A stretch of DNA of 64,000 nt from the IMG/VR virus record IMGVR_UViG_3300044620_001243; one strand, 5' to 3'. This document shows, piece after piece, positions 1 to 64,000 of this stretch (positions within the stretch are counted from its first letter, which is position 1; each line of letters opens with the position of its first letter). Under the pieces are notes generated by a model that was given only the letters and a program-made list of their open reading frames with translations, made no database searches and had not been told where the DNA came from. This DNA comes from a virus. Made by a program: the position numbers and the translations under genes.

Positions 1-142
1 TCTTATCAATGATTTCATTGATTTGTTTGTCCATTACTGTTATTTCTTGAGGAGAACTATTTGTAGTTCCTTCTGTTAATTGTACAGTGATTGTTTGATT
101 GTTAACTGCTTGATTGTTTTTTTTACATCCGCATCCGGCCAT
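1..142 (-). CDS. hypothetical protein, 5' part only (gene continues past left edge)
   Basis: Minus-strand ATG at 142-140 opens MAGCGCKKNNQAVNNQ... with no stop down to position 1; truncated, so absent from ORF track. Confidence 0.3.
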   Translation of the reverse strand, partial: MAGCGCKKNNQAVNNQTITVQLTEGTTNSSPQEITVMDKQINEIIDK

Positions 143-231
143 AATTAGTGTTTTTTTATAAATATTTGGTTTATTGAAAATAATTTACTATATTTTTGAT
201 GAAAAAATATTAAAATACAAACAAAAAGTAA

Positions 232-885
232 ATGGAAAAAGATTTTAAAATCGTAAAAAGTGTCCAACATTCAAACTATGAGGCGATAAAAAACATCATG
301 GAACTCTATGGTATAGAGAGATTTGACTTAGATTGCACCTACTCAAAAGGTAATTTTTGGAAAAATTTACCTGAACCATTACATAAAACCGACTTGTATC
401 CACATTATGAACATGTTATTGAGGCGAATTCTGAAAATTTACCATTCGAAGATGGTTCAATGAAAAGTATTATGTACGACCCACCTTTTGTTATTGCGGG
501 AAAAACATTTAAAGAAAACAGACCCGGAAGTTCGATTATAGCAAAAAGATTTGAAGGTTATACCACATATAAGGAATTACAAGAAAATTACCACAATACA
601 TTAAAAGAATTATATAGAATTTGTCAAAAAGATGGATTTGTGGTTATGAAATGTCAAGATACCGTGTCAGGGGGTAAACAACACTTTAGTCACGTAATGA
701 TAATGAATATGGCGTTTAAGCTTGGATTTTATCCATTAGATATGTTTGTTTTAATAAATAATGTGAGACTTAATAGTTTTGGTACAAAATGGACAAAACA
801 AGAACATTGTCGAAAATACCACAGTTATTTTTGGGTATTCAAAAAAATTAAACCAAAAGTTAATTATGATTTTATTGGGTTTTGA
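232..885 (+). CDS. DNA methyltransferase (N6-adenine/N4-cytosine class)
   Basis: 217 aa ORF with catalytic motif IV DPPF (SIMYDPPFVIAG); size typical of small phage methyltransferases. Confidence 0.55.
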   Translation: MEKDFKIVKSVQHSNYEAIKNIMELYGIERFDLDCTYSKGNFWKNLPEPLHKTDLYPHYEHVIEANSENLPFEDGSMKSIMYDPPFVIAGKTFKENRPGSSIIAKRFEGYTTYKELQENYHNTLKELYRICQKDGFVVMKCQDTVSGGKQHFSHVMIMNMAFKLGFYPLDMFVLINNVRLNSFGTKWTKQEHCRKYHSYFWVFKKIKPKVNYDFIGF

Positions 886-1235
886 GGTGAACCCAAATAC
901 ATATTAACCTTGTCTCCAACTTTCATACCTGAACACGTTCCCGATGGAAATTCAATTACATGGTCACCAATACCCGAATATCTTTTTGGGTTCATTTCGT
1001 TTCGACCAGCGGGTTCACAATTTAGGTGAATTTTACTGATTCGACCATTTAATATAAAAACAATATCCAAATTAATAAGACAATTTTTCATCCAAAATGA
1101 ATGATGACCAATTTTACCCATATTAAAAACCATACACCCGTCTAAATGGTCTCTACCCATCATACCTCTTTGGATTTCTTCTGGAGTCGATAGATATTCC
1201 GCAGAATACTTTTGGTTATTAATTATTACTGACAT
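864..1235 (-). CDS. DUF192-like protein
   Basis: 123 aa; pattern RGMMGR...GMVF...FWMKN..I.LDIVF recalled from the DUF192/COG1430 family; one of three minus-strand genes called. Confidence 0.45.
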   Translation of the reverse strand: MSVIINNQKYSAEYLSTPEEIQRGMMGRDHLDGCMVFNMGKIGHHSFWMKNCLINLDIVFILNGRISKIHLNCEPAGRNEMNPKRYSGIGDHVIEFPSGTCSGMKVGDKVNMYLGSPQNPIKS

Positions 1236-1284
1236 TTTTTTATAAATATTTGTTTATCTCATTATTTTTTTTTATATTTTAGAT

Positions 1285-1530
1285 ATGAGACCCATTTTTG
1301 ACGGAAACTTTAATTTTGAAAACCACATTGAGTTGGAATATGTTTTGGATAATTTAAATCCAAAAATAGCAATTAACATACTAGAATTAGGAATAGAACA
1401 GGGACTAAGGGAAGGTATATATGATTTGACCGAAGTTCATTGTTTATATAAATCACTTAGATTTTTAAAAAATTATGAAGATAAGAATAATAATTTATTC
1501 AATGATAATAATGATGGGGATAATAACTAA
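1285..1530 (+). CDS. hypothetical protein
   Basis: 81 aa ORF after divergent intergenic region; no motif recognised. Confidence 0.35.
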   Translation: MRPIFDGNFNFENHIELEYVLDNLNPKIAINILELGIEQGLREGIYDLTEVHCLYKSLRFLKNYEDKNNNLFNDNNDGDNN

Positions 1531-1634
1531 ATTATTTGTTGATACAACATACATATTTAATCATTATTTTTTGAATGGAATGATTTTCATGTCTTTAGTG
1601 AATATTTTATTAGAATATTTAATTAATAGAAAAA

Positions 1635-1859
1635 ATGGGTAAAATAGAAACTAAAAAATATTTATACGATTTTTTTATTCTTAAAAAGAAACATTTTTGG
1701 TTTTTAATACCAACCCCAATTTTTTATTATAATAAAGAAACGTTTTTTGAAACCGGTGTATATACACCATCATTTGGGTTTACATTTAGGTTTTTAAATA
1801 TTATGATTGGAATACAAATTCAAAAAAACTTATATATTAAAAATGAAAACAAAAATTGA
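1635..1859 (+). CDS. hypothetical small hydrophobic protein (doubtful)
   Basis: 74 aa ORF overlapping the glutamine synthetase start; low-complexity, F/I-rich. Confidence 0.2.
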   Translation: MGKIETKKYLYDFFILKKKHFWFLIPTPIFYYNKETFFETGVYTPSFGFTFRFLNIMIGIQIQKNLYIKNENKN

Positions 1860-2958
1860 ATACGTATGGTTAGATGGATATATATCTGAACCTAATTTAA
1901 GAAGTAAAATAAAAATAATCGATTACGCCAATCCATCAAGAATAACATTGGGGGATATACCTAATTGGGGGTTTGACGGTAGTTCAACAAAACAAGCCGA
2001 AGGTAATTTTTCTGACTGTTATCTTAAACCAATCAAATTATATCGTTCGGATAATAATGAATCAGATACGATTTACGTATTATGTGAAGTTTTGGATGGA
2101 GACAATAATACACATGACTCAAATACTCGAGCATTAATTGGTGATGAAGATATTGATTTTTGGGTGGGTTTCGAACAGGAGTACTTTATCAGAAAAGGTC
2201 ATAATCAAAACATTTTAGGATTTAACGGTACAATCATTGACCCACAAGGAAAATACTATTGTGGTGTTGGTGGACAAATGCATGGAAGACATCTAAGTGA
2301 TGAACATTTGGATATGTGTCTAAAGTATGGAATCAATATTGAAGGAACAAACGCAGAGGTTGCTATTGGTCAATGGGAATACCAAATATTTGGTAAGGGT
2401 AAAATATCAACATCAGATGACTTATGGATGTCTCGATATTTTCTTTATAAATTGGCCGAAAAATATGGATACCAAATTGATTTACATCCAAAACCTATTC
2501 AAATTGGTGAGTGGAATGGTTCAGGTTTACATACAAATTTTTCAAATAAAAAAATGAGAGAAGTTGGAGGAGAAGAATATTTTAACTCAATTTTTAAATC
2601 TTTTTCAAGTAGAACAAAAGAACACATTGATGCATATGGTTCCGATAACCATTTAAGATTAACCGGAAAGTATGAAACACAATCGATTGACAGGTTTAGT
2701 TGGGGATTTTCTGATAGGGGAGCGTCTATTAGGGTACCTAAAATGGTATCTGAAAATTGGACAGGGTATTTGGAAGACAGGAGACCGGCTTCACATGCTG
2801 ACCCATATAGAATTGTTAAAGTTATTTCAGATACGTTAAAATTTGCGGATGAATTATATAAAACGTTATATATGATGTATTACGAATCGGATGTTATTAA
2901 AAATGATTATGGTACATTAACAAAAGATGAACTTCTTAATGATTTCAAACAAGACTAA
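1843..2958 (+). CDS. glnII: glutamine synthetase, type II (eukaryote-like GSII)
   Basis: IEYVWLDG, WGFDGSSTKQAEG, GFEQEYF, NAEVAIGQWEYQI, HPKPI..GEWNGSGLHTNFS, RLTGKYETQSI..FSWG..DRGASIRVP match GSII signature blocks; start taken at second in-frame ATG (1843). Confidence 0.85.
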   Translation: MKTKIEYVWLDGYISEPNLRSKIKIIDYANPSRITLGDIPNWGFDGSSTKQAEGNFSDCYLKPIKLYRSDNNESDTIYVLCEVLDGDNNTHDSNTRALIGDEDIDFWVGFEQEYFIRKGHNQNILGFNGTIIDPQGKYYCGVGGQMHGRHLSDEHLDMCLKYGINIEGTNAEVAIGQWEYQIFGKGKISTSDDLWMSRYFLYKLAEKYGYQIDLHPKPIQIGEWNGSGLHTNFSNKKMREVGGEEYFNSIFKSFSSRTKEHIDAYGSDNHLRLTGKYETQSIDRFSWGFSDRGASIRVPKMVSENWTGYLEDRRPASHADPYRIVKVISDTLKFADELYKTLYMMYYESDVIKNDYGTLTKDELLNDFKQD

Positions 2959-3200
2959 TGTTTATACATATAACACCCGACGAACTCGAGGATGAATTTA
3001 AAAATTCTTGGAAAAGTGGATTGTTAACAAACGCTCACATTGATTACGCCACCAATGCGATTCATTGTTTATTTATGAATAGACAAGAAGTTATTGTTTT
3101 TAAATTCGATAAATATGGATTTATAAACGATAATCGATGTAACAAATATTCACTCTCTTCAGGTTCCGCTGGAATAACCATTAAAATAGAAAAAACATGA
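2958..3200 (+). CDS. hypothetical protein
   Basis: 80 aa ORF, ATG overlaps upstream stop (TAATG). Confidence 0.4.
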   Translation: MFIHITPDELEDEFKNSWKSGLLTNAHIDYATNAIHCLFMNRQEVIVFKFDKYGFINDNRCNKYSLSSGSAGITIKIEKT

Positions 3201-3367
3201 TACATCAAGAAATTTTAGACACATTTGTATTTGAAACAATAAATGGTCAGTTCGGTGTTTGCGACCCAACAGAATTCGACCAAATTATTGGTTATTACAG
3301 TACAAAAATTGAAGCTGAAAACGCTTTAAAAGAATATGTAACTCGAGAACAGATTGTTTTTGAATAA
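3197..3367 (+). CDS. hypothetical small protein
   Basis: 56-codon ORF (MIHQEILDTFVFETINGQ...) found by eye; fills the gap between neighbours; below ORF-track cutoff. Confidence 0.3.
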   Translation: MIHQEILDTFVFETINGQFGVCDPTEFDQIIGYYSTKIEAENALKEYVTREQIVFE

Positions 3368-3368
3368 T

Positions 3369-3734
3369 ATGAGTAGAATATTCTTAATCGATATTGATGG
3401 TACCATTTGTGATGATATCAGTAATGAAAATAGTCACCTTTATCCAAATGCAAAACCTATGGTTGGTGCTCAAAACATCATCAATAAATGGTACGATGAA
3501 GGAAATATCATTACTTTCTTTACCGCTCGTGAATCCAAAGACAGGACAATCACCGAAAATTGGTTAGATACACACGGATTCAAATATCATGGTTTGATTA
3601 TGGATAAACCGCGTATTCAAGATGGTCAAGAATACGTGTGGATTGATAATAGAAAAGTTAGAGCCATAACTTATCTTGGTACTTGGTCTGAGTTAACAGA
3701 AGTAGACGCTAAAATTCAAATGTTTAAAAAATGA
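3369..3734 (+). CDS. HAD-family phosphatase, resembles T4 Pnkp 3'-phosphatase domain
   Basis: DxDGT motif (FLIDIDGTICDD), TARESKDRT..W and IDNR blocks parallel the T4 Pnkp C-terminal domain as recalled; start moved to ATG 3369. Confidence 0.5.
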   Translation: MSRIFLIDIDGTICDDISNENSHLYPNAKPMVGAQNIINKWYDEGNIITFFTARESKDRTITENWLDTHGFKYHGLIMDKPRIQDGQEYVWIDNRKVRAITYLGTWSELTEVDAKIQMFKK

Positions 3735-3913
3735 ATATACGTTTAATAACAAAAATGAAAGAGATACAGACTTTTTATAGAGAAATAGGAAGTTTTTGTT
3801 ACGAATTGTATACGTTGATGTACGCATTCGCATTAAAAGAAAATATACCTTACGGCTTAGATATTCATCTGAAACTCATGGATGTAGTAGAAGAAGAATA
3901 TGCGGGAATTTGA
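3731..3913 (+). CDS. hypothetical protein
   Basis: 60 aa ORF, ATGA overlap with upstream gene. Confidence 0.35.
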   Translation: MNIRLITKMKEIQTFYREIGSFCYELYTLMYAFALKENIPYGLDIHLKLMDVVEEEYAGI

Positions 3914-3939
3914 TTTTTTTTGAATTTTTGTTATATTTG
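3909..3939 (+). promoter_or_regulatory. Bacteroidota-type promoter
   Basis: TTTG (3909-3912), 19 nt, TATATTTG (3932-3939). Confidence 0.5.
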
Positions 3940-3967
3940 TATTAAACCGAAAATTATTAAAAAAGTT

Positions 3968-4567
3968 ATGAACAACGAGATGAATAACAAAGGAGGAAAA
4001 ACAATTATTATTGATGATGCTAAAGCATTTTTCGAACATCTATCATTTTGGCATAACAAATCAGATGATGAGTGTATTGAATTAGCAACAAATGAATATG
4101 GTTTAGACGCCGAACAAGCATTGAGGAACATGTTCGAAAGAGATTTTGTTACTGGTATGAATAATAATTTAATTGAAGAACTTAAAAATTTAAGAGACAA
4201 TGAGGATGAAGAAAGATACAATCGGATTATTGATGATGCTTATAAGAATTTCAAGAATAATTTCCCGATGAAAAAATCTAACCCACCGAAAGACTATATT
4301 AATAGTAAAGGACAATTACTAACAAAAGAAGAATTCATCAACAAATGTAAAACCGATACAGAATTCTCCCAAAGGTGGGGATTGAAGATTGAACAACGAG
4401 AGTTGAGTTTGGAAGAAAGAGCAAAATGGTTACAAGATAATAAAGGATACGACTTATTGGTTGGTAATTTAGACCACGACCATATAAGAGAAGTTGTTGA
4501 AGAAGAAGCACCAACCAAACTAATCACAATAACATATAACGATAAAACAATAGAAAGCTATGAGTAA
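3968..4567 (+). CDS. hypothetical protein, paralog of 4865-5311 (shares a ThyA-insert-like segment)
   Basis: Start moved to ATG 3968 downstream of promoter 3909-3939; contains EEFINKCKTDTEFSQRWG..RELSLEER and C-terminal ITITYNDKTIESYE shared with 4865-5311. Confidence 0.6.
   Translation: MNNEMNNKGGKTIIIDDAKAFFEHLSFWHNKSDDECIELATNEYGLDAEQALRNMFERDFVTGMNNNLIEELKNLRDNEDEERYNRIIDDAYKNFKNNFPMKKSNPPKDYINSKGQLLTKEEFINKCKTDTEFSQRWGLKIEQRELSLEERAKWLQDNKGYDLLVGNLDHDHIREVVEEEAPTKLITITYNDKTIESYE
4544..4563 (+). repeat. gene-junction motif AAAACAATAGAAAGYTATGA, copy 1
   Basis: Contains the ATG of the downstream gene. Confidence 0.6.
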
Positions 4568-4868
4568 AGAAATTAGCCCTGTTATTATAGTAGCAGTAGA
4601 TTTAATGAAACGTGTTAATGAGGGTTTGGAAGTGGAATTCATAGGTGAAATGAAAAGAACAGAACCATCGGAATACTATCCAATTGGTCAGTTGGGGATT
4701 TCCACTAAAATGACCTTGTTAGGTCTTGAAGAAAATGTTTTTTTAGGAGCACAACAATGTGAAGACATGATAAACCCTCTCGGACATCTCTTAGCTGAGG
4801 ATTTAGTGATGACAGTTTTTAGAGACAAGCTAAAAGTATTATTTGAGCAGATAAGCCAAAATAATTGA
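4560..4868 (+). CDS. hypothetical protein
   Basis: 102 aa ORF, start embedded in the conserved junction motif. Confidence 0.5.
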   Translation: MSKEISPVIIVAVDLMKRVNEGLEVEFIGEMKRTEPSEYYPIGQLGISTKMTLLGLEENVFLGAQQCEDMINPLGHLLAEDLVMTVFRDKLKVLFEQISQNN

Positions 4869-5311
4869 AAATTATGAATAAAGAACAACAAGAATTATTG
4901 GATGATGTTTATGAGACATACACAAATTATCCATTAGCAACAATACAAGACCATCATACAAACATACTTTATCAAAATTTATACAAAGGTTGGTGTATTC
5001 TCATTGGTCTTTCTATCGTATCCCCGCACCCAACTAGACATCTAACAAAAGAAGAATTCATCAACAAATGTAAAACCGATACAGAATTCTCTGAAAGGTG
5101 GGGATTAAAAATTGAAGAACGAGAGTTGAGTTTGGAAGAGAGGAGTATTATAGCAAAATCAAACCACTATGAAGTATCTCAGAACATAAAGAGGTCTGTT
5201 CGTGTTGATGAAGACCGCACATTACATAAAAATTTGGATGAAATTAACATCCCAACAAAACTAATCACAATAACATACAACGATAAAACAATAGAAAGTT
5301 ATGAAAGTTAA
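4865..5311 (+). CDS. hypothetical protein, paralog of 3968-4567
   Basis: Shares about 100 nt (5042-5143) and the 3' end with 3968-4567. Confidence 0.6.
   Translation: MKIMNKEQQELLDDVYETYTNYPLATIQDHHTNILYQNLYKGWCILIGLSIVSPHPTRHLTKEEFINKCKTDTEFSERWGLKIEERELSLEERSIIAKSNHYEVSQNIKRSVRVDEDRTLHKNLDEINIPTKLITITYNDKTIESYES
5285..5304 (+). repeat. gene-junction motif, copy 2
   Basis: AAAACAATAGAAAGTTATGA. Confidence 0.6.
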
Positions 5312-5591
5312 AATTAATGAAAAATGGTTTGAGGGTAGATATGATGATGAAAGAAAATTTATTATACCTCTATCTGAAGAACAAGATGTGATTTTTTTTT
5401 ATAAATGGCAAAAAAAATGTAATCTTGGATTGAATGGACAAATACCTAAATCAGATTATGTGAAAGATGTTGAATATAAAAGAATTTGCGAGTCTGGTAT
5501 TTTAAATAATTGTTACCCAACACTAAACCTAAATGAAGATGCGGTATGGTTAAAATTTGATAGTTATAAAACAATAGAAAGTTATGAATAA
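5301..5591 (+). CDS. hypothetical protein
   Basis: 96 aa ORF ending ...KTIESYE in the junction motif. Confidence 0.5.
   Translation: MKVKINEKWFEGRYDDERKFIIPLSEEQDVIFFYKWQKKCNLGLNGQIPKSDYVKDVEYKRICESGILNNCYPTLNLNEDAVWLKFDSYKTIESYE
5568..5587 (+). repeat. gene-junction motif, copy 3
   Basis: AAAACAATAGAAAGTTATGA. Confidence 0.6.
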
Positions 5592-5862
5592 AGAAATCAA
5601 AAAAGGAAATCTGAATTACGACGGGTCAGGTAGAGCATACCCTGATAATCCACAAATAAAAGAAAATTGGGATTGTATTTGGGAAAATAATGGTAAACAT
5701 TATATGCTAGTTGGTAGTGATGAACACAAGAAGTGGGAAATTTACTTGGGTGAAATGATTAATGTTTGGATTGAACGTCGTGGGTATCTTGATTTTGATA
5801 CTGATGAACAGGAGATTATTGATTTTTACAATAAGACACAACAAAACAATAGAAAGTTATGA
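5584..5862 (+). CDS. hypothetical protein
   Basis: 92 aa ORF; reads the junction motif in a different frame. Confidence 0.5.
   Translation: MNKEIKKGNLNYDGSGRAYPDNPQIKENWDCIWENNGKHYMLVGSDEHKKWEIYLGEMINVWIERRGYLDFDTDEQEIIDFYNKTQQNNRKL
5843..5862 (+). repeat. gene-junction motif, copy 4 (read in a different frame by the upstream ORF)
   Basis: AAAACAATAGAAAGTTATGA. Confidence 0.6.
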
Positions 5863-6434
5863 AAGGAATATTAACAAGGAATGAAGATGGTATTTGGATG
5901 GTAAAATGGTCTGATTTACATTCATTCGGTCACGGAACGCATTGGTCTTATACAGAACTATCTAATGATAGTAATTCAATCAAGTACATTAAAGATGGTG
6001 AAATTAAATATAACGTACTTAAAGAAGGTTTGGAAGTTGATTTCGAAATTATAACATCAGGATACGATAGGGTAAACTTTACACCAAATAATTCAGCTAA
6101 ACTTATATTCCCAGAAGTTGATATTTTTGAAAAAGAAGGTTATATTAAAGAGTATGTTAAAGAAGGTGGTGACCTATGGTCAATATACAATATATCAACT
6201 ATTAGGGATGGTGGTACAATTATGTTAATAAGACCACCACAAAGTAAATTAAACCCAATTTATATTCATAAAGATTATTGGACATTACATGATGGTTATC
6301 CAACAACGGATGAAAATCTAATAACTAATACAAATGAACAATATTACATAATAGATAGGTTACAAAAATATAAAAGAGATTGTGAATTTAATTTACGACA
6401 AATTAAAGATATTATAGAAAAAATAAAGCTATGA
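5859..6434 (+). CDS. hypothetical protein
   Basis: 191 aa ORF in co-directional gene train. Confidence 0.55.
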   Translation: MKGILTRNEDGIWMVKWSDLHSFGHGTHWSYTELSNDSNSIKYIKDGEIKYNVLKEGLEVDFEIITSGYDRVNFTPNNSAKLIFPEVDIFEKEGYIKEYVKEGGDLWSIYNISTIRDGGTIMLIRPPQSKLNPIYIHKDYWTLHDGYPTTDENLITNTNEQYYIIDRLQKYKRDCEFNLRQIKDIIEKIKL

Positions 6435-6868
6435 ATAAAGAAATAATAAAAAATAAATTTGGTGATGAATCCGTGTGGAATCAACCAGAATTAAATGAAG
6501 GATTTGATAAATTTATTAAGGAAAAAACATCTCCCATAGGTGAGGGAAATGACCCGTGGAACTACAATATTCCATTAAATGAATTAAACATTAATATAAC
6601 AAAAGTAGAAGGACCTACATTTGAATACAATGGACGAGCATTCATTTGTCAAATTAGAAAAGCACCTCTGTTAAGAATCCATAATTTAGATGAAAACTTT
6701 TCAAATCTTACAGATAACTCTAGAATAAAAAAAGAGTTGGAGGATTTTATAAATGATAACTTCACCCATATCTACCAAGTTTTTGAGGAGAGATTATTGT
6801 CCTTTGTTGGTGATAATAGAGTGATGAACGAAATCAAATATGTCGTTAGAGGAACTAAAATAATTTAA
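6431..6868 (+). CDS. hypothetical protein
   Basis: 145 aa ORF, ATGA overlap. Confidence 0.5.
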   Translation: MNKEIIKNKFGDESVWNQPELNEGFDKFIKEKTSPIGEGNDPWNYNIPLNELNINITKVEGPTFEYNGRAFICQIRKAPLLRIHNLDENFSNLTDNSRIKKELEDFINDNFTHIYQVFEERLLSFVGDNRVMNEIKYVVRGTKII

Positions 6869-6870
6869 TT

Positions 6871-8016
6871 ATGAACAATTTAGATAAAAAATACATAGCA
6901 CTCCTACAAGACATACTTGATAATGGAGTAGAAAAGAAAGACAGGACAGGTACGGGGACTCTATCAGTATTCGGTAGACAAATCCGTCATTCTATGAAAG
7001 ATGGTTTCCCACTATTAACTACAAAGAAGATGTATTTCAAAGGAATTGTAACTGAATTGTTATGGTTCTTGCGTGGCGACACAAACATCAAATTCCTTGT
7101 TGATAATGATTGTCATATTTGGGATGGGGACGCATACAAAAACTATACCAAAAAAATGACATACCACCCAGAAGAAAATTGGTTAGATGATGGAATAGGT
7201 GGGAAAACTTATCGTCAACTCACACAAGAAGAATTCATTAACAAAATCAAGACAGATGATGAGTTTGCTAAGAAGTGGGGGTCGCTCGGGCCCGTGTATG
7301 GTAAGCAATGGAGAAGTTGGAGTAAATTAGAACTTACTGAGGTTGGTAAAGAATTATCTGAAATTTGGGATGGTAGAACACATACTAAACTTGATTTTCC
7401 GATAGACCAAATCGCAAACCTAATCAACGACCTTAAAACAAACCCAGACTCAAGACGATTGATGGTTAGTGCTTGGAATGTTGGAGAATTAGACCAAATG
7501 GTTCTTCCTCCTTGTCACTACAGCTTTCAAGTTTATACAAGAGAGTTGAGTTTACTAGAAAGATATGAACTGATGAAAAAATTAGATAATTGGGTGTCGG
7601 TTCACTACAAAGAGCCTAAGACAATGGAGTATATGGATAAACATAATATCCCAACCAGAGCAATCTCATTAATGTATAACGCCAGAAGCCAGGACGTACC
7701 ATTAGGAACGCCCTTCAACATAGCCTCCTATGCACTACTCTTGGAAATAATTGCAAAGATGGTTAATATGGTTCCTGATGAATTGATTACTAATATGGGG
7801 GATTGTCATATCTACCTCAATCAAATTGAAGGTATTAAAGAACAATTGACAAGAGAACCTTACACACTGCCAAAATTATTGGGAAAGGATGAATATTATT
7901 ACTTAATGGATTTGGATATTCCTTTCTCTGAAAAAATTGATGCATTCAAACCCGATTTTTGGAAATTGGAAAACTACCAATCTCACCCAGCAATTAAATT
8001 ACCATTATCAAATTAA
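6871..8016 (+). CDS. thyA: thymidylate synthase (ThyA), long form with extra insertions
   Basis: DRTGTGT, GFPLLTTKK, LGPVYGKQWRSW, DSRRLMVSAWN, catalytic LPPCH, PFNIASYALL, GDCHIY; 381 aa versus about 264 aa for E. coli ThyA. Confidence 0.9.
   Translation: MNNLDKKYIALLQDILDNGVEKKDRTGTGTLSVFGRQIRHSMKDGFPLLTTKKMYFKGIVTELLWFLRGDTNIKFLVDNDCHIWDGDAYKNYTKKMTYHPEENWLDDGIGGKTYRQLTQEEFINKIKTDDEFAKKWGSLGPVYGKQWRSWSKLELTEVGKELSEIWDGRTHTKLDFPIDQIANLINDLKTNPDSRRLMVSAWNVGELDQMVLPPCHYSFQVYTRELSLLERYELMKKLDNWVSVHYKEPKTMEYMDKHNIPTRAISLMYNARSQDVPLGTPFNIASYALLLEIIAKMVNMVPDELITNMGDCHIYLNQIEGIKEQLTREPYTLPKLLGKDEYYYLMDLDIPFSEKIDAFKPDFWKLENYQSHPAIKLPLSN
7991..8016 (+). repeat. thyA 3'-end repeat, copy 1
   Basis: CAATTAAATTACCATTATCAAATTAA. 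Confidence 0.6.
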
Positions 8017-8032
8017 CACACAAATAAACACT

Positions 8033-8206
8033 ATGAAAAATCTACAAATTGAAATAACCATCACCGATGGCGAAAAAGAGGCAAAGGCATCAATCAATGT
8101 TGGAGAATATCAAATGATGAAAGAACTACACAATGTTAGTTTAATAGATATGCAAGTTGATGTTTTACTCAATGAAATCAAAAAATCAATCACACCCATC
8201 AATTAA
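8033..8206 (+). CDS. hypothetical small protein (cassette flanked by a thyA 3'-end duplication)
   Basis: 57 aa from ATG 8033 (track ORF 7937 overlaps thyA); flanked by 26-nt repeats. Confidence 0.4.
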   Translation: MKNLQIEITITDGEKEAKASINVGEYQMMKELHNVSLIDMQVDVLLNEIKKSITPIN

Positions 8207-8225
8207 ATTACCGCTTTCAAATTAA
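8200..8225 (+). repeat. thyA 3'-end repeat, copy 2
   Basis: CAATTAAATTACCGCTTTCAAATTAA (3 mismatches); flanks ORF 8033-8206. Confidence 0.6.
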
Positions 8226-8228
8226 AAA

Positions 8229-8498
8229 ATGGAAAAATATTACATCAATGTTAAAATTTCTGGCGGAAAATCAGAAATTAGTGAAATTCTAAATCTTTTT
8301 GCTAAGATACAATATCTTGGAAATGTCGGTGCCACCCGCACAATTCCGGTCGTTGTTGATGGGGATGGGTCAGGTCAGTTACGATTTGAAACTATTGAAA
8401 CGGACAACAATATAATTGACAACTTTGAATTAGAAAATTTCAAAAGTCAAGTTGACTCAGGCATAGATAAACTAGATGACCATTGGATAGGGGAGTAA
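8229..8498 (+). CDS. hypothetical protein
   Basis: 89 aa ORF. Confidence 0.45.
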   Translation: MEKYYINVKISGGKSEISEILNLFAKIQYLGNVGATRTIPVVVDGDGSGQLRFETIETDNNIIDNFELENFKSQVDSGIDKLDDHWIGE

Positions 8499-8526
8499 TA
8501 CATTTAAAAATTAAAATTAAAAAATT

Positions 8527-9099
8527 ATGAGTTTAACAAATTACGCAAAAAAAGAATTACAGACCGCCGGTTTCTTTGATGAAGATTCCGATTACGGGGG
8601 TTTAATTGGAGAGGCTGTAATGGAACTTATTGAAGTGTTCGATAAACAAGGACACTCGGGTATGTCTGCTCCTTATGTTGCTTCAATCTTTAACAAACTT
8701 GCCAACTTTGAACCTTTACTACCTATTACAGGTAAAGATGAAGAATGGGGAGATGTTAAGGATTTGGAAAGTGGAAAACCTTGGTATCAAAACAGGAGAT
8801 GTTCTGCTTTATTTAAAGATGGGAAGGATGGAAAACCCTACTTCATACACGCAATTATTAAAAGAGACCAAAATGGGAGTTGTTGGAGTGGAATGGCGTG
8901 GTTAAATGAAGAAGATTACAAATCAGGCGATAGAAGTAAAATGGTTGGAAAGAAGGGGTATGTTAAATCATTTCCTTTTGTTCCTAAAACATTTTACATT
9001 GATGTTAAGGATGTTGAGGTAGGAAAAGATGATTGGGAATCATTTGTTGTCGACCCATCACAATTGGAAGAGGTGTGGGAGTATTATGATAAGGATTAA
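8527..9099 (+). CDS. hypothetical protein
   Basis: 190 aa ORF; no motif recognised. Confidence 0.55.
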   Translation: MSLTNYAKKELQTAGFFDEDSDYGGLIGEAVMELIEVFDKQGHSGMSAPYVASIFNKLANFEPLLPITGKDEEWGDVKDLESGKPWYQNRRCSALFKDGKDGKPYFIHAIIKRDQNGSCWSGMAWLNEEDYKSGDRSKMVGKKGYVKSFPFVPKTFYIDVKDVEVGKDDWESFVVDPSQLEEVWEYYDKD

Positions 9100-9104
9100 T
9101 AGAT

Positions 9105-9341
9105 ATGGTTACTAAGATACACGTCAATCAACACCACATTCGTTCCAACAAAACCAAAGGAACTGATTTACCTGTTATCACCGTTAAACAGGGTAGAAAA
9201 AACACCTATTGTAATGAAGTGGAGATATTGGGACCAAGTAAAATAACTTACTGTGGAGCTGGGGATGATGTAAAACCTTTAATTTCTTGTGGAGCAAGAG
9301 TGGTTATTGAGACTGAATCTGATGTACGGATTTTGAATTGA
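9105..9341 (+). CDS. hypothetical protein
   Basis: 78 aa ORF. Confidence 0.45.
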   Translation: MVTKIHVNQHHIRSNKTKGTDLPVITVKQGRKNTYCNEVEILGPSKITYCGAGDDVKPLISCGARVVIETESDVRILN

Positions 9342-9356
9342 TTTATATTTATTGAT

Positions 9357-9788
9357 ATGATAAAACTTATAAATGTATTGAAAGAAATCGATGAACCACA
9401 AGAAATTGACCAAAAAGATTTGTTTAGATTTTTTGAAAAAGTATTTTATGAAATAAAAGATAAAAGACATGGTTTACCAACGTCAGACCAATTGGCCCAA
9501 TTAACACCTGAAGCAAAATCTTATTTGCTGACTGTGTTAGATACAGTTAAGATGTATGACAGCAAATATCAAAGACTAGGAAAATTCCTACACCCAGACA
9601 ACAACAAAGAACTTACATCAGAAGACGAGTTAATATCGTATCTTTCTTCTATGTACTTTGCTGGTTTTGATAGACCTTCAATATTGGGTAAACCAAATAA
9701 ACCTATTCAAGGGTTGAAATTACCCCAACCACCATCTCAAGAAGTGGTGAACAGTATAATCAATTTCGCTAAGGCTAGAAAAACTTAA
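9357..9788 (+). CDS. hypothetical protein
   Basis: 143 aa ORF. Confidence 0.5.
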   Translation: MIKLINVLKEIDEPQEIDQKDLFRFFEKVFYEIKDKRHGLPTSDQLAQLTPEAKSYLLTVLDTVKMYDSKYQRLGKFLHPDNNKELTSEDELISYLSSMYFAGFDRPSILGKPNKPIQGLKLPQPPSQEVVNSIINFAKARKT

Positions 9789-9800
9789 ATAAATTTGGAT

Positions 9801-9944
9801 ATGATACTTTTTTTTATTATATTATCAATGACAATACCTCTTTCCATTCTTTGGGTGCGAGGTATTGATTACATGAAAGAAAATCATCCTGACTATTGGG
9901 GTGAGAATTTATTTGATGAAGAAGATAAAATACACATAAGTTAA
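9801..9944 (+). CDS. hypothetical small membrane protein
   Basis: 47-codon ORF found by eye (MILFFIILSMTIPLSILW...), one predicted TM helix. Confidence 0.3.
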   Translation: MILFFIILSMTIPLSILWVRGIDYMKENHPDYWGENLFDEEDKIHIS

Positions 9945-9949
9945 TTTTT

Positions 9950-10138
9950 ATGAAAGAAACTAATTATAAATTCAAAGTAGGCGATAAGGCTTACAAACCA
10001 AAAGGATATAAATTTCCTTGTACAATTGTATCCGTTTTTGAAACAACTTCCTCTCAAGTAAGGGTGGTAGCGGAAATGGATGAATACGGATTGTTACATA
10101 TTTTTAACGAAGAACAGTTAGAACATTACACTCAATAA
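9950..10138 (+). CDS. hypothetical protein
   Basis: 62 aa ORF. Confidence 0.4.
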   Translation: MKETNYKFKVGDKAYKPKGYKFPCTIVSVFETTSSQVRVVAEMDEYGLLHIFNEEQLEHYTQ

Positions 10139-10139
10139 A

Positions 10140-10787
10140 ATGGCATATTTAAATCACAATTTACCTTTAACATCCTGTCTAATTAGAAATGAATTTTTAT
10201 ACAACCACGAAAAGGGACATGGAGAATATACCGTCGCAAATATGCATTCTGTGGCATCAGTGGAGGGTATGGTACCATTATTCGAAGCCTTTTTAGAAAA
10301 TGGTGTAAATTGGACTCGAAGACCGATTCATGCTTTTTGTTGGAAAAAAGATGCAGAAGTATTACCACTAACCGAACATGTATATTGGGATTCTTTTAGT
10401 CCGTACATTGATGTTCAAGTTAGGGCAAGGTTGTATCCACTCAGTGCTGAGTTAATTTCAATCACGGGAGTGAAAAGAAGAGGTGTTTATATGTTCACAC
10501 TTGACTGGTCTCATGAAAATAAAACCATGTTAGATACAAATTTTTCAGAAACAACTGAACACAAATGTGGACATATGTTCAAGATGGATAATGGCAATTA
10601 TTTTATTTACCCAAATAATCGAATTTTGTGGATAGATAAGGCATTTACATTTAAAAGAATAGACAAAAATCCTGGATTTAAAATAGATAGGACAATATAC
10701 ACGGTTGATTCCAATTCAGATTATTTCACGGATGAGAATTATATCACAAATTTTGAAAAAAATCCAAACACCAATGATAAAAGTTAA
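10140..10787 (+). CDS. hypothetical protein
   Basis: 215 aa ORF. Confidence 0.55.
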   Translation: MAYLNHNLPLTSCLIRNEFLYNHEKGHGEYTVANMHSVASVEGMVPLFEAFLENGVNWTRRPIHAFCWKKDAEVLPLTEHVYWDSFSPYIDVQVRARLYPLSAELISITGVKRRGVYMFTLDWSHENKTMLDTNFSETTEHKCGHMFKMDNGNYFIYPNNRILWIDKAFTFKRIDKNPGFKIDRTIYTVDSNSDYFTDENYITNFEKNPNTNDKS

Positions 10788-11139
10788 AACTATAATTAAA
10801 CTATCACCAGGTAAAGGAGTTGGATTATTTGCTTTAGAAAATATTATGAAAGGTCAATTAATTTACGATGAGGGAAGTTATGAAAAAATATTTCATAAAG
10901 ATAATCTGTCAAATTTAAACCAACATGAAATAGATTATTATGAAAATTATTCTTGGCGTGTTGGTGATTATATTTACCTTTCTACTGACAATACTATGTA
11001 CATAAATCATTCAAATGAACCAAATATAGATGGTATGAGTGGACGAGCGTTGAAAAATATTAAAATTGGAGAAGAATTAACTGAAGATTATTCAACATTT
11101 GATGCGGATTTTAATGATTACATCGAAACTTACATTTAA
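10774..11139 (+). CDS. SET-domain protein (putative lysine methyltransferase)
   Basis: GKGVGLFA, YINHSNEPN (NHSxxPN motif) and ELTEDY; start moved to ATG 10774. Confidence 0.6.
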   Translation: MIKVKTIIKLSPGKGVGLFALENIMKGQLIYDEGSYEKIFHKDNLSNLNQHEIDYYENYSWRVGDYIYLSTDNTMYINHSNEPNIDGMSGRALKNIKIGEELTEDYSTFDADFNDYIETYI

Positions 11140-11158
11140 AAAAAACAATTAAAAAAAA

Positions 11159-11407
11159 ATGAAAACACTTGGATTAATAAATTACGAAGGTGATAACCTA
11201 AGTCTAAAAAAAGTCGCACCCAATAAATTTATTGTGGTCGACCAATTTGATGTCAAGGTAAGTGAGTTAACTTTGGAAGAATTGTGTGATTGGATTGAAG
11301 GTAGAACCTCAATTAAAGATTCTCAAGGTATGGATTGGTATTACACATATCAACCTCAAGATGCGAGAGTCTCATTGTTTAAAATTATAAATTACATAAT
11401 GCGATGA
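11159..11407 (+). CDS. hypothetical protein
   Basis: 82 aa ORF. Confidence 0.45.
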   Translation: MKTLGLINYEGDNLSLKKVAPNKFIVVDQFDVKVSELTLEELCDWIEGRTSIKDSQGMDWYYTYQPQDARVSLFKIINYIMR

Positions 11408-12246
11408 TAAAATGGGTCACCTCCATTATAGAAAAATATAAAAAATCATTATTATTAATTTATTTTTACATTTTTATCTCCCAAATTATTTTTTTACTTG
11501 AACCATATGTTTTGGGTAAATCAATAGACGGATTGATAAATAAAGACTATTCGTGGATAATCGTTTTTTTACTTATAGATTTACTTGGATGTTTTTTTAT
11601 ATATAAAAGAATGGTATTTGATACAAAAATTTATACATCAATATACAACGATATTGTTTTTAATTATTTAGACAACACGAAAGATGGTGATGTTTCTACC
11701 AAATTGGGTAGAACAGACTTAGCACACAATATCATTGATTTTCTCGAACACCATATTCACTATTACATTGTTTCAATATTAACGGTTGTTGGTACACTTA
11801 TTTTTATAATGTATTCACATTTATTGACGGGATTAATTGCATTATCTACAACACCTTTTATTTGTTTTATTGTTTGGAAGTTTTATAGGAAAATTGCTCA
11901 ATCAACACAAGTAAGCCATAATCATCATGAAAAAAAAATGAACATTTTCAACACCAATAATGATGGATTTATAAAATCATTTTTTGAGAGAAGAAAAAAA
12001 TTGTGGATTTTTGGTTCAACAATTCAGGGAAAAAATTGGACAGCATTAAACACTACAAAAACATTTTTTTTGGTTTTATGTTTGGTGATATTTACAAATA
12101 AAAATATTAATTTATCACAAGGGGAGGCGATAGCAATGTATTCTTACATTAATCAATTTTTAAATTCTTTATTGTCTATACCTGTTGGTATGGAAATGTT
12201 TACAAGAATGAAAGATGTTATTCAAAGATTAAACACAACAATATGA
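11404..12246 (+). CDS. polytopic membrane protein (ABC-exporter TM-domain-like, no ATPase)
   Basis: 280 aa with about 5-6 hydrophobic helices; N-terminus resembles ABC exporter membrane domains (weak recall). Confidence 0.4.
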   Translation: MIKWVTSIIEKYKKSLLLIYFYIFISQIIFLLEPYVLGKSIDGLINKDYSWIIVFLLIDLLGCFFIYKRMVFDTKIYTSIYNDIVFNYLDNTKDGDVSTKLGRTDLAHNIIDFLEHHIHYYIVSILTVVGTLIFIMYSHLLTGLIALSTTPFICFIVWKFYRKIAQSTQVSHNHHEKKMNIFNTNNDGFIKSFFERRKKLWIFGSTIQGKNWTALNTTKTFFLVLCLVIFTNKNINLSQGEAIAMYSYINQFLNSLLSIPVGMEMFTRMKDVIQRLNTTI

Positions 12247-12467
12247 TAAAAAAAATAATAGTTTCAATTAGAAAATTATTCTCACCTGAAATAAAAAAAG
12301 AATTGTCATGGACGGTTAACGATTTTAATATTGCAAAAAAATGGGCAAGTTGTCGTTTTCATCCAAATCATGAAAATAAAACAATATGGGAAATTGTTTA
12401 TTCACCAAGACAAGATTCTGTTGATGTAATATACGAAATAAATAAACTAACAAAAAAAATAAAATGA
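12243..12467 (+). CDS. hypothetical protein
   Basis: 74 aa ORF, ATGA overlaps on both sides. Confidence 0.45.
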   Translation: MIKKIIVSIRKLFSPEIKKELSWTVNDFNIAKKWASCRFHPNHENKTIWEIVYSPRQDSVDVIYEINKLTKKIK

Positions 12468-13846
12468 AAGCAATAAAAGTACTAATAATAATTTTCGGTG
12501 TAATTTTTACAATTTACTCCTGTACAAAAGAAGAAACAATAACACCTGTTGATTTCCCTAAAGATTTGGGGATTGATAATTTTAAATTTCCTGAAGATTC
12601 TCTTGAGATAATGAAATGGGTCGAAAATCAAGATACACATAAAATAGTTTCACATGCTTGGGGTATTTGGGCGGGGTTAACCGAACCAACAAATCAAAAA
12701 TACAACGGTCAGACCTTATTGGTTTTTGAAACATGGATGGGAGTTCAAGAACTTGCGGCAATGTCCGCAAATGGACAAATCGCAAACAATAATATGGTTC
12801 GAAAAAATAGAACAAATTTAAATGTACCAAAACAATTTGTTCACGGTTTTTTATTAACTGGCGAAAAACACATCGTTGACACCAATTTTTCGGTGTTGGA
12901 AACGGTTTCTTATGACCCATCCGCATCAAAATTTGTAACAGAAAACTCACTTTTTAACCAATCAAAATTAAATTCATATAAAAAAGATGGACAAATAAGT
13001 AGTATTCCTGAGTTTCCAAATACATCAATCACAATAAAACCAACGTATTACGCTGGTGTTCCAAATAAAGATGGTTATATAAGAGTCCCTGTTTGGACAG
13101 AACCATACGGACCGGGTGCTTACAAATATACTGAATGGAAAGAATGGGTCTTTGTCGATATAAAAAATAGACAAGAAGAAGGTAAAGTTATATATCCAAC
13201 AACAGACCCATCTCCATCAAATAATGATATGTATTGGTCAACATGCAACTTAAAGGACTTTATTCATTATAAAATTGATAGAGTTGGTGCTGATTATTTA
13301 AATAATCATCAAGATGTTGGAACATCACCGAGTAGACAATTTATTGATGGTGATTACGTATTGTTAGTGGCAATGCACGTTACAACTAAGGAATTTAAAA
13401 ATTGGACTTGGCAAACATTTTTTTGGGTTCCTAATATTGAAAGTCCACCATATCCAAGTTCGTGGTTTGAATCAAATTTAATGCCCGTTGAATTAAAAGG
13501 AGCTGCTTCACATTATGCCGTTAGTGTGGCATATGCCATGGTTTGGCCAAATCAACCTGTTACTGGTGGTACGGATAAAGACGCCAGACCTATAATTGCC
13601 TTTAACCCATATTTGGAAGGTGGATTTGGACCAAAAGTTTTCAAATTACCAAATAAATTTAGAACTGATTTTGTTTACGGCATGCAAACCAATTGCATGT
13701 CCTGTCACGCGTTATCAACAATGTCTGGTAAAAATGGATATACAACAAACCAATACATTGATATGATGGATACTACACTTTTTAAAAACGACGTAAAATT
13801 AGATTTTACGTGGTCTATTCAAGGAAATATTAATTTGGATAAATAA
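12464..13846 (+). CDS. lipoprotein with C-terminal CXXCH motif
   Basis: Signal peptide plus lipobox (VIFTIYSC); single CMSCH (CXXCH haem-c type) motif near the C-terminus. Confidence 0.55.
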   Translation: MKAIKVLIIIFGVIFTIYSCTKEETITPVDFPKDLGIDNFKFPEDSLEIMKWVENQDTHKIVSHAWGIWAGLTEPTNQKYNGQTLLVFETWMGVQELAAMSANGQIANNNMVRKNRTNLNVPKQFVHGFLLTGEKHIVDTNFSVLETVSYDPSASKFVTENSLFNQSKLNSYKKDGQISSIPEFPNTSITIKPTYYAGVPNKDGYIRVPVWTEPYGPGAYKYTEWKEWVFVDIKNRQEEGKVIYPTTDPSPSNNDMYWSTCNLKDFIHYKIDRVGADYLNNHQDVGTSPSRQFIDGDYVLLVAMHVTTKEFKNWTWQTFFWVPNIESPPYPSSWFESNLMPVELKGAASHYAVSVAYAMVWPNQPVTGGTDKDARPIIAFNPYLEGGFGPKVFKLPNKFRTDFVYGMQTNCMSCHALSTMSGKNGYTTNQYIDMMDTTLFKNDVKLDFTWSIQGNINLDK

Positions 13847-13893
13847 AATAATTTTATTAATTTTGTGATATTTATAAATAAAAAAATATCACT

Positions 13894-15225
13894 ATGAAAA
13901 TGAACTTTTTCAACAGATTTCTAAGTTTTGTAAATAAAAAAAACCATAACAAAGAAAGGGCAAAAAAAATAGAAGAACTAAGTAAAAAAATTACATTACT
14001 TGAGCCCGTAGTTGCGGTGGTACCTGTCGTGGAAGAAACACCTGTTGTAGAAGAAATACCGGTAATTGAAGAAACACCTGTCGTGGAGGAACCCGTTGTA
14101 GAAGAGGTACCAGTAATTGAAGAGACACCTGTAGTTGAAGAAACACCTGTTGTAGAAGAACCTGTCGTGGAGGAAACACCTGTTGTAGAAGAAACACCTG
14201 TTGTAGAAGAGGTACCAGTAGTTGAAGAAGTACCTGTTGTAGAAGAGGTACCAGTAATTGAAGAAACACCTGTCGTGGAGGAACCTGTTGTAGAAGAGGT
14301 ACCGGTAATTGAAGAAACACCTGTTGTAGAAGAACCTGTCGTGGAGGAAACACCTGTTGTAGAAGAACCTGTCGTGGAGGAAACACCTGTTGTAGAAGAA
14401 ACACCTGTTGTAGAAGAGGTACCAGTAGTTGAAGAAGTACCTGTTGTAGAAGAGGTACCAGTAATTGAAGAAACACCTGTTGTAGAAGAACCTGTCGTGG
14501 AGGAAACACCTGTTGTAGAAGAACCTGTCGTGGAGGAAACACCTGTTGTAGAAGAAACACCTGTTGTAGAAGAGGTACCAGTAGTTGAAGAAGTACCTGT
14601 TGTAGAAGAGGTACCAGTAATTGAAGAGACACCTGTAGTTGAAGAAACACCTGTTGTAGAAGAACCTGTCGTGGAGGAAACACCTGTTGTAGAAGAAACA
14701 CCTGTTGTAGAAGAGGTACCAGTAGTTGAAGAAGTACCTGTTGTAGAAGAGGTACCAGTAATTGAAGAAACACCTGTCGTGGAGGAACCTGTTGTAGAAG
14801 AGGTACCGGTAATTGAAGAAACACCTGTTGTAGAAGAACCTGTCGTGGAGGAAACACCTGTTGTAGAAGAACCTGTCGTGGAGGAAACACCTGTTGTAGA
14901 AGAAACACCTGTTGTAGAAGAGGTACCAGTAGTTGAAGAAGTACCTGTTGTAGAAGAGGTACCAGTAATTGAAGAAACACCTGTTGTAGAAGAACCTGTC
15001 GTGGAGGAAACACCTGTTGTAGAAGAACCTGTCGTGGAGGAAACACCTGTTGTAGAAGAAACACCTGTTGTAGAAGAGGTACCAGTAGTTGAAGAAGTAC
15101 CTGTTGTAGAAGAGGTACCAGTAATTGAAGAGACACCTGTAGTTGAAGAAACACCTGTTGTAGAAGAACCTGTCGTGGAGGAAACACCTGTTGTAGAAGA
15201 ACCTGTGGTAGAGGAGACACCATAA
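13894..15225 (+). CDS. acidic PVVEE-repeat protein
   Basis: 443 aa; 35-aa basic N-terminus, then uninterrupted E(T/V)PV(V/I)EE and EPVVEE units to the stop codon. Confidence 0.6.
   Translation: MKMNFFNRFLSFVNKKNHNKERAKKIEELSKKITLLEPVVAVVPVVEETPVVEEIPVIEETPVVEEPVVEEVPVIEETPVVEETPVVEEPVVEETPVVEETPVVEEVPVVEEVPVVEEVPVIEETPVVEEPVVEEVPVIEETPVVEEPVVEETPVVEEPVVEETPVVEETPVVEEVPVVEEVPVVEEVPVIEETPVVEEPVVEETPVVEEPVVEETPVVEETPVVEEVPVVEEVPVVEEVPVIEETPVVEETPVVEEPVVEETPVVEETPVVEEVPVVEEVPVVEEVPVIEETPVVEEPVVEEVPVIEETPVVEEPVVEETPVVEEPVVEETPVVEETPVVEEVPVVEEVPVVEEVPVIEETPVVEEPVVEETPVVEEPVVEETPVVEETPVVEEVPVVEEVPVVEEVPVIEETPVVEETPVVEEPVVEETPVVEEPVVEETP
14040..15225 (+). repeat. 504-bp higher-order tandem repeat (about 2.3 copies) built from 15/18-nt PVVEE units
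   Basis: Landmark strings recur at +504 (14107/14611, 14247/14751, 14454/14958); the blocks compared by eye were identical. Confidence 0.8.
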
Positions 15226-15255
15226 AGATTTTTTTATTTTACAGTAAAAACTTTT

Positions 15256-15286
15256 TTTGTTGATTTAAGTTTTTTCCGTATCTTTA
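15256..15286 (+). promoter_or_regulatory. Bacteroidota-type promoter
   Basis: TTTG, 19 nt, TATCTTTA; 14 nt upstream of ATG 15301. Confidence 0.5.
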
Positions 15287-15300
15287 CAAAAAAAACGGAT

Positions 15301-17031
15301 ATGGAGATTTTAAACCAAAGATTTCAGTATTTCACAATAGACTTGTGCCAAAATTATTCAAACATAAATGGCTCGGATTGTTCCGATTCATATGATTTTG
15401 AAAAGTACAGGTACATGTCATTGACCCCAAAAGAAAAAAATCCAAAAAGAACAAAATACTATTACACAAATGACGCGCGTGGTGAAAGAATAATATTAAA
15501 ATCTTGTTTCCCAAAACCAATTGAGACACAAAAAGAAAAACAATTAAAAAGACATTATGGTAATCCTTTTGCTCAAGTAGAGACACATTTTAAACAAAGG
15601 AGTGTTAAAATTATTGATAATAAAATTTCTTTTAGAATTTTTAGTCATTCAAAATATAGGGGTATCAATGATAAATTTTTTATAAAAACCTCAAATGTCA
15701 AAATCATAAAAATGGATTTAAATACTGGAGATTTTACCTTATGCGATATTAATTCTAAATTGAAAAGGAAACAATTTAGAAAAAATAATTTTGAAACTTT
15801 AAAAAATTTTATAACTGAACATGATTTTTTTACAAAAAAATATCATTTATCTAATGAATCTTTAATGAAAGAACAAAACATATCATTAAATGATGATATG
15901 TTTATTGATGTTTTATTGAAAAAAATTTCTTCAAATTTGGAAAGTAAAGAGGTTTCCAATATGGATATTTACAATGCATTTATTGATTTTTTCGTTATGA
16001 AGAAAAAAATCAAAACACCAAACAACTACCACTCTCTTATTTCAAATTTATACCCAACAGAAAAATTTCTCAAGAAAAACGATAGAAAATTAATACTATC
16101 CGTTTTAGATAGTTTTGGGATGAAATCAAAATTTTTCATAAAATATTTTCATGAAAATTCAGACAAATCAATAGTGGTGCACTCATTTTTTGTTAAGTTT
16201 TTTGGTGACGATTATCCAAAATACATGACAGCATTGTCTCCGATGTACTATCACCAATCAAAAATTGAGAATTCCAAAGTTTCAGTTCCTACCGTTAAAG
16301 ATAGAAAAATAAAATTTATTACTTTTTTAGAAAAGAAAGAAAAAGAGAATCTTGTTAAAATAATTAATTCATTTATTAATTGTCAAGATTTTTTAAAACA
16401 TGAATCGACACCACTTAGAACTCTTTGTTTACTTATAGATGACCATATTGAAATGTACAAAAAAATAAAAGATTATGAAATCGATGTCAAAATTAATGCA
16501 ACTAATAAGGAATCATTTATGTTAGAACACCAAGAATTTACTAGACTATCTTCTTTGATAAAAAAAGGTTGGACGATAGAATATCAATATGACAATAGAA
16601 TGGTTAGATACGTGGAATCACCAATTACAGTAAATTATGTGAATAAAGAATATACGTTTTTCCCAATCATACTAAAAAGAGAAGAAGAATATGAAACCGA
16701 AGGTGATTTTATGCACCACTGTGTTGCGTCTTATTCATCAAAAGAAAATTCGTTAATTGTTTCACTGAGGACAAATAATGGGATGGATAGGGTGACCTGT
16801 GAGTTCAATAAAAAAACAGGTGAATGTGTGCAATCGAGACATTTTTGTAATGCCAATCCCCCAAAACATTTTGAAAGGGCACTAGATATTTTAGATTCAA
16901 GAGTTAAAAGATTCAAAAACCAAAGATTACTTAACCATGTGGATGTTAAAAAAGTTAGGGTATGTATAAATGGAATAGAAATAAAAAATAATACGGTTAA
17001 CAATGAAGTGTTACATCATTTACCATTTTAA
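15301..17031 (+). CDS. PcfJ-like protein
   Basis: 576 aa; C-terminal EGDFMHHCVASY...SLR...Q.R block recalled from the PcfJ family; promoter 15256-15286 upstream. Confidence 0.45.
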   Translation: MEILNQRFQYFTIDLCQNYSNINGSDCSDSYDFEKYRYMSLTPKEKNPKRTKYYYTNDARGERIILKSCFPKPIETQKEKQLKRHYGNPFAQVETHFKQRSVKIIDNKISFRIFSHSKYRGINDKFFIKTSNVKIIKMDLNTGDFTLCDINSKLKRKQFRKNNFETLKNFITEHDFFTKKYHLSNESLMKEQNISLNDDMFIDVLLKKISSNLESKEVSNMDIYNAFIDFFVMKKKIKTPNNYHSLISNLYPTEKFLKKNDRKLILSVLDSFGMKSKFFIKYFHENSDKSIVVHSFFVKFFGDDYPKYMTALSPMYYHQSKIENSKVSVPTVKDRKIKFITFLEKKEKENLVKIINSFINCQDFLKHESTPLRTLCLLIDDHIEMYKKIKDYEIDVKINATNKESFMLEHQEFTRLSSLIKKGWTIEYQYDNRMVRYVESPITVNYVNKEYTFFPIILKREEEYETEGDFMHHCVASYSSKENSLIVSLRTNNGMDRVTCEFNKKTGECVQSRHFCNANPPKHFERALDILDSRVKRFKNQRLLNHVDVKKVRVCINGIEIKNNTVNNEVLHHLPF

Positions 17032-17050
17032 TTAACTTAAAATCACAATT

Positions 17051-17368
17051 ATGACAAAAATAAACCCGCACAACCCAAATGAAAAAGATGTAACATTTGA
17101 ATATGGTTACATCAATATAAAAACATCAACAATCGTAAAATTAAATGAAACATTTATTGTTGATACCGAAGACGGACCTGTTTATTTAAATGTTGAAATT
17201 TCCTCAGATTTCAAATTAATAGATGAGAAATATCATGAATTGTTTCTTAATATCTTATCATCAAAATATCTCAATAGAGTTTCATTTGGTAAAAATCCAT
17301 TTTCAGAATGTAAACCAATGAAAAAAAGAAAATGGTATGAATTTTGGAAATCAGAATACTTCACTTAA
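17051..17368 (+). CDS. hypothetical protein
   Basis: 105 aa ORF. Confidence 0.45.
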   Translation: MTKINPHNPNEKDVTFEYGYINIKTSTIVKLNETFIVDTEDGPVYLNVEISSDFKLIDEKYHELFLNILSSKYLNRVSFGKNPFSECKPMKKRKWYEFWKSEYFT

Positions 17369-17822
17369 ACCAATACGGTATCTCTCTGTTTTTCCATTTC
17401 GCAAATTTTGATTTATCACCAATATAGTACTTTCTATACGATTCGACTACCGAATCTGTTTTATATTGGTCAGGCATTGCCATTGGTGGTATAGTAAAAC
17501 CTTTGTCACAAATATTGATTTTATTTGTGACACACCATTCAATTATGTATTTAGATTTGTGTTGGTTATTGTATCTATGATTATACTCTTTACATAATTC
17601 TAAACCTAATTCACATAGGTATAGATAATTTGACAAAGACTCTCTAACCCATTTAGAACATGGGTGATTTTTGTGTACCATTTTGTATGGGGCCTCTGAA
17701 CCTGAAACCCAATGGGAGGTGCATAATAATTGAGCACTTTCTAATATCATTTTAACAACATGTTTGTCACAATGATATTGGGCACATTTTCTGACATCTT
17801 CGTCTAAAAAGAATATATTCAT
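17361..17822 (-). CDS. conserved hypothetical protein (family recalled from phages and giant viruses)
   Basis: 153 aa minus-strand ORF; N-terminus FFLDED..KCAQYHCDKHVVKMILESAQLL recalled as a conserved family of unknown function. Confidence 0.5.
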   Translation of the reverse strand: MNIFFLDEDVRKCAQYHCDKHVVKMILESAQLLCTSHWVSGSEAPYKMVHKNHPCSKWVRESLSNYLYLCELGLELCKEYNHRYNNQHKSKYIIEWCVTNKINICDKGFTIPPMAMPDQYKTDSVVESYRKYYIGDKSKFAKWKNREIPYWFK

Positions 17823-17872
17823 GGTGTAAATATACTTATTATACCTTATATTTAAAAAAAAATTAAAAAAAG

Positions 17873-18541
17873 ATGAAAATTAATCATCCATTATTAAAGT
17901 GTGAAGTGGTTGAAATTAAACCGAGAATTTTTGTTGTGACCGTTAAAAATGATTATGATAGGTCAATGTTGTTTTGTAGATACCAAGAATACTACGAGTC
18001 ACCACATTCAATGTTTTATCGTAAATTTTTTACATTAGAAGAATTTATGAAAATCTATTCCAAAAAAAGAAAAACATCATTTTTTTCATATCCTCTTGAT
18101 TGGATTGGATTTAATATTCCATCAGAAGTTTTAATCGAATCCCACAATTTATTTAAAAACTCTGGCAGTTTTTATGATGATATCATGGGTCAGATTATTT
18201 CTTTCTGTAAAAAAGAAATAAATGATGATAGTAAAAATTGGTATTTAATTGGTACGGATAAATTAAATTCTAAAATTTTAAAACATGAAATTTCACATGG
18301 TTTTTATTATACAAATGTAGACTATAAGAAAAATATGGATAAAATTATTAAAAAAATAGATAATGAAGACTTTCTTTTAATGAAAAAAAAATTGATTTTG
18401 ATGGGGTATCGAAATGAAAAGAAAATAATTTATGATGAAATACAAGCATACATGTCAAGTTATAAACTACCATCATGGAGTGATAATATTTATATGAAAT
18501 ATAGGTATGAATTTATTGAAGTTTTTGATATTTATAAATAA
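17873..18541 (+). CDS. hypothetical protein with HExxH motif
   Basis: 222 aa; HEISH motif (possible zinc metallopeptidase). Confidence 0.4.
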   Translation: MKINHPLLKCEVVEIKPRIFVVTVKNDYDRSMLFCRYQEYYESPHSMFYRKFFTLEEFMKIYSKKRKTSFFSYPLDWIGFNIPSEVLIESHNLFKNSGSFYDDIMGQIISFCKKEINDDSKNWYLIGTDKLNSKILKHEISHGFYYTNVDYKKNMDKIIKKIDNEDFLLMKKKLILMGYRNEKKIIYDEIQAYMSSYKLPSWSDNIYMKYRYEFIEVFDIYK

Positions 18542-18551
18542 ATATATTATT

Positions 18552-18722
18552 ATGAAACCTACAAAAGAACAAATTTTTGGAATGATAAGACACGGATTAA
18601 CATTTATTGGTGGTGTTTTAGTTATGAACGGATTAATAAATGAAGGAATGTCTCAAGAACTAATTGGCGGTTTAATGACATTTATTGGAACCGTTTGGTC
18701 GGTTTTTGATAAAAAAAAGTAA
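18552..18722 (+). CDS. small membrane protein, holin-like by position
   Basis: 56 aa from ATG 18552, two hydrophobic segments, basic C-terminus, directly upstream of the M23 peptidase. Confidence 0.4.
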   Translation: MKPTKEQIFGMIRHGLTFIGGVLVMNGLINEGMSQELIGGLMTFIGTVWSVFDKKK

Positions 18723-18731
18723 TTTTATTTA

Positions 18732-20066
18732 ATGAAAAAACTCACGATTGAAGAGGAAATCAAAAGATTTCATGAGATAACTTTTGGAAAAACATTTCTA
18801 CCAGAAGAAGATAGGGGTTTTTTAAGTAGACTTTTTGGGAAGAAAAAAATTGATGACCCCAAGAAAGCAGATTTCGTAACTGATGATGTTACTCAATTTT
18901 TTAAAACCATAGAAGATGCTTCGAATTCAGGGGGACTGAAACAGAGTGAAAAGGGTAGTATGAATTTTCAAAAAGAAGTTGAGTCAATGCAAATTGGTTT
19001 AAAATTATTAGACCCAACAGTTTTACCAAAATATGGGGTTGACGGTTTATATGGACCCGAAACGGCGGCGGCGGTTAAGAGTTTTGTTGAGAAAAATTTA
19101 AGTCAACAAAAAACAGTTAATGAAGTTGCACTATCTTCTCCGATTGGTGACACTGTTATTACATCACCATATGGACCAAGAAATGGAAAGACTCACCATG
19201 GTATCGATTTAAAAGCTGATTCAGGTACACCAATTAAGGCCCCATTGGATGGTCAAATCATTGACGCAGAAATAAGGGCAGATGCATGTGGAGGAACGAT
19301 TAGAATACAACACGCTGATGGATTAACAAGTAGATATTGTCATTGTAAACAAATTAATGTGAAAAATGGTCAATCAGTAAAAAAAGGAGAGATAATTGGT
19401 TTAACAGGTGGAGGTCAAGGTGATTCGGGAAAAGGTCGTTCTACTGGTCCACATTTACATTTTGAACTTTATAAAAATGGACAGATTGTAAACCCCGTAC
19501 AGTATTTAGGTTCAGAAGTTGGGGAGTTTACAGGGGTAAATAGTGGTGGTTTTATGTATAATGCGTCTCCTGAAATGTTGAGAAAACTATTGGAGATGTT
19601 GAAAGAAAGAGGAGTTAAATCTGAAGAATTAAAATCGTTTATTGATGTTGGTGTTACATTTGTTGGTGAAGTTACCGATAAAGCAGTTTATGAAAAAATA
19701 TTACAAGAATTGGGGGCACCAATTACAGATGAAAATATGAAATTTATGTTTGCTTGGAGACAAGCGGAAGGAAAAGGAGGAAAAAATAACCCATTTAATA
19801 CCACTCAAAATATGGCAGGTGCAACCAATTTTAATAGTGTTGGTGTTAAAAATTATTTAACAATATCGGACGGAGTTAATGCAACATTAAAAACCTTAAA
19901 AAATGGTCGATATAATTGTATCATAAATGGTTTACAACAAAATATTGGAGCAAGTGAAATTGCGAAATGTCAATCATTAAAAACTTGGGGAACGGGTGAT
20001 TTGGTTGCAACAGTATTGAACGGATATGATAGTGGGGCTAAACCAAAAATCTCAAGTCTTGCATAA
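18732..20066 (+). CDS. peptidoglycan-binding M23 metallopeptidase (lysin)
   Basis: PG_binding_1-like GVDGLYGPETAAAVKSF; M23 motifs HHGIDL and GPHLHFEL. Confidence 0.85.
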   Translation: MKKLTIEEEIKRFHEITFGKTFLPEEDRGFLSRLFGKKKIDDPKKADFVTDDVTQFFKTIEDASNSGGLKQSEKGSMNFQKEVESMQIGLKLLDPTVLPKYGVDGLYGPETAAAVKSFVEKNLSQQKTVNEVALSSPIGDTVITSPYGPRNGKTHHGIDLKADSGTPIKAPLDGQIIDAEIRADACGGTIRIQHADGLTSRYCHCKQINVKNGQSVKKGEIIGLTGGGQGDSGKGRSTGPHLHFELYKNGQIVNPVQYLGSEVGEFTGVNSGGFMYNASPEMLRKLLEMLKERGVKSEELKSFIDVGVTFVGEVTDKAVYEKILQELGAPITDENMKFMFAWRQAEGKGGKNNPFNTTQNMAGATNFNSVGVKNYLTISDGVNATLKTLKNGRYNCIINGLQQNIGASEIAKCQSLKTWGTGDLVATVLNGYDSGAKPKISSLA

Positions 20067-20116
20067 CATTTACTTTTTATAGTTATTATTTTATAATATA
20101 ATTAAAAAGTAAAAAT

Positions 20117-20335
20117 ATGAAAGATAAATGTGTTATATGTGGAAAAGAATCACCTTATGATATTACAACCAATGTAGATTATAGAATCGGTTACATTGAT
20201 GGAGGTGGTCAGGGTTGTTTTCAATCCGAAATTTGTAAAAAAACAATTTCAATTAATGAAGAATTAATTAAAGATACCCCAAATGATTTTGAATTGGGTG
20301 GTAAAGTTAGAGAATTATTTAATAAAATTAAATAA
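20117..20335 (+). CDS. small zinc-ribbon-like protein
   Basis: 72 aa with CVIC...C...C cysteine pairs. Confidence 0.4.
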   Translation: MKDKCVICGKESPYDITTNVDYRIGYIDGGGQGCFQSEICKKTISINEELIKDTPNDFELGGKVRELFNKIK

Positions 20336-20373
20336 TATCTAATTTTTAGATATTTATAATAAAAAAATATTTT

Positions 20374-21570
20374 ATGGATAAATTAACTGAAAGTTATCTC
20401 AAAAAAATCATAATAGAATCACTATCTAGAGAAGTTGAAGAATTAGCTTATGTTCGTAAAGACAAACAAAGTACCTCACTAAAATCTGGCGAAAAAAGAT
20501 TAAGACAATATGTCCCAATGAATGACGATGGTTCGCCTTTTCCAGAAGAAGATAGAAAAAAAAGTATACCCGATTATGTTATTGCAAATCCAAATTTAAT
20601 AGATGGTGGGGAAATTATTGTCGTTCCATTAGGATGTAATGAACTTGAAATGTTTAAAGACCAAAACAAAGAATGGTTAGAAAGTCTTGGAGTTAAACAT
20701 GGTAATCTTGAAGTACAATTAATACAATGTGGTAGAACTAAATATCCACATAAGTCTCTTGAAAAATTTTATCCCAAAGAAAAAACGGGAGAAAAAATGG
20801 GAGAACAAGAAAAAATTAAGAGAAAATTTTTTAGAATTGTATACAATGAATTAGATAATTCTGAGTTTCAAGGAATATTGAATAAGGCTAGCATTCCCGC
20901 TTTAAATATGAAAGATAATTCGGAATTTGGTAAAGCTCAAACAAAGAAAACAAATATAAGTCAATATGATATGTACGGTAACGATAAAATTGAATTTAAT
21001 TTACACAGTTACAATGGATATGATAGTTTAAAAAATTTCTTAGATTCAGTAATTGGTCGAATAAAAGGTACAGAAAATATCCCTAATACGTTTTTTATGT
21101 CAAGACAATATAACACAGGAGGATATGGTAATTACGATGCTGCTAGAAAAATGGAAAAAAAATATAAAGGTAAAACACCAGTACAGAAAAAAGATTCAAG
21201 AGATTACTACGAACAAAATTTAGATGCGACAGTTAGACTTGAAATTAATATTACAGGTGAGTTAATGGATAATAGTTATTTGTGGAATTTTGGATTAAAA
21301 ACACTTATCGGAAGAAAACTTGAAGATGAAAGTGGATTGAAAGGTGGTTATTTGGACAATAATTTAATACAGTCTTCAGAGACCGTACAATTGGAACCTA
21401 ATATCGAATTCAATGAAGAAAATACAGTTATGGATAATAAAGACATTGTTAATGGATTGATAAATGTATTAGATGATGTGAAATCACAAATTGAACAAAT
21501 TAGTCCTAAAACCATGTTAAAATGGGCAACAGTGAGAAGGAACGAAGTAGTAAGAAACGAATTAGCATAA
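20374..21570 (+). CDS. hypothetical protein
   Basis: 398 aa ORF; no motif recognised. Confidence 0.55.
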   Translation: MDKLTESYLKKIIIESLSREVEELAYVRKDKQSTSLKSGEKRLRQYVPMNDDGSPFPEEDRKKSIPDYVIANPNLIDGGEIIVVPLGCNELEMFKDQNKEWLESLGVKHGNLEVQLIQCGRTKYPHKSLEKFYPKEKTGEKMGEQEKIKRKFFRIVYNELDNSEFQGILNKASIPALNMKDNSEFGKAQTKKTNISQYDMYGNDKIEFNLHSYNGYDSLKNFLDSVIGRIKGTENIPNTFFMSRQYNTGGYGNYDAARKMEKKYKGKTPVQKKDSRDYYEQNLDATVRLEINITGELMDNSYLWNFGLKTLIGRKLEDESGLKGGYLDNNLIQSSETVQLEPNIEFNEENTVMDNKDIVNGLINVLDDVKSQIEQISPKTMLKWATVRRNEVVRNELA

Positions 21571-21589
21571 ATTTAAAAAAATAAGAAAA

Positions 21590-21784
21590 ATGAAAAAAAA
21601 TATTGTAAAGTTGTCACTTAAGGACATTGAAAACATCGTAGAGAGAACAATTAATGAATCAATGAATGAAGACGATTCTTTAGAGGGTGTTTCTTCGGAC
21701 AGAAATATAATGATTGGTAAAGACGAGGATGGTAAAATATATGTTATGGATGTTGAGACGGGTGATATTTTAGGTACAAAATAA
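21590..21784 (+). CDS. hypothetical protein
   Basis: 64 aa ORF. Confidence 0.4.
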   Translation: MKKNIVKLSLKDIENIVERTINESMNEDDSLEGVSSDRNIMIGKDEDGKIYVMDVETGDILGTK

Positions 21785-22264
21785 TTAATTACTTTTTTTA
21801 CAATTTGTTTTTAATTTTTGCACCATCCGTATAAGTTTCTCATCTTTTTCTAATTGAATTTCTGTTTCCATCATTTTACCATTCACTACTCCACCATATA
21901 TGGTGTCACCATGGTAGATTTCACTAACCCTGTAAGTCGTTGATTTTTTAGGTTTTTTAACATAGTTTTCAATCTCATTAACAATTAATAAAATTTCATT
22001 TTCTCTTTCTATAATACGATTGGTACATTCTATCTGATTTTTTATAACTTTTTGATTTAAATCATTTACATTTTCATTTAATTCAGTTATTAATTTTTTT
22101 TGTAATTCAATCTTTGTTTCCAATTCTTCGTTGTTATATGTTGTTAATTCAACAATTTTTGGACCAATTGAGATAGATACAATTGAAAATAAAATAATAA
22201 TAAGTGCAACTACCCTTTGTGTTTGAGTGAATTTTGATAAAATCTCAGATATATATTTAAACAT
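21785..22264 (-). CDS. membrane-anchored coiled-coil protein
   Basis: 159 aa minus-strand ORF; N-terminal TM helix, then heptad-like E/K/L/N-rich region. Confidence 0.5.
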   Translation of the reverse strand: MFKYISEILSKFTQTQRVVALIIILFSIVSISIGPKIVELTTYNNEELETKIELQKKLITELNENVNDLNQKVIKNQIECTNRIIERENEILLIVNEIENYVKKPKKSTTYRVSEIYHGDTIYGGVVNGKMMETEIQLEKDEKLIRMVQKLKTNCKKSN

Positions 22265-22290
22265 AATAATAAATATTATACATTAAAAAA

Positions 22291-22647
22291 ATGGCAAAAA
22301 AAGATATTGAAGCAAAACTAGTGAATGTTTTCAATCCTGAAAACGGTGATGAATTTGAAGTTTTTGTTACTTATGAATTCATAAACGATAATTTGTTGGA
22401 AGAAGATGAAGAAATCTACATGTACAATTATGGTTTCGACATAAAAAGTTATGTTTCATCCAACAATGAAGACGTACCCGAGTGGATGACCGAAGAAATG
22501 GTGTACCACTCATTAAGTGAGATTATTAATGATTCAATGATTGAAGATATGTTTTATGATGATGGAGACATTGACGATGCCGATGAAATTGAAGATTATG
22601 ATGACGATTTAAATTTCTCCGAATCTGATGATGAGGATGATTGGTAA
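22291..22647 (+). CDS. highly acidic protein
   Basis: 118 aa, D/E-rich throughout (C-terminus DDGDIDDADEIEDYDDDLNFSESDDEDDW). Confidence 0.5.
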   Translation: MAKKDIEAKLVNVFNPENGDEFEVFVTYEFINDNLLEEDEEIYMYNYGFDIKSYVSSNNEDVPEWMTEEMVYHSLSEIINDSMIEDMFYDDGDIDDADEIEDYDDDLNFSESDDEDDW

Positions 22648-22662
22648 AAATTTGTTATCCAT

Positions 22663-22693
22663 TTTGATTTTTAATGTTTTTTTTATATATTTG
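22663..22693 (+). promoter_or_regulatory. Bacteroidota-type promoter
   Basis: TTTG, 19 nt, TATATTTG. Confidence 0.5.
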
Positions 22694-22710
22694 TTTTATA
22701 ATCGACAAAT

Positions 22711-23811
22711 ATGAAAATAAACATATCTAATGCAACCTTTTCTTCTATTGTGGGTATTGGGCAGAAAGTAAAAAGAGCAGCTAAAGAAACTGGACACGAG
22801 TATTTGGAGTTAAATAGGGGGGTCAATGCTGTTGTTGAAATCGATTTAGAAAATATTATTAAAACTATTGATTTTAATTCAAAAGAATTTCAAGTATATG
22901 CGCCAAATTTAGGTATAGAATCTTTTAGAAAATCGATTCTTAAAGAATATTTTCCATCAATAGATGTTAACGAAGAATCATTAAATTATGTGTCGGTAAC
23001 ACCGGGGGGAATGCCCGCACTTGATTTAGTAATTCAAATATTGAACGTTGAAAATGTTTTATTTCCCAAATTTTATTGGGGGTCTTATTCTAAAATGGCA
23101 ACAATAAGAAAACGTTCATTCTCCTTTTATGAATCAATAGAATCTTTAGATGTTGATAAACTCAACGAATCCTCTTGTGTTTTCATATGTGACCCAAATA
23201 ACCCAACGGGAATAAAAATTAACGATGGGAAGTTATTAAACAAAATAGAGGAATTAACAAAAAAAGGAGTAATTGTCGTATTTGATTCACCATACAGAAA
23301 ACTTTTTTTTGACAATGATGATTTTTTTAATACGATATCCAAATTCGATAATTTAATTATTACAGAGTCGTTTTCTAAATGGATTGGACTATCTGGACTT
23401 AGAATGGGATTTATCTTCTGTAAAAATAAGGATTTCAATTCCGAATTAAATATACGTTTATTATACGAATTTAATGCTGTATCCTCACCATCACAAATGA
23501 TTGTCGAAAGAGTAATATCAACACCAGAAGGTAAAGAGGCTCACACAAAATTTAGAAATATTACGGTAGATAACATTCGTAAAAATATTGAACTATTAAA
23601 AAATTTAGAACTCTTACCTTATGAAATATATGGTGATAAATCACCAATAGGTATTTTTTCTGTAATAAAAAAATCTGAAGATTTTCTATTTCAAAACAGA
23701 ATAGGTGCGGTAGGAATGGATAAATTTGTTTATCACGATAAAGATTACTGGTCATCATATTCCAGAATATGTGTGTCAGTTAAACATGAATTATTTTATA
23801 AATTTTTTTAA
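22711..23811 (+). CDS. PLP-dependent aminotransferase (class I/II fold)
   Basis: 366 aa; FICDPNNPTG, SFSKWIGLSGLRMGF (PLP-lysine motif); promoter 22663-22693 upstream. Confidence 0.65.
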   Translation: MKINISNATFSSIVGIGQKVKRAAKETGHEYLELNRGVNAVVEIDLENIIKTIDFNSKEFQVYAPNLGIESFRKSILKEYFPSIDVNEESLNYVSVTPGGMPALDLVIQILNVENVLFPKFYWGSYSKMATIRKRSFSFYESIESLDVDKLNESSCVFICDPNNPTGIKINDGKLLNKIEELTKKGVIVVFDSPYRKLFFDNDDFFNTISKFDNLIITESFSKWIGLSGLRMGFIFCKNKDFNSELNIRLLYEFNAVSSPSQMIVERVISTPEGKEAHTKFRNITVDNIRKNIELLKNLELLPYEIYGDKSPIGIFSVIKKSEDFLFQNRIGAVGMDKFVYHDKDYWSSYSRICVSVKHELFYKFF

Positions 23812-23822
23812 AAAAAACAAAA

Positions 23823-24041
23823 ATGCAAACACTATTATTTAACACAACAAATAAAGAAGTAAAATTATTTAGTTCTTCTTTACATGAATCAAAACTATTA
23901 TTGATGTTTACCGATATTCCAACTGTTAGAATGTCCTCCGATGGGTATTATGAAGTTATGAAAAGAGATGAACTAAACGATAGGAACATTCCGGTTCTTA
24001 GAGTTCCTATTGCAAATACAAACATGTTAATTGAGCGATAA
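23823..24041 (+). CDS. hypothetical protein
   Basis: 72 aa ORF. Confidence 0.4.
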   Translation: MQTLLFNTTNKEVKLFSSSLHESKLLLMFTDIPTVRMSSDGYYEVMKRDELNDRNIPVLRVPIANTNMLIER

Positions 24042-24056
24042 TTCTTTAAAAGAAAT

Positions 24057-25970
24057 ATGACAAATTTTGTTCCAAGTAAGTATCAAAAAGAAATTTTTAA
24101 CTTTATTTCAAAAGACACCAAAAATGCGGTAGTATCTGCCGTTGCTGGTAGTGGTAAGACCACAACTTTGATAAATGCGTTGGATAAAGTACCTGACACA
24201 AAAAGTGTTTTATTTTTGGCATTTAATGTTAGTATTGTTGAGGAACTACAAAAAAGATTGGTTGGTAAAAACAACATTCGAATTAGTACTGTTCACAAAT
24301 TCGGATTCGATATTTTAAGGAACAATTTTTCTTGTGAAAAAAATAATCAAAAATATCGAGACATCTTTAAACAAATATTGTGCGAATATTTTGATGTAAA
24401 AAAATACATCACAAATATTACATTTGATGAAATTCATTATCCATATGTTGAAAAAATATATCAATTTCTTTCGGCTGATGGATTAGATAGGACAAAATTT
24501 ATTTCCAATTGTATTTCTTTATGTGATTTGGCTCGTTCAAATTATGTTGATTTTGAAATAAAAGCAATTGGAATTGGTGAAATAAATAGTTTGGCCGAAA
24601 ATCATGGTATTAGTAATGAAGATGGGGAATCAACAGTTACATGGTATTTGGGTAAATTAGGTTCTATGTTTACTAATGTGATTGATTTTACCGATATGAT
24701 TTTTTTACCAAATATCTTAAATGTAAAATCTGAAGAATTTGACTTTGTGTTTATTGATGAGTGTCAAGATTTAAATAGTTGTCAGAGATTAATAATGCAA
24801 AAAGCGGTTAAACTAGAAACAGGTAGATTTATTGCCGTTGGAGACCCAAAACAAGCAATATATGGTTTTGCCGGTGCCGATTATCAATCGTACAATAAAT
24901 TAAAATCTTTACCAAATACTGTTGAACTACCGTTATCATTCACATATCGAGTGGCCCCTGAAATTTTAAATTTGGTTAAACACATAAACCCTTCAATATC
25001 TGCACACAGTAAAAATAAAAAGGGAAGAATAGATAACAATTCATCATACAAAGACATTATGGATGGTGACATGGTCTTATGTAGAAATACTTTTCCCTTG
25101 GTTGTTTTATGTATCAGGTTATTACAAGAAAATAAAAAATCATATATTATTGGTTCAGATATTGGCGCATCCTTAAAATTTTTAATTTCAAACCATATAA
25201 ATCACAATGAACCACATACAATGGAAAACGTGATTATTAGTTTAATAAAAGAAAAGGAGAGAATGATTGAGAAAATTATGTCAACACACAATGTTGATAG
25301 GTCAGTTGCATGTGAAGAAAATTCAGTAATATTATTTAGTGAAAATATAAAAGTTATTGAAGCGTTATCTGAAAATATTGAGAATCCCGATAAGGTAATT
25401 GAAAAAATAGATAGTATTTTTTCAAAAGATACTAAAATAGGTATTTGTTTGAGTACAATACATAAAGCAAAAGGATTGGAATCCGATAGAGTATTCATTT
25501 TACACCCTGAACTAATACCTTCAAAATATGCTAAATTAAGTTGGCAATTAGAACAAGAAAAAAACTTAGAATATGTGGCCTATACTAGAGCAAAAACGTT
25601 TTTAGGTTTCATAACCGATTTCGATGCGTTTAAAGAACATAAATCAAAAAATTATGATTCAAATAAACTTAAAGTAAGTAAACATATTGGTAAACCAAAT
25701 GATAAACTTTGGTTAAGTTTAACAGTTACAAATATTAGACAAGTTGATTCTAAATTTGGTGGGGGAAAAACGCTAGTGTATGATATGGTTGATGATGAAG
25801 GAAATGTTTTTTGTAAATTTGATAAAATTGATAATTCTTTTTTAGATGATGACAATGATACCGATAGAATTGAAATAAATTCCAAAGTATCTTTTTATGC
25901 AAAAGTAAAAAACCACGGAGAATTTAAAGGTATAAGATATACCAATTTATCCACAATTTCACATTATTAA
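24057..25970 (+). CDS. UvrD/Rep-family (SF1) DNA helicase
   Basis: Walker A AVAGSGKTT, FIDECQD, GDPKQAIYGFAGA, STIHKAKGLE; extra C-terminal domain of about 100 aa. Confidence 0.85.
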   Translation: MTNFVPSKYQKEIFNFISKDTKNAVVSAVAGSGKTTTLINALDKVPDTKSVLFLAFNVSIVEELQKRLVGKNNIRISTVHKFGFDILRNNFSCEKNNQKYRDIFKQILCEYFDVKKYITNITFDEIHYPYVEKIYQFLSADGLDRTKFISNCISLCDLARSNYVDFEIKAIGIGEINSLAENHGISNEDGESTVTWYLGKLGSMFTNVIDFTDMIFLPNILNVKSEEFDFVFIDECQDLNSCQRLIMQKAVKLETGRFIAVGDPKQAIYGFAGADYQSYNKLKSLPNTVELPLSFTYRVAPEILNLVKHINPSISAHSKNKKGRIDNNSSYKDIMDGDMVLCRNTFPLVVLCIRLLQENKKSYIIGSDIGASLKFLISNHINHNEPHTMENVIISLIKEKERMIEKIMSTHNVDRSVACEENSVILFSENIKVIEALSENIENPDKVIEKIDSIFSKDTKIGICLSTIHKAKGLESDRVFILHPELIPSKYAKLSWQLEQEKNLEYVAYTRAKTFLGFITDFDAFKEHKSKNYDSNKLKVSKHIGKPNDKLWLSLTVTNIRQVDSKFGGGKTLVYDMVDDEGNVFCKFDKIDNSFLDDDNDTDRIEINSKVSFYAKVKNHGEFKGIRYTNLSTISHY

Positions 25971-25972
25971 TT

Positions 25973-26185
25973 ATGAAATTCTTAGAATTACTTGCGATTT
26001 TAATATCTACAATTTTGGGATTTGTACCAATGTATTTAATTATTTTTTTTCTAACAAAAAACCCATATCTGTTGGAATGGGATTTGTGGGAAAAAATTCT
26101 TTTTCTTTTCATTTCATACGGATTATCCGGTATCTTATACGATAAGATAAAAAAAAATGTAGATGAAGATGATGAAGTTGTTTGA
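25973..26185 (+). CDS. small membrane protein
   Basis: 70 aa with two TM helices and an acidic tail. Confidence 0.45.
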   Translation: MKFLELLAILISTILGFVPMYLIIFFLTKNPYLLEWDLWEKILFLFISYGLSGILYDKIKKNVDEDDEVV

Positions 26186-26226
26186 TTTTTGAACTTTTTT
26201 TCTTATATTTTTTATAAAAAAACATT

Positions 26227-27081
26227 ATGATAATAAAAACTTTTACACCCGAATGGAAACTGTGGATATGGTCGAATATTGTAAACGGATTTAATAAAGA
26301 ATCTGTTTTTAATATTTTGTTAAATAACGGATTTGATTATTCACTAATAAGAAATGAGCTTGGAATTGAACCAACAAACTCTTTAATATGGAGAAGACAA
26401 TACAACCAAGAAAGTTTAAATACACCATATGAAGTTGAACTATATCCATATAATAAATTCATATGTGATAATCCGAGAGCGTATCGTATAGAAAATAATC
26501 AAATGGAAATATATCATTTTCCTGAATTGTTAACATATGAAGAGTGTGATGAATTACTTTCAATAACAAATAAAAAATTAAATAAGAAAAATCAAGTAGC
26601 ACATAAATTGGACATGTCGTTAGATATATCCAAAACAATTAATAAGAGACTATGTGATGTTATTGGTCTTTCAGAAGATTTTGGTGAGGACATCTTTATT
26701 CAAAAATATTCATCAAATGTTGAATATGGTGAAAATGTTGATTATATGTTACCAGAATTAACAGACAATTTGTTTCAGACAAAAGGTCAACGAGTTTGGA
26801 GTGTGCACATTTGGTTAAATAATGTTAATGAAGGTGGACATTTAACTCTAAAATCGATAGATAAAAGTATTAAACCAGTTAAAGGGGAGGCGACCATATG
26901 GAAAAACATTCATCACGATGGTAGTATTAACGAAAACACTAGTTATGTTCACAACTCATTTACCGATGGCGATAAATACGTTTTAGTAAAATATTTTAGG
27001 GAAAGAGGCGATGTTAGTGTTGAGGTTTTAGAAAGTAAGGGTCCTACTGAAATTGAGTTCGAAATTACAGAAATTAAATAA
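26227..27081 (+). CDS. 2OG-Fe(II) oxygenase (prolyl 4-hydroxylase-like)
   Basis: C-terminal half resembles P4Hc: WSVHIWLNNVNEGGHLTL...GEATIWKN. Confidence 0.55.
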   Translation: MIIKTFTPEWKLWIWSNIVNGFNKESVFNILLNNGFDYSLIRNELGIEPTNSLIWRRQYNQESLNTPYEVELYPYNKFICDNPRAYRIENNQMEIYHFPELLTYEECDELLSITNKKLNKKNQVAHKLDMSLDISKTINKRLCDVIGLSEDFGEDIFIQKYSSNVEYGENVDYMLPELTDNLFQTKGQRVWSVHIWLNNVNEGGHLTLKSIDKSIKPVKGEATIWKNIHHDGSINENTSYVHNSFTDGDKYVLVKYFRERGDVSVEVLESKGPTEIEFEITEIK

Positions 27082-27082
27082 A

Positions 27083-27634
27083 ATGGGAAATTACAATTTC
27101 TCTGAAGATTTAAAATTTGGTAATATTGGTGAGGAAATTGTTGCAAAATATCTAACCAAAAATTATGGCGCGAAATTAATCGGTAAAAGTGATGTAAAAG
27201 AAAAAAACCATAAACATTTTGATTTATCTTTTGAATTTCCACATTCCAAAAATGTAACTTACGAAGTTAAGTCTGAAGACATTTATATTGTACCAAAAAA
27301 AGTTTTACCTAATGGTGCAATTTTTCCAGGAAAAGATACGGGTAATCTTTTTATCGAATATATGTGTTATCAAAAAGATAGTGGTATTATGGTGACGATG
27401 GCAGATTGGTGGGCACATGTTTTGGTACACATTGGTGAAATATGGTTTATTAAATGTGAAGAACTAAAATCGTTATTAGACAAAAACAATTTTCCAAAAA
27501 CTATTGGTGGGGATTCTAAAGATAGAAGTGGTAATATAATAAAAGAAGAAGATAGGTCACATGGTTATTTGATTCCAAGAAAAGAAGTTGAAGAACATTT
27601 TATCATAAAAAAATTTAACATCAAAAACTTGTAA
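27083..27634 (+). CDS. PD-(D/E)XK-like nuclease (putative)
   Basis: GNIGEEIVAKYL...FDLSF...YEVKSE arrangement (D...E.K); start moved to ATG 27083. Confidence 0.4.
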   Translation: MGNYNFSEDLKFGNIGEEIVAKYLTKNYGAKLIGKSDVKEKNHKHFDLSFEFPHSKNVTYEVKSEDIYIVPKKVLPNGAIFPGKDTGNLFIEYMCYQKDSGIMVTMADWWAHVLVHIGEIWFIKCEELKSLLDKNNFPKTIGGDSKDRSGNIIKEEDRSHGYLIPRKEVEEHFIIKKFNIKNL

Positions 27635-27684
27635 TTTATTTAACAAAAAGATAAATATTTATCTTAATAAAGAATTTAATACCT

Positions 27685-27876
27685 ATGACATCAGAAGAAA
27701 TGTATGAATATTACGGTTGGATGGCGTATCGCCATGGTTTTTTTAATGAATGGAGAAATGAAGTAACCAAAGAAATTAAACAAAACATAAAAGAACATGA
27801 ATTTTCCACAAAAAAAGCGGAAATTTCTGAAATCGTTTTTAGTAAAATATTATCAATTAAAAACATAAACGAATGA
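27685..27876 (+). CDS. hypothetical protein
   Basis: 63 aa ORF. Confidence 0.4.
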   Translation: MTSEEMYEYYGWMAYRHGFFNEWRNEVTKEIKQNIKEHEFSTKKAEISEIVFSKILSIKNINE

Positions 27877-28574
27877 AAGTAGAATCGTTGTTTTTATCTG
27901 ACATTCATTTGGGTTCAAAAGGTTCCAATTCAGATTTAGTTCTTAAAATATTAAAAAAATATGAACCCGAATATCTTTTTTTAGTTGGGGATATTATAGA
28001 CGGTTGGTTATTGAAAAGAAGATTTAGGTGGAAACAATCTGATACAAATGTTATAAGAAAAATTCTTTCATATTCAAAAAATGGAACAAAGGTAATTTAC
28101 ATAACTGGTAATCATGATGATTTTTTAAGAGAATATGGTGATTTAAATTTTGGTAATATTGAAATTTGTTTAGAATATAAATATAAAAATATTTTTATAA
28201 CCCATGGTGATTTATATGATGGAGTTATAAAATTAAAATGGTTGGGCGTGTTAGGTTCTTTTGGATACGATTTAGCAATTTCAATCGATAGATTTTTAAA
28301 AAAAATTGGATATAAACGTTCATTGTCTAAATTCTTAAAAGATAAAGTAAAAGAGGCGGTAAAATTTATAACCAGTTTTGAAAATGAATTAGTTAGACAA
28401 GCGAAAAAAAGAGAGTGTGATGTGGTGATTTGTGGACACATTCACAACCCCGAAGATAAAACAATTAATAATGTTCGTTATTTAAATTGTGGGGATTGGA
28501 TTGAAAACAACACATACATTACTTTTGATAAAAATATATTCAAAATTAATTATATTAAAAATGAAATACCTTAA
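27873..28574 (+). CDS. LpxH-like metallophosphoesterase (UDP-2,3-diacylglucosamine hydrolase family)
   Basis: FLSDIHLG, GDIIDGW, TGNHD, THGD, CGHIH motif series. Confidence 0.65.
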   Translation: MKVESLFLSDIHLGSKGSNSDLVLKILKKYEPEYLFLVGDIIDGWLLKRRFRWKQSDTNVIRKILSYSKNGTKVIYITGNHDDFLREYGDLNFGNIEICLEYKYKNIFITHGDLYDGVIKLKWLGVLGSFGYDLAISIDRFLKKIGYKRSLSKFLKDKVKEAVKFITSFENELVRQAKKRECDVVICGHIHNPEDKTINNVRYLNCGDWIENNTYITFDKNIFKINYIKNEIP

Positions 28575-29289
28575 TATAAAAGAAAAATTGACCATTGTCA
28601 TTCCTTGTTATAATGAAGAAAATTATTTGAAAAAAACTGTTGAATCTATATATAAACAAATTTATATAGAAGGAACTAGAGTAATTATATCAGATAATCA
28701 TTCGACAGACAGAACAAGACAGATTATTCATAATTTATCTAAAATGTATGCCGATAAGTTGAGAATTGAGTTAATTGATGGTGGGCCCGTTGCTGTATCG
28801 AGAAACTTGGGTAGTGATTTAGTGGATACCGAATATGTTTTATTTATGGATGCGGATACTCATTTATTTACGATTACAACAATATATGAAACATTGAATA
28901 ACATGATTGATTATGAATTAGATTTATTAACTTGTAAAATAAAATCTATTTCAAATGACATAAAAAGCAAAATAATATTTTCATTGTTTAATATTTTAAA
29001 TAACTTCATAAGTCTTACAAGTCCATTTGCTGTTGGTACTTATTTTTTAACACGAATTGATATTTTTAGAAAACTCGGTAAATTTGATGAAACATATAGA
29101 CATAGTGAAGATTATGGGTTAAGTAGAAAATACAACCCAACTAATTTCATGATATCTAAAAATTTTGTTGGTCAAGACAATCGTAGATTCAAAAAGTTTG
29201 GTTATATTAATATGTTAAAGTTGGTAATAAACTCATATAAAAATAGAAACAACCCTAATTTTTTTAAAAAAGATGTTGGGTATTGGTAA
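28561..29289 (+). CDS. family 2 glycosyltransferase
   Basis: IVIPCYNEE, SDNHSTD, MDADT (DxD); start moved to ATG 28561. Confidence 0.75.
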   Translation: MKYLNIKEKLTIVIPCYNEENYLKKTVESIYKQIYIEGTRVIISDNHSTDRTRQIIHNLSKMYADKLRIELIDGGPVAVSRNLGSDLVDTEYVLFMDADTHLFTITTIYETLNNMIDYELDLLTCKIKSISNDIKSKIIFSLFNILNNFISLTSPFAVGTYFLTRIDIFRKLGKFDETYRHSEDYGLSRKYNPTNFMISKNFVGQDNRRFKKFGYINMLKLVINSYKNRNNPNFFKKDVGYW

Positions 29290-29299
29290 AAAATAAGAT

Positions 29300-29737
29300 A
29301 TGACAAAAAAAATTTATATCGCATCGGACCACGCGGGTCTTGAATTAAAAAAAATTTTAATAAATAGAATAGTAAAATCGAACATAGATTTTGAAGATAT
29401 GGGTCCATTCACATATGAACCTGTTGATTATCCAGAATTTGCCCATAAGGTGTCCGATTGTGTATCGAAAAATGGGGGCACAATGGGAGTGTTAATTTGT
29501 GGTAGTGGTAATGGTGTTGCAATGACCTCAAATAAATGGGAAAATATAAGAGCATCTCTTTGTTGGAGTAGAGAAATTGCGAGTTTAGCTAGGTCACATA
29601 ACGATTCGAATGTCTTATGTATACCTGGAAGATTTTTATCAGTTGAAGACGCTATCGATATTTTGGATTATTTTATACACACACCCTTTGAAGGTGGAAG
29701 ACACGAAAATAGAGTCAAAAAAATAAACAAAACATGA
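29300..29737 (+). CDS. rpiB: ribose-5-phosphate isomerase B / sugar-phosphate isomerase (RpiB/LacAB)
   Basis: IASDHAGLELK, ICGSGNGVAMTSNK, SREIASLARSHNDSNVLCIPGRF. Confidence 0.8.
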   Translation: MTKKIYIASDHAGLELKKILINRIVKSNIDFEDMGPFTYEPVDYPEFAHKVSDCVSKNGGTMGVLICGSGNGVAMTSNKWENIRASLCWSREIASLARSHNDSNVLCIPGRFLSVEDAIDILDYFIHTPFEGGRHENRVKKINKT

Positions 29738-30498
29738 ACGTAACAATTCTTCAAACCGACATCAAGTGGAATGATGTTATTTATAATAGAAATAGAATAG
29801 AAAATAATTTAATTGATTTAAAAGACAGTGATTTAGTTATTCTTCCTGAAATGTTCACAACGGGGTTTAACATGAACCCATCTGAATCATTCGAAACAAT
29901 GGAAGGGGATACAGTTAACTGGATGAAAAAAATATCAAACGATAACGGTTTTGCGATTTGTGGGTCGATTATAATTAAAGAAAACAATAAATTTTACAAT
30001 AGATTTTTGTGGGTTGAACCAAATGGCACAGTTAAGTCTTATGATAAAAGACATTTATTTTCTTATTTGGGTGAAAATGTTAATTATGTTAAAGGTAACA
30101 AAAAAGTTATTATAGAATATAAAGGTTTTAAATTTTTACCTTTAATTTGTTATGATTTGAGATTTCCTGTTTTTTCAAGAAACAGTGAAAATTATGATGT
30201 TTTAATTTATATTGCAAATTGGCCATCAAAAAGAATAGATTCATGGGGAAACTTATTAACCGCTAGGGCGATTGAAAACCAATCTTACGTATTTGGGGTA
30301 AACAGGGTGGGTGAAGATGAGAATGGATTAACATACAGTGGTATGTCTCAAATCATTGACCCAAATGGAAACAAAATAATAATTATGTTACACATTGAGG
30401 GTAAATACACCTATACAATTGAAAAAGACCACATATCACAGATAAGGTCTGAATTTCCCTTTTTAAAAGACAAAGATTATTATCAACTATATATGTGA
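29734..30498 (+). CDS. carbon-nitrogen hydrolase (nitrilase superfamily, omega-amidase-like)
   Basis: LPEMFTTGF (Glu), KRHLF (Lys), ICYDLRFP (Cys) catalytic triad context. Confidence 0.8.
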   Translation: MNVTILQTDIKWNDVIYNRNRIENNLIDLKDSDLVILPEMFTTGFNMNPSESFETMEGDTVNWMKKISNDNGFAICGSIIIKENNKFYNRFLWVEPNGTVKSYDKRHLFSYLGENVNYVKGNKKVIIEYKGFKFLPLICYDLRFPVFSRNSENYDVLIYIANWPSKRIDSWGNLLTARAIENQSYVFGVNRVGEDENGLTYSGMSQIIDPNGNKIIIMLHIEGKYTYTIEKDHISQIRSEFPFLKDKDYYQLYM

Positions 30499-30544
30499 TT
30501 CAATTGAACATGGTTGCATAATATAAATTTTATTTTTAATTCAT

Positions 30545-30567
30545 CGGTAAAATTTTACCGATTTTTT
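30545..30567 (+). terminator. rho-independent terminator (AT-rich stem)
   Basis: Palindrome CGGTAAAATTTTACCG followed by ATTTTTT, after the nitrilase gene. Confidence 0.45.
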
Positions 30568-30596
30568 GGTTTTTACGAAAAAAACCACTATATTTG
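30565..30596 (+). promoter_or_regulatory. Bacteroidota-type promoter
   Basis: TTTG, 20 nt, TATATTTG. Confidence 0.5.
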
Positions 30597-30623
30597 ACTG
30601 TAATTTGAAAATTAAAAAACGTT

Positions 30624-31046
30624 ATGAAGATAACTCAATCAATGAAGTTAAATGATTGGACCTACAATCAAAAAAGAAATGTCGTTTCAAGGGCAATTAA
30701 ATGGTGTAAAGAAAATATTAAATCAAATAAGAAAAGTAAAATTCCATTAACATATGTTGTAAAAAAATACGAAAAAGATAAAATAACCTACGGAGGTTAT
30801 AGTCATGATTATAATAGAATATTTATTTACTTTAAAAATATAAATAATTTAAAATTATTATTGTGTACAGTAATTCATGAATACCAACATTCAACTCAAC
30901 CAATGATAGTAAAATATAATTTGTATTCAAAAAAATATGGTTATTGGAAAAATCCATTAGAAATTGAAGCGAGAGACGCAGAAAAGAAGTATTTTCGCGA
31001 ATTGTATAAACACATTAAAAAAACACAAAATGAAAACCAAAATTGA
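30624..31046 (+). CDS. hypothetical protein with HExxH motif
   Basis: 140 aa; VIHEYQH; promoter 30565-30596 upstream. Confidence 0.4.
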   Translation: MKITQSMKLNDWTYNQKRNVVSRAIKWCKENIKSNKKSKIPLTYVVKKYEKDKITYGGYSHDYNRIFIYFKNINNLKLLLCTVIHEYQHSTQPMIVKYNLYSKKYGYWKNPLEIEARDAEKKYFRELYKHIKKTQNENQN

Positions 31047-31149
31047 GTTTATTATAAATCTAATCATTAGTTCAACTTCGATTATTGCTTTTTCAATTCT
31101 TGTTTATGGGGTATACACCTTAATAAATGATATGTTTAATAGAGGATGA
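31030..31149 (+). CDS. small membrane protein
   Basis: 39 aa from internal ATG of track ORF 30964; single TM helix. Confidence 0.3.
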   Translation: MKTKIEFIINLIISSTSIIAFSILVYGVYTLINDMFNRG

Positions 31150-31817
31150 TTTTAATATCTAAATTAAAAAAAACCATGAAAAGTAAATTCGAATTCAAAG
31201 ACAATCGTTCTTTTAGTGTAAAGATGAAAGATTTTGCTCAATCTCTACTTTTTTGGAAAGGTAGAAAAAAAGGAATGATTTACACTCGTGATATTGTGTG
31301 GGGTGATATTCGTGAAATATTCTTTCCTAAAAACTTTGAGGAAAAATATGGTTATTTAGGTTCGGTTCCTTATGACCCGAGGACAAATACTTTTAAGGCA
31401 CTTTTACCCTTAGTTCTTGCTATGGATTACGAAGCAAAACCTAAATGGTGTCCTCGTTGGGTATTGAGATTTCTTTATGTATTTGGTGATGATAAATCTA
31501 TGGTAAGGGTTCGTAATAGGTTTTTATCTAATTTATCTAAAAAACTAACCAAAGGAATTACATTATACGATTACAAGACTAAATGGTCGTACTATGATTT
31601 AAGGATTAGTATTGGTGCTCCCCAATATCTACAAGATTTGGCCGATGACATTGAGCATGGTTATTACCAAAGAGGTAGGAGAGAAGAACTATTGAGTAAT
31701 ATCAAAAAGTATGAACCAGATTTTAATAAATGGATGACCATAAAAGAATTAGGTGAATATTTGGATGGTTTATCAGAAAAAAAAATAGTTAGAAAAAATG
31801 ATGAGGAGGGCGATTAA
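31146..31817 (+). CDS. hypothetical protein
   Basis: 223 aa ORF; same frame as 31818-32075 with only one TAA between them. Confidence 0.5.
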   Translation: MILISKLKKTMKSKFEFKDNRSFSVKMKDFAQSLLFWKGRKKGMIYTRDIVWGDIREIFFPKNFEEKYGYLGSVPYDPRTNTFKALLPLVLAMDYEAKPKWCPRWVLRFLYVFGDDKSMVRVRNRFLSNLSKKLTKGITLYDYKTKWSYYDLRISIGAPQYLQDLADDIEHGYYQRGRREELLSNIKKYEPDFNKWMTIKELGEYLDGLSEKKIVRKNDEEGD

Positions 31818-31877
31818 ATTAGAGATGAAGCAGATAAAATACTGAGCGAAGGTAGAAACAAACTCCTACAAGAAGAT

Positions 31878-32075
31878 TTGGGTAAAAATGGAAGTTATAG
31901 TATTTATAACCCCAATGAAGTAGATGAAAGTTGTAGGGTTGCTTTTGACTTGATACAGGTTATTAGACATGAATTTTGGAAAAACGAACCAAACAGAAGT
32001 AGCATAACTGTCGATTCATCAGTACATTTGAGAACAAAGGAATCAGGTAAAATTAAATGTAAAATAGATGTCTAA
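31878..32075 (+). CDS. hypothetical protein (TTG start, or read-through extension of 31146-31817)
   Basis: Frame is open from 31818; no ATG start available. Confidence 0.3.
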   Translation: MGKNGSYSIYNPNEVDESCRVAFDLIQVIRHEFWKNEPNRSSITVDSSVHLRTKESGKIKCKIDV

Positions 32076-33363
32076 ATACAAACCCATAGGGATTACACCC
32101 AAAGAAAAAGCAGACCAGTTGTTAGAATCTGTTATGTTTAGTCTAAATAAACAATTTGACCCAAACACAGGTGAATATCAACCAATCCCAACCAACCCGC
32201 ATTATAAAGAATGCGCATTAGCAATTGTAAACGAAATCTTTGAGTTTATTAAAAAAGATGATTTAGATTCCGAAACGGCGTATTGGGCAAATCATCCTAT
32301 TTCTAATTTTTGGGTTGAAGTTGAACGTGAAATTAAAAAACAAATGAATTTGATTCAAATTTTAGAGAATTATTTTCAAAAAGGTTGGTTGATTAAACAA
32401 ACTCACCCAACTTTACCTCTGACAATTTGGAATTATTCCCAAACAACCCAATACGAGGGTAGGTGGGATGAAATAACCCTCATGTGTAGAGGTTTGGTTA
32501 CAGATGATGATGGAAATATTGTTGCCAGACCTTTCAAGAAGTTTTTCAATTTAGAAGAGGGAAAACACACACCAACCTCAGAATTCGAAGTATATGAAAA
32601 GATGGATGGTTCTTTGGGTATTTTCTTTTATTATCAGGAGCAACCCGTTTTTGCATCCAGAGGTTCTTTCACTTCCGACCAAGCCATCAAAGGAAGAACT
32701 CTTTTAGATAAGTATAATTGGCAAGGTGGAACTTACCCTGGCTACACTTACCTATTTGAGATTCTTTACCCGGAAAATCGGATAGTAGTAAATTACGGTG
32801 ATTTAGAAGAACTGGTTGTTTTGGGTGTGCTCAATACCCAAACTGGAGAAGAGTGTGATTTTTCAGAAATGAAAAACGAAGGATTCGTTCTAGTTAAAAA
32901 ATACGATGGAGTTAAAGACTATACCAAATTAAAGAGTATGATTTTTAACAATCAAGAAGGGTTTGTTGTAAAGTTTTCAAACGGAAATAGGGTAAAAATC
33001 AAAGGAGAAGAATACTTGCGTCTTCATAAGATTATGACTGAAGTTTCGACTAAATCTGTTTGGGAGATTTTATCCAATGGTGATAATATGGAAGAGATAC
33101 TCAGAGATGTTCCTGATGAATTTTTTGATAAGGTCAAGGAATATGAAACAGAACTTGTTTCTAAATTTGATGATATAAAGAATGAATACACTTGGATTTA
33201 TAAAGTTTTAGAAAGAAACGAGGAAATTTCAGAAAATAGAGCTATCTTTGCCCAATACGCTAAAAGATACAAACACCCATCCATTTTATTTGGTCTATTG
33301 GACGGTAAAAATATAGACCCTATGATTTGGAAAATAATACAACCCGAATATAAAAAACTATGA
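32068..33363 (+). CDS. rnlA: RNA ligase, T4 RnlA (Rnl1) family, with about 92-aa N-terminal extension
   Basis: CRGLV...IVARPFKKFFN, adenylylation motif I YEKMDGSL (T4: KEDGSL), SRGSFTSDQA, FEILYPENRIVVNY, EGFVVKF..G.RVKIKGEEYLRLH all parallel T4 Rnl1 as recalled. Confidence 0.85.
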   Translation: MSKYKPIGITPKEKADQLLESVMFSLNKQFDPNTGEYQPIPTNPHYKECALAIVNEIFEFIKKDDLDSETAYWANHPISNFWVEVEREIKKQMNLIQILENYFQKGWLIKQTHPTLPLTIWNYSQTTQYEGRWDEITLMCRGLVTDDDGNIVARPFKKFFNLEEGKHTPTSEFEVYEKMDGSLGIFFYYQEQPVFASRGSFTSDQAIKGRTLLDKYNWQGGTYPGYTYLFEILYPENRIVVNYGDLEELVVLGVLNTQTGEECDFSEMKNEGFVLVKKYDGVKDYTKLKSMIFNNQEGFVVKFSNGNRVKIKGEEYLRLHKIMTEVSTKSVWEILSNGDNMEEILRDVPDEFFDKVKEYETELVSKFDDIKNEYTWIYKVLERNEEISENRAIFAQYAKRYKHPSILFGLLDGKNIDPMIWKIIQPEYKKL

Positions 33364-33773
33364 AATACTCAATTTACTTAGATGATGTGAGGACACCCAT
33401 TCCGGGTAATATAGACTGGATTGTTGTCAGAAGCTACGACGAGTTTGTGAGTAAAGTCACCCAAATCGGTCTTGACAACATAGACCTTATTTCCCTCGAC
33501 CATGACCTTGGCGACTCTGCTATGAAGGAGTGGCACACAAATGTCTATCACAACTACACGCTGGATTACAACAACATTACAGAAAAAACAGGTATGGACT
33601 GTGCAAAATGGTTGGTTAATCAGTGGCTGGACGGTGCTCCCGTGGTGAAAGTTATGGTTCATTCTGCAAACGCTATCGGCTCGGCTAATATGATGGGTTA
33701 CATCAACAATTACAAGCATGTGCATAGAATGATACAAGATTGCCAAAGGTGGGTAGTTCCACACACGGTTTGA
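33360..33773 (+). CDS. receiver-like domain protein of the type found next to RNA-repair genes
   Basis: IYLDDVR...W..VRSYDEF...ISLDHDLG pattern, recalled as a 'cyclic-phosphate processing receiver'-like domain (low certainty). Confidence 0.4.
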   Translation: MKYSIYLDDVRTPIPGNIDWIVVRSYDEFVSKVTQIGLDNIDLISLDHDLGDSAMKEWHTNVYHNYTLDYNNITEKTGMDCAKWLVNQWLDGAPVVKVMVHSANAIGSANMMGYINNYKHVHRMIQDCQRWVVPHTV

Positions 33774-33811
33774 TTTTTTGGGAATTTTTTTGTATGTTTG
33801 TGTAAAATGAA

Positions 33812-34021
33812 ATGATGAAAAAATTGTTGTTCCTGATATGTTTTTTCACAATCTCCTGCAATAATGAACGTCCGTGGCGAGTCATTGAGGTGAGACAAAA
33901 AAGTGAAATGTGTGAGTACGTTCTGAGCCGCAGTAACGGACTAGGTCCACAGTTAAAAGAAGTAATCGACACTTGTGGAAAATACCAATGGAATCAAGTA
34001 ATTCAAAACAAAGACCTATGA
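33812..34021 (+). CDS. small lipoprotein
   Basis: MMKKLLFLICFFTISC signal peptide plus lipobox. Confidence 0.5.
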   Translation: MMKKLLFLICFFTISCNNERPWRVIEVRQKSEMCEYVLSRSNGLGPQLKEVIDTCGKYQWNQVIQNKDL

Positions 34022-34446
34022 AACAATACTTAGAGTGGCTTGAAAAACAAATTGACTTTTATTTAGAGGATAAAACGATGCAAAGAGAACATTGGGCTTT
34101 TTGTAAGGCATACGAGAAGTTCAAAAGCCTTGAAACGACCGCTGAATCAGAAGAACTCACACCCTACATTGAATACTACTCCAACGGAAATGTATCTATT
34201 AAAGGACAATTGAACTCCAAAGGACAAGAAGAAGGTCTTTGGGAGTGGTTCTATCCAAACGGAAACATCGAATGGAGAACCCCATACAAGGAGGGTAAGA
34301 TGGATGGAATTGAGGAGCGGTTTGATAAACAAGGAAACATCAAATGGAGAATCCCATACAAAGAGGGAAGGAGGATGGGATTGAGGAGGAATTTGATGAA
34401 CGAGGAAACATCACCGAAACCCATATTTGGAAAGATGGAGAACTAA
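34018..34446 (+). CDS. MORN/YwqK-type repeat protein, frameshifted at its last repeat
   Basis: Repeats YYSNGN..G.W.WFYPNGNIEWRTPYKEGKMDGIEE; after about 34368 the conserved repeat continues in another frame (ending 34454). Confidence 0.55.
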   Translation: MKQYLEWLEKQIDFYLEDKTMQREHWAFCKAYEKFKSLETTAESEELTPYIEYYSNGNVSIKGQLNSKGQEEGLWEWFYPNGNIEWRTPYKEGKMDGIEERFDKQGNIKWRIPYKEGRRMGLRRNLMNEETSPKPIFGKMEN

Positions 34447-34470
34447 TTGAATAAACTAAACACTAAACCT

Positions 34471-34719
34471 ATGAAAGACGGACAAACAATCGGCCAATGG
34501 CTGAACTGGGACTTTGAGGACAATGGTAACCTTAATGTTAAAGACAAGAATGGCAATCTCATCTACCAAGAATCTCCAAGTGGCTTTTGGGATAGGCGCG
34601 AATTTAATTCGAATGGCTTTGTCATCTACTATGAAAATTCAGATGGTGTCATTACTGACAACCGCACTCCCGAAATCATCGAACACAACGGACGCAAATA
34701 CCAATTAATTCCTAACTAA
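34471..34719 (+). CDS. hypothetical protein
   Basis: 82 aa from ATG 34471 (track ORF starts at TTG 34447). Confidence 0.45.
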   Translation: MKDGQTIGQWLNWDFEDNGNLNVKDKNGNLIYQESPSGFWDRREFNSNGFVIYYENSDGVITDNRTPEIIEHNGRKYQLIPN

Positions 34720-34725
34720 AACAAA

Positions 34726-35382
34726 ATGAAACTAATTTTAGAAAAAGACCAAAGATTATTTTTTACTAGTGATACCCACTACAATCACTCTAATATTTGT
34801 AGGGCAACTACAAAATGGGAGGACAGTTATGATGCCACTCGTGATTTTAAATCTTTAAGTCACATGAACGACAGTATTGTTCAGAATATTAATGATTTGG
34901 TAAAAGAAAATGATGTTTTAATCCACATGGGAGATTGGTCATGGGGTGGATTTGAATATATTGAAGAATTTCGAAAAAGGATTGTTTGTAAAAACGTTCA
35001 CTTAGTTTTTGGAAACCATGATGAACATATTAAAAAAAATACAGAAAACATTCAAGATATATTCACATCAACTCATGATTATTTACATTTGGATGTTAGA
35101 CAACCTTCCTCAACCAACAAAGGGTCAGTAAATAAGTTTGAATTTATTTGTATGCACTATCCTATTGCTAGTTGGGATGGTTTGTACCACGGTACAATTC
35201 ATTTACATGGTCACACACATCTAACTCCTAACTCTAGAATTTCACAAGGAAAAGCAATGGATGTTGGTGTAGATGGTAACGAGTATAAACCTTTACTTAT
35301 GCAAGAGATTATTGTTATCATGGGAAATAGAGAAATAAATCACCTTTGTTTACCAAAAGACCGTAACGAAAAAAGAATTTGA
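34726..35382 (+). CDS. calcineurin-like metallophosphoesterase
   Basis: SDTHYNH, MGDWSWG, FGNHDEH, MHYP, LHGHTH motif series. Confidence 0.75.
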   Translation: MKLILEKDQRLFFTSDTHYNHSNICRATTKWEDSYDATRDFKSLSHMNDSIVQNINDLVKENDVLIHMGDWSWGGFEYIEEFRKRIVCKNVHLVFGNHDEHIKKNTENIQDIFTSTHDYLHLDVRQPSSTNKGSVNKFEFICMHYPIASWDGLYHGTIHLHGHTHLTPNSRISQGKAMDVGVDGNEYKPLLMQEIIVIMGNREINHLCLPKDRNEKRI

Positions 35383-35783
35383 AAATTATGAAAAATCTAA
35401 TATTATTAAGGGGTTTACCTGGTTCGGGAAAATCGACAGTCGCAAAAATGTTGGTCAACAAAGACTACTGTCATAAAGAAGCAGATATGTTTTTCGTCGA
35501 CAGAGAAGGCAACTATAAGTTCGAGCCGTCGAAAATCAAAGACGCACACGCTTGGTGCCAAGAAGAAGTTGAGTTCTTGTTGAGACTCGAACACACGCCG
35601 GTGGTTGTTTCCAACACATTCACACAAGAATGGGAGATGGAAGCTTATTATAAGTTGGCCAAAGATTACGGTTACACAGTTTTCTCATTGATTGTTGAAA
35701 ACCGACACGGCGGAAGGAATATTCACGGTGTTCCTGATGATAAGTTAGAAATTATGAAAAACAGATTTGAAATAAAATTATGA
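35379..35783 (+). CDS. P-loop polynucleotide-kinase-like kinase (PNK/N4BP2 clade)
   Basis: LLRGLPGSGKSTVAK Walker A, EADMFF, VVSNTFTQEWE; about 134 aa stand-alone kinase. Confidence 0.6.
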   Translation: MKIMKNLILLRGLPGSGKSTVAKMLVNKDYCHKEADMFFVDREGNYKFEPSKIKDAHAWCQEEVEFLLRLEHTPVVVSNTFTQEWEMEAYYKLAKDYGYTVFSLIVENRHGGRNIHGVPDDKLEIMKNRFEIKL

Positions 35784-36130
35784 AAGAAAAACAAATTGAT
35801 AAGTTATACCTAGACAGATTCATCGATTCGATGGAGAATGATTATGAAAATTGGAAAATGGACCATTACGCCGGACCAGGGATGTCATGGGCAGAATTTC
35901 ATAGTCCAACTTATGAAAAAGAAAATGGAGGAAGGTTATCTTTTGGTTGGAGTTCAAATCATATTGGTGCCTGGGTGAACGGTCATTTTTCTTGGAAAAT
36001 ACCGTTTGCTGTTTTGAATCCATTCAATCCTATTTTTTGGAAATTCAGAAGGGCCGAAAAAAGAATGAAAAATTATTTGAGAAGTAAAGAAAAAGAGTTA
36101 TATTTGGATAATTTAAAAAACGTATTGTAA
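35780..36130 (+). CDS. hypothetical protein
   Basis: 116 aa ORF, ATGA overlap. Confidence 0.5.
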   Translation: MKEKQIDKLYLDRFIDSMENDYENWKMDHYAGPGMSWAEFHSPTYEKENGGRLSFGWSSNHIGAWVNGHFSWKIPFAVLNPFNPIFWKFRRAEKRMKNYLRSKEKELYLDNLKNVL

Positions 36131-36669
36131 TGATTAAACTATATTATATAATACTCAAAGATAAAATCCGGTCTTGGAAAAACTTTATCAAAAATATTTG
36201 GTTATTTAGAAAGGAGCTTACTGATTTTCATTGGTGGGATTATAGTGGTCTAATTCAATTTATGAACACAGGCATTAATGAAATGGTTAATGGGATTGAG
36301 AATAAAGGTAGTGAGATTAAGTCCACTAAAATGAAAAAAGTGGACAAAATGAGGCGTGCTTGTGAGATTTTACAAAACCATATAGATGATAACTACACCA
36401 CAATGGCTGAAAACATTTTGGGTAAACTTTACGATTCTGAAATTAAATTTGTTCCTTTGGAAGATAGACCTGATTTATTTAGATATGAAGATGGTTTAAC
36501 TGAAGAACAAAGTGAACACAACTTAAAAGTTTTTTTAAAATCTCGTGAACTTGAAGTTAAGGAATGGGAAGAATTTTGTGAAATAATTAAAGGACAGGGA
36601 GATTTTTTCGAACAAGATAGTTGGGAGGAAGAGTTTGATGGTTCGGGACTTAAAAATTGGTGGAATTAA
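36130..36669 (+). CDS. hypothetical protein
   Basis: 179 aa ORF. Confidence 0.5.
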   Translation: MIKLYYIILKDKIRSWKNFIKNIWLFRKELTDFHWWDYSGLIQFMNTGINEMVNGIENKGSEIKSTKMKKVDKMRRACEILQNHIDDNYTTMAENILGKLYDSEIKFVPLEDRPDLFRYEDGLTEEQSEHNLKVFLKSRELEVKEWEEFCEIIKGQGDFFEQDSWEEEFDGSGLKNWWN

Positions 36670-36691
36670 AATTTTCAAAGCATAAAAAATT

Positions 36692-36982
36692 ATGAAAATA
36701 GAAATAAACAAAACATATTTAACAAAGCACGGTCGATTTGTGAAAATGGTATGTGAGCCTTGGTCCGGAGTATTTAACGGTGAATATGAAGAAGATGGAA
36801 GAGGGGGGGATATGGTTCCCAGATATAAAGAAGATGGAAAAGCGTGGAATGTTTTTTTTACCATGGGGGGTGTTTATTTTCCCGAACACGACATCATAAT
36901 GGAAGATAGTGCTGAAGCAAGAAAACTTGCTCAAGAAATGAAGTTAGAAAGAAAGAGGAAAGCATACGAAGAAACTAATTAA
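36692..36982 (+). CDS. hypothetical protein
   Basis: 96 aa ORF. Confidence 0.45.
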   Translation: MKIEINKTYLTKHGRFVKMVCEPWSGVFNGEYEEDGRGGDMVPRYKEDGKAWNVFFTMGGVYFPEHDIIMEDSAEARKLAQEMKLERKRKAYEETN

Positions 36983-37006
36983 GTATTAATTTTTAATCGA
37001 AAAAAT

Positions 37007-38032
37007 ATGAAAAAACTAGAATTAACAAAAGACGAATTGGAAAAACTTTATTATCTCCCCCCAAAGGATGTTGAGAAAGAAACAGAATTCCAAATAACCT
37101 ATCGAATGGGTAGAAACTCATTAGTGTTGGAGTTGATAAAAAAGATAGATGAGGAACTCACACCCTACATTGAATACCACGACAACGGAAATGTGTGGAT
37201 TAAAGGACAAGAGAACTCCGTAGGACAACGAGAAGGCATTTGGGAGTATTTCTGGGTGAACGGAAACATCGAAAGGAGAATCCCTTTTAAAGAGGGTAAG
37301 GTGGACGGTATTCAGGAGGTTTTCTATCCAAACGGGAACATCGATTTTAGAACCCCATTCAAAGATGGTAATATGGATGGAATTCAGGAGTGGTTTGATG
37401 AACAAGGAAACATCACCAAAACCACTCTATGGAAAAATGGTGAAGTAATTGAAGAAACTGAACCCGAACTCACACCATACGTTGAATACCACGACAACGG
37501 AAATGTAGCGGTAAAAGGACAAAAGAACTCCGTAGGACAGGAAGAAGGTATTTGGGAGTTCTTCTATTCAAACGGAAATATCCAATATTCAAACGGAAAT
37601 ATCCAATGTAGAACCCCATACAAAGAGGGTAAGGCGGATGGTATTCAGGAGGTTTTCTATGAAAGCGGAAACATCCATTGGAGAACCCCATACAAAGAGG
37701 GTAAGAGGGATGGAATTGAGGAGTGGTTCTATGAAAACGGAAACATCGAATGGAGAACCCCATACAAGGAGGGTAAGATGGATGGAATTGAGGAGCGGTT
37801 TGATAAACAAGGAAACATCAAATGGAGAATCCCATACAAAGAGGGAAAACTGATTGAAGAAACTAAACCCAAACCACAACCTGACCCACAACTAATTGAT
37901 TTTATGGCAATGAGATACAGACATGACTTTGGGTTTTTGGATGAAAAACACAAAGAATCCATCAGAATAACAATGAAACAACTTTGGGAAGAAGTTGTTG
38001 GTCTTGGATTTTATAAACCAAAATCAAAATAA
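37007..38032 (+). CDS. MORN/YwqK-type repeat protein
   Basis: 341 aa; about 9 tandem roughly 23-aa repeats (G.W..F..NGNI..R.P.K.GK.DGI.E.F). Confidence 0.7.
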   Translation: MKKLELTKDELEKLYYLPPKDVEKETEFQITYRMGRNSLVLELIKKIDEELTPYIEYHDNGNVWIKGQENSVGQREGIWEYFWVNGNIERRIPFKEGKVDGIQEVFYPNGNIDFRTPFKDGNMDGIQEWFDEQGNITKTTLWKNGEVIEETEPELTPYVEYHDNGNVAVKGQKNSVGQEEGIWEFFYSNGNIQYSNGNIQCRTPYKEGKADGIQEVFYESGNIHWRTPYKEGKRDGIEEWFYENGNIEWRTPYKEGKMDGIEERFDKQGNIKWRIPYKEGKLIEETKPKPQPDPQLIDFMAMRYRHDFGFLDEKHKESIRITMKQLWEEVVGLGFYKPKSK

Positions 38033-38038
38033 TGAAAT

Positions 38039-38338
38039 ATGAATAAAATTAAATTTTACAGGGATTCTCATAGCATTTCCCGAGATATGTATGAACATAT
38101 TAATGACCCATCTTTGGTAGATGAATTAGATAAATGGGAATCGGTTCGATATAGAATGAGTGATGAAGGAATTGAATATTGTTTTAAACATTATTCTACT
38201 TTTAGTGAAATTGAAGATGAACAATTCCATTCAAAACGTGAAAAACTAATTGAACTGATGGTAGACATAGAAGAATATGTCCAAAATAAAATCACAGAAA
38301 TAAAAGACGAAATAACCAAACTAACAGAAGATGAATAA
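38039..38338 (+). CDS. hypothetical protein
   Basis: 99 aa ORF. Confidence 0.45.
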   Translation: MNKIKFYRDSHSISRDMYEHINDPSLVDELDKWESVRYRMSDEGIEYCFKHYSTFSEIEDEQFHSKREKLIELMVDIEEYVQNKITEIKDEITKLTEDE

Positions 38339-38380
38339 AATCGAAAAAGCAATTTACGACACAAAACTCCATATTGAAAA

Positions 38381-38412
38381 GTTGGAAAATCAAAATTTAC
38401 TTCGTATATTTA
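38381..38412 (+). promoter_or_regulatory. Bacteroidota-type promoter
   Basis: GTTG, 20 nt, TATATTTA. Confidence 0.45.
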
Positions 38413-38430
38413 CACCATAATTAAATCTCT

Positions 38431-38658
38431 ATGAAATACATTCTCCACAAAACACTCATACTTGTCATGTTTGCATTATTTTGCTCCGAAGTATTGAAAA
38501 TATGCTTCGGATTAATGAACCAACCATCCACACTTCAATTCCTAACGGGCGTTGCAGTACTGATGACAGGAATTTATGGTTCTTTTTACTTTGTAAAATG
38601 GCTTATCAATTACCCAACTTCAAAAACCAAAAATAACTCTCAAAATCAAAACAATTAA
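38431..38658 (+). CDS. small membrane protein (possible partner of the SPFH protein)
   Basis: 75 aa, two TM helices; promoter 38381-38412 upstream; directly precedes the SPFH gene. Confidence 0.45.
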   Translation: MKYILHKTLILVMFALFCSEVLKICFGLMNQPSTLQFLTGVAVLMTGIYGSFYFVKWLINYPTSKTKNNSQNQNN

Positions 38659-38670
38659 AAAACAAAAAAA

Positions 38671-39525
38671 ATGAATCAGAAAAACTTAATTATTCTCGGA
38701 GTTGCCGCCTTTATCTTAGGCCTCTTCTCTATGACCAGCTGTGAAATAATCGACGCTGGTCACGTTGGTGTTAAAGTCAATCTTTACGGCGACGGAAAAG
38801 GTATTGACGATGTGACCGAAGTCAATGGCAGGGTATTCTACAACCCCTTTACCACAAAAATTGTTGAATTTCCAACTTTTATCCAGCACAAAGAATACAA
38901 ACACAACGGAGAAGACAATCCCGATGAATCTTTTGTGGTCAACTCAAAAGATGGGTCAGAGTTTCATGTATCTCCATTATTGAACTATTCAGTCAAGAGG
39001 GAAAGAGTTCCTTATATTTTCGGTAAGTACCGAGTTACTCTGGATGAAATCGAATCTGGTTTCTTAAAAACAGCAGTCTATGATGCCTTTCGTGTTGTCG
39101 CAAATTCATACACCGCAGATGAATTGATTTCAAATCGTGAACAGTTCGAAGTAAAGGTTCGTAAGGTTTTGGTAACCCATCTCTTACCCGAAGGATTCAT
39201 ACTAGCACAATTTACATCTAATCTTGTCTATCCCGAAACATTCAAGAAAGCCATTGAAGCTAAGAACAATGCGGTTCAATCAGCACTCACCGCAGAGAAC
39301 AGAGTAAAACAAGCGGAGGCCGAGGCAAAAATCAAAATTGCACAAGCCGAAGGTAATGCTCAAGCAATGCTGACTTCGGCCAAGGCAGAAGCGGAGTCAA
39401 ACAGGATGAAACAACAAACCATTACACCTATGCTTCTACAACTTGAGTACATCAAGAAATGGAACGGAGTTGAACCCACAACACAATTGTGTTCAGGGTC
39501 AAATATGATGTATAACATAAAATAG
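38671..39525 (+). CDS. SPFH/Band-7 (prohibitin-homology) domain protein
   Basis: N-terminal anchor, SPFH core, and A/E/K-rich coiled region RVKQAEAEAKIKIAQAEGNAQA typical of the family. Confidence 0.7.
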   Translation: MNQKNLIILGVAAFILGLFSMTSCEIIDAGHVGVKVNLYGDGKGIDDVTEVNGRVFYNPFTTKIVEFPTFIQHKEYKHNGEDNPDESFVVNSKDGSEFHVSPLLNYSVKRERVPYIFGKYRVTLDEIESGFLKTAVYDAFRVVANSYTADELISNREQFEVKVRKVLVTHLLPEGFILAQFTSNLVYPETFKKAIEAKNNAVQSALTAENRVKQAEAEAKIKIAQAEGNAQAMLTSAKAEAESNRMKQQTITPMLLQLEYIKKWNGVEPTTQLCSGSNMMYNIK

Positions 39526-39550
39526 AAATTAAAAGAGAAATGTTTAAAGA

Positions 39551-39576
39551 GGGAAGAATTGTCTTCCCTTTTTTTT
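39551..39576 (+). terminator. rho-independent terminator
   Basis: GGGAAGA-ATTG-TCTTCCC followed by TTTTTTTT, 25 nt after the SPFH stop. Confidence 0.65.
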
Positions 39577-39601
39577 GTTTGGTATTTTAAAATTTATTTC
39601 G

Positions 39602-39609
39602 TATATTTA
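39602..39609 (+). promoter_or_regulatory. -7 box TATATTTA
   Basis: Directly after terminator 39551-39576 and 4 nt before ATG 39614. Confidence 0.4.
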
Positions 39610-39613
39610 CACT

Positions 39614-40333
39614 ATGAAAACCGTATTCATCGGCGATATTCACGGACGTTCCATTTGGAAAGAAATTGTAGAACAGGAAAAACCTGATAGGGTTATTTTT
39701 GTCGGAGACTATTTCGACTCACTTGATATTCCAGGTATTGACCAAATTCATAATTTTAAAGAAATCATTCACCACAAAAAAACAAGTGGAATTGAGGTTG
39801 TACTGTTGGTAGGTAATCACGATTATCATTATATGGATATGGGTGAAACTTACAGTGGATTTCAACCTGCTCTAAAATTTGATATTGGGCAGTTACTCAA
39901 AGAAAATATGGAACATTTACAAATGGCACATTCATTTGATAATTTCCTTTGCACCCACGCTGGTGTATCTTCGGTGTTTATGAATGATAATTTTAGAGAT
40001 AGTTGGGATTGCGATAATTTAGTTGAAAAACTGAATGAAACATTTAAATATTCTCCATTCATTTTTAAGTTCAATGGTTTTAATCCATATGGGGATAATG
40101 AAACACAATCACCTATTTGGATTAGGTTGAATTCATTGAGAAGTTCAAATAACAAACGAGGTAAAGATGGAATTAAAAAGCAATTTATTCAAGTGTTTGG
40201 ACACACCCAAGTTAAAGAAATTGATTTGGTTGGAATGGCGAAATTTTTAGGTGGTAGATATATTATGATTGATGCTTTACCATCCCGTCAATACCTAATT
40301 TACAATGGAGAAATTAAAGTAGGAAAAGTGTAA
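39614..40333 (+). CDS. Ser/Thr phosphatase-type metallophosphoesterase
   Basis: VFIGDIHGR, VGDYFD, VGNHD, THAG, GHT motifs; start moved to ATG 39614 downstream of promoter. Confidence 0.7.
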   Translation: MKTVFIGDIHGRSIWKEIVEQEKPDRVIFVGDYFDSLDIPGIDQIHNFKEIIHHKKTSGIEVVLLVGNHDYHYMDMGETYSGFQPALKFDIGQLLKENMEHLQMAHSFDNFLCTHAGVSSVFMNDNFRDSWDCDNLVEKLNETFKYSPFIFKFNGFNPYGDNETQSPIWIRLNSLRSSNNKRGKDGIKKQFIQVFGHTQVKEIDLVGMAKFLGGRYIMIDALPSRQYLIYNGEIKVGKV

Positions 40334-40337
40334 GAAA

Positions 40338-40538
40338 ATGAAAGATTTGATATACGTTAAAGACCCAAAACTAAGTGCCATACCGATTACAAAATTAATG
40401 AAATTAGTTTACGAGTTTATCCCAATAGAACAAAGAGAAGAATTTTTATCTGAATATAAAAAATTATATATGGAATCGTTACAAGACTTACAAAAATCAT
40501 ATGAATATGGACTTAATGAAAAAATACATAACGAATAA
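40338..40538 (+). CDS. hypothetical protein
   Basis: 66 aa ORF. Confidence 0.4.
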   Translation: MKDLIYVKDPKLSAIPITKLMKLVYEFIPIEQREEFLSEYKKLYMESLQDLQKSYEYGLNEKIHNE

Positions 40539-40636
40539 AAAAATAGTTATTATTGTTTCAGTAATAATTCTTCAAATACTCTTCGGTTTTGACCCCAAAT
40601 TCACATTTATAAATCTCATCTGGTTACTTTTTTAAT

Positions 40637-40969
40637 ATGAACAACAAATTAATATCCACATCAAATTATCTCTATTTGGTAGACGATTCAATAATAAACA
40701 ATGGTGATTATGTTTTTAACATTGAGGCTAAAATTGTGTGTGATTATAATTCTGATTTTAATGTAAACAAATCTTCTCTAAAAAAGATAATCGCCCATTT
40801 ACCATTGAAAGAAGATTCGTTTTATTTAAAAAAATTAAAATTACTTCCAAAATTAGATATGAACCTAATGCCAAATAAATTTATCTGTGAAACAGATTCA
40901 TCAGGTAAACCAGTAATTAAGGTTGACGAAAAAAATAGACCTATTTTGGTTGGAAAATACGAATATTGA
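40637..40969 (+). CDS. hypothetical protein
   Basis: 110 aa ORF. Confidence 0.45.
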   Translation: MNNKLISTSNYLYLVDDSIINNGDYVFNIEAKIVCDYNSDFNVNKSSLKKIIAHLPLKEDSFYLKKLKLLPKLDMNLMPNKFICETDSSGKPVIKVDEKNRPILVGKYEY

Positions 40970-41310
40970 TGAAAAATTTATTATACGGCATTTTCTTAAT
41001 GGTTATTGCACAAATTTTAACTTTTTATCAAATACAAGGTCCACTTAAAATTGCGTTTTTTAAAAACAATTATTGGTTTGCCATTTTGATGGGTATTCCT
41101 TTATCGATTTTATATGTGGAGTCAGTTAAACAAATTGTAACATATTATGATGGTTTAGTGTGGCCAGGTAGATTAATTGGTTTTGGTGTTGGTGTGATTG
41201 TCTTTGGGATTTTTTCCTATTATGTGTTTAATGAAACATTAACCACAAAAACATTATTGTGTCTTTTACTGTCTTTAGGGATTATAGCTATTCAACTTTT
41301 TTGGAAATGA
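40966..41310 (+). CDS. membrane protein
   Basis: 114 aa with about 4 TM helices. Confidence 0.5.
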   Translation: MMKNLLYGIFLMVIAQILTFYQIQGPLKIAFFKNNYWFAILMGIPLSILYVESVKQIVTYYDGLVWPGRLIGFGVGVIVFGIFSYYVFNETLTTKTLLCLLLSLGIIAIQLFWK

Positions 41311-41369
41311 TAGAATATTCAGATGTGATTGTCGATTTACATATGATATATAATTTATTTAATGAAAAA

Positions 41370-41401
41370 TTTGGTTTTTTGAATTTTATTGCGTATATTT
41401 G
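41370..41401 (+). promoter_or_regulatory. Bacteroidota-type promoter
   Basis: TTTG, 20 nt, TATATTTG; drives the lipoprotein ORF and first shell RNA. Confidence 0.5.
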
Positions 41402-41420
41402 AATCATAAAAAAAACACTT

Positions 41421-41579
41421 ATGAAAAACCTATTTATGTTTTTGGTTCTTTGTGGTCTAACAATGACCTCATGTTCCAATGGTGGTGAAAACTCGAGCGA
41501 GACTCCTGTTGAGGTACCACAAGATTCAGTATCCGTCGATACCGTCCCAGCGTATACGGATACTGTTCGTCCACTTTAA
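41421..41579 (+). CDS. small lipoprotein
   Basis: 52-codon ORF found by eye: MKNLFMFLVLCGLTMTSC (lipobox); promoter 41370-41401 upstream; stop lies 7 nt before a tRNA-like element. Confidence 0.45.
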   Translation: MKNLFMFLVLCGLTMTSCSNGGENSSETPVEVPQDSVSVDTVPAYTDTVRPL

Positions 41580-41586
41580 GTGGAAT

Positions 41587-41725
41587 AGTCAGATGGCGAA
41601 ATGTAGCCGCTATTTGGGTAAAACAGTTTAACACGAGACGCGAACCTCACACAAAGCCTGATAATAACCAAATGAAAGTGCGAAGTACAGTAACACTTAT
41701 ACGGGTTCGACTCCCGTTCTGACTG
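41587..41725 (+). ncRNA. tRNA-Leu-like shell RNA 1 (divergent copy)
   Basis: AGTCAGA-TG-GCGAAATGTAGCCGC ... ACGGG-TTCGACT-CCCGT-TCTGACT-G; 90-nt insert with ATTTGG/CCAAAT stem around 51 nt, plus AAGTG/CACTT arm. Confidence 0.55.
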
Positions 41726-41737
41726 CGAGCCAGAGAT

Positions 41738-41911
41738 ATGGTAGTAATCGCACTGGTATATGAAGTAATTCAAATGTTGAATCCTAAGAATCTCAATCTT
41801 ACAACTATGGGTGGCTTAATTGTTGGTTCTACTCCTGAAATTACAGAGGAAATTGTCCTGAGAAAACAAGAGTACTCTGTAATCAGGTTAAATTTAAAAC
41901 AAAAATCATGA
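41738..41911 (+). CDS. hypothetical small protein (doubtful)
   Basis: 57-codon ORF starting 12 nt after tRNA-like element 41587-41725; contains a 13-bp hairpin, so it may instead be non-coding. Confidence 0.25.
   Translation: MVVIALVYEVIQMLNPKNLNLTTMGGLIVGSTPEITEEIVLRKQEYSVIRLNLKQKS
41834..41887 (+). other. long imperfect hairpin
   Basis: CCTGAAATTACAGAG ... CTCTGTAATCAGG (13 bp plus one bulge) around 26 nt. Confidence 0.4.
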
Positions 41912-42018
41912 TACAAATAATTTCAGTTTTATTGATTTACGTTCTTATCTACTTAATAGTTTCCGCTTGGATTAAGTTCTCAAATGAAAACACAATTAAA
42001 AACCTTTACAAAAAATAA
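41908..42018 (+). CDS. hypothetical small membrane protein
   Basis: 36-codon ORF MIQIISVLLIYVLIYLIVSAW..., ATGA overlap. Confidence 0.25.
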   Translation: MIQIISVLLIYVLIYLIVSAWIKFSNENTIKNLYKK

Positions 42019-42022
42019 AAAT

Positions 42023-42184
42023 ATGAAACAAAACAGTCACCTAATTCTTGCAATTAGTTTATTTTTACTTGGAATTTTAATTCAATGTGTATTACCACAG
42101 TTTACCGTTTTAGCGCATTTATCCTGTTTTATTTCGGGATGGTTTTTTGGTAACTATTTTTTCAATAAACAATATTCAGAATAA
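42023..42184 (+). CDS. small membrane protein
   Basis: 53 aa from ATG 42023 within track ORF 41984; two hydrophobic segments. Confidence 0.35.
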   Translation: MKQNSHLILAISLFLLGILIQCVLPQFTVLAHLSCFISGWFFGNYFFNKQYSE

Positions 42185-42194
42185 ATTTAACAAC

Positions 42195-42271
42195 AGGGAT
42201 GTATCCCCTCATGCTTATACCATGTAGAAAGGGTAATTGGTGACATATGAGTTCGAGTCTCATCTTCCCTA
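42195..42271 (+). ncRNA. atypical tRNA-like element lacking a D arm (candidate UAU anticodon loop)
   Basis: Acceptor AGGGATG/CTTCCCT (6 of 7 bp), T arm ATGAG-TTCGAGT-CTCAT, hairpin CATG-CTTATAC-CATG at positions 16-30, no foldable D arm; 77 nt. Confidence 0.4.
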
Positions 42272-42300
42272 CAATTCAAAAATCAAATTAAAAAAAAACC

Positions 42301-42711
42301 ATGAAAAAACTGTTCACATTTTTATTCTTAATGATTATTTCCATTGTTTCATATGGTCAAAAACCAATGGTTGGTTTTACGGAAGACGATATTAAAACAT
42401 ATAATAGAATTCAAAATGAAACGTTTTTTTGGGATAAAATTTATGAATCAAATATATGGTGTCTTTGGACAAAACACCAAACTCTTGATTTAATGAGCTT
42501 TTATGTTTTTGAATATGGTAAAAATAAAAACACCATGTTTGTAAACGCCACAAAAGATGATGAACTTGCTTTAATTATTTTAGATAAAATAAGAGAAGAT
42601 TGTGTTTTTTTAGGTAATGATAGGTACTTTAACAAAGACAATGGTTTGACAGTAAAATGTGAGTACAACCAAAGTGAGAAATCATTCATGTTTAAGTGGT
42701 GTTTTGAATAG
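42301..42711 (+). CDS. secreted protein (signal peptide)
   Basis: MKKLFTFLFLMIISIVSYG N-terminal signal-like sequence. Confidence 0.5.
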   Translation: MKKLFTFLFLMIISIVSYGQKPMVGFTEDDIKTYNRIQNETFFWDKIYESNIWCLWTKHQTLDLMSFYVFEYGKNKNTMFVNATKDDELALIILDKIREDCVFLGNDRYFNKDNGLTVKCEYNQSEKSFMFKWCFE

Positions 42712-42727
42712 TTTAAAAAAACATAAC

Positions 42728-43375
42728 ATGATTAATAATATTGAACTTATTAAACCCCTATTGAATTATGAAGAACACGGGGATTTTTACATGCTCTATG
42801 TTTTTAAAAGAAAAAAAGACCAACCCGAAGGAGAAAAAGATAACCATCAATCTGTTAGGACAATAAAAACATATTGTGTAGAAAGTATTGAATACTTAGA
42901 AAAAAGATTTGATGAGATAAAAGAATTGTGTGAATATTTTAAAGCGAGAGCATACATCCATGTTCAAAAACAAAACCATAAGGATGTCTCATTAGATATG
43001 ATGATTAGTTTGGCGGAAAAAATTAAAAATGGGCAACTGAATCAAAAGAATCTATTTGATTCGGTTGTTGGTCAAATAAAAACACACGAGAAAAGATGGG
43101 TCATTGACATTGATGGGTCTGAAACCCCATCTCCATTAATGATGGCAAATATTGAATATCATTGTAAACCAATAACCACACTTAAATATGATAAATCGGG
43201 GGTGATGAACGGTTATACTTCTGGCCCAAAAATTGAGGCCATTATCCCAACAAAAAACGGTCACCATATCATCACGAAAAAATTTGATGTGATGGAGTTT
43301 AAAAAATATTATCCCGATGTCGATATTCAAAAAAAGAATCCAACATTATTATATTATCCAAAAAGTTTAGGATAA
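42728..43375 (+). CDS. hypothetical protein
   Basis: 215 aa from ATG 42728 (track ORF 42659 overlaps upstream gene). Confidence 0.5.
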   Translation: MINNIELIKPLLNYEEHGDFYMLYVFKRKKDQPEGEKDNHQSVRTIKTYCVESIEYLEKRFDEIKELCEYFKARAYIHVQKQNHKDVSLDMMISLAEKIKNGQLNQKNLFDSVVGQIKTHEKRWVIDIDGSETPSPLMMANIEYHCKPITTLKYDKSGVMNGYTSGPKIEAIIPTKNGHHIITKKFDVMEFKKYYPDVDIQKKNPTLLYYPKSLG

Positions 43376-43399
43376 TTTTTTATTTTCAATTTTTTTTCT

Positions 43400-43407
43400 T
43401 ACATTTG
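43400..43407 (+). promoter_or_regulatory. -7 box TACATTTG
   Basis: 23 nt upstream of ATG 43431. Confidence 0.4.
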
Positions 43408-43430
43408 TACTAACAAAAAAAAATACCAAC

Positions 43431-44411
43431 ATGAAAACAAAAAAAACTCAATTTGTAAATCTTTATGACGTATACAAAATAATTTTTAGTGATGATAAAA
43501 CTAAATATATTGATATGTTGTCAAGAATTTCAACTAAAAGTATTGAAAACGTTGAATTAATCAACTTACGAGAACATTTACTATCGTATGGTATTGGCGT
43601 TGATGTTTTAGATAAAATGTCAAATGTTGATTTATTGTTTCTTCATTCTGTTATGGATGGGATATTTCGTTATCACATGAAACTTGATAAGCAAGAAATT
43701 CAAACCGTAAGGAAGTTTATTGAATACAATGAGAGAGGTTTAATTGCAAATAATGATGTGTCCACATATAAAGATTTTAAAGAATTAGAAGATTCTGTTA
43801 GAATTGCAAATCTCAAAAGTCTTGATAAAGAAATGAGTAAAGAAATAAAAGAAATTTATTCTGACGATGAATGGTTTGTTTTAAGACCACTCACCACTTT
43901 ATCTGGTGAAAAATATGGATACGGTACTAAATGGTGCACAACCATGAATTCTGAATATTTTTTAAGATATTCACGAAATGGTATTTTGATTTACATAATC
44001 AATACAAAGACAGGAAAAAAAGTTGCATGTCATTCCTCTTTGGTAGAAGAAAATTCTACTTCTTTTTGGAATGAAGCAGATAATAGGGTGGACTCGATTG
44101 ACACAAATTTACCCGATTTTATTCTTGAAAAATTAAGAGTTGAACTTAAAAGTGGGGTAGACAATTTCAGTTTTCTTTCTGAAGAAAAACAAAAAATTGA
44201 ATTAGATAAAATTCATATAACCCTTAAAGAAAGTCATGAAATTGTAGAAAATATGGCAATGGATGAAATAATGGGGGAGGATGAGATGATTCCGACTCCA
44301 ATAAATCTGCATGAAAATATACGAAGGATGATAAATGGTGGTGGGGTGACGGGATTAAGAGGAAATGAATACGAACCCACGGAACAGAGGGAAGAAATTA
44401 GTGAAGAATAA
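43431..44411 (+). CDS. hypothetical protein
   Basis: 326 aa; promoter 43400-43407 upstream; no motif recognised (GTKWCTT block noted). Confidence 0.55.
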   Translation: MKTKKTQFVNLYDVYKIIFSDDKTKYIDMLSRISTKSIENVELINLREHLLSYGIGVDVLDKMSNVDLLFLHSVMDGIFRYHMKLDKQEIQTVRKFIEYNERGLIANNDVSTYKDFKELEDSVRIANLKSLDKEMSKEIKEIYSDDEWFVLRPLTTLSGEKYGYGTKWCTTMNSEYFLRYSRNGILIYIINTKTGKKVACHSSLVEENSTSFWNEADNRVDSIDTNLPDFILEKLRVELKSGVDNFSFLSEEKQKIELDKIHITLKESHEIVENMAMDEIMGEDEMIPTPINLHENIRRMINGGGVTGLRGNEYEPTEQREEISEE

Positions 44412-44439
44412 GAAATACCACGGTTTATTGGATAAAATT

Positions 44440-44604
44440 ATGCAACCAAAAGAATCAAAAACAAATACCCATTTTCAATTAAGTTTGATAAAATCTCTTT
44501 TAAGGATATTAGGATGTATTTATCTATTCTTTGGGTGTACAAGTATGTTTGTAATTATTTTCATATTTGCAGAAATTCTTGGAATTTTAGAAGAAATTTT
44601 GTAG
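44440..44604 (+). CDS. small membrane protein
   Basis: 54 aa from ATG 44440; C-terminal TM helices. Confidence 0.35.
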   Translation: MQPKESKTNTHFQLSLIKSLLRILGCIYLFFGCTSMFVIIFIFAEILGILEEIL

Positions 44605-44628
44605 TTTGAATTTTTTTTCGTATATTTG
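44598..44628 (+). promoter_or_regulatory. Bacteroidota-type promoter at the head of the RNA array
   Basis: TTTG, 19 nt, TATATTTG; tRNA-Met starts at 44654. Confidence 0.55.
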
Positions 44629-44653
44629 TATTCTGAATATGAAAATAAACAAT

Positions 44654-44727
44654 AGCGGGGTGGTGGCAGATGGTAGCCCGCCAGGCTCATAACCTGGAGG
44701 TCGTAGGTTCGAGTCCTACCCCCGCAA
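44654..44727 (+). tRNA. tRNA-Met (CAU), initiator-like
   Basis: Hand-folded cloverleaf colinear with E. coli tRNA-fMet (AGCGGGG..CCAGG-CTCATAA-CCTGG-AGGTC-GTAGG-TTCGAGT-CCTAC-CCCCGCA-A); A1/A72 mismatch; one bulged U in the D stem; starts about 25 nt after the -7 box at 44621-44628. Confidence 0.75.
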
Positions 44728-44791
44728 CCGTATAGTTTTTGTTCTTTGACATCTTGGGAATTAAAAGTAAAAGTCGAGAGACTTAAAAATT

Positions 44792-44901
44792 AGTCAGGTG
44801 GCGGAATTGGTAGACGCAAGTGAGAATAGTAATTGCGCTGATGTAGCGGCAGATGCAGTAAGTTATTATTCATACAGGTTCGAGTCCTGTCCTGACTACC
44901 A
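44792..44901 (+). ncRNA. tRNA-Leu-like shell RNA 2
   Basis: Consensus ends (AGTCAGGTGGCGGAATTGGTAGACGC ... ACAGGTTCGAGTCCTGTCCTGACTACCA); 56-nt insert forms a rod GAATAGTAA/TTATTATTC + TTGC/GCAG + GCTG/CGGC; no 5-7-5 anticodon arm. Confidence 0.6.
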
Positions 44902-45008
44902 AAGAAACAAGTAAAACGCAAACGCACAGTCCCTTGATGCATCAGGTGAGGCGCACACTGTATACTGGATGACCTCTGTTTCTTTTTTAATCAGTCAGGT
45001 GGCGGAAT
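44871..45008 (+). repeat. 138-bp exact duplication, copy 1 (T arm + acceptor + spacer + next 5' half)
   Basis: Identical by eye to 45339-45476. Confidence 0.8.
44902..44992 (+). ncRNA. structured 91-nt spacer RNA candidate (copy 1 of 2)
   Basis: AAAGAAACA (from 44901, sharing the terminal A of the preceding CCA)/TGTTTCTTT 9-bp closing stem, internal ACAGT/ACTGT and GAGG/CCTC pairings, palindrome TGATGCATCA; identical copy at 45370-45460. Confidence 0.3.
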
Positions 45009-45101
45009 TGGATAGACGCATTGAGGAATCTAAACTTGGTAGCATTTGTTAGATTTAATAGTAATCCTCCTTCCTTACAGGTTCGACTCCTGTCCTGACT
45101 A
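44993..45101 (+). ncRNA. tRNA-Leu-like shell RNA 3
   Basis: Consensus ends; 57-nt insert with GAGGA/TCCTC and ATCTAA/TTAGAT stems. Confidence 0.6.
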
Positions 45102-45267
45102 CGACAGTTAGCAGATAATACTTGGTAGTTCTTGTAACGTCTGACTATGCGTGAGGTGGTTTTATAACTTTCCACCAGCTGGTCCAAAACTAAAAGTTAA
45201 TACAGGTTTAATAACGGGGTGAAGGAAAGTCTAACTAACAAGTACTTCACTACCTACTGTAAAAATT

Positions 45268-45369
45268 AGTCAGGTGACGAAATTGGTAGACGTGCCACGA
45301 ATAAAACTAAGTGGTGGAGAAACAGCTTTCAGGCACTCCATACAGGTTCGAGTCCTGTCCTGACTACCA
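45268..45369 (+). ncRNA. tRNA-Leu-like shell RNA 4
   Basis: Ends AGTCAGGTGACGAAATTGGTAGACGT ... CCTGACTACCA; 48-nt insert with CCAC/GTGG and GGAG/CTCC hairpins. Confidence 0.6.
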
Positions 45370-45476
45370 AAGAAACAAGTAAAACGCAAACGCACAGTCC
45401 CTTGATGCATCAGGTGAGGCGCACACTGTATACTGGATGACCTCTGTTTCTTTTTTAATCAGTCAGGTGGCGGAAT
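45339..45476 (+). repeat. 138-bp exact duplication, copy 2
   Basis: Identical by eye to 44871-45008; offset 468 bp. Confidence 0.8.
45370..45460 (+). ncRNA. structured 91-nt spacer RNA candidate (copy 2 of 2)
   Basis: Identical to 44902-44992. Confidence 0.3.
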
Positions 45477-45558
45477 GGTAGACGCACTGGACAGGCGATG
45501 CATTTAAAACAGAAATAAGCCCAGTCGGTACTTACAGGTTCGAATCCTGTCCTGACTA
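45461..45558 (+). ncRNA. tRNA-Leu-like shell RNA 5
   Basis: Consensus ends; 48-nt insert with ACTGG/CCAGT + GGC/GCC around a 22-nt loop. Confidence 0.6.
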
Positions 45559-45926
45559 CAAATCTTAGGAGTAATTAACCTAAGACTGAGAGGTTCGAAA
45601 CTCTCGATTGGCTATGGTGTAATGGGCACAGAGAAACGGAGTACGAAAGGGGTTACGGGAATTTTCCCGCAAACATCAGAAACGGGACTCAGGATTATGG
45701 TTCGAATCCATATTAGTCAACAAGCCGTCTTTTTTTCTTGTCCGCCGTGGACGTGGATTGTTGAGACGTAAAAGTAACAATCGATTGATTAGAGAACGGT
45801 AGGATACAGGTTCACTAGACGAAGGTAGAAGTTTTTTTTTGATAGATGGGTTTGAGTTCTTTATAACAACAAACCAACTATAATTCAGTAGGGACAAATG
45901 GGAGCGGCTTACTCCAGTCCCGAAAT

Positions 45927-46085
45927 AGTCAGGTGGCGGAATTGGTAGACGCTATGAAATCATGTTTTAAGATTGAACGGGTAGGCAGACGTAACATATA
46001 GGTAAAAGAGTGTTATCGCCGAATACACTTATAAGGGTCCTATGAAAAAACTTCAATCATACAGGTTCAAGTCCTGTCCTGACTA
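45927..46085 (+). ncRNA. tRNA-Leu-like shell RNA 6 (largest insert)
   Basis: Consensus ends (T loop TTCAAGT); 108-nt insert with GATTGAA/TTCAATC closing stem and nested helices. Confidence 0.55.
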
Positions 46086-46328
46086 CACGTTCCGAAACAG
46101 ACAACGGATAGTTCCACTATGAACGATGAGAAACAGGGTGATGTCCTGTATTAGTTATCGCCTCCCGAATGCGGTCGGGATAGGTTGACCACCTAAACAT
46201 CAGCAATGTGAACGGTCTATTTCTAACTCACCTACGTTTGTAAGACAACATAGAAGTGACGAGACGGGAAACTCGTCGTGAGGACATCCAAGACACCTGT
46301 AAGTTGGATAAATTAGGGTGTTATTTTT

Positions 46329-46451
46329 AGTCAGGTGTGGGTAAAAATGCGCTAACTGGAAACCCACTGAAAGCGAAAGCAAAGTCGAGGTCTAAATGCG
46401 CACTATGGCCGAGGTAATGGCGAGATACAGGTTCAAGTCCTGTCCTGACTA
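46329..46451 (+). ncRNA. tRNA-Leu-like shell RNA 7 (D arm replaced)
   Basis: AGTCAGG-TG, then GTGGGT/ACCCAC hairpin instead of the D arm, GC-GAAA-GC hairpin, consensus T arm and CCTGACT-A. Confidence 0.5.
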
Positions 46452-46596
46452 CAAAGACAATGGTTTTCCCCATTCAACGGATGTCGACAATCCAGAATGG
46501 AATCGGAATTCAGCACCCTCAGCCGAGGCGCCTCGTAAAACTACGATTAAGCTGTTAAGATTGGAGCGAGACGGGTACTCCATCATTGTCTTATTT

Positions 46597-46668
46597 GGTC
46601 GGTTCATCTAGAGGTTAGGATACAAGATTTTCATTCTTGTCACATGGGTTCGATTCCCATACCGACTA
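46597..46668 (+). tRNA. tRNA-Glu (UUC)
   Basis: GGTCGGT/ACCGACT acceptor, D arm ATCT-AGAGGTTA-GGAT, anticodon arm CAAGA-TTTTCAT-TCTTG, T arm ATGGG-TTCGATT-CCCAT, A73. Confidence 0.85.
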
Positions 46669-46843
46669 CCTTGGAGGTATAGGGGTAAACCCTTGAGGCG
46701 AAGTACAAGCCATAGTCACTGAACTTAAACTGACCTCCAACCAAATTAGAAGTGTCGCAATACGCGTTTCAATCTAATTGATAGACGTATCAATGAAGAT
46801 GTTCGAGGGTGAAAATCCCAAGCTTCTAATCCTCCATTCTTAG

Positions 46844-46938
46844 TGTTATGTGGTTAAAACACGTTAACTCTTACATCGCCTGATTAGCGCTAATCCGAAT
46901 GTAAGACGAGTAAGTTGGTTCGAATCCAACAGAATGGA
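46844..46938 (+). ncRNA. tRNA-like RNA of a second lineage with rod-like anticodon arm
   Basis: Acceptor CCATTCT/AGAATGG (7 bp), D arm GTGT-TATGTGGTTAAA-ACAC, T arm GTTGG-TTCGAAT-CCAAC, A73; 50-nt rod TTACAT/ATGTAA + palindrome GATTAGCGCTAATC. Confidence 0.55.
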
Positions 46939-47216
46939 CAATGAGTAAGAGATACTCAGAGTCTTTGGTCTAAGACTTAAACAATAGACTCGCAGAATGT
47001 CTACGGCGTGAGTGGGACATCATGGGAACAAAGAAGAGTCACACACCTTCTCCCAGTAGTGTTGACAGGTTTTTATGTGGTAAGACACTAATGAAAAAGA
47101 CTCGTTCTATGGGGTACTTATCTGGAGTATCAAACAAGTGTGAGTGATATGGTTCTCGAACAGACAGAGAAACCCGTTAAAATCTACCCGTCTGGAATCT
47201 CAGGATGGGGAAACAT

Positions 47217-47319
47217 AGTCAGGTGGCGGAGTGGGCTAACGCTAACTTGGAAGAGTCTGAGGAGTGGTAACCAAGTACCTATACTCTGATGACCGCAGGT
47301 TCGAATCCTGTCCTGACTA
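47217..47319 (+). ncRNA. tRNA-Leu-like shell RNA 8
   Basis: AGTCAGG-TG-GCGGAGTGGGCTAACGC ... GCAGG-TTCGAAT-CCTGT-CCTGACT-A; 52-nt insert with ACTTGG/CCAAGT stem; loop AGAGT complementary to downstream ACTCT. Confidence 0.6.
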
Positions 47320-47337
47320 CAAAAATAAATTAAAATT

Positions 47338-47598
47338 ATGTTTATAGAAAGATTTTTTAACCCCTATGTGTCATCTCACGAAAGGGTATTATATGAGAAT
47401 AAAGAAGCAATTGAACATTGTTTGAAATATCATACATGGATTAGACATTATTCATTTGAAGGTGATGAATATATCAAAAATGTTAATGGTAAATTAGTTT
47501 GGAATGATGGTAGTAAAGTTGATAAAAGAAAATTACCTAAAAAAGGAAAAGGATGGGGCAGATATTCAAGTGAACTTTATAATTTGTGTTCTTTTTAA
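47338..47598 (+). CDS. hypothetical protein (cassette between tRNA-like elements)
   Basis: 86 aa ORF starting 18 nt after element 47217-47319 and ending 7 nt before element 47606. Confidence 0.5.
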   Translation: MFIERFFNPYVSSHERVLYENKEAIEHCLKYHTWIRHYSFEGDEYIKNVNGKLVWNDGSKVDKRKLPKKGKGWGRYSSELYNLCSF

Positions 47599-47605
47599 AT
47601 TAAAT

Positions 47606-47751
47606 AGTCAGGTGGCGGAATTGGTTAGACGCTGTAAAAGTAAGATATGGGAATTGTGCACTCGGTAAACCTACGCACAAGGCTTAGATAGTTGTGCAAC
47701 AGCGGAAAGTCTTACAAAACTATCTTACAGGTTCGAATCCTGTCCTGACTG
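47606..47751 (+). ncRNA. tRNA-Leu-like shell RNA 9
   Basis: Consensus ends (G73); 94-nt insert with AAGATA/TATCTT and TTGTGC/GCACAA stems. Confidence 0.55.
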
Positions 47752-47764
47752 CAAAATTAAAGAT

Positions 47765-47908
47765 ATGTTTAGAACATTAAATTATATTTGGAAATTGTTT
47801 TGGAAAAGACCTAGTAGAAGAGTATTTTTTATATTTTTTAGAATGCTAAAAACGGAAATTAAGTGTTTAATGTTGACTGGATACTCAACAGATGAATTAC
47901 TAAATTAG
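47765..47908 (+). CDS. hypothetical small protein (cassette between tRNA-like elements)
   Basis: 47-codon ORF found by eye; its TAG stop overlaps the first 2 nt of element 47907. Confidence 0.3.
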   Translation: MFRTLNYIWKLFWKRPSRRVFFIFFRMLKTEIKCLMLTGYSTDELLN

Positions 47909-48033
47909 TCAGGTGGCGGAATTGGTAGACGCACGATTTATTGTTTAACGATGTGGCTCAATGTCCTAATGGATGAGAGAAAATAAACAGAGAAATATAC
48001 CACATACAGGTTCGAATCCTGTCCTGACTACCA
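47907..48033 (+). ncRNA. tRNA-Leu-like shell RNA 10
   Basis: Consensus ends with encoded CCA; 73-nt insert with crossing complementarities TTTATT/AATAAA and ATGTGG/CCACAT. Confidence 0.6.
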
Positions 48034-48085
48034 AGTTAACCCACTAAGACTAGAAACGGGTGACACCTCGGAAAGACGAGGACAT

Positions 48086-48170
48086 AGTCAGGTGGCGGAA
48101 TGGATAGACGCGGCCCTATCAGGGGTAGAGGCGAAAGAAACTCATACAGGTTCGAATCCTGTCCTGACTA
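48086..48170 (+). ncRNA. tRNA-Leu-like shell RNA 11 (tRNA-sized, non-canonical anticodon loop)
   Basis: 85 nt; best arm CCCTA-TCAGGGG-TAGAG has a C/A mismatch and C at position 33; looks like a damaged Leu(CAG) loop. Confidence 0.5.
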
Positions 48171-48278
48171 CACAGTGTTGGCTTCAAGGACCTATTAGGG
48201 AAGTACACTTAAATAAAACAAGAACGGGGAAAACACCGAATCTGCAGATAACGGCGAAGTACCAACGAAAGGTGAAAC

Positions 48279-48352
48279 GACCTCATAGCTTAATTGGTAA
48301 AGCACCTGGCTTTTAACCAGGGGAGTCCAGAGTTCGAGTCTCGGTGGGGTCA
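48279..48352 (+). tRNA. tRNA-Lys (UUU)
   Basis: GACCTCA/TGGGGTC acceptor, D arm GCTT-AATTGGTA-AAGC, anticodon arm CCTGG-CTTTTAA-CCAGG, T loop TTCGAGT, A73. Confidence 0.8.
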
Positions 48353-48517
48353 CAAAGGTTGATTGGGGAATGATGGTGACAAAGACTTGAGAGTTTATGC
48401 CGGTCGTTACCATCGGAGTTGGGAGGTATAAACCTAAGCAATGCCAATCGTAAAAGGAGTTGTCCACTCGACCATCTTCTCCTTTCCTTTTTTTTAAAAA
48501 AATTCTTAAAGACACAT

Positions 48518-48549
48518 TTTGGTTTTATCATTTTACTTTTGTATATTTT
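48518..48549 (+). promoter_or_regulatory. Bacteroidota-type promoter
   Basis: TTTG, 20 nt, TATATTTT. Confidence 0.4.
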
Positions 48550-48553
48550 ACAT

Positions 48554-48820
48554 ATGAAAAACATAATAAACATAAGAAAAGTTGTATCTCAACTAACTCA
48601 AGAATATCTCTTTTTTAAAGAGGCATTTGAATCAGACGTGGATTCTGAAACTATGGAAAACACCAAAACGATTATGGATGATTTTGAAGATTTCGTTGAT
48701 GCATATTTGGATGAAAACGATGTTGATGATACGATAACAGACGATGAGATTTTAGATGATTGGATTGAAAAAAATGAGAGGTCAATGTATAAAAAGTTGA
48801 ATCGAAACGATATCAATTAA
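48554..48820 (+). CDS. acidic protein
   Basis: 88 aa from ATG 48554 downstream of promoter 48518-48549; D/E-rich. Confidence 0.45.
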   Translation: MKNIINIRKVVSQLTQEYLFFKEAFESDVDSETMENTKTIMDDFEDFVDAYLDENDVDDTITDDEILDDWIEKNERSMYKKLNRNDIN

Positions 48821-48870
48821 TCAATGGAAAAGAAGTGACCAAGTTTACTTTAATAAAATTTTTGAATTTT

Positions 48871-48902
48871 TTTGGAATTCTCATTTCTTTTAGTTATATT
48901 TG
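48871..48902 (+). promoter_or_regulatory. Bacteroidota-type promoter
   Basis: TTTG, 20 nt, TATATTTG; about 100-nt leader to ATG 49002. Confidence 0.45.
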
Positions 48903-49001
48903 TATCATATTCGTTCTTTGAAATATTAAAAATGTAATTAATACCATTAACACTTATAAATACCCTTTCTATAACGATATAAATAATTTATAGATATTTA
49001 T

Positions 49002-50435
49002 ATGTGTGAATTTTTACCAAAAAGAATGGGTTATAAGTTAGAATTACTTAAAAGTGCGTTAAGTATTGATGGGGTTGAATCAATAGATAATGTGATAAAT
49101 TGGATTTTACTTCAAAATAAATCAACACATATTTCTGTAAATCGTGTTGATTTAATGTCACTTAAAAATTGGTTTTTTTCAAATGACATTCAAAACATAT
49201 ATCATAAAACTGGTAAATTTTTTTCTATTGATGGAATAACAGTTAAAACTAATTGGGGAACTATTAATGAATGGGACCAACCCATTATTAACCAACCTGA
49301 AATAGGGTTTTTAGGGTTTATCACACAAGAAATAAATGGGGTTTTACATTTCTTATTACAAGCTAAGATTGAACCAGGAAACGTAAATTATGTGCAATTA
49401 TCCCCAACTTTACAAGCCACACGTAGTAATTACACTCAAATTCATAGAGGAAATAAACCTTTTTTTCTTGAATATTTTTTAAATGTTAAATCAGAAAACA
49501 TTCTTTTTGACCAGTTACAATCTGAACAAGGTGCTCGTTTTTTGCGAAAACGAAACAGAAACATTATTATTAAAGTTGACGAACCAATAAAGCCACCTTC
49601 TAATTTTATGTGGTTAACTTTAGGTCAACTCAAACTATTAATGAAGATGTCTAATATCGTAAATATGGATACAAGAACAGTAATTTCTGGTATTTTATTT
49701 GACGGTCTTTCTCAATTTAATTATGAACAAATCATGAATGAAAAAGGAATAGTTCCTTCTGATTTGGGTGTTTCATTTTTTAAATCTGCAATTCTTAATG
49801 AAGGGTCTCTTCATAGTATTGAAGAGATAATTACATTTTTAACTAAACACAAAAGTTTTTTTGAAATTTTTATTGAACGAATACCACTTACTCATTTACG
49901 TAAATGGGAAGTCAAATCAGACGAGATTGTACGTCCTGATAATAAATATTTTAAAATTATTGGTGTAAATGTTGAAATTGATAATCGAGAAGTATCTAAT
50001 TGGGACCAACCGATGTTAATGCCATTGCAAGAAGGTATTTGTGCCATGATTGTTAAAAACATAAATGGTGTAATGCATTTTTTAATGTTAGCAAAATTAG
50101 AGTGTGGTAATCATGATATTATTGAATTTGCACCAACTATTCAACACACATCAACTGGCAATGATTTGTCATCTAATTGTCCACCATTTTTAAATTATGT
50201 GCTTGAATCCAATGAAAAACAAATAATTTACGACACTTATCAATCAGAAGAAGGTGGTAGATTTTATCGAGAACAAAATAGGTATCTAATTGTCCTCGCA
50301 GATGAAGATTTTAAAAACGAAGTGCCTGAAAATTATATTTGGATGACATTGTATCAAATTCAAGTTTTTTTAAAATTTAACAATTATATTAATATACAGG
50401 CACGTAGTCTTATCGCGGCTATTTCTTATTTATGA
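49002..50435 (+). CDS. NDP-hexose 2,3-dehydratase
   Basis: 477 aa with two internal repeats of the hexose-dehydratase domain (WDQP...G.L......G...FL.QAK.EPGN; second copy WDQPML...HFLMLAKLECGN; GGRF). Confidence 0.7.
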   Translation: MCEFLPKRMGYKLELLKSALSIDGVESIDNVINWILLQNKSTHISVNRVDLMSLKNWFFSNDIQNIYHKTGKFFSIDGITVKTNWGTINEWDQPIINQPEIGFLGFITQEINGVLHFLLQAKIEPGNVNYVQLSPTLQATRSNYTQIHRGNKPFFLEYFLNVKSENILFDQLQSEQGARFLRKRNRNIIIKVDEPIKPPSNFMWLTLGQLKLLMKMSNIVNMDTRTVISGILFDGLSQFNYEQIMNEKGIVPSDLGVSFFKSAILNEGSLHSIEEIITFLTKHKSFFEIFIERIPLTHLRKWEVKSDEIVRPDNKYFKIIGVNVEIDNREVSNWDQPMLMPLQEGICAMIVKNINGVMHFLMLAKLECGNHDIIEFAPTIQHTSTGNDLSSNCPPFLNYVLESNEKQIIYDTYQSEEGGRFYREQNRYLIVLADEDFKNEVPENYIWMTLYQIQVFLKFNNYINIQARSLIAAISYL

Positions 50436-51418
50436 AAAAACGTTTTGTTGTTGGTATCATGGGTTGTGCAAGTATTGCTGAGAGAATGATGATTCCGGCA
50501 ATACAAAATAGTTTGTATTTTGATTTAAAATTAATAGCGAGTAGGTCTCAATCAAAAGCAAAACAATTTGCTCAAAAGTTTAATATTGAGGCGGTAGTTG
50601 GTTATGAGAATTTATTAAACAATCCAAATATAGAAGTCATATATATGCCTCTCCCAACTGGTCTTCATTTAGAATGGGCAATAAAAACATTAAATGCGGG
50701 AAAACATTTACTTATAGAAAAATCATTAGCAAATAATTACGAAGAAACTAAAACGATAGTATCTTTAGCAAAAAAGAAAGGACTTCTTGTTATGGAAAAT
50801 TTTATGTTTCAGTATCACAGTCAGATGGGTGAATTAAGTAAATTATTAGATTCACATGTAATAGGTGATATTCGTTCTGTACATATTAGTTTTGGATTCC
50901 CACCATTCAAAGATTCCTCTAATATTCGTTACTCTCATGAGCTTGGGGGTGGGTCGTTACTTGATGCGGGGTCATATACATTGAAAATCGCTCAATTATT
51001 ACCTGTAGGTAAATTAAAAATTCAAGGAGCCAGTTTAGTTCAATCAAGAACCCATGGTGTTGATATTTCAGGAGAATGTTTTCTAACTACTAATCAAGGT
51101 ATAGGAATACACACTTCTTTTGGATTTCAACACTATTATCAGTGTAAATTAGAAATATGGGGTAGTCAAGGTAAAATCATCGCTCATCGTATTTTTACCG
51201 CTGGTCCGAATGTGATTCCTAAAATTGAAGTTGAAACAGAAAAAAAAACCATTCAAATATCTACTTCCGCAGATAATCACTTTATAAATCTATTGTCTCA
51301 TTTTGGAAATTGCTTACAACAAATGGATTTTATTGAGTCTGAATATCAATTACTTTTACAACAATCGTATTTATTGGAGGAATTAAGGTTAAAAGCCGAA
51401 ATTTTTTATCAAAATTGA
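50432..51418 (+). CDS. Gfo/Idh/MocA-family oxidoreductase (likely NDP-3-keto-deoxysugar reductase)
   Basis: N-terminal Rossmann fold GIMGCASIAERMMIPA, EKS motif (LIEKSLA); ATGA-coupled to the 2,3-dehydratase. Confidence 0.65.
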   Translation: MKKRFVVGIMGCASIAERMMIPAIQNSLYFDLKLIASRSQSKAKQFAQKFNIEAVVGYENLLNNPNIEVIYMPLPTGLHLEWAIKTLNAGKHLLIEKSLANNYEETKTIVSLAKKKGLLVMENFMFQYHSQMGELSKLLDSHVIGDIRSVHISFGFPPFKDSSNIRYSHELGGGSLLDAGSYTLKIAQLLPVGKLKIQGASLVQSRTHGVDISGECFLTTNQGIGIHTSFGFQHYYQCKLEIWGSQGKIIAHRIFTAGPNVIPKIEVETEKKTIQISTSADNHFINLLSHFGNCLQQMDFIESEYQLLLQQSYLLEELRLKAEIFYQN

Positions 51419-51469
51419 TAAAAAAAACACAAATACAATCTTAAAATTTACGTAAGATATTTATATCAT

Positions 51470-52702
51470 ATGAGAGAATTAATTAGAAAAATTTTATATG
51501 AGACGGTTGGTGTGCCTTCAGGTATCACCACAGTCGGAAAAAACATTTATAATAAATTAATGGAGTATTTGAGACAAAATCCGGATTTTGCTATAAATGG
51601 TCAAGAAATAAGATTTTACAATGAAGATGGACCCAACGGTCGTATATTTGACTTTGCAGATGTTGGACCAGAATATATCAATATATATATAAATTTAAGA
51701 GAAGTAGATAGTGATGAACTTAATAGATACGTTATGATAGGACTTGGTCTAAGAGAACATATCAAGTTTAACGTAGATACATTAAAAGTTGACATACCAC
51801 CAAGAAATTTCATTAGTTTAAATTTTAATATTGCATATCCGTCCAACGACACTCCAAAACCTGAAAGTGTTATTGATTTATTAAAAAAAGATACGGAAAC
51901 AGAAAAATATGATAATGGAATTGATATAATATCCTCAATCGTTCACGAAATTATGCATGATTACGATTCATTTAAAAAGAAAAGAGAGGGGGTAAGAGAA
52001 AGGACAAAATACTCAAACGCGGCGAATAAACGATTTGGTATTAAAGTTATTGATAAATTTATTTATAATACCTATTTTGTCACCAATATTGAATCGACTG
52101 TTAGACCAAGTGAGATTTTTTCTAAATTTGAATTAATGAATGTAACCCAAGAAACTTTTTTGGAAGAATTAAGAAAGACCAAAACATACGAGAAATTAAA
52201 AGAAATCGAAAGCTTTACGTATGATAAATTTATAGAAAGATTAAAAAATGAAGTTGATTTAGATAGCCCACCCAAGACAGATAATATGACCGAGGAAGAA
52301 AAAGTTAAATTATTTTTAAAGAGAGTATATGTTGCATTTCACCAAAGTTTTGTTGATTTGTTGCCAAGATTTTTAGGAATGGAAACTTTCACATCAATTT
52401 TAGATAGTGATGACACCAAAGAGAAGAAAAGAAATATGTACGATAAACTTTCCAATGAAGTTGTTAGAAACGTTGATAACCCAATAGATTATTTTCAAAA
52501 GACAATAAAAAGAAATTCATTTCTTGCTCAAAACGCAATAAAAAGGATTTCAAAAATTTATTCACTATTACCATCATCAAAAAATCAAAATAATTCAATA
52601 AATCCAAATATTGCATTAAAAGAATATGATTATTTTCCAGAAAAAAGGGTAAAGTTGGGTGGAGTAAAAATTAAACGTCTTAATTTTAAAAAAGATAACT
52701 GA
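51470..52702 (+). CDS. hypothetical protein with HExxH motif
   Basis: 410 aa; VHEIMHDYD. Confidence 0.5.
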   Translation: MRELIRKILYETVGVPSGITTVGKNIYNKLMEYLRQNPDFAINGQEIRFYNEDGPNGRIFDFADVGPEYINIYINLREVDSDELNRYVMIGLGLREHIKFNVDTLKVDIPPRNFISLNFNIAYPSNDTPKPESVIDLLKKDTETEKYDNGIDIISSIVHEIMHDYDSFKKKREGVRERTKYSNAANKRFGIKVIDKFIYNTYFVTNIESTVRPSEIFSKFELMNVTQETFLEELRKTKTYEKLKEIESFTYDKFIERLKNEVDLDSPPKTDNMTEEEKVKLFLKRVYVAFHQSFVDLLPRFLGMETFTSILDSDDTKEKKRNMYDKLSNEVVRNVDNPIDYFQKTIKRNSFLAQNAIKRISKIYSLLPSSKNQNNSINPNIALKEYDYFPEKRVKLGGVKIKRLNFKKDN

Positions 52703-52746
52703 AATGGTTTTTTACACATCTTGTTAATTTTATATATTTATTATAT

Positions 52747-53517
52747 ATGAAAATAATAAGATTAGTTGAAGAAATTGTTATTGATAAATATAGGTTAAAA
52801 CTATTGACCGAAAACCTTGAGGTTTTTTTATCAAAAAATGTTGGAAATGAGGGTCAGGTAACACAAGAAGAGTACGATAAAATTGATAAAACATTTAGTA
52901 AATACGGCCAGGGTTACGTTCAATGGATGGTAAGGAGAATAAATGAAAAGAAAATAAAACTTGAAGATTTAATTCAATGGGATATCATTATTGATACTTA
53001 TATTAAACCAATATACAAAAATGAATGGGCTCAAAGTGGGGTTCCAAGGGATATCAATCAAATTAAAACGTTGGATGATATTGTAATGTTATCTAAAGCA
53101 TCCCAAGATGTTAGAAGTAAACATAGAGAATCTATGGGTATTACTTCCGATGTTGATGTTCTTGATACAAATAATTATCTAAGTCCGAAAGACATTCAGA
53201 GATTAAAAAATGTGGGAATTATTTTTCATGGCATTGTTGAGGGATATCAATTATTTCAAGTACCACCTTCCGCTGCAAATTTTAATGAGGACCAATGGAA
53301 AGTTTATAAAGGAATACTCGGCCAATGTGCGAACCGTGAAAGTGAAAAAGTTGCATTATGTACGGTGGCCACATTAGAACATTTTCATCATTACCTTAAT
53401 CTACATCCAGATTCCTCTTATTGGGTTTTGTTTAATTTGGGTGACCCGTTGTCCCCATATCAGTTTCATTATGAAAGTGGTCAATTTATGCATAAAAATA
53501 ATCTTACCATCTTATAA
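52747..53517 (+). CDS. hypothetical protein
   Basis: 256 aa ORF. Confidence 0.5.
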   Translation: MKIIRLVEEIVIDKYRLKLLTENLEVFLSKNVGNEGQVTQEEYDKIDKTFSKYGQGYVQWMVRRINEKKIKLEDLIQWDIIIDTYIKPIYKNEWAQSGVPRDINQIKTLDDIVMLSKASQDVRSKHRESMGITSDVDVLDTNNYLSPKDIQRLKNVGIIFHGIVEGYQLFQVPPSAANFNEDQWKVYKGILGQCANRESEKVALCTVATLEHFHHYLNLHPDSSYWVLFNLGDPLSPYQFHYESGQFMHKNNLTIL

Positions 53518-53524
53518 TTAGAAA

Positions 53525-54256
53525 ATGGATAAAGATAAATTAAAAAATATCATTACCAGAATTGGTCAAATAAATCCAAAATATGAATTGGAAAATATTC
53601 TGCCTCAATCGCCAAAATTAATTAAATTAATGCCTAAATTAATTCAACTCATGGGTGACCCATTAGAAGATGCTCAATTGGCTGCAGTTAAAAAAGATGG
53701 TTTAACAATCGAATATATCGTTAAAGGTGGAATCACCCCATCAGAAGATGTTCAATTGGCTGCAGTTAACGAAAATGGTTATGCAATCCAATATATCATT
53801 AATGGTGGAATCGTCCCATCAGAAGGTGTTCAATTGGCTGCAGTTAACAAAAAGGGTTATGCAATCTCAAATATCATTAAAGGTGGAATCGTCCCATCAG
53901 AAGATGTTCAATTGGCCGCAGTTAACGAAGAGGGTTATGCAATAGGATATATCATTGATGGTGGAATCGTCCCATCAGAAGGTGTTCAATTGGCCGCAGT
54001 TAATAATAATGGTTATGCAATCCAACATATCATTAATGGTGGAATCGTTCCATCAGAAGGTGTTCAATTGGCCGCAGTTAACAAAAAGGGTTTATCAATC
54101 GAATATATCATTGATGCCGGAATCATTCCATCAGAAGATGTTCAATTTGGAGCAGTTAATTATAATGGTTTATCAATCCAATATATCATTGATGCTGGAA
54201 TCACCCCATCAGAACGTGTAAAAGAACTTGCTCGTTCCAAGGGTGTTCAAATATAA
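53525..54256 (+). CDS. DUF4116-like repeat protein, paralog 1 of 3
   Basis: Seven roughly 30-aa repeats GGI.PSEDVQLAAVN.NGYAIQYII; shared N- and C-termini with the next two genes. Confidence 0.6.
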   Translation: MDKDKLKNIITRIGQINPKYELENILPQSPKLIKLMPKLIQLMGDPLEDAQLAAVKKDGLTIEYIVKGGITPSEDVQLAAVNENGYAIQYIINGGIVPSEGVQLAAVNKKGYAISNIIKGGIVPSEDVQLAAVNEEGYAIGYIIDGGIVPSEGVQLAAVNNNGYAIQHIINGGIVPSEGVQLAAVNKKGLSIEYIIDAGIIPSEDVQFGAVNYNGLSIQYIIDAGITPSERVKELARSKGVQI

Positions 54257-54261
54257 ATAAC

Positions 54262-54897
54262 ATGGATAAAGATAAATTAAAAAATATCATTACCAGAATT
54301 GGTCAAATAAATCCAAAATATGAATTGGAAAATATTCTGCCCCAATCACCAAAATTAATTCAATTCATGGATAATCCATCAGAAGATGTTCAATTGGCCG
54401 CAGTTAAAAAAGATGGTTTAACAATCTATTATATCATTGAAGCCGGAATCGTCCCATCTGAAGATGTTCAATTGGCTGCAGTTAATAATAATGGTTCATC
54501 AATCTATCAAATCATATATGATGCTGGAATCACCCCATCAGAAGATGTTCAATTGGTTGCAGTTAAAAAAGTGGGCGACTTAATCTATGATATCATTAAA
54601 GTCGGAATAACCCCATCAGAAGATGTTCAATTGGCTGCGGTTAATAATAATGGTTCATCAATAGGATATATCATTAACGGTGGAATCACCCCATCAGAAG
54701 ATGTTCAATTGGCCGCTGCTAATCAAAATGGTAGGGTAATCCAATATATCATTAAAGCTGGAATCACCCCATCAGAAGATGTTCAATTGGCCGCAGTTAA
54801 TAATAATGGTTATGCAATCCAACATATCATTAACGCCCGAATCACCCCATCAGAACGTGTAAAAGAACTTGCTCGTTCCAAGGGTGTTAATATATAA
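54262..54897 (+). CDS. DUF4116-like repeat protein, paralog 2 of 3
   Basis: Same architecture; N-terminus MDKDKLKNIITRIGQINPKYELENI identical. Confidence 0.6.
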   Translation: MDKDKLKNIITRIGQINPKYELENILPQSPKLIQFMDNPSEDVQLAAVKKDGLTIYYIIEAGIVPSEDVQLAAVNNNGSSIYQIIYDAGITPSEDVQLVAVKKVGDLIYDIIKVGITPSEDVQLAAVNNNGSSIGYIINGGITPSEDVQLAAANQNGRVIQYIIKAGITPSEDVQLAAVNNNGYAIQHIINARITPSERVKELARSKGVNI

Positions 54898-54902
54898 GTT
54901 AT

Positions 54903-55616
54903 ATGGATAAAGATAAATTAAAAAATATCATTACCAGAATTGGTCAAATAAATCCAAAATATGAATTGGAAAATATTGTGCAGCAAGCGCCACAATTAAT
55001 TCAATTCATGGATAATCCATCTGAAGAAATTCAATTGGCCGCGGTTGAAAAAGATGGTAAATATATAAAAAATATTATTGAAAGTGGAATCAAACCATCA
55101 GAAGATGTTCAATGGACAGCTGTTAATCAAGGTGGTCAGTCACTTTATTTTATCCTTGAAGCCGGAATCGTCCCATCTGAAGATGTTCAGTTGGCAGCGG
55201 TTAGAAGTAGAGGTTCGGCAATCCAATTTATCATTGAAGCTGGAATCATTCCATCAGAAGATGTTCAATGGTTTGCGGTTAACGAAAATGGTTATGTAAT
55301 CCAAGATATCATTGATGCCGGAATCACCCCATCAGAACGTGTTCAATTGGCCACAGTTAATTATAATGGTTTGTTAATCAAATATATCATTGATGTCGGA
55401 ATCACCCCATCAGAACGTGTTCAATTGGCTGCTGTTAATCAAAATGGTTTGTCAATCAAAGATATCATTGAAGCCGGAATCGTCCCATCTGAAGATGTTC
55501 AGTTGACTGCAGTTAGAAGTAGAGGTTCGGCAATCCAATTTATCATTTATAATGGTGGAATCAAACCATCAGAACGTGTAAAAGAACTTGCTCGTTCCAA
55601 GGGTATTAATATATAA
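54903..55616 (+). CDS. DUF4116-like repeat protein, paralog 3 of 3
   Basis: Same architecture; C-terminus PSERVKELARSKG.NI shared. Confidence 0.6.
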   Translation: MDKDKLKNIITRIGQINPKYELENIVQQAPQLIQFMDNPSEEIQLAAVEKDGKYIKNIIESGIKPSEDVQWTAVNQGGQSLYFILEAGIVPSEDVQLAAVRSRGSAIQFIIEAGIIPSEDVQWFAVNENGYVIQDIIDAGITPSERVQLATVNYNGLLIKYIIDVGITPSERVQLAAVNQNGLSIKDIIEAGIVPSEDVQLTAVRSRGSAIQFIIYNGGIKPSERVKELARSKGINI

Positions 55617-55621
55617 ATAAC

Positions 55622-56194
55622 ATGGAAAAAAATCTAAATGAAGAGATTTCAAGAATAAAATCAATAATCAATTTTATGAATGAAAATGAATTGCCCAAAA
55701 ATTCTGGAGACTTAATAAGGATGTTACCTGAAAAGTTAAAAGAATTATTTTTCAATCAATGGAAAGCAAAACAAAACCCAAAATGGCACCCCGAAGGTAA
55801 CACATTGAAACATATTCTTGTTGTAATTAAAAGGGCTTATCATTATTATCCTGATGACCCCAATATGATTATGGCGGCGTTGTTTCATGATTTGGGGAAA
55901 ATTGATACATACAACATTAACCCAAAAACGGGGGAACCAACTGCGTATGGTCATGAGAACAAGTCAGTGCAATATGTGGAAGAATTCAAAGATTGGATTC
56001 AGAGTTTTGAGGGAACGAACGTGGAAGAGATTAAATATTTGGTTAAAAACCATATGAAGGTAAAACCATCCACATGGGACTCAATGAGGGATATTAAGAA
56101 AGAACCGATACAATCACACCCCGCATTTGATAAATTAATGGGTTTTACAAGTAAATTGGATGGTGGGGGGATTAATTTGGAAAAAAATATTTAA
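55622..56194 (+). CDS. HD-domain phosphohydrolase (CCA-enzyme HD-domain-like)
   Basis: NPKWHPEGNTLKH and LFHDLGK (H...HD) resemble the HD domain of bacterial CCA-adding enzymes. Confidence 0.6.
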   Translation: MEKNLNEEISRIKSIINFMNENELPKNSGDLIRMLPEKLKELFFNQWKAKQNPKWHPEGNTLKHILVVIKRAYHYYPDDPNMIMAALFHDLGKIDTYNINPKTGEPTAYGHENKSVQYVEEFKDWIQSFEGTNVEEIKYLVKNHMKVKPSTWDSMRDIKKEPIQSHPAFDKLMGFTSKLDGGGINLEKNI

Positions 56195-56211
56195 ACAAAA
56201 AAGTTAATTTT

Positions 56212-56243
56212 TTTGGAAGTATGGTATCTTTTACTTATCTTTG
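56212..56243 (+). promoter_or_regulatory. Bacteroidota-type promoter
   Basis: TTTG, 20 nt, TATCTTTG. Confidence 0.5.
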
Positions 56244-56249
56244 TAGAAG

Positions 56250-56369
56250 ATGAAAACAAATCTATTCATGGAAATATTAATTTATATTGGGTTTATCTTG
56301 TGGTTTTTTGCGGGATATAATATGGGTGTGTGTGACCAAAGAATGAAAAATTTATTTAAAAATAAATAA
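56250..56369 (+). CDS. hypothetical small membrane protein
   Basis: 39-codon ORF found by eye, downstream of promoter 56212-56243. Confidence 0.3.
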   Translation: MKTNLFMEILIYIGFILWFFAGYNMGVCDQRMKNLFKNK

Positions 56370-56376
56370 ATCCAAA

Positions 56377-56631
56377 ATGGGAACCGAAGTAAAATTGTTT
56401 GTCAAATACAATGAAATTGACGGTAGGTCATATTTTGATTTAAGTGTTGGTGATGGTAATAAAGACATATCTTTACGTGATATTCGTGCAATATTAACTG
56501 GTGCCGTTGCTATGACCATTAGATTATCTGAAAATGATGTCGAGGCAATGACAGAGGTTATAAACTTATTGAATGAACAATTTGTGAGTCCTCATGCATT
56601 CGAAGATGGTAAATTAAAAAAAATAATATGA
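56377..56631 (+). CDS. hypothetical protein
   Basis: 84 aa ORF. Confidence 0.45.
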   Translation: MGTEVKLFVKYNEIDGRSYFDLSVGDGNKDISLRDIRAILTGAVAMTIRLSENDVEAMTEVINLLNEQFVSPHAFEDGKLKKII

Positions 56632-56819
56632 TATTACTTAGACAACAAAAAGTATTGGTGACTGGTGATGAATACGCCGGCGATATTCAGAACAAGATTG
56701 ACAAAATCTTGGAAGATGGTTGGTTCATTGTATCTGTAACAGCACAACACATATCAACAGGTAGTAGTAGTTATCTAAGAGGAGGTTATCTCATCGTGTT
56801 TGAAAGAACCATTAGTTAA
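56628..56819 (+). CDS. hypothetical protein
   Basis: 63 aa ORF, ATGA overlap. Confidence 0.4.
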   Translation: MILLRQQKVLVTGDEYAGDIQNKIDKILEDGWFIVSVTAQHISTGSSSYLRGGYLIVFERTIS

Positions 56820-56830
56820 ATCCAAAACCG

Positions 56831-57448
56831 ATGCAAAAAGTTATTTTCTTGGATATTGATGGGGTAATGAACTCACATATTTTCTATGAACAAAGGCATA
56901 GAAAAAGATGGTTGAAATGGAGAACTTATTATTTTTTGATTAGAAGATTTTTGGGGATTAAATCCAAATCCGTGAGTCTTGCTAACCACAAAACACCCAA
57001 ATCCCATTGCACATACCAACACCAATTTAAAAGATTAAAAGAAGAGACTTGTCAGCAAAAATGGAAATGGCTTGCTAATTTCTGCAACGAGACTGGAACT
57101 AAAATTTGTGTATCATCTGTGTGGAGATTTCATTTTGGAAATGAAGAATCGGTTATACCCCTGTGGTGGGAACGAGCACTGATTGATTTGGGTTTCAACG
57201 AAGGAACATTTGTTGGTATCACCGACAGATTGGGAATGAGAGGAGAAGAAATCAAGGATTGGCTTCAAAAAAATCAGGAAGTTCAGGAATATGCAATTTT
57301 AGATGATGACTCTGATATGCTACCTGAACAGATGGATAAATTTTATCATTGTGATGGATATTTTGGTCTTTCTCCCAATCACTTATATCGTATCCAAAGA
57401 GCCTTCTCGGGTAAAAGTAAATATGGACATTTGAATAAAACCGTATAA
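56831..57448 (+). CDS. HAD-like phosphatase (recalls the HAD domains of 'Swiss-army-knife' RNA-repair proteins)
   Basis: VIFLDIDGVMNS motif I; ILDDDSD motif near the C-terminus. Confidence 0.45.
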   Translation: MQKVIFLDIDGVMNSHIFYEQRHRKRWLKWRTYYFLIRRFLGIKSKSVSLANHKTPKSHCTYQHQFKRLKEETCQQKWKWLANFCNETGTKICVSSVWRFHFGNEESVIPLWWERALIDLGFNEGTFVGITDRLGMRGEEIKDWLQKNQEVQEYAILDDDSDMLPEQMDKFYHCDGYFGLSPNHLYRIQRAFSGKSKYGHLNKTV

Positions 57449-57467
57449 ATTTATAATTCAAAATCGA

Positions 57468-58595
57468 ATGAGACACGAAAAATTGATTGAAAAACATTTA
57501 GGTATTAACACACCTGATTGGGTTAAAGAAAAAGTAAATAATGCCATAGATGAAGCACTTGGTTATAATTTGAAAAAATCTGAAGAACTCACACCATACA
57601 TTGAATACTACTCCAACGGAAATGTACTTGTCAAAGGACAAAAGAACTCCAAAGGACAAGAAGAAGGTCTTTGGGAGTGGTTCTATAAAAACGGAAACAT
57701 CCGTATGAGAATCCCATACAAAGAGGGTAAGGAAGATGGAATTGAGGAGGTTTTCTATGAAAACGGAAACATCAGTATGAGAATCCCATACAAGGAGGGT
57801 AAGATGGATGGAATTCGGGAGTGGTTTGATAAACAATGGAACATCAAAGCAAGAATCCCATTCAAAGAGGGTAAGGAGGATGGAATTGCGGAGTGGTTTG
57901 ATGAACAGGGAAACATCACCGAAACCCGTGTATGTAAAAATGGTGAAGTAATTGAAATAACTAAACCCGAACTCACACCCCACATCGAATACTACTCCAA
58001 CGGGAACGTAAGGGTCAAAGGACAAAGGAATTCCAAAGGACAACGAGAAGGTATTTGGGAGTGGTTTTTTGAGAACGGAAACATCCTATGTAGAACCCCG
58101 TACAAAGAGGGTAATATGGATGGTATTGAGGAGTTGTTCTATGAAAACGGAAACACCAAATGGAGAATCCCATACAAAAATGGCGTGGAGGATGGAGTTC
58201 AGGAGTGTTTTGATGAACAGGGAAACATCACCGCGACCAGTCATTGGAAAGATGGTGAAGTAATTGAAGAAACTAAACCCGAACTCACACCCCACATTGA
58301 ATACTACCCCAACGGAAATGTATGGTTCAAAGGTCAAAAGAACTCCAAAGGACAACGAGAGGGGATTTGGGAGATTTTTTGGATGAACGGAAACATCGAA
58401 TGGAGAACTTCTTACAAAGAGGGTAAGGAGGATGGTATTGATGAGGGGTTCTATTCAGACGGAAACATCCGTTGTAGAACCCCATACAAAGAGGGTAAGG
58501 AGGATGGAATTGAGGAGCGGTTTGATGAACAAGGAAACATCACCGAAACCCGTCATTGGAAAGACGGGGAAATAATTGAAGAAACTAAACACTAA
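57468..58595 (+). CDS. MORN/YwqK-type repeat protein
   Basis: 375 aa; about 12 tandem roughly 23-aa repeats in three blocks, each starting ELTP.IEYY.NGN. Confidence 0.7.
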   Translation: MRHEKLIEKHLGINTPDWVKEKVNNAIDEALGYNLKKSEELTPYIEYYSNGNVLVKGQKNSKGQEEGLWEWFYKNGNIRMRIPYKEGKEDGIEEVFYENGNISMRIPYKEGKMDGIREWFDKQWNIKARIPFKEGKEDGIAEWFDEQGNITETRVCKNGEVIEITKPELTPHIEYYSNGNVRVKGQRNSKGQREGIWEWFFENGNILCRTPYKEGNMDGIEELFYENGNTKWRIPYKNGVEDGVQECFDEQGNITATSHWKDGEVIEETKPELTPHIEYYPNGNVWFKGQKNSKGQREGIWEIFWMNGNIEWRTSYKEGKEDGIDEGFYSDGNIRCRTPYKEGKEDGIEERFDEQGNITETRHWKDGEIIEETKH

Positions 58596-58598
58596 ACT

Positions 58599-59222
58599 AT
58601 GACACACAACATCATTAAAACAGACAACTATCTTTTTATTGGTTCTGATGATGACATTAGAAGAGGATTGTTTTATTGTGTAAGAAGGAAAAATATTTTC
58701 CAAGATGAGGGTGAAGATATTCATTGTTGTATGGGAGATATCAGAATTATGGCCCACTTACCACTCAACAACTCACCTGTTCTTGAAGGTATAGACTTAT
58801 TACCCGCTTTAGAGGATGGTGTTGAGAAGTTGGCTGAGGAATTTAAAAGTTCATATAAAAAAGTTGGAGTTACTGATTATGAGGTTTCATCATTTATTGT
58901 AGGCTACAACAAAGCCAAAGAGAAGTACAAGTACACAGAAGAAGATTTGAGAGAAGCTTTATTTGAAGTATTAAATACATCAAAAGAAGAATGTTGTGCA
59001 ACTCATACGAAAGATAGTATTGTTCGTAGAGTAATCAAATCCCTCCAACAACCAAAGATACCTGATGCTTTTGAGTGTGAGATGGTAACTATGAACAAAG
59101 GTTATACTGAAGAATCTGACTATCCGTATCAACAGTGTGATATACCAAAAATCACAACCAACTCACAAGGTCTCACGCAGTGGGTTGGTAGCTATATCTT
59201 TAAAACCAAAAATCAAAACTAA
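58599..59222 (+). CDS. hypothetical protein
   Basis: 207 aa ORF. Confidence 0.5.
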   Translation: MTHNIIKTDNYLFIGSDDDIRRGLFYCVRRKNIFQDEGEDIHCCMGDIRIMAHLPLNNSPVLEGIDLLPALEDGVEKLAEEFKSSYKKVGVTDYEVSSFIVGYNKAKEKYKYTEEDLREALFEVLNTSKEECCATHTKDSIVRRVIKSLQQPKIPDAFECEMVTMNKGYTEESDYPYQQCDIPKITTNSQGLTQWVGSYIFKTKNQN

Positions 59223-59232
59223 ATTAAAAATT

Positions 59233-59427
59233 ATGCAAAATTTAATCTCAACCGAATTATACGAAGTAACCGAAAAACTTTACAGAGATATGAACCCAAA
59301 TGGCAGGATGTCAGAACCACCGAGTAGTGTCTATGTTACTGTTATTGAAAAGTGGTATCCCGAATACCGGCAATCAAATTCCGAATTGAGTTTCTACGAA
59401 TGGTGTAAAAAAAATAAAAGTAATTAA
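59233..59427 (+). CDS. hypothetical protein
   Basis: 64 aa from ATG 59233 (track ORF 59137 overlaps upstream gene). Confidence 0.4.
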   Translation: MQNLISTELYEVTEKLYRDMNPNGRMSEPPSSVYVTVIEKWYPEYRQSNSELSFYEWCKKNKSN

Positions 59428-59429
59428 AT

Positions 59430-59549
59430 ATGATAGGACTTATTATTTTCGGATTGTTGATTTTTTGGATTATTATAACGGAAGGAAATATTTTTCTTCG
59501 CGATAATGACGATGATTGGGACGGAACAAATCAAAGTATAGATTTGTGA
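59430..59549 (+). CDS. hypothetical small membrane protein
   Basis: 39-codon ORF found by eye (MIGLIIFGLLIFWIIIT...). Confidence 0.3.
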   Translation: MIGLIIFGLLIFWIIITEGNIFLRDNDDDWDGTNQSIDL

Positions 59550-59590
59550 TTATTTTCAAAAATAATTTTTTTTTTTGAACTTGTAGTTAG

Positions 59591-59598
59591 TATATTTA
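59591..59598 (+). promoter_or_regulatory. -7 box TATATTTA
   Basis: 22 nt upstream of ATG 59621. Confidence 0.4.
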
Positions 59599-59620
59599 CA
59601 CCATCAAATCAAGATTAAAA

Positions 59621-59875
59621 ATGTACGAAGCAAAATACGTAATCGTTGAAGGGAGTGGAATCATCTTTTCCGCAGCAATCCAACACAAAGACATGGTTGG
59701 TTATAATGAAAAATGCGAAGGTGCTGGGTTCGTAAGGTTTGCCGTTGAAAAAGATAGCTACGGCGATGACATCATCGTTGCCCAATGCTACGGCGAGTCC
59801 ATTTCATTGGGTATCGAATCTCGACCAGAAAAAGATTCAAAAATTCTAACGCGTCAAATCACCAATCCTTTTTGA
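59621..59875 (+). CDS. hypothetical protein
   Basis: 84 aa ORF downstream of the -7 box at 59591-59598. Confidence 0.5.
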   Translation: MYEAKYVIVEGSGIIFSAAIQHKDMVGYNEKCEGAGFVRFAVEKDSYGDDIIVAQCYGESISLGIESRPEKDSKILTRQITNPF

Positions 59876-59901
59876 ATGTAAAACTAAAAAATATTAAAAC
59901 G

Positions 59902-60105
59902 ATGATAACAATTTCAACTCTATTCATTTTGCTGTACTCATACAGTCTGTATAAAATTAGAAAAGACTCTGGGTCTTGGAAAGAATTCGACCCATTTGGG
60001 AGTAGTCTATTTGTCTCGTTGGTATTCATATTCGGTACATCAGCAATCATAGTATGTGTGTTAGGAATTCTAGGTTATGTGGTACAAAATAATTTAATAC
60101 CCTAA
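59902..60105 (+). CDS. small membrane protein
   Basis: 67 aa from ATG 59902; two TM helices. Confidence 0.4.
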   Translation: MITISTLFILLYSYSLYKIRKDSGSWKEFDPFGSSLFVSLVFIFGTSAIIVCVLGILGYVVQNNLIP

Positions 60106-60117
60106 ATAATACAAAAC

Positions 60118-60225
60118 ATGAAAAAAGAAAAAACATATTTTGATGGAATTATAGTAGGGTTTGGTATAACTTTTATACTTTATTCAATCTTGTTAGGTTA
60201 TATCATTTCAATCTTAACACCATAA
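60118..60225 (+). CDS. hypothetical small membrane protein
   Basis: 35-codon ORF found by eye. Confidence 0.25.
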   Translation: MKKEKTYFDGIIVGFGITFILYSILLGYIISILTP

Positions 60226-60239
60226 AACTCTTCAACCAC

Positions 60240-60947
60240 ATGTACGTAGTATACGCAAAGAATGATTTCACTCTTTTAGGAAAAGAGTATTTCGGTACTG
60301 ACGAAAAAAGTATCATCGGCTTTCATGACCCAGTTAGAGCTTCTCACTTTGAATCTGTTGAAGCGGCAGAAGAGTTCTGTAAACTTTTTGACTATCCAGA
60401 TAGAAAGATAGAACCTCTGTCAAAACACATAAAGCTTTTTCAAAAGTGCACTTATGTTTACAGAAAGATTGATAAGCTAGATGACTGTATAAACATCAAG
60501 TATGATGAGAAAAAGCACGATGCTCTCGCAGTTCTTGATTGGAGAATGAAACATGCTAAAGAACCAGAAAGAGCGGTTGCTTATGAGAACTATCGAACTT
60601 GGCCAGATTTGTATTCTGTATTTACATACTTATTCAAACTCACTAGATACTACTCAAGAGATTACAAATCCCTGTTCTATTCGGTTCAGTTAAAGACTCC
60701 AAAGAACGGAAACTACGAGGCTTTTTACAAGGAATTCGCACTCGTTCTTGACTATTGTACTTTTGTAGATGAGGATGGCAGAAAGGTATTTGACATTATA
60801 GACCTCGAACTTTGTGAATATGAAAGAAGAAGATTATGTTTCGGTGGAGAAGATGATTGCACCATTTCAAATGGTAGGCGCGACATCTTCAAGGGAACTC
60901 TGAAAGAGTGTTTTGAGGAAATGAGAAAAGACTTTTGGTATAACTGA
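60240..60947 (+). CDS. hypothetical protein
   Basis: 235 aa ORF, less AT-rich than surroundings. Confidence 0.55.
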   Translation: MYVVYAKNDFTLLGKEYFGTDEKSIIGFHDPVRASHFESVEAAEEFCKLFDYPDRKIEPLSKHIKLFQKCTYVYRKIDKLDDCINIKYDEKKHDALAVLDWRMKHAKEPERAVAYENYRTWPDLYSVFTYLFKLTRYYSRDYKSLFYSVQLKTPKNGNYEAFYKEFALVLDYCTFVDEDGRKVFDIIDLELCEYERRRLCFGGEDDCTISNGRRDIFKGTLKECFEEMRKDFWYN

Positions 60948-60965
60948 TATTCCAAGAAATCTTTA

Positions 60966-60992
60966 CCCAGATTTGAATCCTATCTTGACAAC
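60966..60992 (+). other. decayed 3' half of a shell element
   Basis: CCAGATTTGAATCCTATCTTGACAAC versus consensus ACAGGTTCGAATCCTGTCCTGACTAC; followed by the shared cassette leader. Confidence 0.5.
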
Positions 60993-61015
60993 AAAAAAAA
61001 CAAAAAACAAAACAA

Positions 61016-61222
61016 ATGAAAAACAAAGTTTGGAACAAAACAGTTATTGCAACTGAAGAACAAAACGTAAGCATTTATCCGACAGATGAGTTTGATGGCA
61101 TTATAGTTGAAACAAAAGAGTTGGACGATAAAACATTAAATGGTAAGTTGTATCTTAACAAAGATGAAATGGAACTGTTGATTCAGAAAATGGTGGAAAT
61201 GATGAATTACGTAAAAAGTTAA
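61016..61222 (+). CDS. hypothetical protein (cassette after a decayed tRNA-like 3' half)
   Basis: 68 aa; leader AACAAAACAAATGAAA shared with other cassettes. Confidence 0.45.
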   Translation: MKNKVWNKTVIATEEQNVSIYPTDEFDGIIVETKELDDKTLNGKLYLNKDEMELLIQKMVEMMNYVKS

Positions 61223-61237
61223 TCGAATCCTGACTGC
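61223..61237 (+). other. truncated 3' half of a shell element
   Basis: TCGAATCCTGACTGC equals the consensus T-loop/acceptor with an internal 5-nt deletion; followed by the shared leader. Confidence 0.45.
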
Positions 61238-61264
61238 AAATCAAATCAACTAAAAACAAAACAA

Positions 61265-61405
61265 ATGAAAAATAAGTTAAAAACAATTTGGCATGATTTT
61301 TGGACTGACCCCCTATACTACATTGTAATTATGTCGTATATTGGTTTGCTTTTAATTATGTTAATAGTTAGTGTGGCTTGGTTTATCCAACCTTTAATAA
61401 AATAA
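61265..61405 (+). CDS. hypothetical small membrane protein (cassette)
   Basis: 46-codon ORF found by eye; same leader; stop 6 nt before the tRNA-Leu at 61412. Confidence 0.35.
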   Translation: MKNKLKTIWHDFWTDPLYYIVIMSYIGLLLIMLIVSVAWFIQPLIK

Positions 61406-61411
61406 CAAAAC

Positions 61412-61501
61412 AGTCAGGTGGTGGAATTGGTTAGACCGTCCCCTCCCTTAAGTGGAAGGGGGAGACCGAAAGGTATACAGGTTCGAATCCTGTCCTGACT
61501 A
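61412..61501 (+). tRNA. tRNA-Leu (UAA), type II; the most intact member of the AGTCAGG shell family
   Basis: Family acceptor and T arms; anticodon arm CCTCC-CTTAAGT-GGAAG (one C/A mismatch; U33, UAA, G37); variable arm ACC-GAAA-GGT. Confidence 0.5.
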
Positions 61502-61518
61502 CTAAAAATTAAAGAATT

Positions 61519-61680
61519 ATGAAAATAAAAGTACACTTATTAAGTCAATCTAAACCGATTGAATATGAGGATGTGAAAAACGCATACACAAAAAGCGGTT
61601 TGTATTGTGTCTATCTAAAAAACAATCAAGTACACAAATACCCTTTGTGTAATGTATTTAGAATTGAAGAAGATTATTAA
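61519..61680 (+). CDS. hypothetical small protein (cassette)
   Basis: 53-codon ORF found by eye between elements 61412-61501 and 61686-61768. Confidence 0.35.
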   Translation: MKIKVHLLSQSKPIEYEDVKNAYTKSGLYCVYLKNNQVHKYPLCNVFRIEEDY

Positions 61681-61685
61681 AACAT

Positions 61686-61768
61686 AGTCAGGTGGCGAAA
61701 TTGGATAGACGCTAGGGAAACCTTCCCGAGAATGAAAGTTCATATAGGTTCGAGTCCTGTCCTGACAA
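61686..61768 (+). ncRNA. tRNA-Leu-like shell RNA 13 (tRNA-sized)
   Basis: 83 nt; A1/A72 mismatch (CCTGACA); centre folds as GGGAA-ACC-TTCCC, not a 7-nt anticodon loop. Confidence 0.5.
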
Positions 61769-61784
61769 CTAAAAATTAAAGAAT

Positions 61785-61967
61785 ATGGAATGGGTTGAAA
61801 TTAAAAATGGAAAACCAAAAGATGGTAGTTGGGTACTAATTCAAAGTTCTTTGAAGAACGTACCGAAATATGAGGTTTGCTATTATGAAAATGATGAATG
61901 GTACATACCTTCGTATAATGATGTATGTGAAGAGAAACATATTATTAAATGGTCGTACATTGAATAA
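61785..61967 (+). CDS. hypothetical protein (cassette)
   Basis: 60 aa ORF between elements 61686 and 61974. Confidence 0.45.
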   Translation: MEWVEIKNGKPKDGSWVLIQSSLKNVPKYEVCYYENDEWYIPSYNDVCEEKHIIKWSYIE

Positions 61968-61973
61968 TCAAAC

Positions 61974-62096
61974 AGTCAGGTGGCGGAATTGGTAGACGTA
62001 TAGAGTAGGGAGTAGCACTCCATTTATGGTAAGGCAAGCAAATAAGACCTAACCCTCTAAGGTAGCACCATACAGGTTCGAATCCTGTCCTGACTA
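61974..62096 (+). ncRNA. tRNA-Leu-like shell RNA 14
   Basis: Consensus ends; 72-nt insert with TAGAG/CTCTA closing stem and GGAG-TAGCA-CTCC hairpin. Confidence 0.6.
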
Positions 62097-62115
62097 CAAA
62101 CAAACAAAAAAAAAT

Positions 62116-62322
62116 ATGAGTCAATTTATCAACACAAATCACGCAAACGAAGCGGCAAGAGAAGCCTTTCAGGGTTATAGGAAAGACACAGAAAGAATCA
62201 AACAAATCAGACAGATGTTACAGAATGGTGAATCTGTTAGCAATGAAGATATTCTTTGGTTGTGTCAAAGAGCTCAATCAGGCATACTACAAGAAGAATC
62301 AAGTTGGTATGACCACGGATAA
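62116..62322 (+). CDS. hypothetical protein (cassette)
   Basis: 68 aa ORF between elements 61974 and 62329. Confidence 0.45.
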   Translation: MSQFINTNHANEAAREAFQGYRKDTERIKQIRQMLQNGESVSNEDILWLCQRAQSGILQEESSWYDHG

Positions 62323-62328
62323 AAATAT

Positions 62329-62435
62329 AGTCAGGTGGCGGAATTGGTAGACGCAATAAGGCATGGAAACATGCGCATCATGACGGATTGGTGATATTAG
62401 CCAAAGTTATACAGGTTCGAATCCTGTCCTGACTA
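62329..62435 (+). ncRNA. tRNA-Leu-like shell RNA 15
   Basis: Consensus ends; 56-nt insert with ATAA/TTAT closing stem, GCATG-GAAA-CATGC (GNRA tetraloop) and TTGG/CCAA hairpins. Confidence 0.6.
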
Positions 62436-62454
62436 CAATAAAAAAACAAAACAA

Positions 62455-62943
62455 ATGAAACTAAATCAAAACTCACTCTCGGCAAAACTCTATCGTTGGT
62501 TCTATAAAACCGACACAATGCCAACCAACCTATGTCCTTACTTTTGGAAACTGGTCACTGCGGTGATTCTTTCACCTTTGCTTGCAATTCACACCCTACC
62601 CTATGAAATCATCAACTACAAACGTCAGCGTTGGGATACATACAGTGATATGCTCGGAATATCGCTTGTTTGTTGGTGCCTTATCGCTGTTGTTATTTGC
62701 ATGATTTCATCATTGGGTCTTTTCTTTTACATCCCTGATAAGGGTTCATCACTTTGGACAATGATGTCAATCGGTCTTATTTGTTGGGGTACCCTTATCC
62801 TAGTTGGCATTACTTGGGCTATTACTAAAACAGTAGTATACTTAAAATCAAAGAAGAGTGATAATGAAAAGACAGACAACATCATCGTTGAAATGGTGAA
62901 AGCAAAGTATCACAAATACTGCCCTAAAATTGATTGGAAGTAA
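62455..62943 (+). CDS. membrane protein (cassette)
   Basis: 162 aa with about 4 TM helices, between elements 62329 and 62951. Confidence 0.55.
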   Translation: MKLNQNSLSAKLYRWFYKTDTMPTNLCPYFWKLVTAVILSPLLAIHTLPYEIINYKRQRWDTYSDMLGISLVCWCLIAVVICMISSLGLFFYIPDKGSSLWTMMSIGLICWGTLILVGITWAITKTVVYLKSKKSDNEKTDNIIVEMVKAKYHKYCPKIDWK

Positions 62944-62950
62944 AACAAAT

Positions 62951-63028
62951 AGTCAGGTGGCGGAATGGTAACGCAGCTCGCGGTGTACACAAAGGGGTGA
63001 ATTGCAGGTTCGAATCCTGTCCTGACTA
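62951..63028 (+). ncRNA. tRNA-Leu-like shell RNA 16 (shortest)
   Basis: 78 nt; 29-nt centre tested at every register for a 5-7-5 arm, none found. Confidence 0.5.
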
Positions 63029-63047
63029 CAATAAAAAAACAAAACAA

Positions 63048-63320
63048 ATGAAAAGACTATTTTTATTTCTTCTCAGAAGATACAGCAACACTGAATCACA
63101 ACGAATGGAAATTTACCGTGAGTTGTGGGAAAAAACCAAAGAGGAATATTGGGCACAAACCGCATTTGGAAATGTCTACAATATGAATATTGAGGTTCTA
63201 ATGGCAAATCCATTTTTCGAAAGTAGAGTTAAGTTAGGAGAGGATGAACATTTAAGAATGTTAAAAGCTGGACTATCAGATTCATTTGACGATAGTGTTG
63301 AATATATCCTGAATGGTTGA
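63048..63320 (+). CDS. hypothetical protein (cassette)
   Basis: 90 aa from ATG 63048; the track ORF start at 62934 reads through the tRNA-like element and is rejected. Confidence 0.45.
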   Translation: MKRLFLFLLRRYSNTESQRMEIYRELWEKTKEEYWAQTAFGNVYNMNIEVLMANPFFESRVKLGEDEHLRMLKAGLSDSFDDSVEYILNG

Positions 63321-63374
63321 AAAAATTAATTTACTGTTTCTCTAAATTTAAAAATATGTCAGATTTCAAAGGTA

Positions 63375-63424
63375 GTAAATTTTTCTTTGGAGATTCGGAA
63401 AATCAAAATTTATTACTTATATTT
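63375..63424 (+). repeat. 50-nt promoter-bearing repeat, copy 1
   Basis: GTAAATTTTTCTTTGGAGATTCGGAAAATCAAAATTTATTACTTATATTT. Confidence 0.7.
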
Positions 63425-63425
63425 A
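63418..63425 (+). promoter_or_regulatory. -7 box TATATTTA inside the 50-nt repeat
   Basis: 24 nt upstream of ATG 63450. Confidence 0.45.
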
Positions 63426-63449
63426 GGCCATAATTAAACAAAAAATAAG

Positions 63450-63638
63450 ATGGAAAAACAATTGAATATATCTGATGATAGAAGTAGTAAAATTATATAC
63501 ACAGTTGTACCTTACTTTTCAAATGGATATGAAGTAAATCAAAATGATGTAAAATCTTTCACTGATTTTAAAAAAGCGGAAGAATATACATGGACATTAA
63601 ACTGTCATTTTGATGTGATTGAAAATGAACTTATATAA
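63450..63638 (+). CDS. hypothetical protein
   Basis: 62 aa ORF downstream of repeated promoter module. Confidence 0.45.
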   Translation: MEKQLNISDDRSSKIIYTVVPYFSNGYEVNQNDVKSFTDFKKAEEYTWTLNCHFDVIENELI

Positions 63639-63687
63639 TTTTATTTCATATAACGTCCGCACTTGATTTGAAATTAATTTTAAAACT

Positions 63688-63885
63688 ATGAACGGAAGAA
63701 AATTATACAGAGAGTATGCTCAAAGTAAAGGTAAAGAAGCAAAGGAATTTGTAAAAATAGAAGAAGATTGGTACAACCAAGACACATTAATTACGAAAGA
63801 TAACAAAGGTAATGAAGAACGAACAAGTATTAATTACAAAGACCTTGTGAACTGGATTATACGTACCGTACCCAATGGTGCGTAA
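63688..63885 (+). CDS. hypothetical protein
   Basis: 65 aa ORF. Confidence 0.45.
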   Translation: MNGRKLYREYAQSKGKEAKEFVKIEEDWYNQDTLITKDNKGNEERTSINYKDLVNWIIRTVPNGA

Positions 63886-63903
63886 CGTCCACAAATATGA
63901 GTG

Positions 63904-63953
63904 GTAAATTTTTCTTTGGAGATTCGGAAAATCAAAATTTATTACTTATATTT
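63904..63953 (+). repeat. 50-nt promoter-bearing repeat, copy 2
   Basis: Identical 50-mer; a partial relative (GGAAAATCAAAATTTACTTCGTATATTTA) lies at 38384-38412. Confidence 0.7.
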
Positions 63954-63954
63954 G
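63947..63954 (+). promoter_or_regulatory. -7 box TATATTTG inside the 50-nt repeat
   Basis: Second copy of the promoter module near the window end. Confidence 0.45.
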
Positions 63955-64000
63955 CTGTTAGAAATAGTTAGACATAATTGTTTCTAACGGTTGGGTATAT

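Follow-up and report, generated by a model that had tools for sequence, protein, structure and literature searches.

The exact 138-bp repeat in this viral DNA probably consists of two copies of a single unit, in which an autonomous structured RNA of 85 nt is preceded by the 3′ half of one tRNA-like shell and followed by the 5′ half of the shell after it; in the account that we favor, the second copy arose by recombination and each RNA would be released by processing. The window, as we call the whole stretch analyzed, is 64,000 nt of IMG/VR virus record IMGVR_UViG_3300044620_001243. Comparison of homologues shows a conserved fold for the element, predicted to contain a closing stem (P1), a pseudoknotting 3-bp helix in the class to which the window belongs, P2, a 3-bp P3 with a palindromic loop, and two long unpaired blocks (Table 1). 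The duplication itself would be ordinary repeat-mediated recombination; the RNA family is absent from Rfam 15 and from the literature searched.

The earlier note had described the two copies as identical at an offset of 468 bp and the four flanking cassettes as all different, and both descriptions hold for the assembled sequence. A repeat search and a reading of the letters agree on 138 nt at 100% identity with a start-to-start distance of 468, and inspection of the shells confirms the four distinct cassettes. The identity opens with CATACAGGTTCGAGTCC, 3 nt ahead of the T stem in shells 1 and 3, and closes with ...AGTCAGGTGGCGGAAT, inside the D loop of shells 2 and 4, and directly outside this stretch the two copies differ. 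Shell halves, conserved across all 16 shells in the window, account for roughly 47 of the 138 bases (31 + 16), and the informative portion is the 91-94 nt between the halves. Because the longest other non-shell repeats that the search found in the 42-48 kb region are at most 36 nt long and at most 86% identical, 138 exact bases lie far beyond chance.

Table 1. Features of the repeat region, in window coordinates. Sub-features are listed for motif copy 1; copy 2 is identical, with every sub-coordinate shifted by +468.
Feature	Positions	Strand	Evidence or remark
Promoter-like site, Bacteroidetes-type (TTTG-N-TAnnTTTG)	44598-44628	+	Head of the non-coding RNA island
tRNA-Leu-like shell 1, cassette 1	44792-44898	+	CCA at 44899-44901
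Repeat copy 1	44871-45008	+	100% identity; last 28 nt of shell 1, 94-nt inter-shell stretch, first 16 nt of shell 2
Predicted structured RNA motif, copy 1 (85 nt)	44901-44985	+	Covariance-model match, 116 bits; pair counts; RNAalifold
P1 closing stem, 9 bp	44901-44909 / 44977-44985		AAAGAAACA/TGTTTCTTT
Conserved block A	44911-44923		GUAAAACGCAAAC
Pseudoknot	44923-44925 with 44951-44953
P2	44926-44930 / 44957-44961		ACAGT/ACTGT
P3, 3 bp	44932-44934 / 44944-44946
9-nt loop closed by P3	44935-44943		UGAUGCAUC
Palindrome	44935-44944		TGATGCATCA
Conserved block B	44964-44973		ACUGGAUGAC
CUC internal loop	44974-44976
T run	44983-44988
tRNA-like shell 2, cassette 2	44993-45101	+
Unique spacer module (165 nt) separating shells 2 and 3	45102-45267	+	Outside the repeat
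tRNA-like shell 3, cassette 3	45268-45366	+	D-arm variant GACGAAAT...GACGTG
Repeat copy 2	45339-45476	+	100% identity to copy 1
Predicted structured RNA motif, copy 2	45369-45453	+	Covariance-model match at 45367-45456, 116 bits
tRNA-like shell 4, cassette 4	45461-45558	+

The shells keep a tRNA's acceptor stem, its D and T arms, and its discriminator base, and constrained folds agree; shell 1, for instance, has the acceptor, D, and T arms and A73, with cassette 1 replacing the anticodon and variable arms. The Rfam tRNA model (RF00005) matches the shells at 45461, 47217, 47907, 48086, 62329, and 62951 with 37-47 bits, and compensatory changes occur in the acceptor and T stems of the shell at 41587 and of the shells in locus L124. 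The 5-bp anticodon stem and 7-nt loop are absent, and inserts of 30-110 nt with unrelated hairpins are found instead. We call the shells tRNA-like rather than tRNAs because these inserts replace the anticodon arm and because ARAGORN calls only 40 of 186 distinct shells, with anticodons that are scattered and often undefined. A permuted-tRNA reading, with 3′ half, X, and 5′ half as the gene, was rejected: the arrays open with a 5′ half and close with a 3′ half, and isolated shells keep the normal order.

That the inter-shell spacer is structured, as the earlier note had proposed, is borne out by covariation and not by single-sequence energy. Homologues on ~60 viral and metagenomic contigs covary in P1, P2, P3, and the pseudoknot. 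In a gap-free alignment of class I (A2), 96.1% of cells pair and 15 of the 20 pairs change on both sides; none of 500 shuffles matches the observed pairing, and slid controls pair at 36-56%. A second alignment (A3, 42 distinct rows), which was fitted to the model, gives 93.4% pairing with compensatory changes in 17/17 pairs, and all nine pairs of P1 show double changes. The closing stem of 9 bp is present as the note described it and is our P1, and its ACAGT/ACTGT pairing is our P2, with compensatory changes of its own. A further pairing, between GAGG and CCTC, did not survive comparison: it is invariant in class I and broken in L197, the CTC is absent from at least 10 members, and G53 of the GAGG instead takes part in a covarying pseudoknot with C25-C27. 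This pseudoknot occurs as CGC/GCG, CCC/GGG, CGU/ACG, and CUU/GAG; pairing holds in 122 of 129 cells, a level that 0 of 2000 shuffles reach, and RNAalifold recovers it independently. The T run after P1 and the palindrome are both found in the window, but the T run is not conserved among homologues, and the palindrome is conserved only as a property of the loop, its sequence not being fixed. The predicted fold as a whole is compact and pseudoknotted, with ~20 conserved unpaired nucleotides. We note that blocks A and B appear invariant partly by construction, as the scans that built the collection required both; L191, L193, and L197 are the only members found without that requirement.

The minimum free energy fold of the window's element closes with P1. 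Folded as single sequences, the two strands give z = -0.23 and -0.27 and are no more stable than shuffles. Folding with RNAfold had been suggested as a check, with the lack of a stable fold to count against the spacer; since the unremarkable z of -0.23 is obtained despite the covariation, RNAfold alone would have given a false refutation. The helix wobble count (11 G-U against 9 A-C) gives no strand decision, and the motif was assigned to its strand because it is co-oriented with the flanking tRNAs.

The exact 37-mer core is present in 7 IMG/VR contigs. Diverged homologues were gathered by 16-mer scans and nhmmer, and a gapped pattern search returned 15 viral and 48 metagenome loci, corresponding to 43 distinct sequences. 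The gapped pattern has no match in 185,579 GTDB prokaryote species genomes; two motif classes, compared by BLAST with 50,697 GenBank phage records, gave chance partial matches and no real homologue. These searches show a putative RNA family confined to viral and metagenomic contigs. When the island was compared with the same phage records, BLAST returned tRNA-Met matches and one small ORF in LR756502.1, a 642-kb phage with no shells and no tRNAs in the neighborhood of the common ORF. None of the 4227 covariance models of Rfam 15 matches 44899-44988 at gathering thresholds or at E values up to 5, or, with E values up to 1, the motif as it occurs at 14 loci from classes II-IV; in the window and 14 homologous loci, tRNA accounts for the only Rfam matches. 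Full-text literature searches for the conserved blocks and the shell sequence, and searches by concept (tRNA-like arrays, structured phage RNAs), returned nothing relevant; ACTGGATGAC occurs in a plant-virus xrRNA construct, where it forms an ordinary helix, and the match was therefore judged coincidental. The complement of block A does not occur beyond chance elsewhere in the window, and a likeness to CRISPR repeats or an anti-Shine-Dalgarno mimic was considered and dropped, as nothing supported it.

As for where the motif lies, 20 of the 43 instances abut tRNA or tRNA-like genes and the remaining 23 occupy other intergenic sites. In the dense canonical tRNA arrays of L221, L234, L258, and L243, the motif exactly fills one tRNA-tRNA spacer. 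Among 138 other loci selected by their shells, one carries the motif, and searching the window and those 138 loci with a broader covariance model (R2) added no copies. The ORFs downstream of the non-tRNA instances encode unrelated small phage proteins, with no riboswitch-like gene association.

The surroundings of the repeat suggest how the element could be expressed. Bacteroidetes-type promoter-like sites number 15 in the window, where 5.5 would be expected; the interval from 44629 to 48870 has none, and the next on the + strand is at 48871-48902. From this context we infer that both motif copies are transcribed within one non-coding polycistron of ~3.8 kb, and transcription would start at the promoter-like site heading the island. 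Judging by the position of the motif between shells, enzymes that mature the tRNA-like structures on either side would free each copy as an RNA of ~85-95 nt. RNase P would cut where the downstream shell begins, at its 5′ end, and the end of the upstream shell would be the site of action of RNase Z or of a 3′ trimming activity. Our best guess is that the element is a stable small RNA cut from this tRNA-like polycistron, and possibly a dimeric one. In the tRNA cluster of phage T4, the stable species 1 and 2 RNAs are co-transcribed and co-processed with tRNAs. The present element resembles them as a non-tRNA small RNA in a phage tRNA polycistron that tRNA enzymes would release, and differs in host range, its family coming from Bacteroidota-type freshwater phages. 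Engineered polycistronic tRNA-guide-RNA arrays and tRNA scaffolds likewise rely on RNase P and RNase Z to free RNAs placed between tRNAs; tRNA structures punctuate those transcripts as they would here, although the engineered arrays are synthetic.

The family combines strong covariation, a pseudoknot, long unpaired blocks, and a self-complementary loop, and it is confined to uncultivated phages, in many cases within tRNA arrays; comparable profiles have preceded the discovery of new ribozymes and of ligand- or protein-binding RNAs. An alternative that we consider unlikely is that the motif is itself a self-cleaving ribozyme of a new class, cutting at or near its own 5′ end and so maturing the preceding tRNA or tRNA-like RNA at its 3′ end. 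Such a role would suit the compact pseudoknotted fold with its conserved unpaired nucleotides, the restriction of the family to phages, and the start of P1, which in 19 of the 43 instances, both window copies included, comes 0-4 nt after the discriminator or CCA of a tRNA or tRNA-like gene lying upstream. It would also have a precedent in the HDV-like theta ribozymes, which are found no more than 5 nt from the ends of phage tRNAs (Kienbeck et al. 2024, PMC10879173). Like these, the motif is a small pseudoknotted RNA of uncultivated phages; its distance from a tRNA 3′ end is at most ~5 nt in 19/43 cases and not in the other 24. Unlike theta ribozymes, its termini pair as P1, it shows no nested double pseudoknot with a catalytic C, it is present once per array with many copies away from tRNAs, and it has no match to the HDV models of Rfam. 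No known ribozyme model in Rfam matches, the pairing of the 5′ and 3′ ends with each other is a non-HDV topology, and 23 of the 43 instances are without an adjacent tRNA; a single copy per array of 10-17 tRNAs argues against a general processing device. A type II hammerhead was considered and rejected: block B carries CUGGAUGA, with one extra G relative to CUGANGA, the 5′ block is GUAAAAC as against GAAA, the order of the helices does not fit, and no hammerhead model in Rfam matches.

A second functional alternative seems to us quite unlikely, namely that the motif acts in cis during transcription or RNA decay, as a leader or insulator that promotes processive antitermination, blocks exonucleases, or senses a ligand for the sequence downstream. 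The member in L197 sits just downstream of a Bacteroidetes-type promoter, the motif lies 50-120 nt upstream of small phage ORFs in L218, L230, L231, L239, and L247, its orientation is always that of its neighbors, and antitermination would be useful in a long, highly structured island. Against this, the downstream genes have no function in common, there is no conserved expression platform or conserved U tract, the motif is internal to tRNA arrays and not at their start, and in L250 and L251 the promoter-like site comes after the motif and not before it.

Coming back to the small RNA that we favor, we speculate that once released it may act on its own, perhaps as a homodimer held together by the self-complementary P3 loop. 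In classes I, II, and III-short the P3 apex is a zero-spacer perfect palindrome, and its self-complementary central tetramer takes 7 different forms; classes III-long and IV are without a palindromic loop. The dimerization initiation site of HIV-1 is a 9-nt hairpin loop in which purines flank a central self-complementary sequence of 6 nt. A self-complementary hexamer is likewise found in the P3 apex, and family members with a 9-nt loop and purine flanks include L191, L218, L240, and L250, in which the loops AG-AUGCAU-A, AA-AUGCAU-A, and AA-UAGCUA-A occur; the biology is unrelated, however, the loop of the window itself is UG-AUGCAU-C, and that of classes III-long and IV differs. Among phage RNAs, GOLLD and ROOL are often located near tRNAs. 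These are orphan structured RNAs, both listed in Rfam, that self-assemble by RNA-RNA contacts, with multimers reported from cryo-EM (bioRxiv 10.1101/2024.12.08.627333). The present element is similar in being an orphan structured phage RNA whose palindromic loop suggests self-association, and different in size, at 85 nt against 400-800 nt, and in having no Rfam match. A bolder proposal, to which we give little credence, would make the 85-nt element the founding member of a new class of phage RNA that forms a symmetric dimer through the P3 loop and serves either as a self-cleaving ribozyme trimming tRNA-array transcripts or as a self-assembling binder of a host factor; the shells would then amount to a naturally tRNA-punctuated arrangement by which a library of small RNAs is expressed and shuffled.

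The second copy of the unit is best understood by comparison with related phages. The earlier note had suggested that shell 3′ half, spacer, and shell 5′ half move independently of the cassettes, and related contigs agree: an identical or near-identical spacer stands between other cassettes in L122/125/127, L123, L126, L128, L162, and L177, and in L124 it stands between tRNA-like genes of a different kind. The cassette of shell 4, which is downstream of the spacer in the window, is upstream of it in L123, and block order in L123, L127, and L010 is permuted relative to the window. When the window's island was compared with related phages and blocks of homology were delimited, 33 of 46 endpoints fell in shell halves (p = 3e-14), against an expectation of 20%, the fraction of the island that shell halves make up; this fits the suggestion of recombination or gene conversion across the tRNA halves. 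From such mosaicism we infer that the second copy probably came from homologous recombination or gene conversion across shell halves. The near-identical halves, of at least 31 nt and 16 nt, would serve as homology arms, and the same exchange would shuffle spacers and cassettes among related freshwater Bacteroidota phages. In 2010, Arbiol, Comeau, and Krisch reportedly described modular shuffling in T4-type phages that is mediated by promoter-early-stem-loop (PeSL) cassettes. As with PeSL, short conserved repeats between variable modules would act as recombination sites, and the window's island has block ends in repeated sequence and modules that are duplicated and reordered among related phages; unlike PeSL, which combine a promoter with a hairpin, the repeat here is a tRNA-like gene interrupted by a variable insert, and the shuffled modules include non-coding RNAs. 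The duplication gives direct evidence that near-identical shells serve as recombination joints, through which phages would duplicate and reorder small-RNA modules; this bears on the evolution of phage non-coding RNA islands and on the role of the numerous tRNA-like genes that freshwater Bacteroidota phages carry without annotation.

The second copy could alternatively be an assembly artefact, in which two strain variants at a single locus, or a mis-resolved repeat, were chained through the common 138 bp. The two copies are perfectly identical, whereas homologues on other contigs are 84-99% identical to the window across the repeat stretch; within the DNA analyzed from the ~60 contigs, only the window has two copies; and 138 bp is close to read or k-mer length, a size at which short-read assemblies go wrong. 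We nevertheless regard an artefact as improbable: the shells joined at all four junctions are complete and plausible and carry distinct cassettes, the intervening 330 bp are unique, and the 165-nt module within them is found independently in L005, at 82% identity and after a shell with a different cassette. The arrays of related phages have, moreover, demonstrably been rearranged by similar exchange.

Two simpler views of the element are very improbable. An intrinsic terminator or simple processing hairpin, as the earlier note's phrase "terminator-like" implied, would draw on the UUUUUU directly after P1 in the window and on the P1-closed fold, but P1 is A/U-rich (7 A-U of 9 pairs) and encloses 66 nt, the T run is missing in many homologues (L191, L220, L225, L239, L240), a terminator scan flags nothing at the element, and more tRNA-like genes lie beyond it, the next promoter-like site being at 48871. 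An element acting as DNA, whether a protein-binding palindrome, a miniature transposon, or a recombination site, would account for the perfect palindrome TGATGCATCA, the 9-bp inverted-repeat ends, the fully identical copies amid unrelated flanks, and a wobble count that leaves the strand undecided, but the asymmetric conserved blocks are always co-oriented with neighboring tRNAs, target-site duplications are absent, and the inverted ends and palindrome vary freely yet stay complementary, which fits base pairing and not protein recognition. A miniature inverted-repeat transposable element in particular was set aside for its lack of a flanking duplication and for the free covariation of the P1 arms in 9/9 pairs.

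The exact duplication claimed in an earlier note on this DNA is confirmed by a repeat search and by direct reading; 44871-45008 and 45339-45476, 468 bp apart, are identical over 138 nt (100% identity). Each copy opens with the final 28 nt of a shell (a tRNA-Leu-like gene), continues through 94 nt between shells (CCA and a further 91 nt) and stops 16 nt into the following shell. Around the two copies lie four cassettes (variable inserts of the shells) that are unrelated to each other; the earlier note had also called all four different. The window comes from a phage genome, is low in GC (∼30%) and has nearly every long ORF on the + strand; among its genes are those for a helicase, a thymidylate synthase, an endolysin-like peptidase, and an RNA ligase resembling T4 RnlA. 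The repeat lies in a G+C-richer island that holds ten of the 16 shells in the window together with three ordinary tRNAs (Met, Glu, Lys). We note that the ligase ORF hints at tRNA repair in the same phage that has this large tRNA-like RNA island. Against an expectation of 5.5, the Bacteroidetes-type promoter consensus TTTG-N17-21-TAnnTTTG occurs at 15 sites in the window (11 on the + strand), an excess consistent with a Bacteroidota host. Around the island, the only such sites are 44598-44628 and 48871-48902, so transcription must run through both copies of the 85-nt structured RNA (the motif) contained in the repeat.

Features of the window and of the first motif copy
Feature	Position	Detail
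RNA ligase ORF, T4 RnlA-type family	32068-33363	phrog_562, E = 4e-71
Non-coding island, G+C-richer, contains repeat	∼44.6-48.4 kb	
Shells	41587-41725; 44792-48170; 61412-63028	1; 10 copies; 5 copies
Promoter-like sites, examples	44598-44628; 41370-41401; 48871-48902	TTTG-N17-21-TAnnTTTG
P1, copy 1	44901-44909 / 44977-44985	
Pseudoknot, copy 1	44923-44925 / 44951-44953	
P2, copy 1	44926-44930 / 44957-44961	
P3, copy 1	44932-44934 / 44944-44946	
P3 loop, copy 1	44935-44943	

In the shells, the acceptor stem (AGTCAGG / CCTGACT) is conserved, the D arm is of tRNA-Leu type, the T arm reads ACAGG-TTCGAAT-CCTGT, and the discriminator is A73. These three arms are near-identical across the 16 shells, and in the shells flanking the motif they pass tRNA tests; the anticodon arm fails, and an insert of 30-110 nt, different in each shell, stands where the anticodon and variable arms belong. 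Across IMG/VR loci, 186 of 203 shell copies are distinct and lengths range from 68 to 309 nt. The exact shell 3′ 24-mer is present in >120 viral contigs and, in GTDB genomes, in MAG contigs only, mostly Bacteroidota. A few shells are labeled tRNA-Pro(agg), Leu(taa), or Gly(acc) by ARAGORN, apparently in error. One possibility is that the shells are a natural tRNA scaffold for small RNAs.

The motif belongs to a wider family. The 37-nt core of the spacer has an exact match in seven IMG/VR contigs, where the entire 85-nt element (AAAGAAACA...TGTTTCTTT) is identical and the cassettes of the flanking shells differ. At one related locus, L124, the neighbors are another kind of tRNA-like gene. Three 16-mer scans followed by nhmmer found diverged copies at six loci (L162, L177, L191, L193, L197, L064), and the gapped pattern GTAAAACRCAAAC-N20-50-ACTGGATGAC matched 15 viral and 48 metagenome loci, with zero matches in 185,579 bacterial/archaeal species represented by one genome each. 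The distinct motif sequences number 43, in classes I-IV. BLAST of two motif classes against 50,697 GenBank phage records returned chance fragments only, and full-text literature searches with the conserved blocks gave nothing relevant; the single sequence coincidence, in a plant-virus xrRNA construct, lies there within an ordinary helix. The RNA family appears to be uncatalogued, with no describing paper found and no Rfam 15 match either to the window element or in 14 loci of other classes. The 10,006 unnamed candidates mentioned in PMC10690425 may include it.

Common to the classes are a P1 closing stem, a 5′ block GUAAAAC(G/A)CAAAC, a 3-bp helix in which the last C of this block and two further bases pair with a more 3′ triplet, an apical domain that varies, a 3′ block (ACUGGAUGAC, CUC present or absent), and the P1 return strand. 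The two blocks seem invariant partly because the scans required them. A single-sequence fold of the element is no better than shuffles. Class I, to which the window copies belong, needs almost no gaps (14 sequences, with L230 and L247 having one 1-nt deletion), so that its alignment is independent of any structure. On this alignment, 96.1% of cells pair in the proposed structure, with double-sided changes in 15 of 20 pairs; 0 of 500 shuffles match these values, and sliding the partners gives 36-56% pairing. A covariance model built from it aligned 62 hits (42 distinct), with pairing in 93.4% of cells and compensatory changes at every one of the 17 nested pairs, although this is corroboration only because the alignment is fitted to the model. 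Scored at positions fixed relative to the conserved blocks, the 3-bp helix (CGC/GCG, CCC/GGG, CGU/ACG, CUU/GAG, CCU/GGG) pairs in 122 of 129 cells, which none of 2000 shuffles equals. RNAalifold independently recovers exactly this helix from a mixed class I and II alignment, with 9 G-C to C-G exchanges. Because the helix crosses P2 in classes I and II, it forms a pseudoknot in them; classes III and IV are without P2, and the helix is nested. Wobble counts (11 G-U vs 9 A-C) do not decide the strand, which was assigned because co-orientation with flanking tRNAs is constant.

The 9-bp closing stem proposed in the earlier note corresponds to P1 and is supported, and the ACAGT/ACTGT pairing is P2, likewise supported, with 100% pairing and double changes in 5/5 pairs. 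The proposed GAGG/CCTC pairing did not hold: RNAalifold chooses it on class I, yet it is invariant there and broken in L197, CTC is missing in at least 10 members, and the last G of GAGG sits in the covarying pseudoknot. The suggestion of a terminator likewise fell, as the T run is not conserved and a terminator scan was negative. The palindrome TGATGCATCA is real, and the family keeps the property rather than the sequence. In classes I, II, and III-short, the P3 apex is a zero-spacer perfect palindrome of differing sequence (AUGCAU, UAGCUA, CUAGCUAG, UAUUGCAAUA, UGUUGCAACA, GUCAUGAC, UGUACA, UCUAGA, UGAUAUCA, UAGCGCUA), with seven different central tetramers. Because a hairpin has no gain from a self-complementary loop, these sequences suggest that two molecules, or two copies, pair with each other. 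An RR-hexamer-A layout, as in the HIV-1 dimerization loop, is seen in several class I loops. In III-long and IV members (L221, L234, L258, L243, L239, L229), the motif apex carries a UUCGCAA-loop hairpin (GGUUCGCAACC and variants), which reappears in neighboring non-coding sequence (downstream of the motif in L226).

In four dense canonical tRNA arrays (L221, L234, L258, L243), the motif occupies exactly one spacer, the model hit abutting a tRNA on both sides, with one copy per array of ∼10-17 tRNAs. Overall, 20 of 43 instances adjoin tRNA or tRNA-like genes, 16 on both sides; the remainder are elsewhere between genes, in some cases following a promoter-like site. Of 138 further loci chosen solely for having a shell, L064 alone has the motif, which marks the motif as an autonomous module that shell arrays sometimes harbor, and not as a shell part or a general tRNA-processing signal.

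In the window, P1 begins on the final base of the CCA upstream, and 7 nt separate its end from the next shell. As the simplest reading, we infer that the motif RNA would lie inside a polycistron punctuated by tRNA-like structures, be freed by tRNA-processing enzymes as a small RNA of ∼85-95 nt, and act by itself, perhaps as a dimer. A cis-acting leader is possible; some instances are 50-120 nt upstream of small phage ORFs, which are unrelated to each other. Self-cleavage in the manner of theta ribozymes (PMC10879173) is another possible role; against it, the topology differs, each tRNA array has a single copy, and many instances are without tRNA. By the tests applied, the element qualifies neither as a terminator nor as a MITE, matches no Rfam family, and does not fit the HDV-like or hammerhead ribozymes.

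In related phages, the spacers and cassettes of the window recur in other combinations and orders. Window cassette 4 lies upstream of the motif in L123; L005 has the 165-nt spacer that separates the two window copies, but behind a different shell; and L122, L125, and L127 have one motif copy and, after it, the stretch found downstream of shell 4 in the window. For homology blocks of ≥120 nt, 33 of 46 endpoints fall in shell halves, which make up 20% of the island (p = 3e-14). This clustering defines a conserved unit "3′ half - spacer - 5′ half", the same make-up as the 138-bp repeat, and with the reordered modules it fits the recombination or gene conversion put forward in the earlier note. 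Comparison of these sequences indicates that the duplication most likely arose via gene conversion or unequal recombination with crossovers inside shells, which is an ordinary mechanism; a plain tandem duplication would have copied the cassettes too. Orthologous copies elsewhere differ by 1-16%, whereas the two window copies are identical, so the event is either very recent or an assembly error. Within the DNA examined, two motif copies were seen in no contig other than this one.

Other parts of the window are also modular. The inter-shell stretches 45558-45933 and 46427-46988 are conserved, with 87-98% identity in three related loci (L010, L126, L127), and carry T-arm-like hairpins (GAGAGGTTCGAAACTCTC, ATGGTTCGAATCCAT); they are probably further tRNA-like or structured RNAs without an Rfam match. 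In the second island (61400-63100), and also at 47319-47600 and 47751-47900, shells alternate with small ORFs. Downstream of every second-island shell come 12-20 A-rich bases and then an ATG, as though shells served to punctuate small genes or keep them apart. One small ORF between two shells, 47339-47597, has 75% DNA identity to a stretch of a 642-kb uncultured huge phage (LR756502.1), the neighborhood of which is without shells and tRNAs. A lone fragment resembling a shell 3′ end (CGAATCCTGACTGCAAATC, 61218-61240), without a matching 5′ half, may be a recombination remnant.

Follow-up and report, generated by a model that had tools for sequence, protein, structure and literature searches.

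Three structured RNA modules between two tRNA-like repeats of a phage tRNA array

The locus and its surroundings

The DNA analyzed here, a stretch of 64,000 nucleotides from a virus (IMGVR_UViG_3300044620_001243) that is called the window in its entirety, is part of a large phage-like genome in which the + strand carries nearly all open reading frames (ORFs). Its genes include those for a thymidylate synthase, a Tad3 anti-Thoeris protein and a helicase, as well as genes of the RNA-repair type (an Rnl1-type RNA ligase, a HAD_SAK_2 or HAD "Swiss Army Knife" domain, an HD domain and phosphoesterases). Two RNA-gene islands, at about 44650-48360 and about 61400-63030, contain a few canonical tRNAs together with 15 copies of a repeat, here called the shell. 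The shell has a tRNA-Leu-like body (AGTCAGG-TG-GCGGAATTGGTAGACGC ... ACAGGTTCGAATCCTGT-CCTGACT-A), and each copy carries a different insert in its anticodon region. The stretch studied comprises the 368 nt between the shell ending at 45558 and the shell starting at 45927. It is neither spacer nor a graveyard of shell copies but three abutting + strand RNA modules, A (45559-45608), B (45609-45720) and C (45721-45926), all of them on the tRNA strand and flush against tRNA-like borders. No sigma-70-type promoter and no intrinsic terminator (GC-rich hairpin followed by a T run) were predicted within 45559-45926, and no Bacteroidota-type TAnnTTTG box was found there; near the array start, the only such box (-7) lies at 44621.

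The initial annotation, made from the sequence of the window, had described this stretch as hairpin-dense and free of credible ORFs. The helices that it listed are all in the sequence where it had placed them, and only two short ORFs overlap the stretch, one of 49 aa (+) and one of 73 aa (-). It is comparison with relatives that bears out the structure; folding energy does not establish a density of hairpins beyond chance, the minimum free energy (MFE) z-score of the whole stretch being -0.32, and only module A stands out. The further suggestion of uncharacterised structured RNAs within the array is supported, since all of the modules recur, with compensatory base changes, in further viral contigs, and the covariation with homologues is strong in A and B and present in C.

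Search for relatives and distribution

A match to a known Rfam family, which had been considered as an explanation of the region, did not emerge: Rfam 15 gave none at the gathering score and at E up to 10, whether the query was the window, the array or only the stretch. The sole Rfam result in the stretch is a sub-threshold SpF41 sRNA (16.8 vs 52 bits), which rests on the T arm and GGAGUA. The GenBank phages (INPHARED, 50,697 records) contained no match in near or distant search modes, nor any match to a 74-nt A-B consensus at E up to 1. Scanning of IMG/VR with the 3' end of the shell yielded at least 120 contigs, and local BLAST of the stretch against these shell-bearing contigs recovered L012 as a nearly full-length homologue (88%) and five further contigs with partial matches, in which similarity ends at position ~165 or ~72 of the stretch. 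When homologues were placed side by side, a two-part unit (A+B) with evident compensatory changes became apparent. Three IMG/VR pattern scans, built from different parts of this unit, then gave at least 98 distinct A+B sequences: the A-B junction pattern matched 80 loci with one match apiece, the A pattern 118 stretches and the B pattern 96 stretches.

The A+B unit is present in more than 100 IMG/VR viral contigs, mostly once per contig, and one contig has two A-B copies (L166 and L216). Every A copy is followed by B (98 distinct A+B sequences), and A lies upstream of B in 61/61 genuine B copies recovered with the B-only pattern, so that the linkage of the two modules is obligate. Both keep 68-89% identity in contigs that differ elsewhere. 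Among bacterial and archaeal representative genomes (185,579 species), 26 pattern matches were obtained, of which the covariance model accepted one as a real A copy, carried by a 1.5-kb MAG contig (L243); the A-B pair is thus essentially viral. Module C is conserved in a narrower set of contigs than A and B. As far as the libraries searched show, the three RNA families are undescribed.

Module A, a two-hairpin RNA with palindromic loops

Module A (45559-45608, + strand) is a 50-nt two-hairpin RNA, recognized by covariance model, covariation and MFE z-score. Its first base adjoins the discriminator of the tRNA-like gene upstream, its last is position -1 of B, and CAAA separates that discriminator from the first hairpin of A whichever tRNA lies upstream. 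The covariance model of A (R1) gives 78.2 bits and E 1.4e-15 on the module, the E-values of home-made models being rough, and detects no second copy of A elsewhere in the window. In 64 distinct homologues, pairing extends to 94.8% of cells, and 10/12 pairs show double-sided changes, with a covariation score of 0.654 compared with 0.216 for shuffles (0/500 reach it), a control that ignores phylogeny in pair counts, and with at most 0.157 for slid partners, which corrects for phylogeny. G-U is found in 7/64, and the MFE z-score of the module is -3.0.

The first hairpin (45563-45585, + strand) is formed by TCTTAGG (45563-69) and CCTAAGA (45579-85) around the 9-nt loop AGTAATTAA, and shows double-sided changes in 7/7 pairs. 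Its loop core, TAATTA, is palindromic and hardly varies, being kept in about 95 of 102 distinct copies. After a YUG separator comes the second hairpin (45588-45605, + strand), with GAGAG (45588-92) and CTCTC (45601-05) enclosing the 8-nt loop GTTCGAAA (G-TTCGAA-A) and double-sided changes in 3/5 pairs. The core of this loop is TTCGAA in 95/102 distinct copies; its variants TTGCAA (three copies), TTATAA (two) and TTCTAGAA (one) are all palindromes and occur in different stem backgrounds, and a further entry, AAACAT, was judged to be a parser artefact. The core has stayed palindromic through at least four independent double changes. Identification of hairpin 2 as a T-loop was rejected, since TTGCAA, TTATAA and TTCTAGAA break the T-loop consensus. 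A role as partner of B's T-loop was also rejected, because the variants do not track that loop, which stays TTCGAAT in the phages in which hairpin 2 varies.

The variants being palindromic and off the T-loop consensus, the loop of hairpin 2 is selected for self-complementarity, and the simplest reading of the palindromic cores would be a loop-loop (kissing) pairing between two A copies. HIV-1 DIS is a kissing-loop dimerisation hairpin. A self-complementary core kept in evolution, by which such hairpins are recognized, is found in hairpin 2 of A, and the likeness extends to a 6-nt self-complementary core flanked by purines within a loop of 8-9 nt (G-UUCGAA-A, A-UUCGAA-G), although the context of module A is unrelated to that of HIV-1 DIS. 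Two other candidate contacts were dropped, namely pairing of the hairpin 1 loop with B's D-loop, for which no covariation was seen by eye, and a stem AAATC/GATT closing the module, of which the junction length and sequence vary. The junction between A and B is short, about 3-6 nt (variants GAT, GG, GGAA, GGAAA, GCT and GAA), and because it varies in length, A is not closed by a terminal stem.

Module B, a tRNA-like body with a replaced anticodon arm

Module B (45609-45720, + strand) is a 112-nt tRNA-like RNA, supported by covariation. It has an acceptor stem (TGGCTA 45609-14 with TAGTCA 45714-19), a D arm containing GG (GTGT 45617-20 with GCAC 45626-29, loop AATGG), a T arm with a TTCRA loop (45696-45712; TATGG 45696-700, loop TTCGAAT, CCATA 45708-12) and a discriminator base, A45720, all on the + strand. 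Counted over 64 distinct shells of the module, 96.1% of cells are paired and seven pairs change on both sides, with a covariation score of 0.241 vs 0.104 for shuffles (0/500). The acceptor stem consists of six pairs and a U-U/U-C mismatch at 7-66, and its compensatory versions include TGATTA/TAATCA, TGACTA/TAGTCA, TGAATA/TATTCA and TGTTCA/TGAGCA. G-U occurs in 17/64 at pair 3-70; since frequent G-U pairs on the + strand would be A-C mismatches on its complement, pairing is specific to one strand and takes place at the RNA level. The module is not unusually stable (MFE z -0.85), and the base at -1 is usually U. In the initial annotation, TTAGTCA (45713-19) had been paired with TGACTA of the upstream shell. 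Its true partner is TGGCTA at 45609-14, the 5' strand of B's own acceptor, and this pairing persists in most contigs, where the upstream gene is an unrelated tRNA. Of the two T-arm-like hairpins that had been taken for orphans, one is the T arm of a complete tRNA-like body, and the other is hairpin 2 of A, which is no T-loop.

The pairs U1-A72 (62/64) and G2-C71 (64/64), with G or A at 73, are reminiscent of tRNA-Gln. Among the homologues, L124 is a canonical tRNA-Gln(UUG), and in T4 the B model matches tRNA-Gln best. The Rfam tRNA model RF00005 (gathering 29 bits) has no match at 45609-45721, nor at E up to 10; the neighbouring shells do match it. ARAGORN finds the B copy of the window only when introns are allowed and the threshold is relaxed. 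The covariance model of B with its insert masked (R2) cannot span the insert, which leads to poor scores on full B copies.

In the place of the anticodon arm, B of the window has 63 nt (45630-45692, + strand), delimited with the help of class I homologues. Class I is the largest B class, with 31 distinct sequences including the window, and is laid out as a closing stem of 2-3 bp, purine strands GAACGGAGUA and GAAAGGGGA, and between these a hairpin of unrelated sequence. In the window, the closing stem is GAG 45631-33 with CTC 45688-90, the conserved purine strands are AAACGGAGTA (45634-43) and GAAACGGGA (45679-87), and a hairpin CGGGA 45656-60 / TCCCG 45665-69 lies within the lineage-specific part (all + strand). 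Closing stems in the class include GAG/CTC, GCA/CGC and GTA/AAC, and the flanks are GAACGGAGTA in 22/31 and GAAAGGGGA in 20/31. The loop E or bulged-G motif is marked by AGUA facing GAA beside a helix. This sequence arrangement of loop E and the sarcin-ricin loop, AGTA followed by a hairpin and GAA, is found in the 31 distinct class I sequences, and the purine internal loop of class I is therefore probably loop-E-like. A K-turn reading of the same loop was dropped as a misfit to the consensus by inspection, as was a window-specific mimic of the sarcin-ricin loop (AGUACGAAAGG), since homologues place that segment within the variable insert.

In every B homologue other than L124, the anticodon arm has been lost; 18-95 nt of varied sequence stand in its place, and the inserts of other phages consist of a long G+C stem, of a short GUAAUU loop, or of an insert with an internal T-arm-like hairpin. 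Such complete differences between phage lineages argue against one conserved cargo function and would fit a scaffold-only role or fast-evolving functions. B inserts were not found in other scaffolds outside a B context, and the idea of a modular "cargo" shared between scaffolds was dropped, being without direct support.

Module C, a pseudoknotted RNA

Module C (45721-45926, + strand) is an RNA of about 205 nt, defined by an nhmmer profile and covariation. It starts with CAAG after B's discriminator and ends 1 or 5 nt before the next shell. Among the fetched loci and the window, the profile identified 18 copies, which fall into two subtypes and three more divergent forms; the comparisons below are based on about 13 distinct sequences from related phages. 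Five contigs retain the module with 98% conservation; in L129, where a shell and not B precedes it, the figure is 85%. Its MFE z-score (-0.86) is not unusual.

The 5' part of C (45726-45782, + strand) contains two helices, S1 (CGTCTT 45726-31 with GAGACG 45763-68) and S2 (GATTGT 45756-61 with ACAATC 45777-82), both on the + strand, and the 3' strand of S1 lies inside the S2 loop, as in an H-type pseudoknot. S1 is invariant, with 6/6 pairs in 12/12 distinct sequences. S2 has 6/6 pairs in 11/12 and at least four versions (ATTGTT/AACAAT, ACTGTT/AACAGT, AAGCTT/AAGCTT and ACTTTA/TAAAGT). MAFFT misaligns S2 and the central helices between subtypes, so S1 and S2 were counted by script instead. Loop 1 of the pseudoknot is U-rich and carries a variable hairpin with compensatory changes, and loop 3 is A-rich. 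The features of known pseudoknot riboswitches were not found in the stretch. A central helix, GGGTTTG/CAAACC vs GAGTTT/AAACTC, was recognized by eye. The 3' hairpin (45891-45921, + strand) pairs GGGAC (45891-95) with GTCCC (45917-21) and has an internal loop, an inner helix GGAG/CTCC and the loop CGGCTTA. In 10 distinct sequences, 93.9% of its cells are paired and 5/10 pairs change on both sides, with a covariation score of 0.302 vs 0.120 for shuffles (0/500).

Proposed processing and alternative readings

Taken together, A, B and C are probably functional RNA genes of the phage tRNA array that are released from one long + strand precursor by host tRNA-processing enzymes. Their co-transcription with the array, and cleavage at the tRNA-like borders, are suggested by the way in which the modules are arranged in the sequence. 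By tRNA punctuation, the array transcript would be cut at each tRNA-like body: RNase P would act at the 5' ends of B and of the following shell, and an activity that trims tRNA 3' ends would cut behind every discriminator base. Three separate, stable RNAs would result, A of 50 nt, B of 112 nt and C of ~205 nt. B retains the parts needed for processing and stability, namely the acceptor stem, the D/T elbow and the U1-A72 and G2-C71 pairs, as in tRNA-Gln. It has lost a decoding anticodon arm and carries in this lineage a loop-E-like purine loop and a hairpin instead, most plausibly as a protein-binding surface. A is both the obligate partner of B and its 5' leader, with self-complementary loop cores that suggest kissing between two copies, and C is a separate pseudoknotted RNA.

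A less likely, though possible, arrangement is that A and B form one unprocessed RNA, in which A, by way of its palindromic kissing loops, serves as a dimerisation or docking domain joining two B bodies or controlling B maturation. The obligate linkage and the short junction agree with such a unit, and so do the palindromic state of the hairpin 2 core through its independent double changes and the likewise palindromic TAATTA core of hairpin 1. However, the length of the junction is not conserved, the dimerisation is itself putative, and B has a normal acceptor stem and usually U at -1, a combination that makes a good RNase P substrate. Release of A and B as separate RNAs is favored.

B could also be seen as a tRNA-Gln with a Lak-type intron that is removed via the phage RNA ligase to give a decoding tRNA, but this appears quite unlikely. 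Oversized phage tRNAs with inserts have been described in Lak phages and may be common in large phages (10.1101/356790); moreover, the L124 homologue is a canonical tRNA-Gln(UUG), and the window encodes an Rnl1-type ligase. Against this reading, the B orthologues do not share a 5-bp anticodon stem and 7-nt loop with a common anticodon. ARAGORN called 10/98 B copies, with seven different anticodons, and 22/85 when introns were allowed, with 17 different anticodons on what are orthologous genes. In class I, the flanks standing in the place of an anticodon stem (GAAC/GGGA) cannot form 5 bp, and removal of the insert restores no anticodon stem-loop. B has lost a consistent anticodon, and since 22 calls give 17 anticodons and the flanks are unable to form the stem, it is regarded as neither a decoding nor an intron-containing tRNA. 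No group I intron and no other Rfam match was found, nor a splicing endonuclease in the window, where a Sen15 Pfam match at 54262-54897 was rejected as an artefact of DUF4116 repeats.

Action of the palindromes as DNA, whether in binding a dimeric protein, in recombination or replication, or as a target for homing, is somewhat less probable still. Both A hairpins are near-perfect inverted repeats with palindromic centres, and the element is usually single-copy per genome, as might be expected of such a site. Yet the stems vary freely while staying complementary, unlike a sequence-specific site, many G-U pairs are found and on the + strand only, and the element always shares the strand of the tRNAs, directly adjoining the 3' end of a tRNA on one side and B on the other.

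That the stretch is non-functional, either untranscribed spacer or decayed shell remnants as the initial annotation had offered as one of two possibilities, is very improbable. T-loop-like words (GGTTCGAA and ACAGGTTCA) are present, and nhmmer with the shell 3' profile gives three matches. These matches, which had passed for eroded shell pieces, are only 9-11 nt T-loop-like words, and the 5' half of the shell is absent; neither its 5' motif AGTCAGGTGGCGGAATTGGTAGACGC nor its 3' motif CAGGTTCRANTCCTGTCCTGACTA has a match inside 45559-45926 with up to 3 mismatches. The word ACAGGTTCA, present near 45805-13 in the central part of C, belongs to a segment that is conserved in one C subtype and absent from the other. 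The similar decayed pieces seen at 45139-45230 fare no better: the region 45103-45267 is kept in the homologue L005, whose flanks are retained without CTGACTA or ACAGGTTT. A graveyard of shell copies is further contradicted by the strong covariation and by the conservation of A and B at 68-89% in otherwise different contigs, and of C in its narrower set. Finally, a small protein, encoded by the 73-aa - strand ORF (45676-45897) or the 49-aa + strand ORF (45622-45771), can practically be dismissed: the - strand frame is open over most of C in several homologues, but it is broken in L129, L193 and L240, begins at a TTG codon and extends into the conserved T arm of B, and substitutions are fewest at the third codon position (10/7/6 and 16/13/8 by codon position).

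Comparison with known systems

RNAs linked to tRNAs or tRNA-like structures include those of mitochondrial tRNA punctuation, the tRNA-miRNA units of murine gammaherpesvirus 68, MALAT1-mascRNA and the 3'ETS-leuZ of Escherichia coli. The likeness to the phage modules lies in non-tRNA RNAs placed flush against tRNA-like structures, of which RNase P and RNase Z would set the ends. These are other systems, however, and none of them has the sequences or folds of A, B or C. A tRNA scaffold confers processing and stability, and recombinant "tRNA scaffold" RNAs were reportedly described by Ponchon and Dardel in 2007. Non-decoding tRNA mimics are known from the tRNA-like domain of tmRNA, from YrlA and from the tRNA-Other of Bacillus cereus. 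Like the scaffolds and mimics, B has kept its acceptor, D and T parts, while another RNA domain has taken the place of the anticodon arm. It is distinct from tmRNA, which ARAGORN does not find in the window and whose G3-U70 pair is present in only 17/64 B homologues, and from YrlA (RF02553), which has no match in the stretch and in which the 5' and 3' ends form a Ro-binding stem, the ends of B lying at the acceptor stem. Elsewhere in the window, the YrlA model has a weak 18.5-bit match at 45047-45149.

The closest analogues appear to be found in T4 and in the Lak megaphages. In the T4 tRNA cluster, two stable RNAs of unknown role, RNAC and RNAD (species 1 and 2), are transcribed (PMC3014915, PMC9697503). 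They are small non-tRNA RNAs of 139 and 119 nt at the end of the phage tRNA cluster, on the tRNA strand, and the position and strand of the stretch studied here, as read from sequence alone, match theirs. The 3' end of RNAC has a T arm, CCGGG-TTCGAAT-CCCGG, and an acceptor-like strand. Neither sequence nor model similarity was detected between the two systems, however, when R1 and R2 were run on T4 68000-76000: R1 gave nothing at rnaC or rnaD and no A copy, and R2 gave at rnaC only a weak match to the T-loop region (14.5 bits, E 0.13). A leader resembling A and a pseudoknotted RNA resembling C are both absent from T4.

Lak megaphages and other large phages carry pseudo-tRNAs and oversized "tRNAs with enigmatic introns", the latter with conserved inserts in the anticodon region, which were read as spliceable introns in tRNAs of defined anticodon (Devoto et al., 10.1101/356790). 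By this description, they share with the present case large phages of Bacteroidota-type hosts and tRNA-shaped genes with anticodon-region inserts, and some Lak inserts, like some B inserts, contain a tRNA-like hairpin. In B, unlike the Lak tRNAs, neither an anticodon stem-loop nor a consistent anticodon can be recovered, and a group I intron core was not detected, its 63-nt insert having no Rfam intron match. The stretch is thus of a known kind, extra structured RNAs of a phage tRNA cluster, and consists of three families that are new as far as the libraries show.

Possible functions and significance

The idea that the RNAs act as decoys or cofactors when phage and host are in conflict over tRNA can be put forward only tentatively. 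It is attractive because of the RNA-repair genes of the window and because of a tRNA body that has shed decoding. A more specific proposal, and at best an equally speculative one, is that A, B and C might be a phage RNA toolkit directed against host tRNA machinery or tRNA-targeting defences, with B and the shells as scaffolds of decoys or inhibitors and A as a dimerising leader. The targets of B and the shells could then be anticodon nucleases, tRNA-modifying enzymes or glutamine-tRNA enzymes, to which fast-evolving non-anticodon domains would be displayed. If this were true, the RNAs would represent a new class of counter-defence RNAs, widespread in large environmental phages.

Extra stable RNAs in phage tRNA clusters have been known for 50 years, since T4 RNAC and RNAD, and their role is still unknown. 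The stretch adds three sharply defined families of this neglected kind, backed by covariation and with many natural variants to guide experiments. In the A-B pair, a tRNA body that gave up decoding is joined by a leader with self-complementary loops, and both are open to experimental test. The neighbouring RNA-repair genes may link A, B and C to phage-host conflict over tRNA. The three families are candidates for new Rfam entries, which would stop their annotation as empty sequence or as pseudo-tRNAs.

Shell copies and the pair G3-U70

Fifteen copies of the shell, a tRNA-Leu-like repeat unit whose anticodon-region insert differs from copy to copy, are found in the RNA islands of the window (44792-48170 and 61412-63028). 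A scan of IMG/VR detected the 24-nt 3' end of the shell in at least 120 contigs (loci L001-L120), and shells form a viral family of their own with a wide distribution. Among the matches listed, ARAGORN made no tRNA call for 123 of the 163 shell copies, and the anticodons assigned to the remaining copies were scattered. The shell looks like a second tRNA-like scaffold, composed of a Leu-like body and a hypervariable anticodon region.

B (45609-45720, + strand), a tRNA-like RNA with an insert in place of the anticodon arm, carries G3-U70, the alanine identity pair. In a comparison that takes in the 706-727 region of locus L124, 17 of 64 B shells, that of the window among them, carry this pair, and most carry A3-U70; G3-U70 is probably incidental. 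In loci L026, L154, L198, L204 and L217, the insert of B has a T-arm-like hairpin (CAGGGTTCGAGTCCCTG) within it, which recalls the "intron that encodes a possible tRNA" of Lak phages. The window also holds two oversized tRNA-like genes with different bodies (46834-46939 and 41587-41726), both detected only by intron-aware ARAGORN, the former additionally giving a weak Rfam match in antisense.

Other candidate RNA elements

Shells 1 and 3 are each followed by a copy of an element of ~90 nt, and the two copies (44899-44990 and 45367-45458) seem to be identical; the closing stem of the element is long-range (AAAGAAACA / TGTTTCTTT), and it looks like a further structured RNA of the array of tRNA and tRNA-like genes. 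The inter-shell segment 45103-45267 is ~82% conserved in locus L005 (5326-5507), its GGTGG/CCACC hairpin being among the parts kept, and is probably another RNA module; CTGACTA and ACAGGTTT, read as decayed shell pieces in the initial annotation, are not conserved there. An element beginning GGTTTTCCCCATTCAACGGATGTCGACAATCC (46455-46596) also follows B in L056, L164, L210 and L212; it occurs in several contigs, each time directly 3' of a tRNA-like gene, and is a candidate for a further conserved RNA.

Gene context and host

The RNA islands are surrounded by RNA-repair-like genes, encoding a T4 Rnl1-type RNA ligase (32068-33363), an HD domain (55622-56194), a HAD domain of the type found in "Swiss Army Knife" RNA repair proteins (56831-57448) and three calcineurin-like phosphoesterases (27873-28574, 34726-35382 and 39575-40333). 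The same genome carries a counter-defence gene, a homologue of the type I Thoeris inhibitor Tad3 (8527-9099; E 6e-38). Tandem paralogues built of DUF4116 repeats (ITPSEDVQLAAV...) lie at 53525-55616; these repeats yield many false Pfam matches, that to Sen15 among them.

A Bacteroidota-type promoter -7 box, TAtaTTTG (within 44600-44630), lies ~25 nt upstream of the tRNA-Met that opens the array. In locus L122, where the two-hairpin RNA A is the first element, a similar AT-rich TAnnTTTG-like sequence precedes A. These sequences hint at a Bacteroidota host.

Follow-up and report, generated by a model that had tools for sequence, protein, structure and literature searches.

A tRNA-shaped non-coding RNA element of 105 nt lies on the plus strand at positions 46834 to 46938 of the window, the whole stretch of 64,000 nucleotides of viral DNA analysed here, and represents, as judged from sequence and structure conservation, a new family of conserved, tRNA-shaped, non-decoding RNA. 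The element runs from nucleotide +1 to the discriminator A73 and is delimited by the sequence itself, by a scan for acceptor stem and T arm, by a family covariance model and by comparison of 52 loci; an earlier note on this DNA had placed it at 46844-46938, of which the end is right and the start is not, the true start lying 10 nt lower. Its carriers form a clade of uncultured large phages (~135-195 kb, ~30% G+C) that probably infect freshwater Bacteroidota; contigs with the element include IMGVR_UViG_3300044729_002678 (161.6 kb), 3300042561_002062 (149.5 kb) and 3300042197_002234 (195.5 kb), and the loci L142-L175 come from lake samples. The reading favoured here, to which we give a probability of roughly 0.55, is that the element is co-transcribed with the surrounding tRNA array, matured by tRNA enzymes and unable to decode, and that a long rod in the place of the anticodon arm is its working part and carries a putative protein site.

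The body of the element was recognised correctly in the earlier note, since the acceptor stem CCATTCT/AGAATGG, the D arm GTGT/ACAC, the T arm GTTGG-TTCGAAT-CCAAC and A73 are all present on reading the sequence. The 5' strand of the acceptor stem, CCATTCT (46834-46840, columns 1-7), forms seven of seven pairs with the 3' strand AGAATGG (46931-46937), after which follows A73 at 46938; CCA is not encoded, and the 3' trailer CAA is the same as that of the array's genuine tRNAs. The homologue alignment shows acceptor pair 4-101 covarying between CG and UA and pair 1-104 as CG or U.G. Likewise, pair 82-96 of the T arm (46914-46930, with a consensus T loop) covaries between UA and CG; the element shares with canonical tRNAs a 7-bp acceptor stem with discriminator and a 5-bp T stem with a UUCRANY loop, both of which covary. 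The D arm (46843-46862) is predicted by RNAalifold and comprises a stem at 46843-46846/46859-46862, a possible fifth pair U14-A25 and a 12-nt loop in which GG is kept in 30 of 31 sequences. Among the core features of this arm U8, the loop GG and the A ahead of the 3' strand are present, position 14 is U with the A one later, and the arm never varies; because its stem is invariant in all homologues, covariation speaks neither for nor against it. Both a 7-nt anticodon loop and a separate variable arm are absent on reading the sequence, as had also been noted, and without an anticodon loop the element cannot decode. It is not called by ARAGORN as a canonical tRNA and gives no plus-strand match to Rfam RF00005 at the gathering score or at E<=10. 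Single-sequence folding gives z = -2.8, and the sole open reading frame overlapping the element is one of 25 aa on the minus strand.

Beyond the D stem, 5-6 nt lead into a rod of ~20 bp that has no 7-nt loop. The 5' junction (46863-46868) reads NNURA followed by C35, with U32, A34 and C35 invariant or nearly so, and has five nt in place of the one, position 26, that a tRNA has at this point. The partner of C35 is G75 (46908), the first nucleotide of the invariant GAGUAA (columns 75-80, 46908-46913), whose AGUAA stands where a variable loop would be; this hexamer was fixed in the second search pattern, yet it is invariant also in the first, unbiased set. The rod stem is formed by the 5' strand UCUUACAU (columns 36-43, 46869-46876), which pairs with 46899-46906, and the 3' strand AUGUAAGA (columns 66-73), which together with the bulged C74 covers 46899-46907 and is placed by covariation and RNAalifold; seven of its eight pairs have changed on both sides among homologues. 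Next to this stem lies the core, made up of the clamp C44 G45 and the bulged C46 C47 U48 on the 5' side (46877-46881) and of the clamp C63 G64 and the bulged A65, within an invariant CCGAA of the homologue alignment, on the 3' side (46896-46898). UCGCCUG...CCGAA is unchanged in 15 loci in which the adjoining stem is completely rewritten. These loci were retrieved by a T-arm pattern that left the rod core free to vary, and the invariance test uses them and no others, since the second and third search patterns fixed the core and would make the remainder circular. The clamp pairs C44-G64 and G45-C63 are formed in every sequence; as the clamp never varies, covariation cannot confirm it. Unguided, RNAalifold returns the same rod register as the one backed by covariation (UCUUACAU/AUGUAAGA with C44-G64 and G45-C63), with 11 double-change pairs. 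The lower-rod register TTA-CTC/GAG-TAA suggested earlier has to be abandoned, its 36-76 pair failing in six of ten homologues, and the rod is not continuous as was then supposed, for it is broken by the invariant bulges CCU (46879-46881), A (46898) and C/U (46907). In a comparison by eye, the core fits neither the K-turn nor loop E/sarcin-ricin, SRP domain IV or the hammerhead.

The element occurs in 52 viral and metagenomic loci, which amount to 32 distinct sequences. Among 1054 pair-cells 987 are Watson-Crick, 65 are G.U and two are mismatched; 99.9% of the pair-cells are paired, a share that drops to 34-50% once the partners are shifted by 1-3 columns, and the covariation score of 0.39 compares with at most 0.13 in the shifted registers. 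Between 11 and 13 pairs have changed on both sides (11 by RNAalifold, 13 by the register test), with compensatory changes in four helices, namely the acceptor, the T stem, the rod stem and the tip. The window copy scores 115.5 bits against the family covariance model (E ~1e-26). Since on the opposite strand every one of the 65 G.U cells would turn into C.A, the constraint acts on the plus-strand RNA, and the near-complete pairing and double-sided changes across the 52 loci argue for a selected plus-strand RNA and not a decayed tRNA; the earlier suggestion of a functional design instead of random decay is thereby upheld. Three matches to the gapped search pattern (L137, L138 and L141) were GC-rich coding sequence and were dropped as chance.

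Searches of several kinds did not link the family to anything described. Rfam models, applied at the gathering threshold to the window and at E<=10 to the 44-49 kb region, L005 and the L012 module, returned just ordinary tRNAs and noise. GenBank phages held no match to the 5-kb block by megablast, nor by blastn to the element or to the chassis of the main family that neighbours it in the array, and 185,579 species genomes contained zero matches to the rod core and zero to the T arm plus acceptor. In the literature on natural phage RNAs carried by tRNA scaffolds, and on tRNA-like RNAs whose anticodon arm is altered, no account of the family was found.

The element is closely packed between its neighbours in most genomes: on the upstream side a tRNA or tRNA-like unit stops 1-5 nt short of +1, and 4-6 nt past A73 another unit begins. 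The block at 46424-46988 is 96-98% identical among relatives, with adjoining units gained and lost, and related phages possess near-complete sets of 23-24 tRNAs. Elsewhere in the window an Rnl1-type ligase, a cyclic-phosphate receiver domain, a metallophosphoesterase and a P-loop kinase are encoded at 32.1-35.8 kb, an RNA-repair HAD domain at 56.8 kb and the Thoeris inhibitor Tad3 at 8.5 kb. Phage tRNAs and RNA repair have been described as counter-measures against host attack on tRNA (PMC7824862). Scans for sigma-70 promoters and terminators gave results at or below chance; Bacteroidota-type promoters lie outside their scope.

The rod ends in a self-complementary tip of 14 nt, GATTAGCGCTAATC (columns 49-62, plus strand 46882-46895), which is found once in the window and in 14 variants family-wide and which as a monomer would form a 5-bp helix with the loop GCGC. 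Its earlier description as a perfect palindrome is accurate for the window copy (46882-46895) and misleading for the family, in which only this copy and that of L175 are perfect and most relatives have one, two or three G.U pairs among the seven positions. All 14 variants, among them AUUAGCGCUAAU and GUACUGCAGUAU, are nonetheless self-complementary, the central four nt included, and five different central tetranucleotides occur. For comparison, comparable tetraloops in other RNAs of the same phages are self-complementary in three of 63 cases, and the theoretical rate is 14%. Independent events at the tip centre are few (~4-5), and some of the steps may pass through G.U intermediates. Cofolding gave a ddG of -16.4 against -2.5 for a GAAA-loop control, a dimer advantage that is ~14 kcal/mol greater in a calculation that takes account of neither concentration nor the energy needed to open the hairpin. 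As a monomer hairpin has no need of a self-complementary loop, these observations suggest dimerisation, and natural RNA homodimers formed by palindromic pairing are documented (PMC12990946). The 12-14 nt of the tip might then join two molecules by their tips into a symmetric dumbbell that bears tRNA-like heads at both ends, a tentative proposal against which the odds still lean. The locus L005 does without a palindromic tip, which implies that dimerisation is not essential in every phage.

In L005 the position of the tip is taken by a 142-nt structured RNA, with the body and the rod core unchanged. The insert shares 84% identity with an RNA that stands free between units in L008, L009, L012 and L015, and it has compensatory changes of its own. 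The tip is therefore replaceable, and the body and rod are able to act as a carrier, as this single case demonstrates. The junctions of the L005 rearrangement fall exactly at the tip edges. In the same array and on the same strand the main family AGTCAGG...CCTGACT presents a tRNA-Leu-like chassis in ~15 copies per window; between non-orthologous units this chassis is 86.5% identical and the inserts are 41% identical, which is the random level, and 250 units yield 189 insert clusters. Like the main family, the element has a tRNA body, a different segment in place of the anticodon/variable-arm region and tRNA-like spacing; unlike it, the element has another backbone, is single-copy and keeps one conserved rod design in place of hyperdiverse inserts. 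That the two backbones are independent, as had been proposed, agrees with their having universal tRNA features alone in common. When the backbone was compared with 708 ARAGORN-called tRNAs from related loci, no close relative and no parent tRNA were found, and the replacement of a normal anticodon arm proposed earlier is at most a possibility.

Of the readings that compete with a working rod, the least improbable takes the body and rod as a mere chassis for processing and stability, with the palindromic tip as an "empty" cap and the core as a docking stem. The occupied slot of L005 fits it, as do the adjoining main family, a constant chassis bearing unrelated inserts, and engineered tRNA scaffolds with replaced anticodon arms, which E. 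coli processes and maintains as stable RNAs (PMC3753655). However, 51 of the 52 loci hold just a 12-nt tip, so that the "empty" form prevails and is conserved in its own right, and a passive docking stem needs neither invariant bulged nucleotides nor a lastingly self-complementary loop; we consider this reading unlikely. More doubtful still is that the element resembles Y RNAs and partners a Ro60/Rsr (TROVE) protein, as a circularly permuted analogue of YrlA with its termini at the acceptor end. In YrlA RNAs, which are known from phages too, a long helix accompanies the T and D arms, and the Ro-contact motif GNCGAA(N)G resembles the vertebrate GGUCCGA (PMC4201824); the invariant 3' strand of the rod, (A/G)(U/C)CCGAA, runs in the tip-to-body direction that the permutation predicts. 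Yet the strand reads (U/C)CCGAA(Y)(R): none of the 31 sequences has the first G of the motif, U or C standing there instead, and 16 of them lack the trailing G. The topology also differs, the helix being closed by the tip and the acceptor end being open and flanked by tRNAs at 1-6 nt. The Rfam YrlA model at E<=10 does not match the element, the lone match in the block being a weak one away from it (45047-45149, E=3.1). Nor was a TROVE domain found by Pfam in 50 of the 63 window ORFs of at least 120 aa, a set that includes every plus-strand ORF above 145 aa and leaves aside 13 ORFs, of which seven are on the minus strand (one an antisense ORF of 410 aa at 13991-15223) and six are plus-strand ORFs of 126-145 aa.

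The remaining readings, which would make the element an interrupted tRNA, a relic or a DNA signal, deserve very little credence. The palindrome might work as DNA, by binding a dimeric protein, by serving in recombination or attachment or by forming a cruciform, or its symmetry might be an unselected product of template-switch "quasipalindrome correction"; that the 14-bp palindrome is perfect in the window and that the L005 insert begins and ends precisely where the tip would are in keeping with this. The cores of relatives are wholly different, however (AGCGCT, AGTACT, CTGCAG, GGTACC, TTGCAA), which means that no sequence-specific DNA site is conserved, and the G.U pairs that most members carry at one to three of seven positions are pairs in RNA and imperfections in a DNA palindrome, where templating would have yielded Watson-Crick symmetry. 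Still less credible is the idea of a tRNA pseudogene in decay that has acquired a mobile palindromic hairpin. The failure of the element to be called by ARAGORN or the Rfam tRNA model and the high fluidity of the surrounding array would suit such a relic, but mismatches in only two of 1054 pair-cells, compensatory changes in four helices and a location within a block that is among the best conserved in the array would not. The related idea of a hairpin inserting into anticodon loops finds no footing either: the rod and the palindrome are each single-copy in the window, where a search with the 43-nt rod and with the palindrome at up to three mismatches returned the element alone, and covariation indicates that the tip changes in place. 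The family model run over the window and 120 independent loci (1.1 Mb of phage DNA) gave no second window copy and one orthologue, and this rod was not found on a main-family chassis in the 1.1 Mb of independently fetched phage DNA. Equally slight is the chance of a real tRNA with an intron or insert in its anticodon arm, to be excised by an endonuclease together with the phage kinase, phosphatase and ligase. The phage does encode a full healing-and-sealing set, one DUF4116-repeat protein gives a faint Sen15 match, and the intron mode of ARAGORN calls the window copy as tRNA-Lys(ctt) with a 9-nt intron. The same mode is silent, however, in 19 of 32 members and in the other 13 gives five anticodons (Val, Ile, Pyl, Lys, Thr) at differing positions, all inside a covarying stem, and in an exhaustive search of single excisions no member yields position 26, 5 bp, a 7-nt loop (Y-U-NNN-R-N), 5 bp and a 4-5-nt variable loop; on these two results an intron-containing tRNA was ruled out. 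Moreover, the bulges of 3 nt and 1 nt, 2 bp apart, do not make a bulge-helix-bulge (two 3-nt bulges with 4 bp between), group I introns are far longer than this insert of ~50 nt, which matches no Rfam intron, and related phages already have their near-complete tRNA sets.

We therefore return to the conserved RNA whose rod does the work. The element would be transcribed along with the phage tRNA array; RNase P would cut at +1, and 3' trimming and CCA addition would follow after A73, a maturation by tRNA enzymes that is suggested by the tRNA-like packing in the array and by the intact body of acceptor, T arm and D arm. The product cannot decode, for it has no anticodon loop. Its 8-bp spacer of free sequence would hold the bulged core (CG/CG clamp, CCU, A) at a fixed distance from the body; the structure and the invariance of this core are evident from the alignment, and it is most likely a putative protein-recognition site. 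The tip can accept another structured RNA, as seen once in L005, where body and rod may serve as carrier. More speculatively, and with the balance of probability clearly against it, the RNA might take part in the phage-host conflict over tRNA by acting as decoy or adaptor towards a factor with affinity for tRNA bodies, a role proposed from the presence of the tRNA array, the RNA healing-and-sealing cassette and the Thoeris inhibitor. A wider and rather improbable picture is that tRNA bodies are a natural chassis for a repertoire of non-coding RNAs, the enzymes cutting a single long transcript into tRNAs, RNAs borne on a chassis and free spacers, with the element as its conserved, self-assembling member; as a dumbbell with its heads ~45 bp apart it would show two bulged sites to a dimeric host or phage factor and might, for example, trap a tRNA-targeting defence protein or bridge RNA-repair enzymes. 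We know of no dimerising tRNA mimic of this kind.

Phage tRNA arrays are usually read as a codon supply or as a replacement for host-cut tRNAs; they also hold conserved tRNA lookalikes without decoding ability. For an RNA of 105 nt the structure is unusually well supported, and it offers testable features in the bulged core at a fixed distance, the self-complementary tip and the RNA-accepting slot. If the element proved to be a decoy or adaptor in a tRNA arms race, it would constitute a new class of RNA-based counter-defence, and if it dimerises, it would provide a small, tractable natural case of palindrome-driven RNA assembly. A natural tRNA scaffold could furthermore guide the design of RNA expression.

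Several known systems resemble the element in part. YrlA (RF02553; PMC4201824) does not decode either. It has counterparts of the T and D arms and of the acceptor stem, and where the anticodon arm would be it has a long bulged helix with CGAA in a conserved strand; tRNA enzymes recognise it, it occurs in some phages and it is tied to RNA repair and decay. Its topology is permuted, however: the termini of YrlA sit at the distal end of the helix and its "acceptor" is capped by a loop, whereas in the element the termini are at the acceptor and the helix is closed. With tmRNA the element has in common an acceptor and T arm, a long helix at the place of the anticodon arm and the absence of usual decoding, whereas tmRNA has no D stem, carries G3.U70 (A3-U70 in the element) and contains pseudoknots and a tag reading frame; an ARAGORN tmRNA search of the window found none. 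The self-complementary segments recall HYER1/5, GOLLD, ROOL and OLE, in which such segments drive symmetric RNA-RNA assembly (PMC12990946, PMC12286853); these RNAs are much larger and not tRNA-shaped, and for the element dimerisation is a prediction. Engineered tRNA scaffolds replace the anticodon arm with a foreign RNA and draw processing and stability from the body (PMC3753655), and L005 is their natural equivalent. These scaffolds are man-made, whereas what the element normally carries as "cargo" is its own conserved rod; the invariant bulges and the self-complementary tip point to a function of the rod itself. Counterparts by location are RNAC and RNAD of phage T4 (PMC3014915, PMC9697503), which like the element are small non-tRNA RNAs inside a phage tRNA cluster; a sequence relationship is not expected, and T4 has two such RNAs as against the element and ~15 chassis-type units here. 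RNAC and RNAD are small stable RNAs of the tRNA region whose biological role is still unknown (PMC3014915, PMC9697503), and to the 50-year-old question of what cluster RNAs of this type are for the present element adds a candidate family.

The tRNA-shaped gene at 46834-46938 on the + strand (105 nt), in which a rod stands where the anticodon arm would be, was delimited by reading the sequence and by a search for T arms accompanied by complementary acceptor halves. It comprises a 7-bp acceptor stem (CCATTCT / AGAATGG), a TA acceptor-D linker, a D arm (GTGT-loop-ACAC), a central segment of 51 nt, a T arm (GTTGG-TTCGAAT-CCAAC) and the discriminator A73; the earlier note thus had the arms and the end right, while its start lay 10 nt too high. 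The gene sits in a non-coding block dense with tRNAs and tRNA-like units (44.6-48.4 kb) of an AT-rich window (G+C about 28-40%) whose substantial ORFs all lie on the + strand, and no ORF covers it. ARAGORN makes only six tRNA calls on the window, this gene not among them, and the Rfam tRNA model leaves it unmatched whether run at the gathering threshold or at E<=10; the same model reports several extra 'tRNAs' in the window that are abnormally long (98-124 nt).

Homologues were collected with three scans for exact patterns. T arm and 3' acceptor together returned 6 viral contigs, GAGTAAG plus T arm, which leaves the rod free to vary, returned 15 contigs, and a gapped rod-core pattern, which leaves T arm, acceptor and tip free, returned 4 additional viral and 34 metagenome contigs, the total being 52 loci with 32 distinct sequences. 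Many of the metagenome records bear JGI (Ga-prefixed) sample identifiers, and the long contigs (36-195 kb) have 23-24 tRNAs each. No homologue was found among 50,697 GenBank phage records or 185,579 species-representative genomes. The nearest isolates by helicase similarity (~37% identity) are large phages of Bacteroides, Flavobacterium and Chryseobacterium, and a Bacteroidota host is therefore likely.

Two explicit structures were scored on the alignments, and the lower-rod register proposed in the earlier note gave way to the alternative, its pair 36-76 failing in 6 of 10 sequences. In the supported register the acceptor occupies columns 1-7/98-104, the D stem 10-13/26-29, the junction pair C35-G75, the rod stem 36-43/66-73, the clamp C44-G64 and G45-C63, the tip 49-62 and the T stem 81-85/93-97. 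Here 99.7-99.9% of cells are paired, both sides have changed at 12-13 pairs, and the covariation score is 0.39-0.41 as against at most 0.155 with partners slid by 1-3 columns; RNAalifold, left unguided, arrives at this architecture too and finds 11 double-change pairs. Covariation extends over the acceptor (4-101, CG<->UA), T stem (82-96, UA<->CG) and tip, and over all but one of the eight rod-stem pairs; neither the D stem nor the clamp varies, which marks strong conservation but is uninformative for pairing. Over the 31 sequences with a 12-nt tip the pair-cells comprise 987 Watson-Crick, 65 G.U and 2 mismatches. Read from the complementary strand, the G.U cells would be C.A mismatches, so that the constraint is on the + strand transcript and not on duplex DNA or antisense RNA. 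We put the probability that the gene encodes a selected, structured + strand RNA at about 0.9.

The rod departs from a junction of five nucleotides (NNURA), where a tRNA has one, and its base is C35-G75, beside which C/U74 bulges out. An 8-bp helix, rewritten in sequence between clades (CUCUUACA / CCUUUGUG / CCUCUAUA and others), leads to a core in which invariant U43-C44-G45-C46-C47-U48-G49 faces C62-C63-G64-A65-A66, forming a CG/GC clamp of two pairs, with an A bulging from the 3' strand and CCU from the 5' strand; outermost is the tip, and an invariant GAGUAA on the 3' side takes the place of the variable loop. Core invariance holds in the 15 loci retrieved without fixing the core; in the later loci it was imposed by the search pattern, and these are not counted. 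The chances that this core is a protein site appear about even.

In most genomes the upstream tRNA or tRNA-like unit stops 1-5 nt ahead of +1 and the next unit starts 4-6 nt past A73, as would be expected if tRNA-processing enzymes made the ends. The 3' trailer is CAA or CAG, as in the genuine tRNAs of the array, so that CCA is not encoded, one relative locus (L014) excepted. Maturation like that of a tRNA is thus suggested as probable. The non-coding spacers on either side (46669-46833 and 46939-47216) contain several small hairpins, such as GGAGGT...ACCTCC at 46672-46740 and GAGTA-AGAGA-TACTC at 46943-46957; in close relatives their inner parts are 96-98% conserved, and the outer downstream part is missing in some. 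They may be further small RNAs freed by the adjoining tRNA-type cuts.

The array is shared with a main family of about 15 units in the window (41587-41725; ten units in 44792-48170; four in 61412-63028), all on one tRNA-Leu-like body, AGTCAGG-TG-GCGGAATTGGTAGACGC ... ACAGGTTCGAATCCTGT-CCTGACT-A. The T-arm/acceptor scan bears out the view that our gene has a separate backbone, only universal tRNA features being common to both. Main-family inserts are unrelated and of very different lengths (~25-110 nt): across the fetched loci, 298 units (250 distinct) have inserts in 189 clusters, and non-orthologous units are 86.5% identical in the chassis and 41%, the random level, in the inserts. This array of constant chassis and hyperdiverse cargo is probably the larger story. 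Between relatives (window 44000-48600 against L001, L003-L006, L025 and L142) it is a cassette mosaic, in which the block of tRNA-Glu, spacer and our gene (46424-46988) is 96-98% identical and the segments 45934-46423, 46989-47192 and 47330-47727 occur in some phages and are missing from others, the phages being otherwise 86-98% identical. An orphan consensus T arm at 45696-45720 (TATGG-TTCGAAT-CCATA, then TTAGTCA-A), uncalled by Rfam and ARAGORN and with no 7/7 5' acceptor half within 230 nt upstream, may represent a further non-canonical unit, or else a remnant. Two ARAGORN calls, 'tRNA-Gly(acc)' (61686-61769, 84 nt, missed by the Rfam tRNA model) and 'tRNA-Pro(agg)' (48086-48171, 86 nt, a main-family chassis unit), have anticodons that look spurious.

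All 14 distinct 12-nt tips can pair 6+6 (G.U allowed), including the central four nucleotides (GCGC, UGCA, UGCG, GUAC or UGUA). A monomeric hairpin has to have a loop, and self-complementarity of that loop brings it no benefit. Among comparable tetraloop hairpins predicted in main-family RNAs of the same phages, the loop is self-complementary in 3 of 63 (4.8%), against 14% expected on theory; because independent events at the tip are few (~4-5), this is good evidence, though not overwhelming. The palindromes differ in sequence among relatives and are often imperfect as DNA, which speaks against both a DNA-binding site and an origin by templated 'quasipalindrome correction'. Intermolecular tip-tip pairing would be the simplest explanation: cofolding favours the dimer by ~14 kcal/mol extra relative to a GAAA-loop control, and natural homodimers driven by palindromes are documented for other RNAs (PMC12990946; also PMC12286853). 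That the tip does dimerise is a tentative proposal, on the doubtful side.

The tip can also be replaced. In L005, whose phage matches the window at 98% identity around the gene, nothing differs in the 5' half as far as ...CGCCUGG or in the 3' half from CCGAAUG... onwards, but 142 nt stand in place of the 11-nt tip, the base of the insert extending the helix (GGAG/CUCC). A counterpart (84% identity) is free-standing between two main-family units in L008, L009, L012 and L015. This module of ~130-142 nt (L005 1121-1262, reverse strand, in reverse-complement positions; L012 2010-2138) has compensatory changes of its own (GCUGUAU/AUAUAGC <-> GUUGCAU/AUGUAAC) and is without a match in Rfam. Occurring both free and embedded, it suggests two routes of delivery for a structured RNA: in a spacer freed by flanking tRNA-type cuts, or within the rod. 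A pure carrier is accordingly a possible reading of the gene, but 51 of the 52 loci have the short tip alone.

Other explanations of the rod fare less well. An intron-containing tRNA is rejected: ARAGORN's intron mode is blank in 19 of 32 members and returns five anticodons among the rest, no single excision yields a canonical anticodon arm in any member, and related phages already have near-complete tRNA sets. The mobile hairpin inserting into anticodon loops, as envisaged in the earlier note, is likewise rejected because the gene is single-copy; the rod is borne out neither as a known intron nor as a mobile element. A Y-RNA-like partner of Ro60/Rsr is attractive for its tRNA-like domain, bulged helix and CCGAA strand (PMC4201824, PMC7824862), but the Rfam model gives no match, the strand departs from the published motif GNCGAA(N)G, the parts have a permuted topology, and no TROVE gene came up in Pfam scans covering 50 of the 63 window ORFs of at least 120 aa; this reading survives at low probability because part of the genome is unseen.

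The window also encodes an RNA healing-and-sealing cassette (32068-35783) of an Rnl1-type RNA ligase (32068-33363), a cyclic-phosphate-processing receiver domain (cREC_REC, 33360-33773), a metallophosphoesterase (34726-35382) and a P-loop kinase (AAA_33, 35379-35783), as well as an HD-domain protein (55622-56194), an RNA-repair HAD domain ('Swiss Army Knife RNA repair', 56831-57448) and the anti-defence gene Tad3, a Type I Thoeris inhibitor (8527-9099; PF25185, E=6e-38, a strong match). Phage tRNA arrays and RNA-repair enzymes have been read as counter-measures to host tRNA attack (PMC7824862), and the presence of both here would place the function in tRNA conflict, where the RNA might act as decoy or adaptor, a circumstantial and speculative proposal. 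Three tandem paralogous proteins with DUF4116 repeats lie at 53525-55616; the faint match of one (54262-54897) to the tRNA-splicing endonuclease subunit Sen15 (E=1.7e-6, no single stretch passing) is probably a repeat artefact, if a notable one beside tRNA-like arrays. Between the tRNA-like clusters, sugar-nucleotide genes (49002-51418 and 28489-29289; NDP-hexose 2,3-dehydratase, GFO/IDH/MocA oxidoreductase, family-2 glycosyltransferase) could serve DNA or surface glycosylation.

Working as a tRNA-like non-coding RNA, the gene belongs to neither tRNA, YrlA, tmRNA nor any Rfam family. The closest precedents are YrlA, with the same parts in permuted topology, two unexplained RNAs from the T4 tRNA region, RNAC and RNAD (PMC3014915, PMC9697503), and engineered tRNA scaffolds (PMC3753655). 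What is new is an open-acceptor tRNA body bearing a conserved, bulged rod, a loop that stays self-complementary and, in L005, a demonstrated insertion slot.
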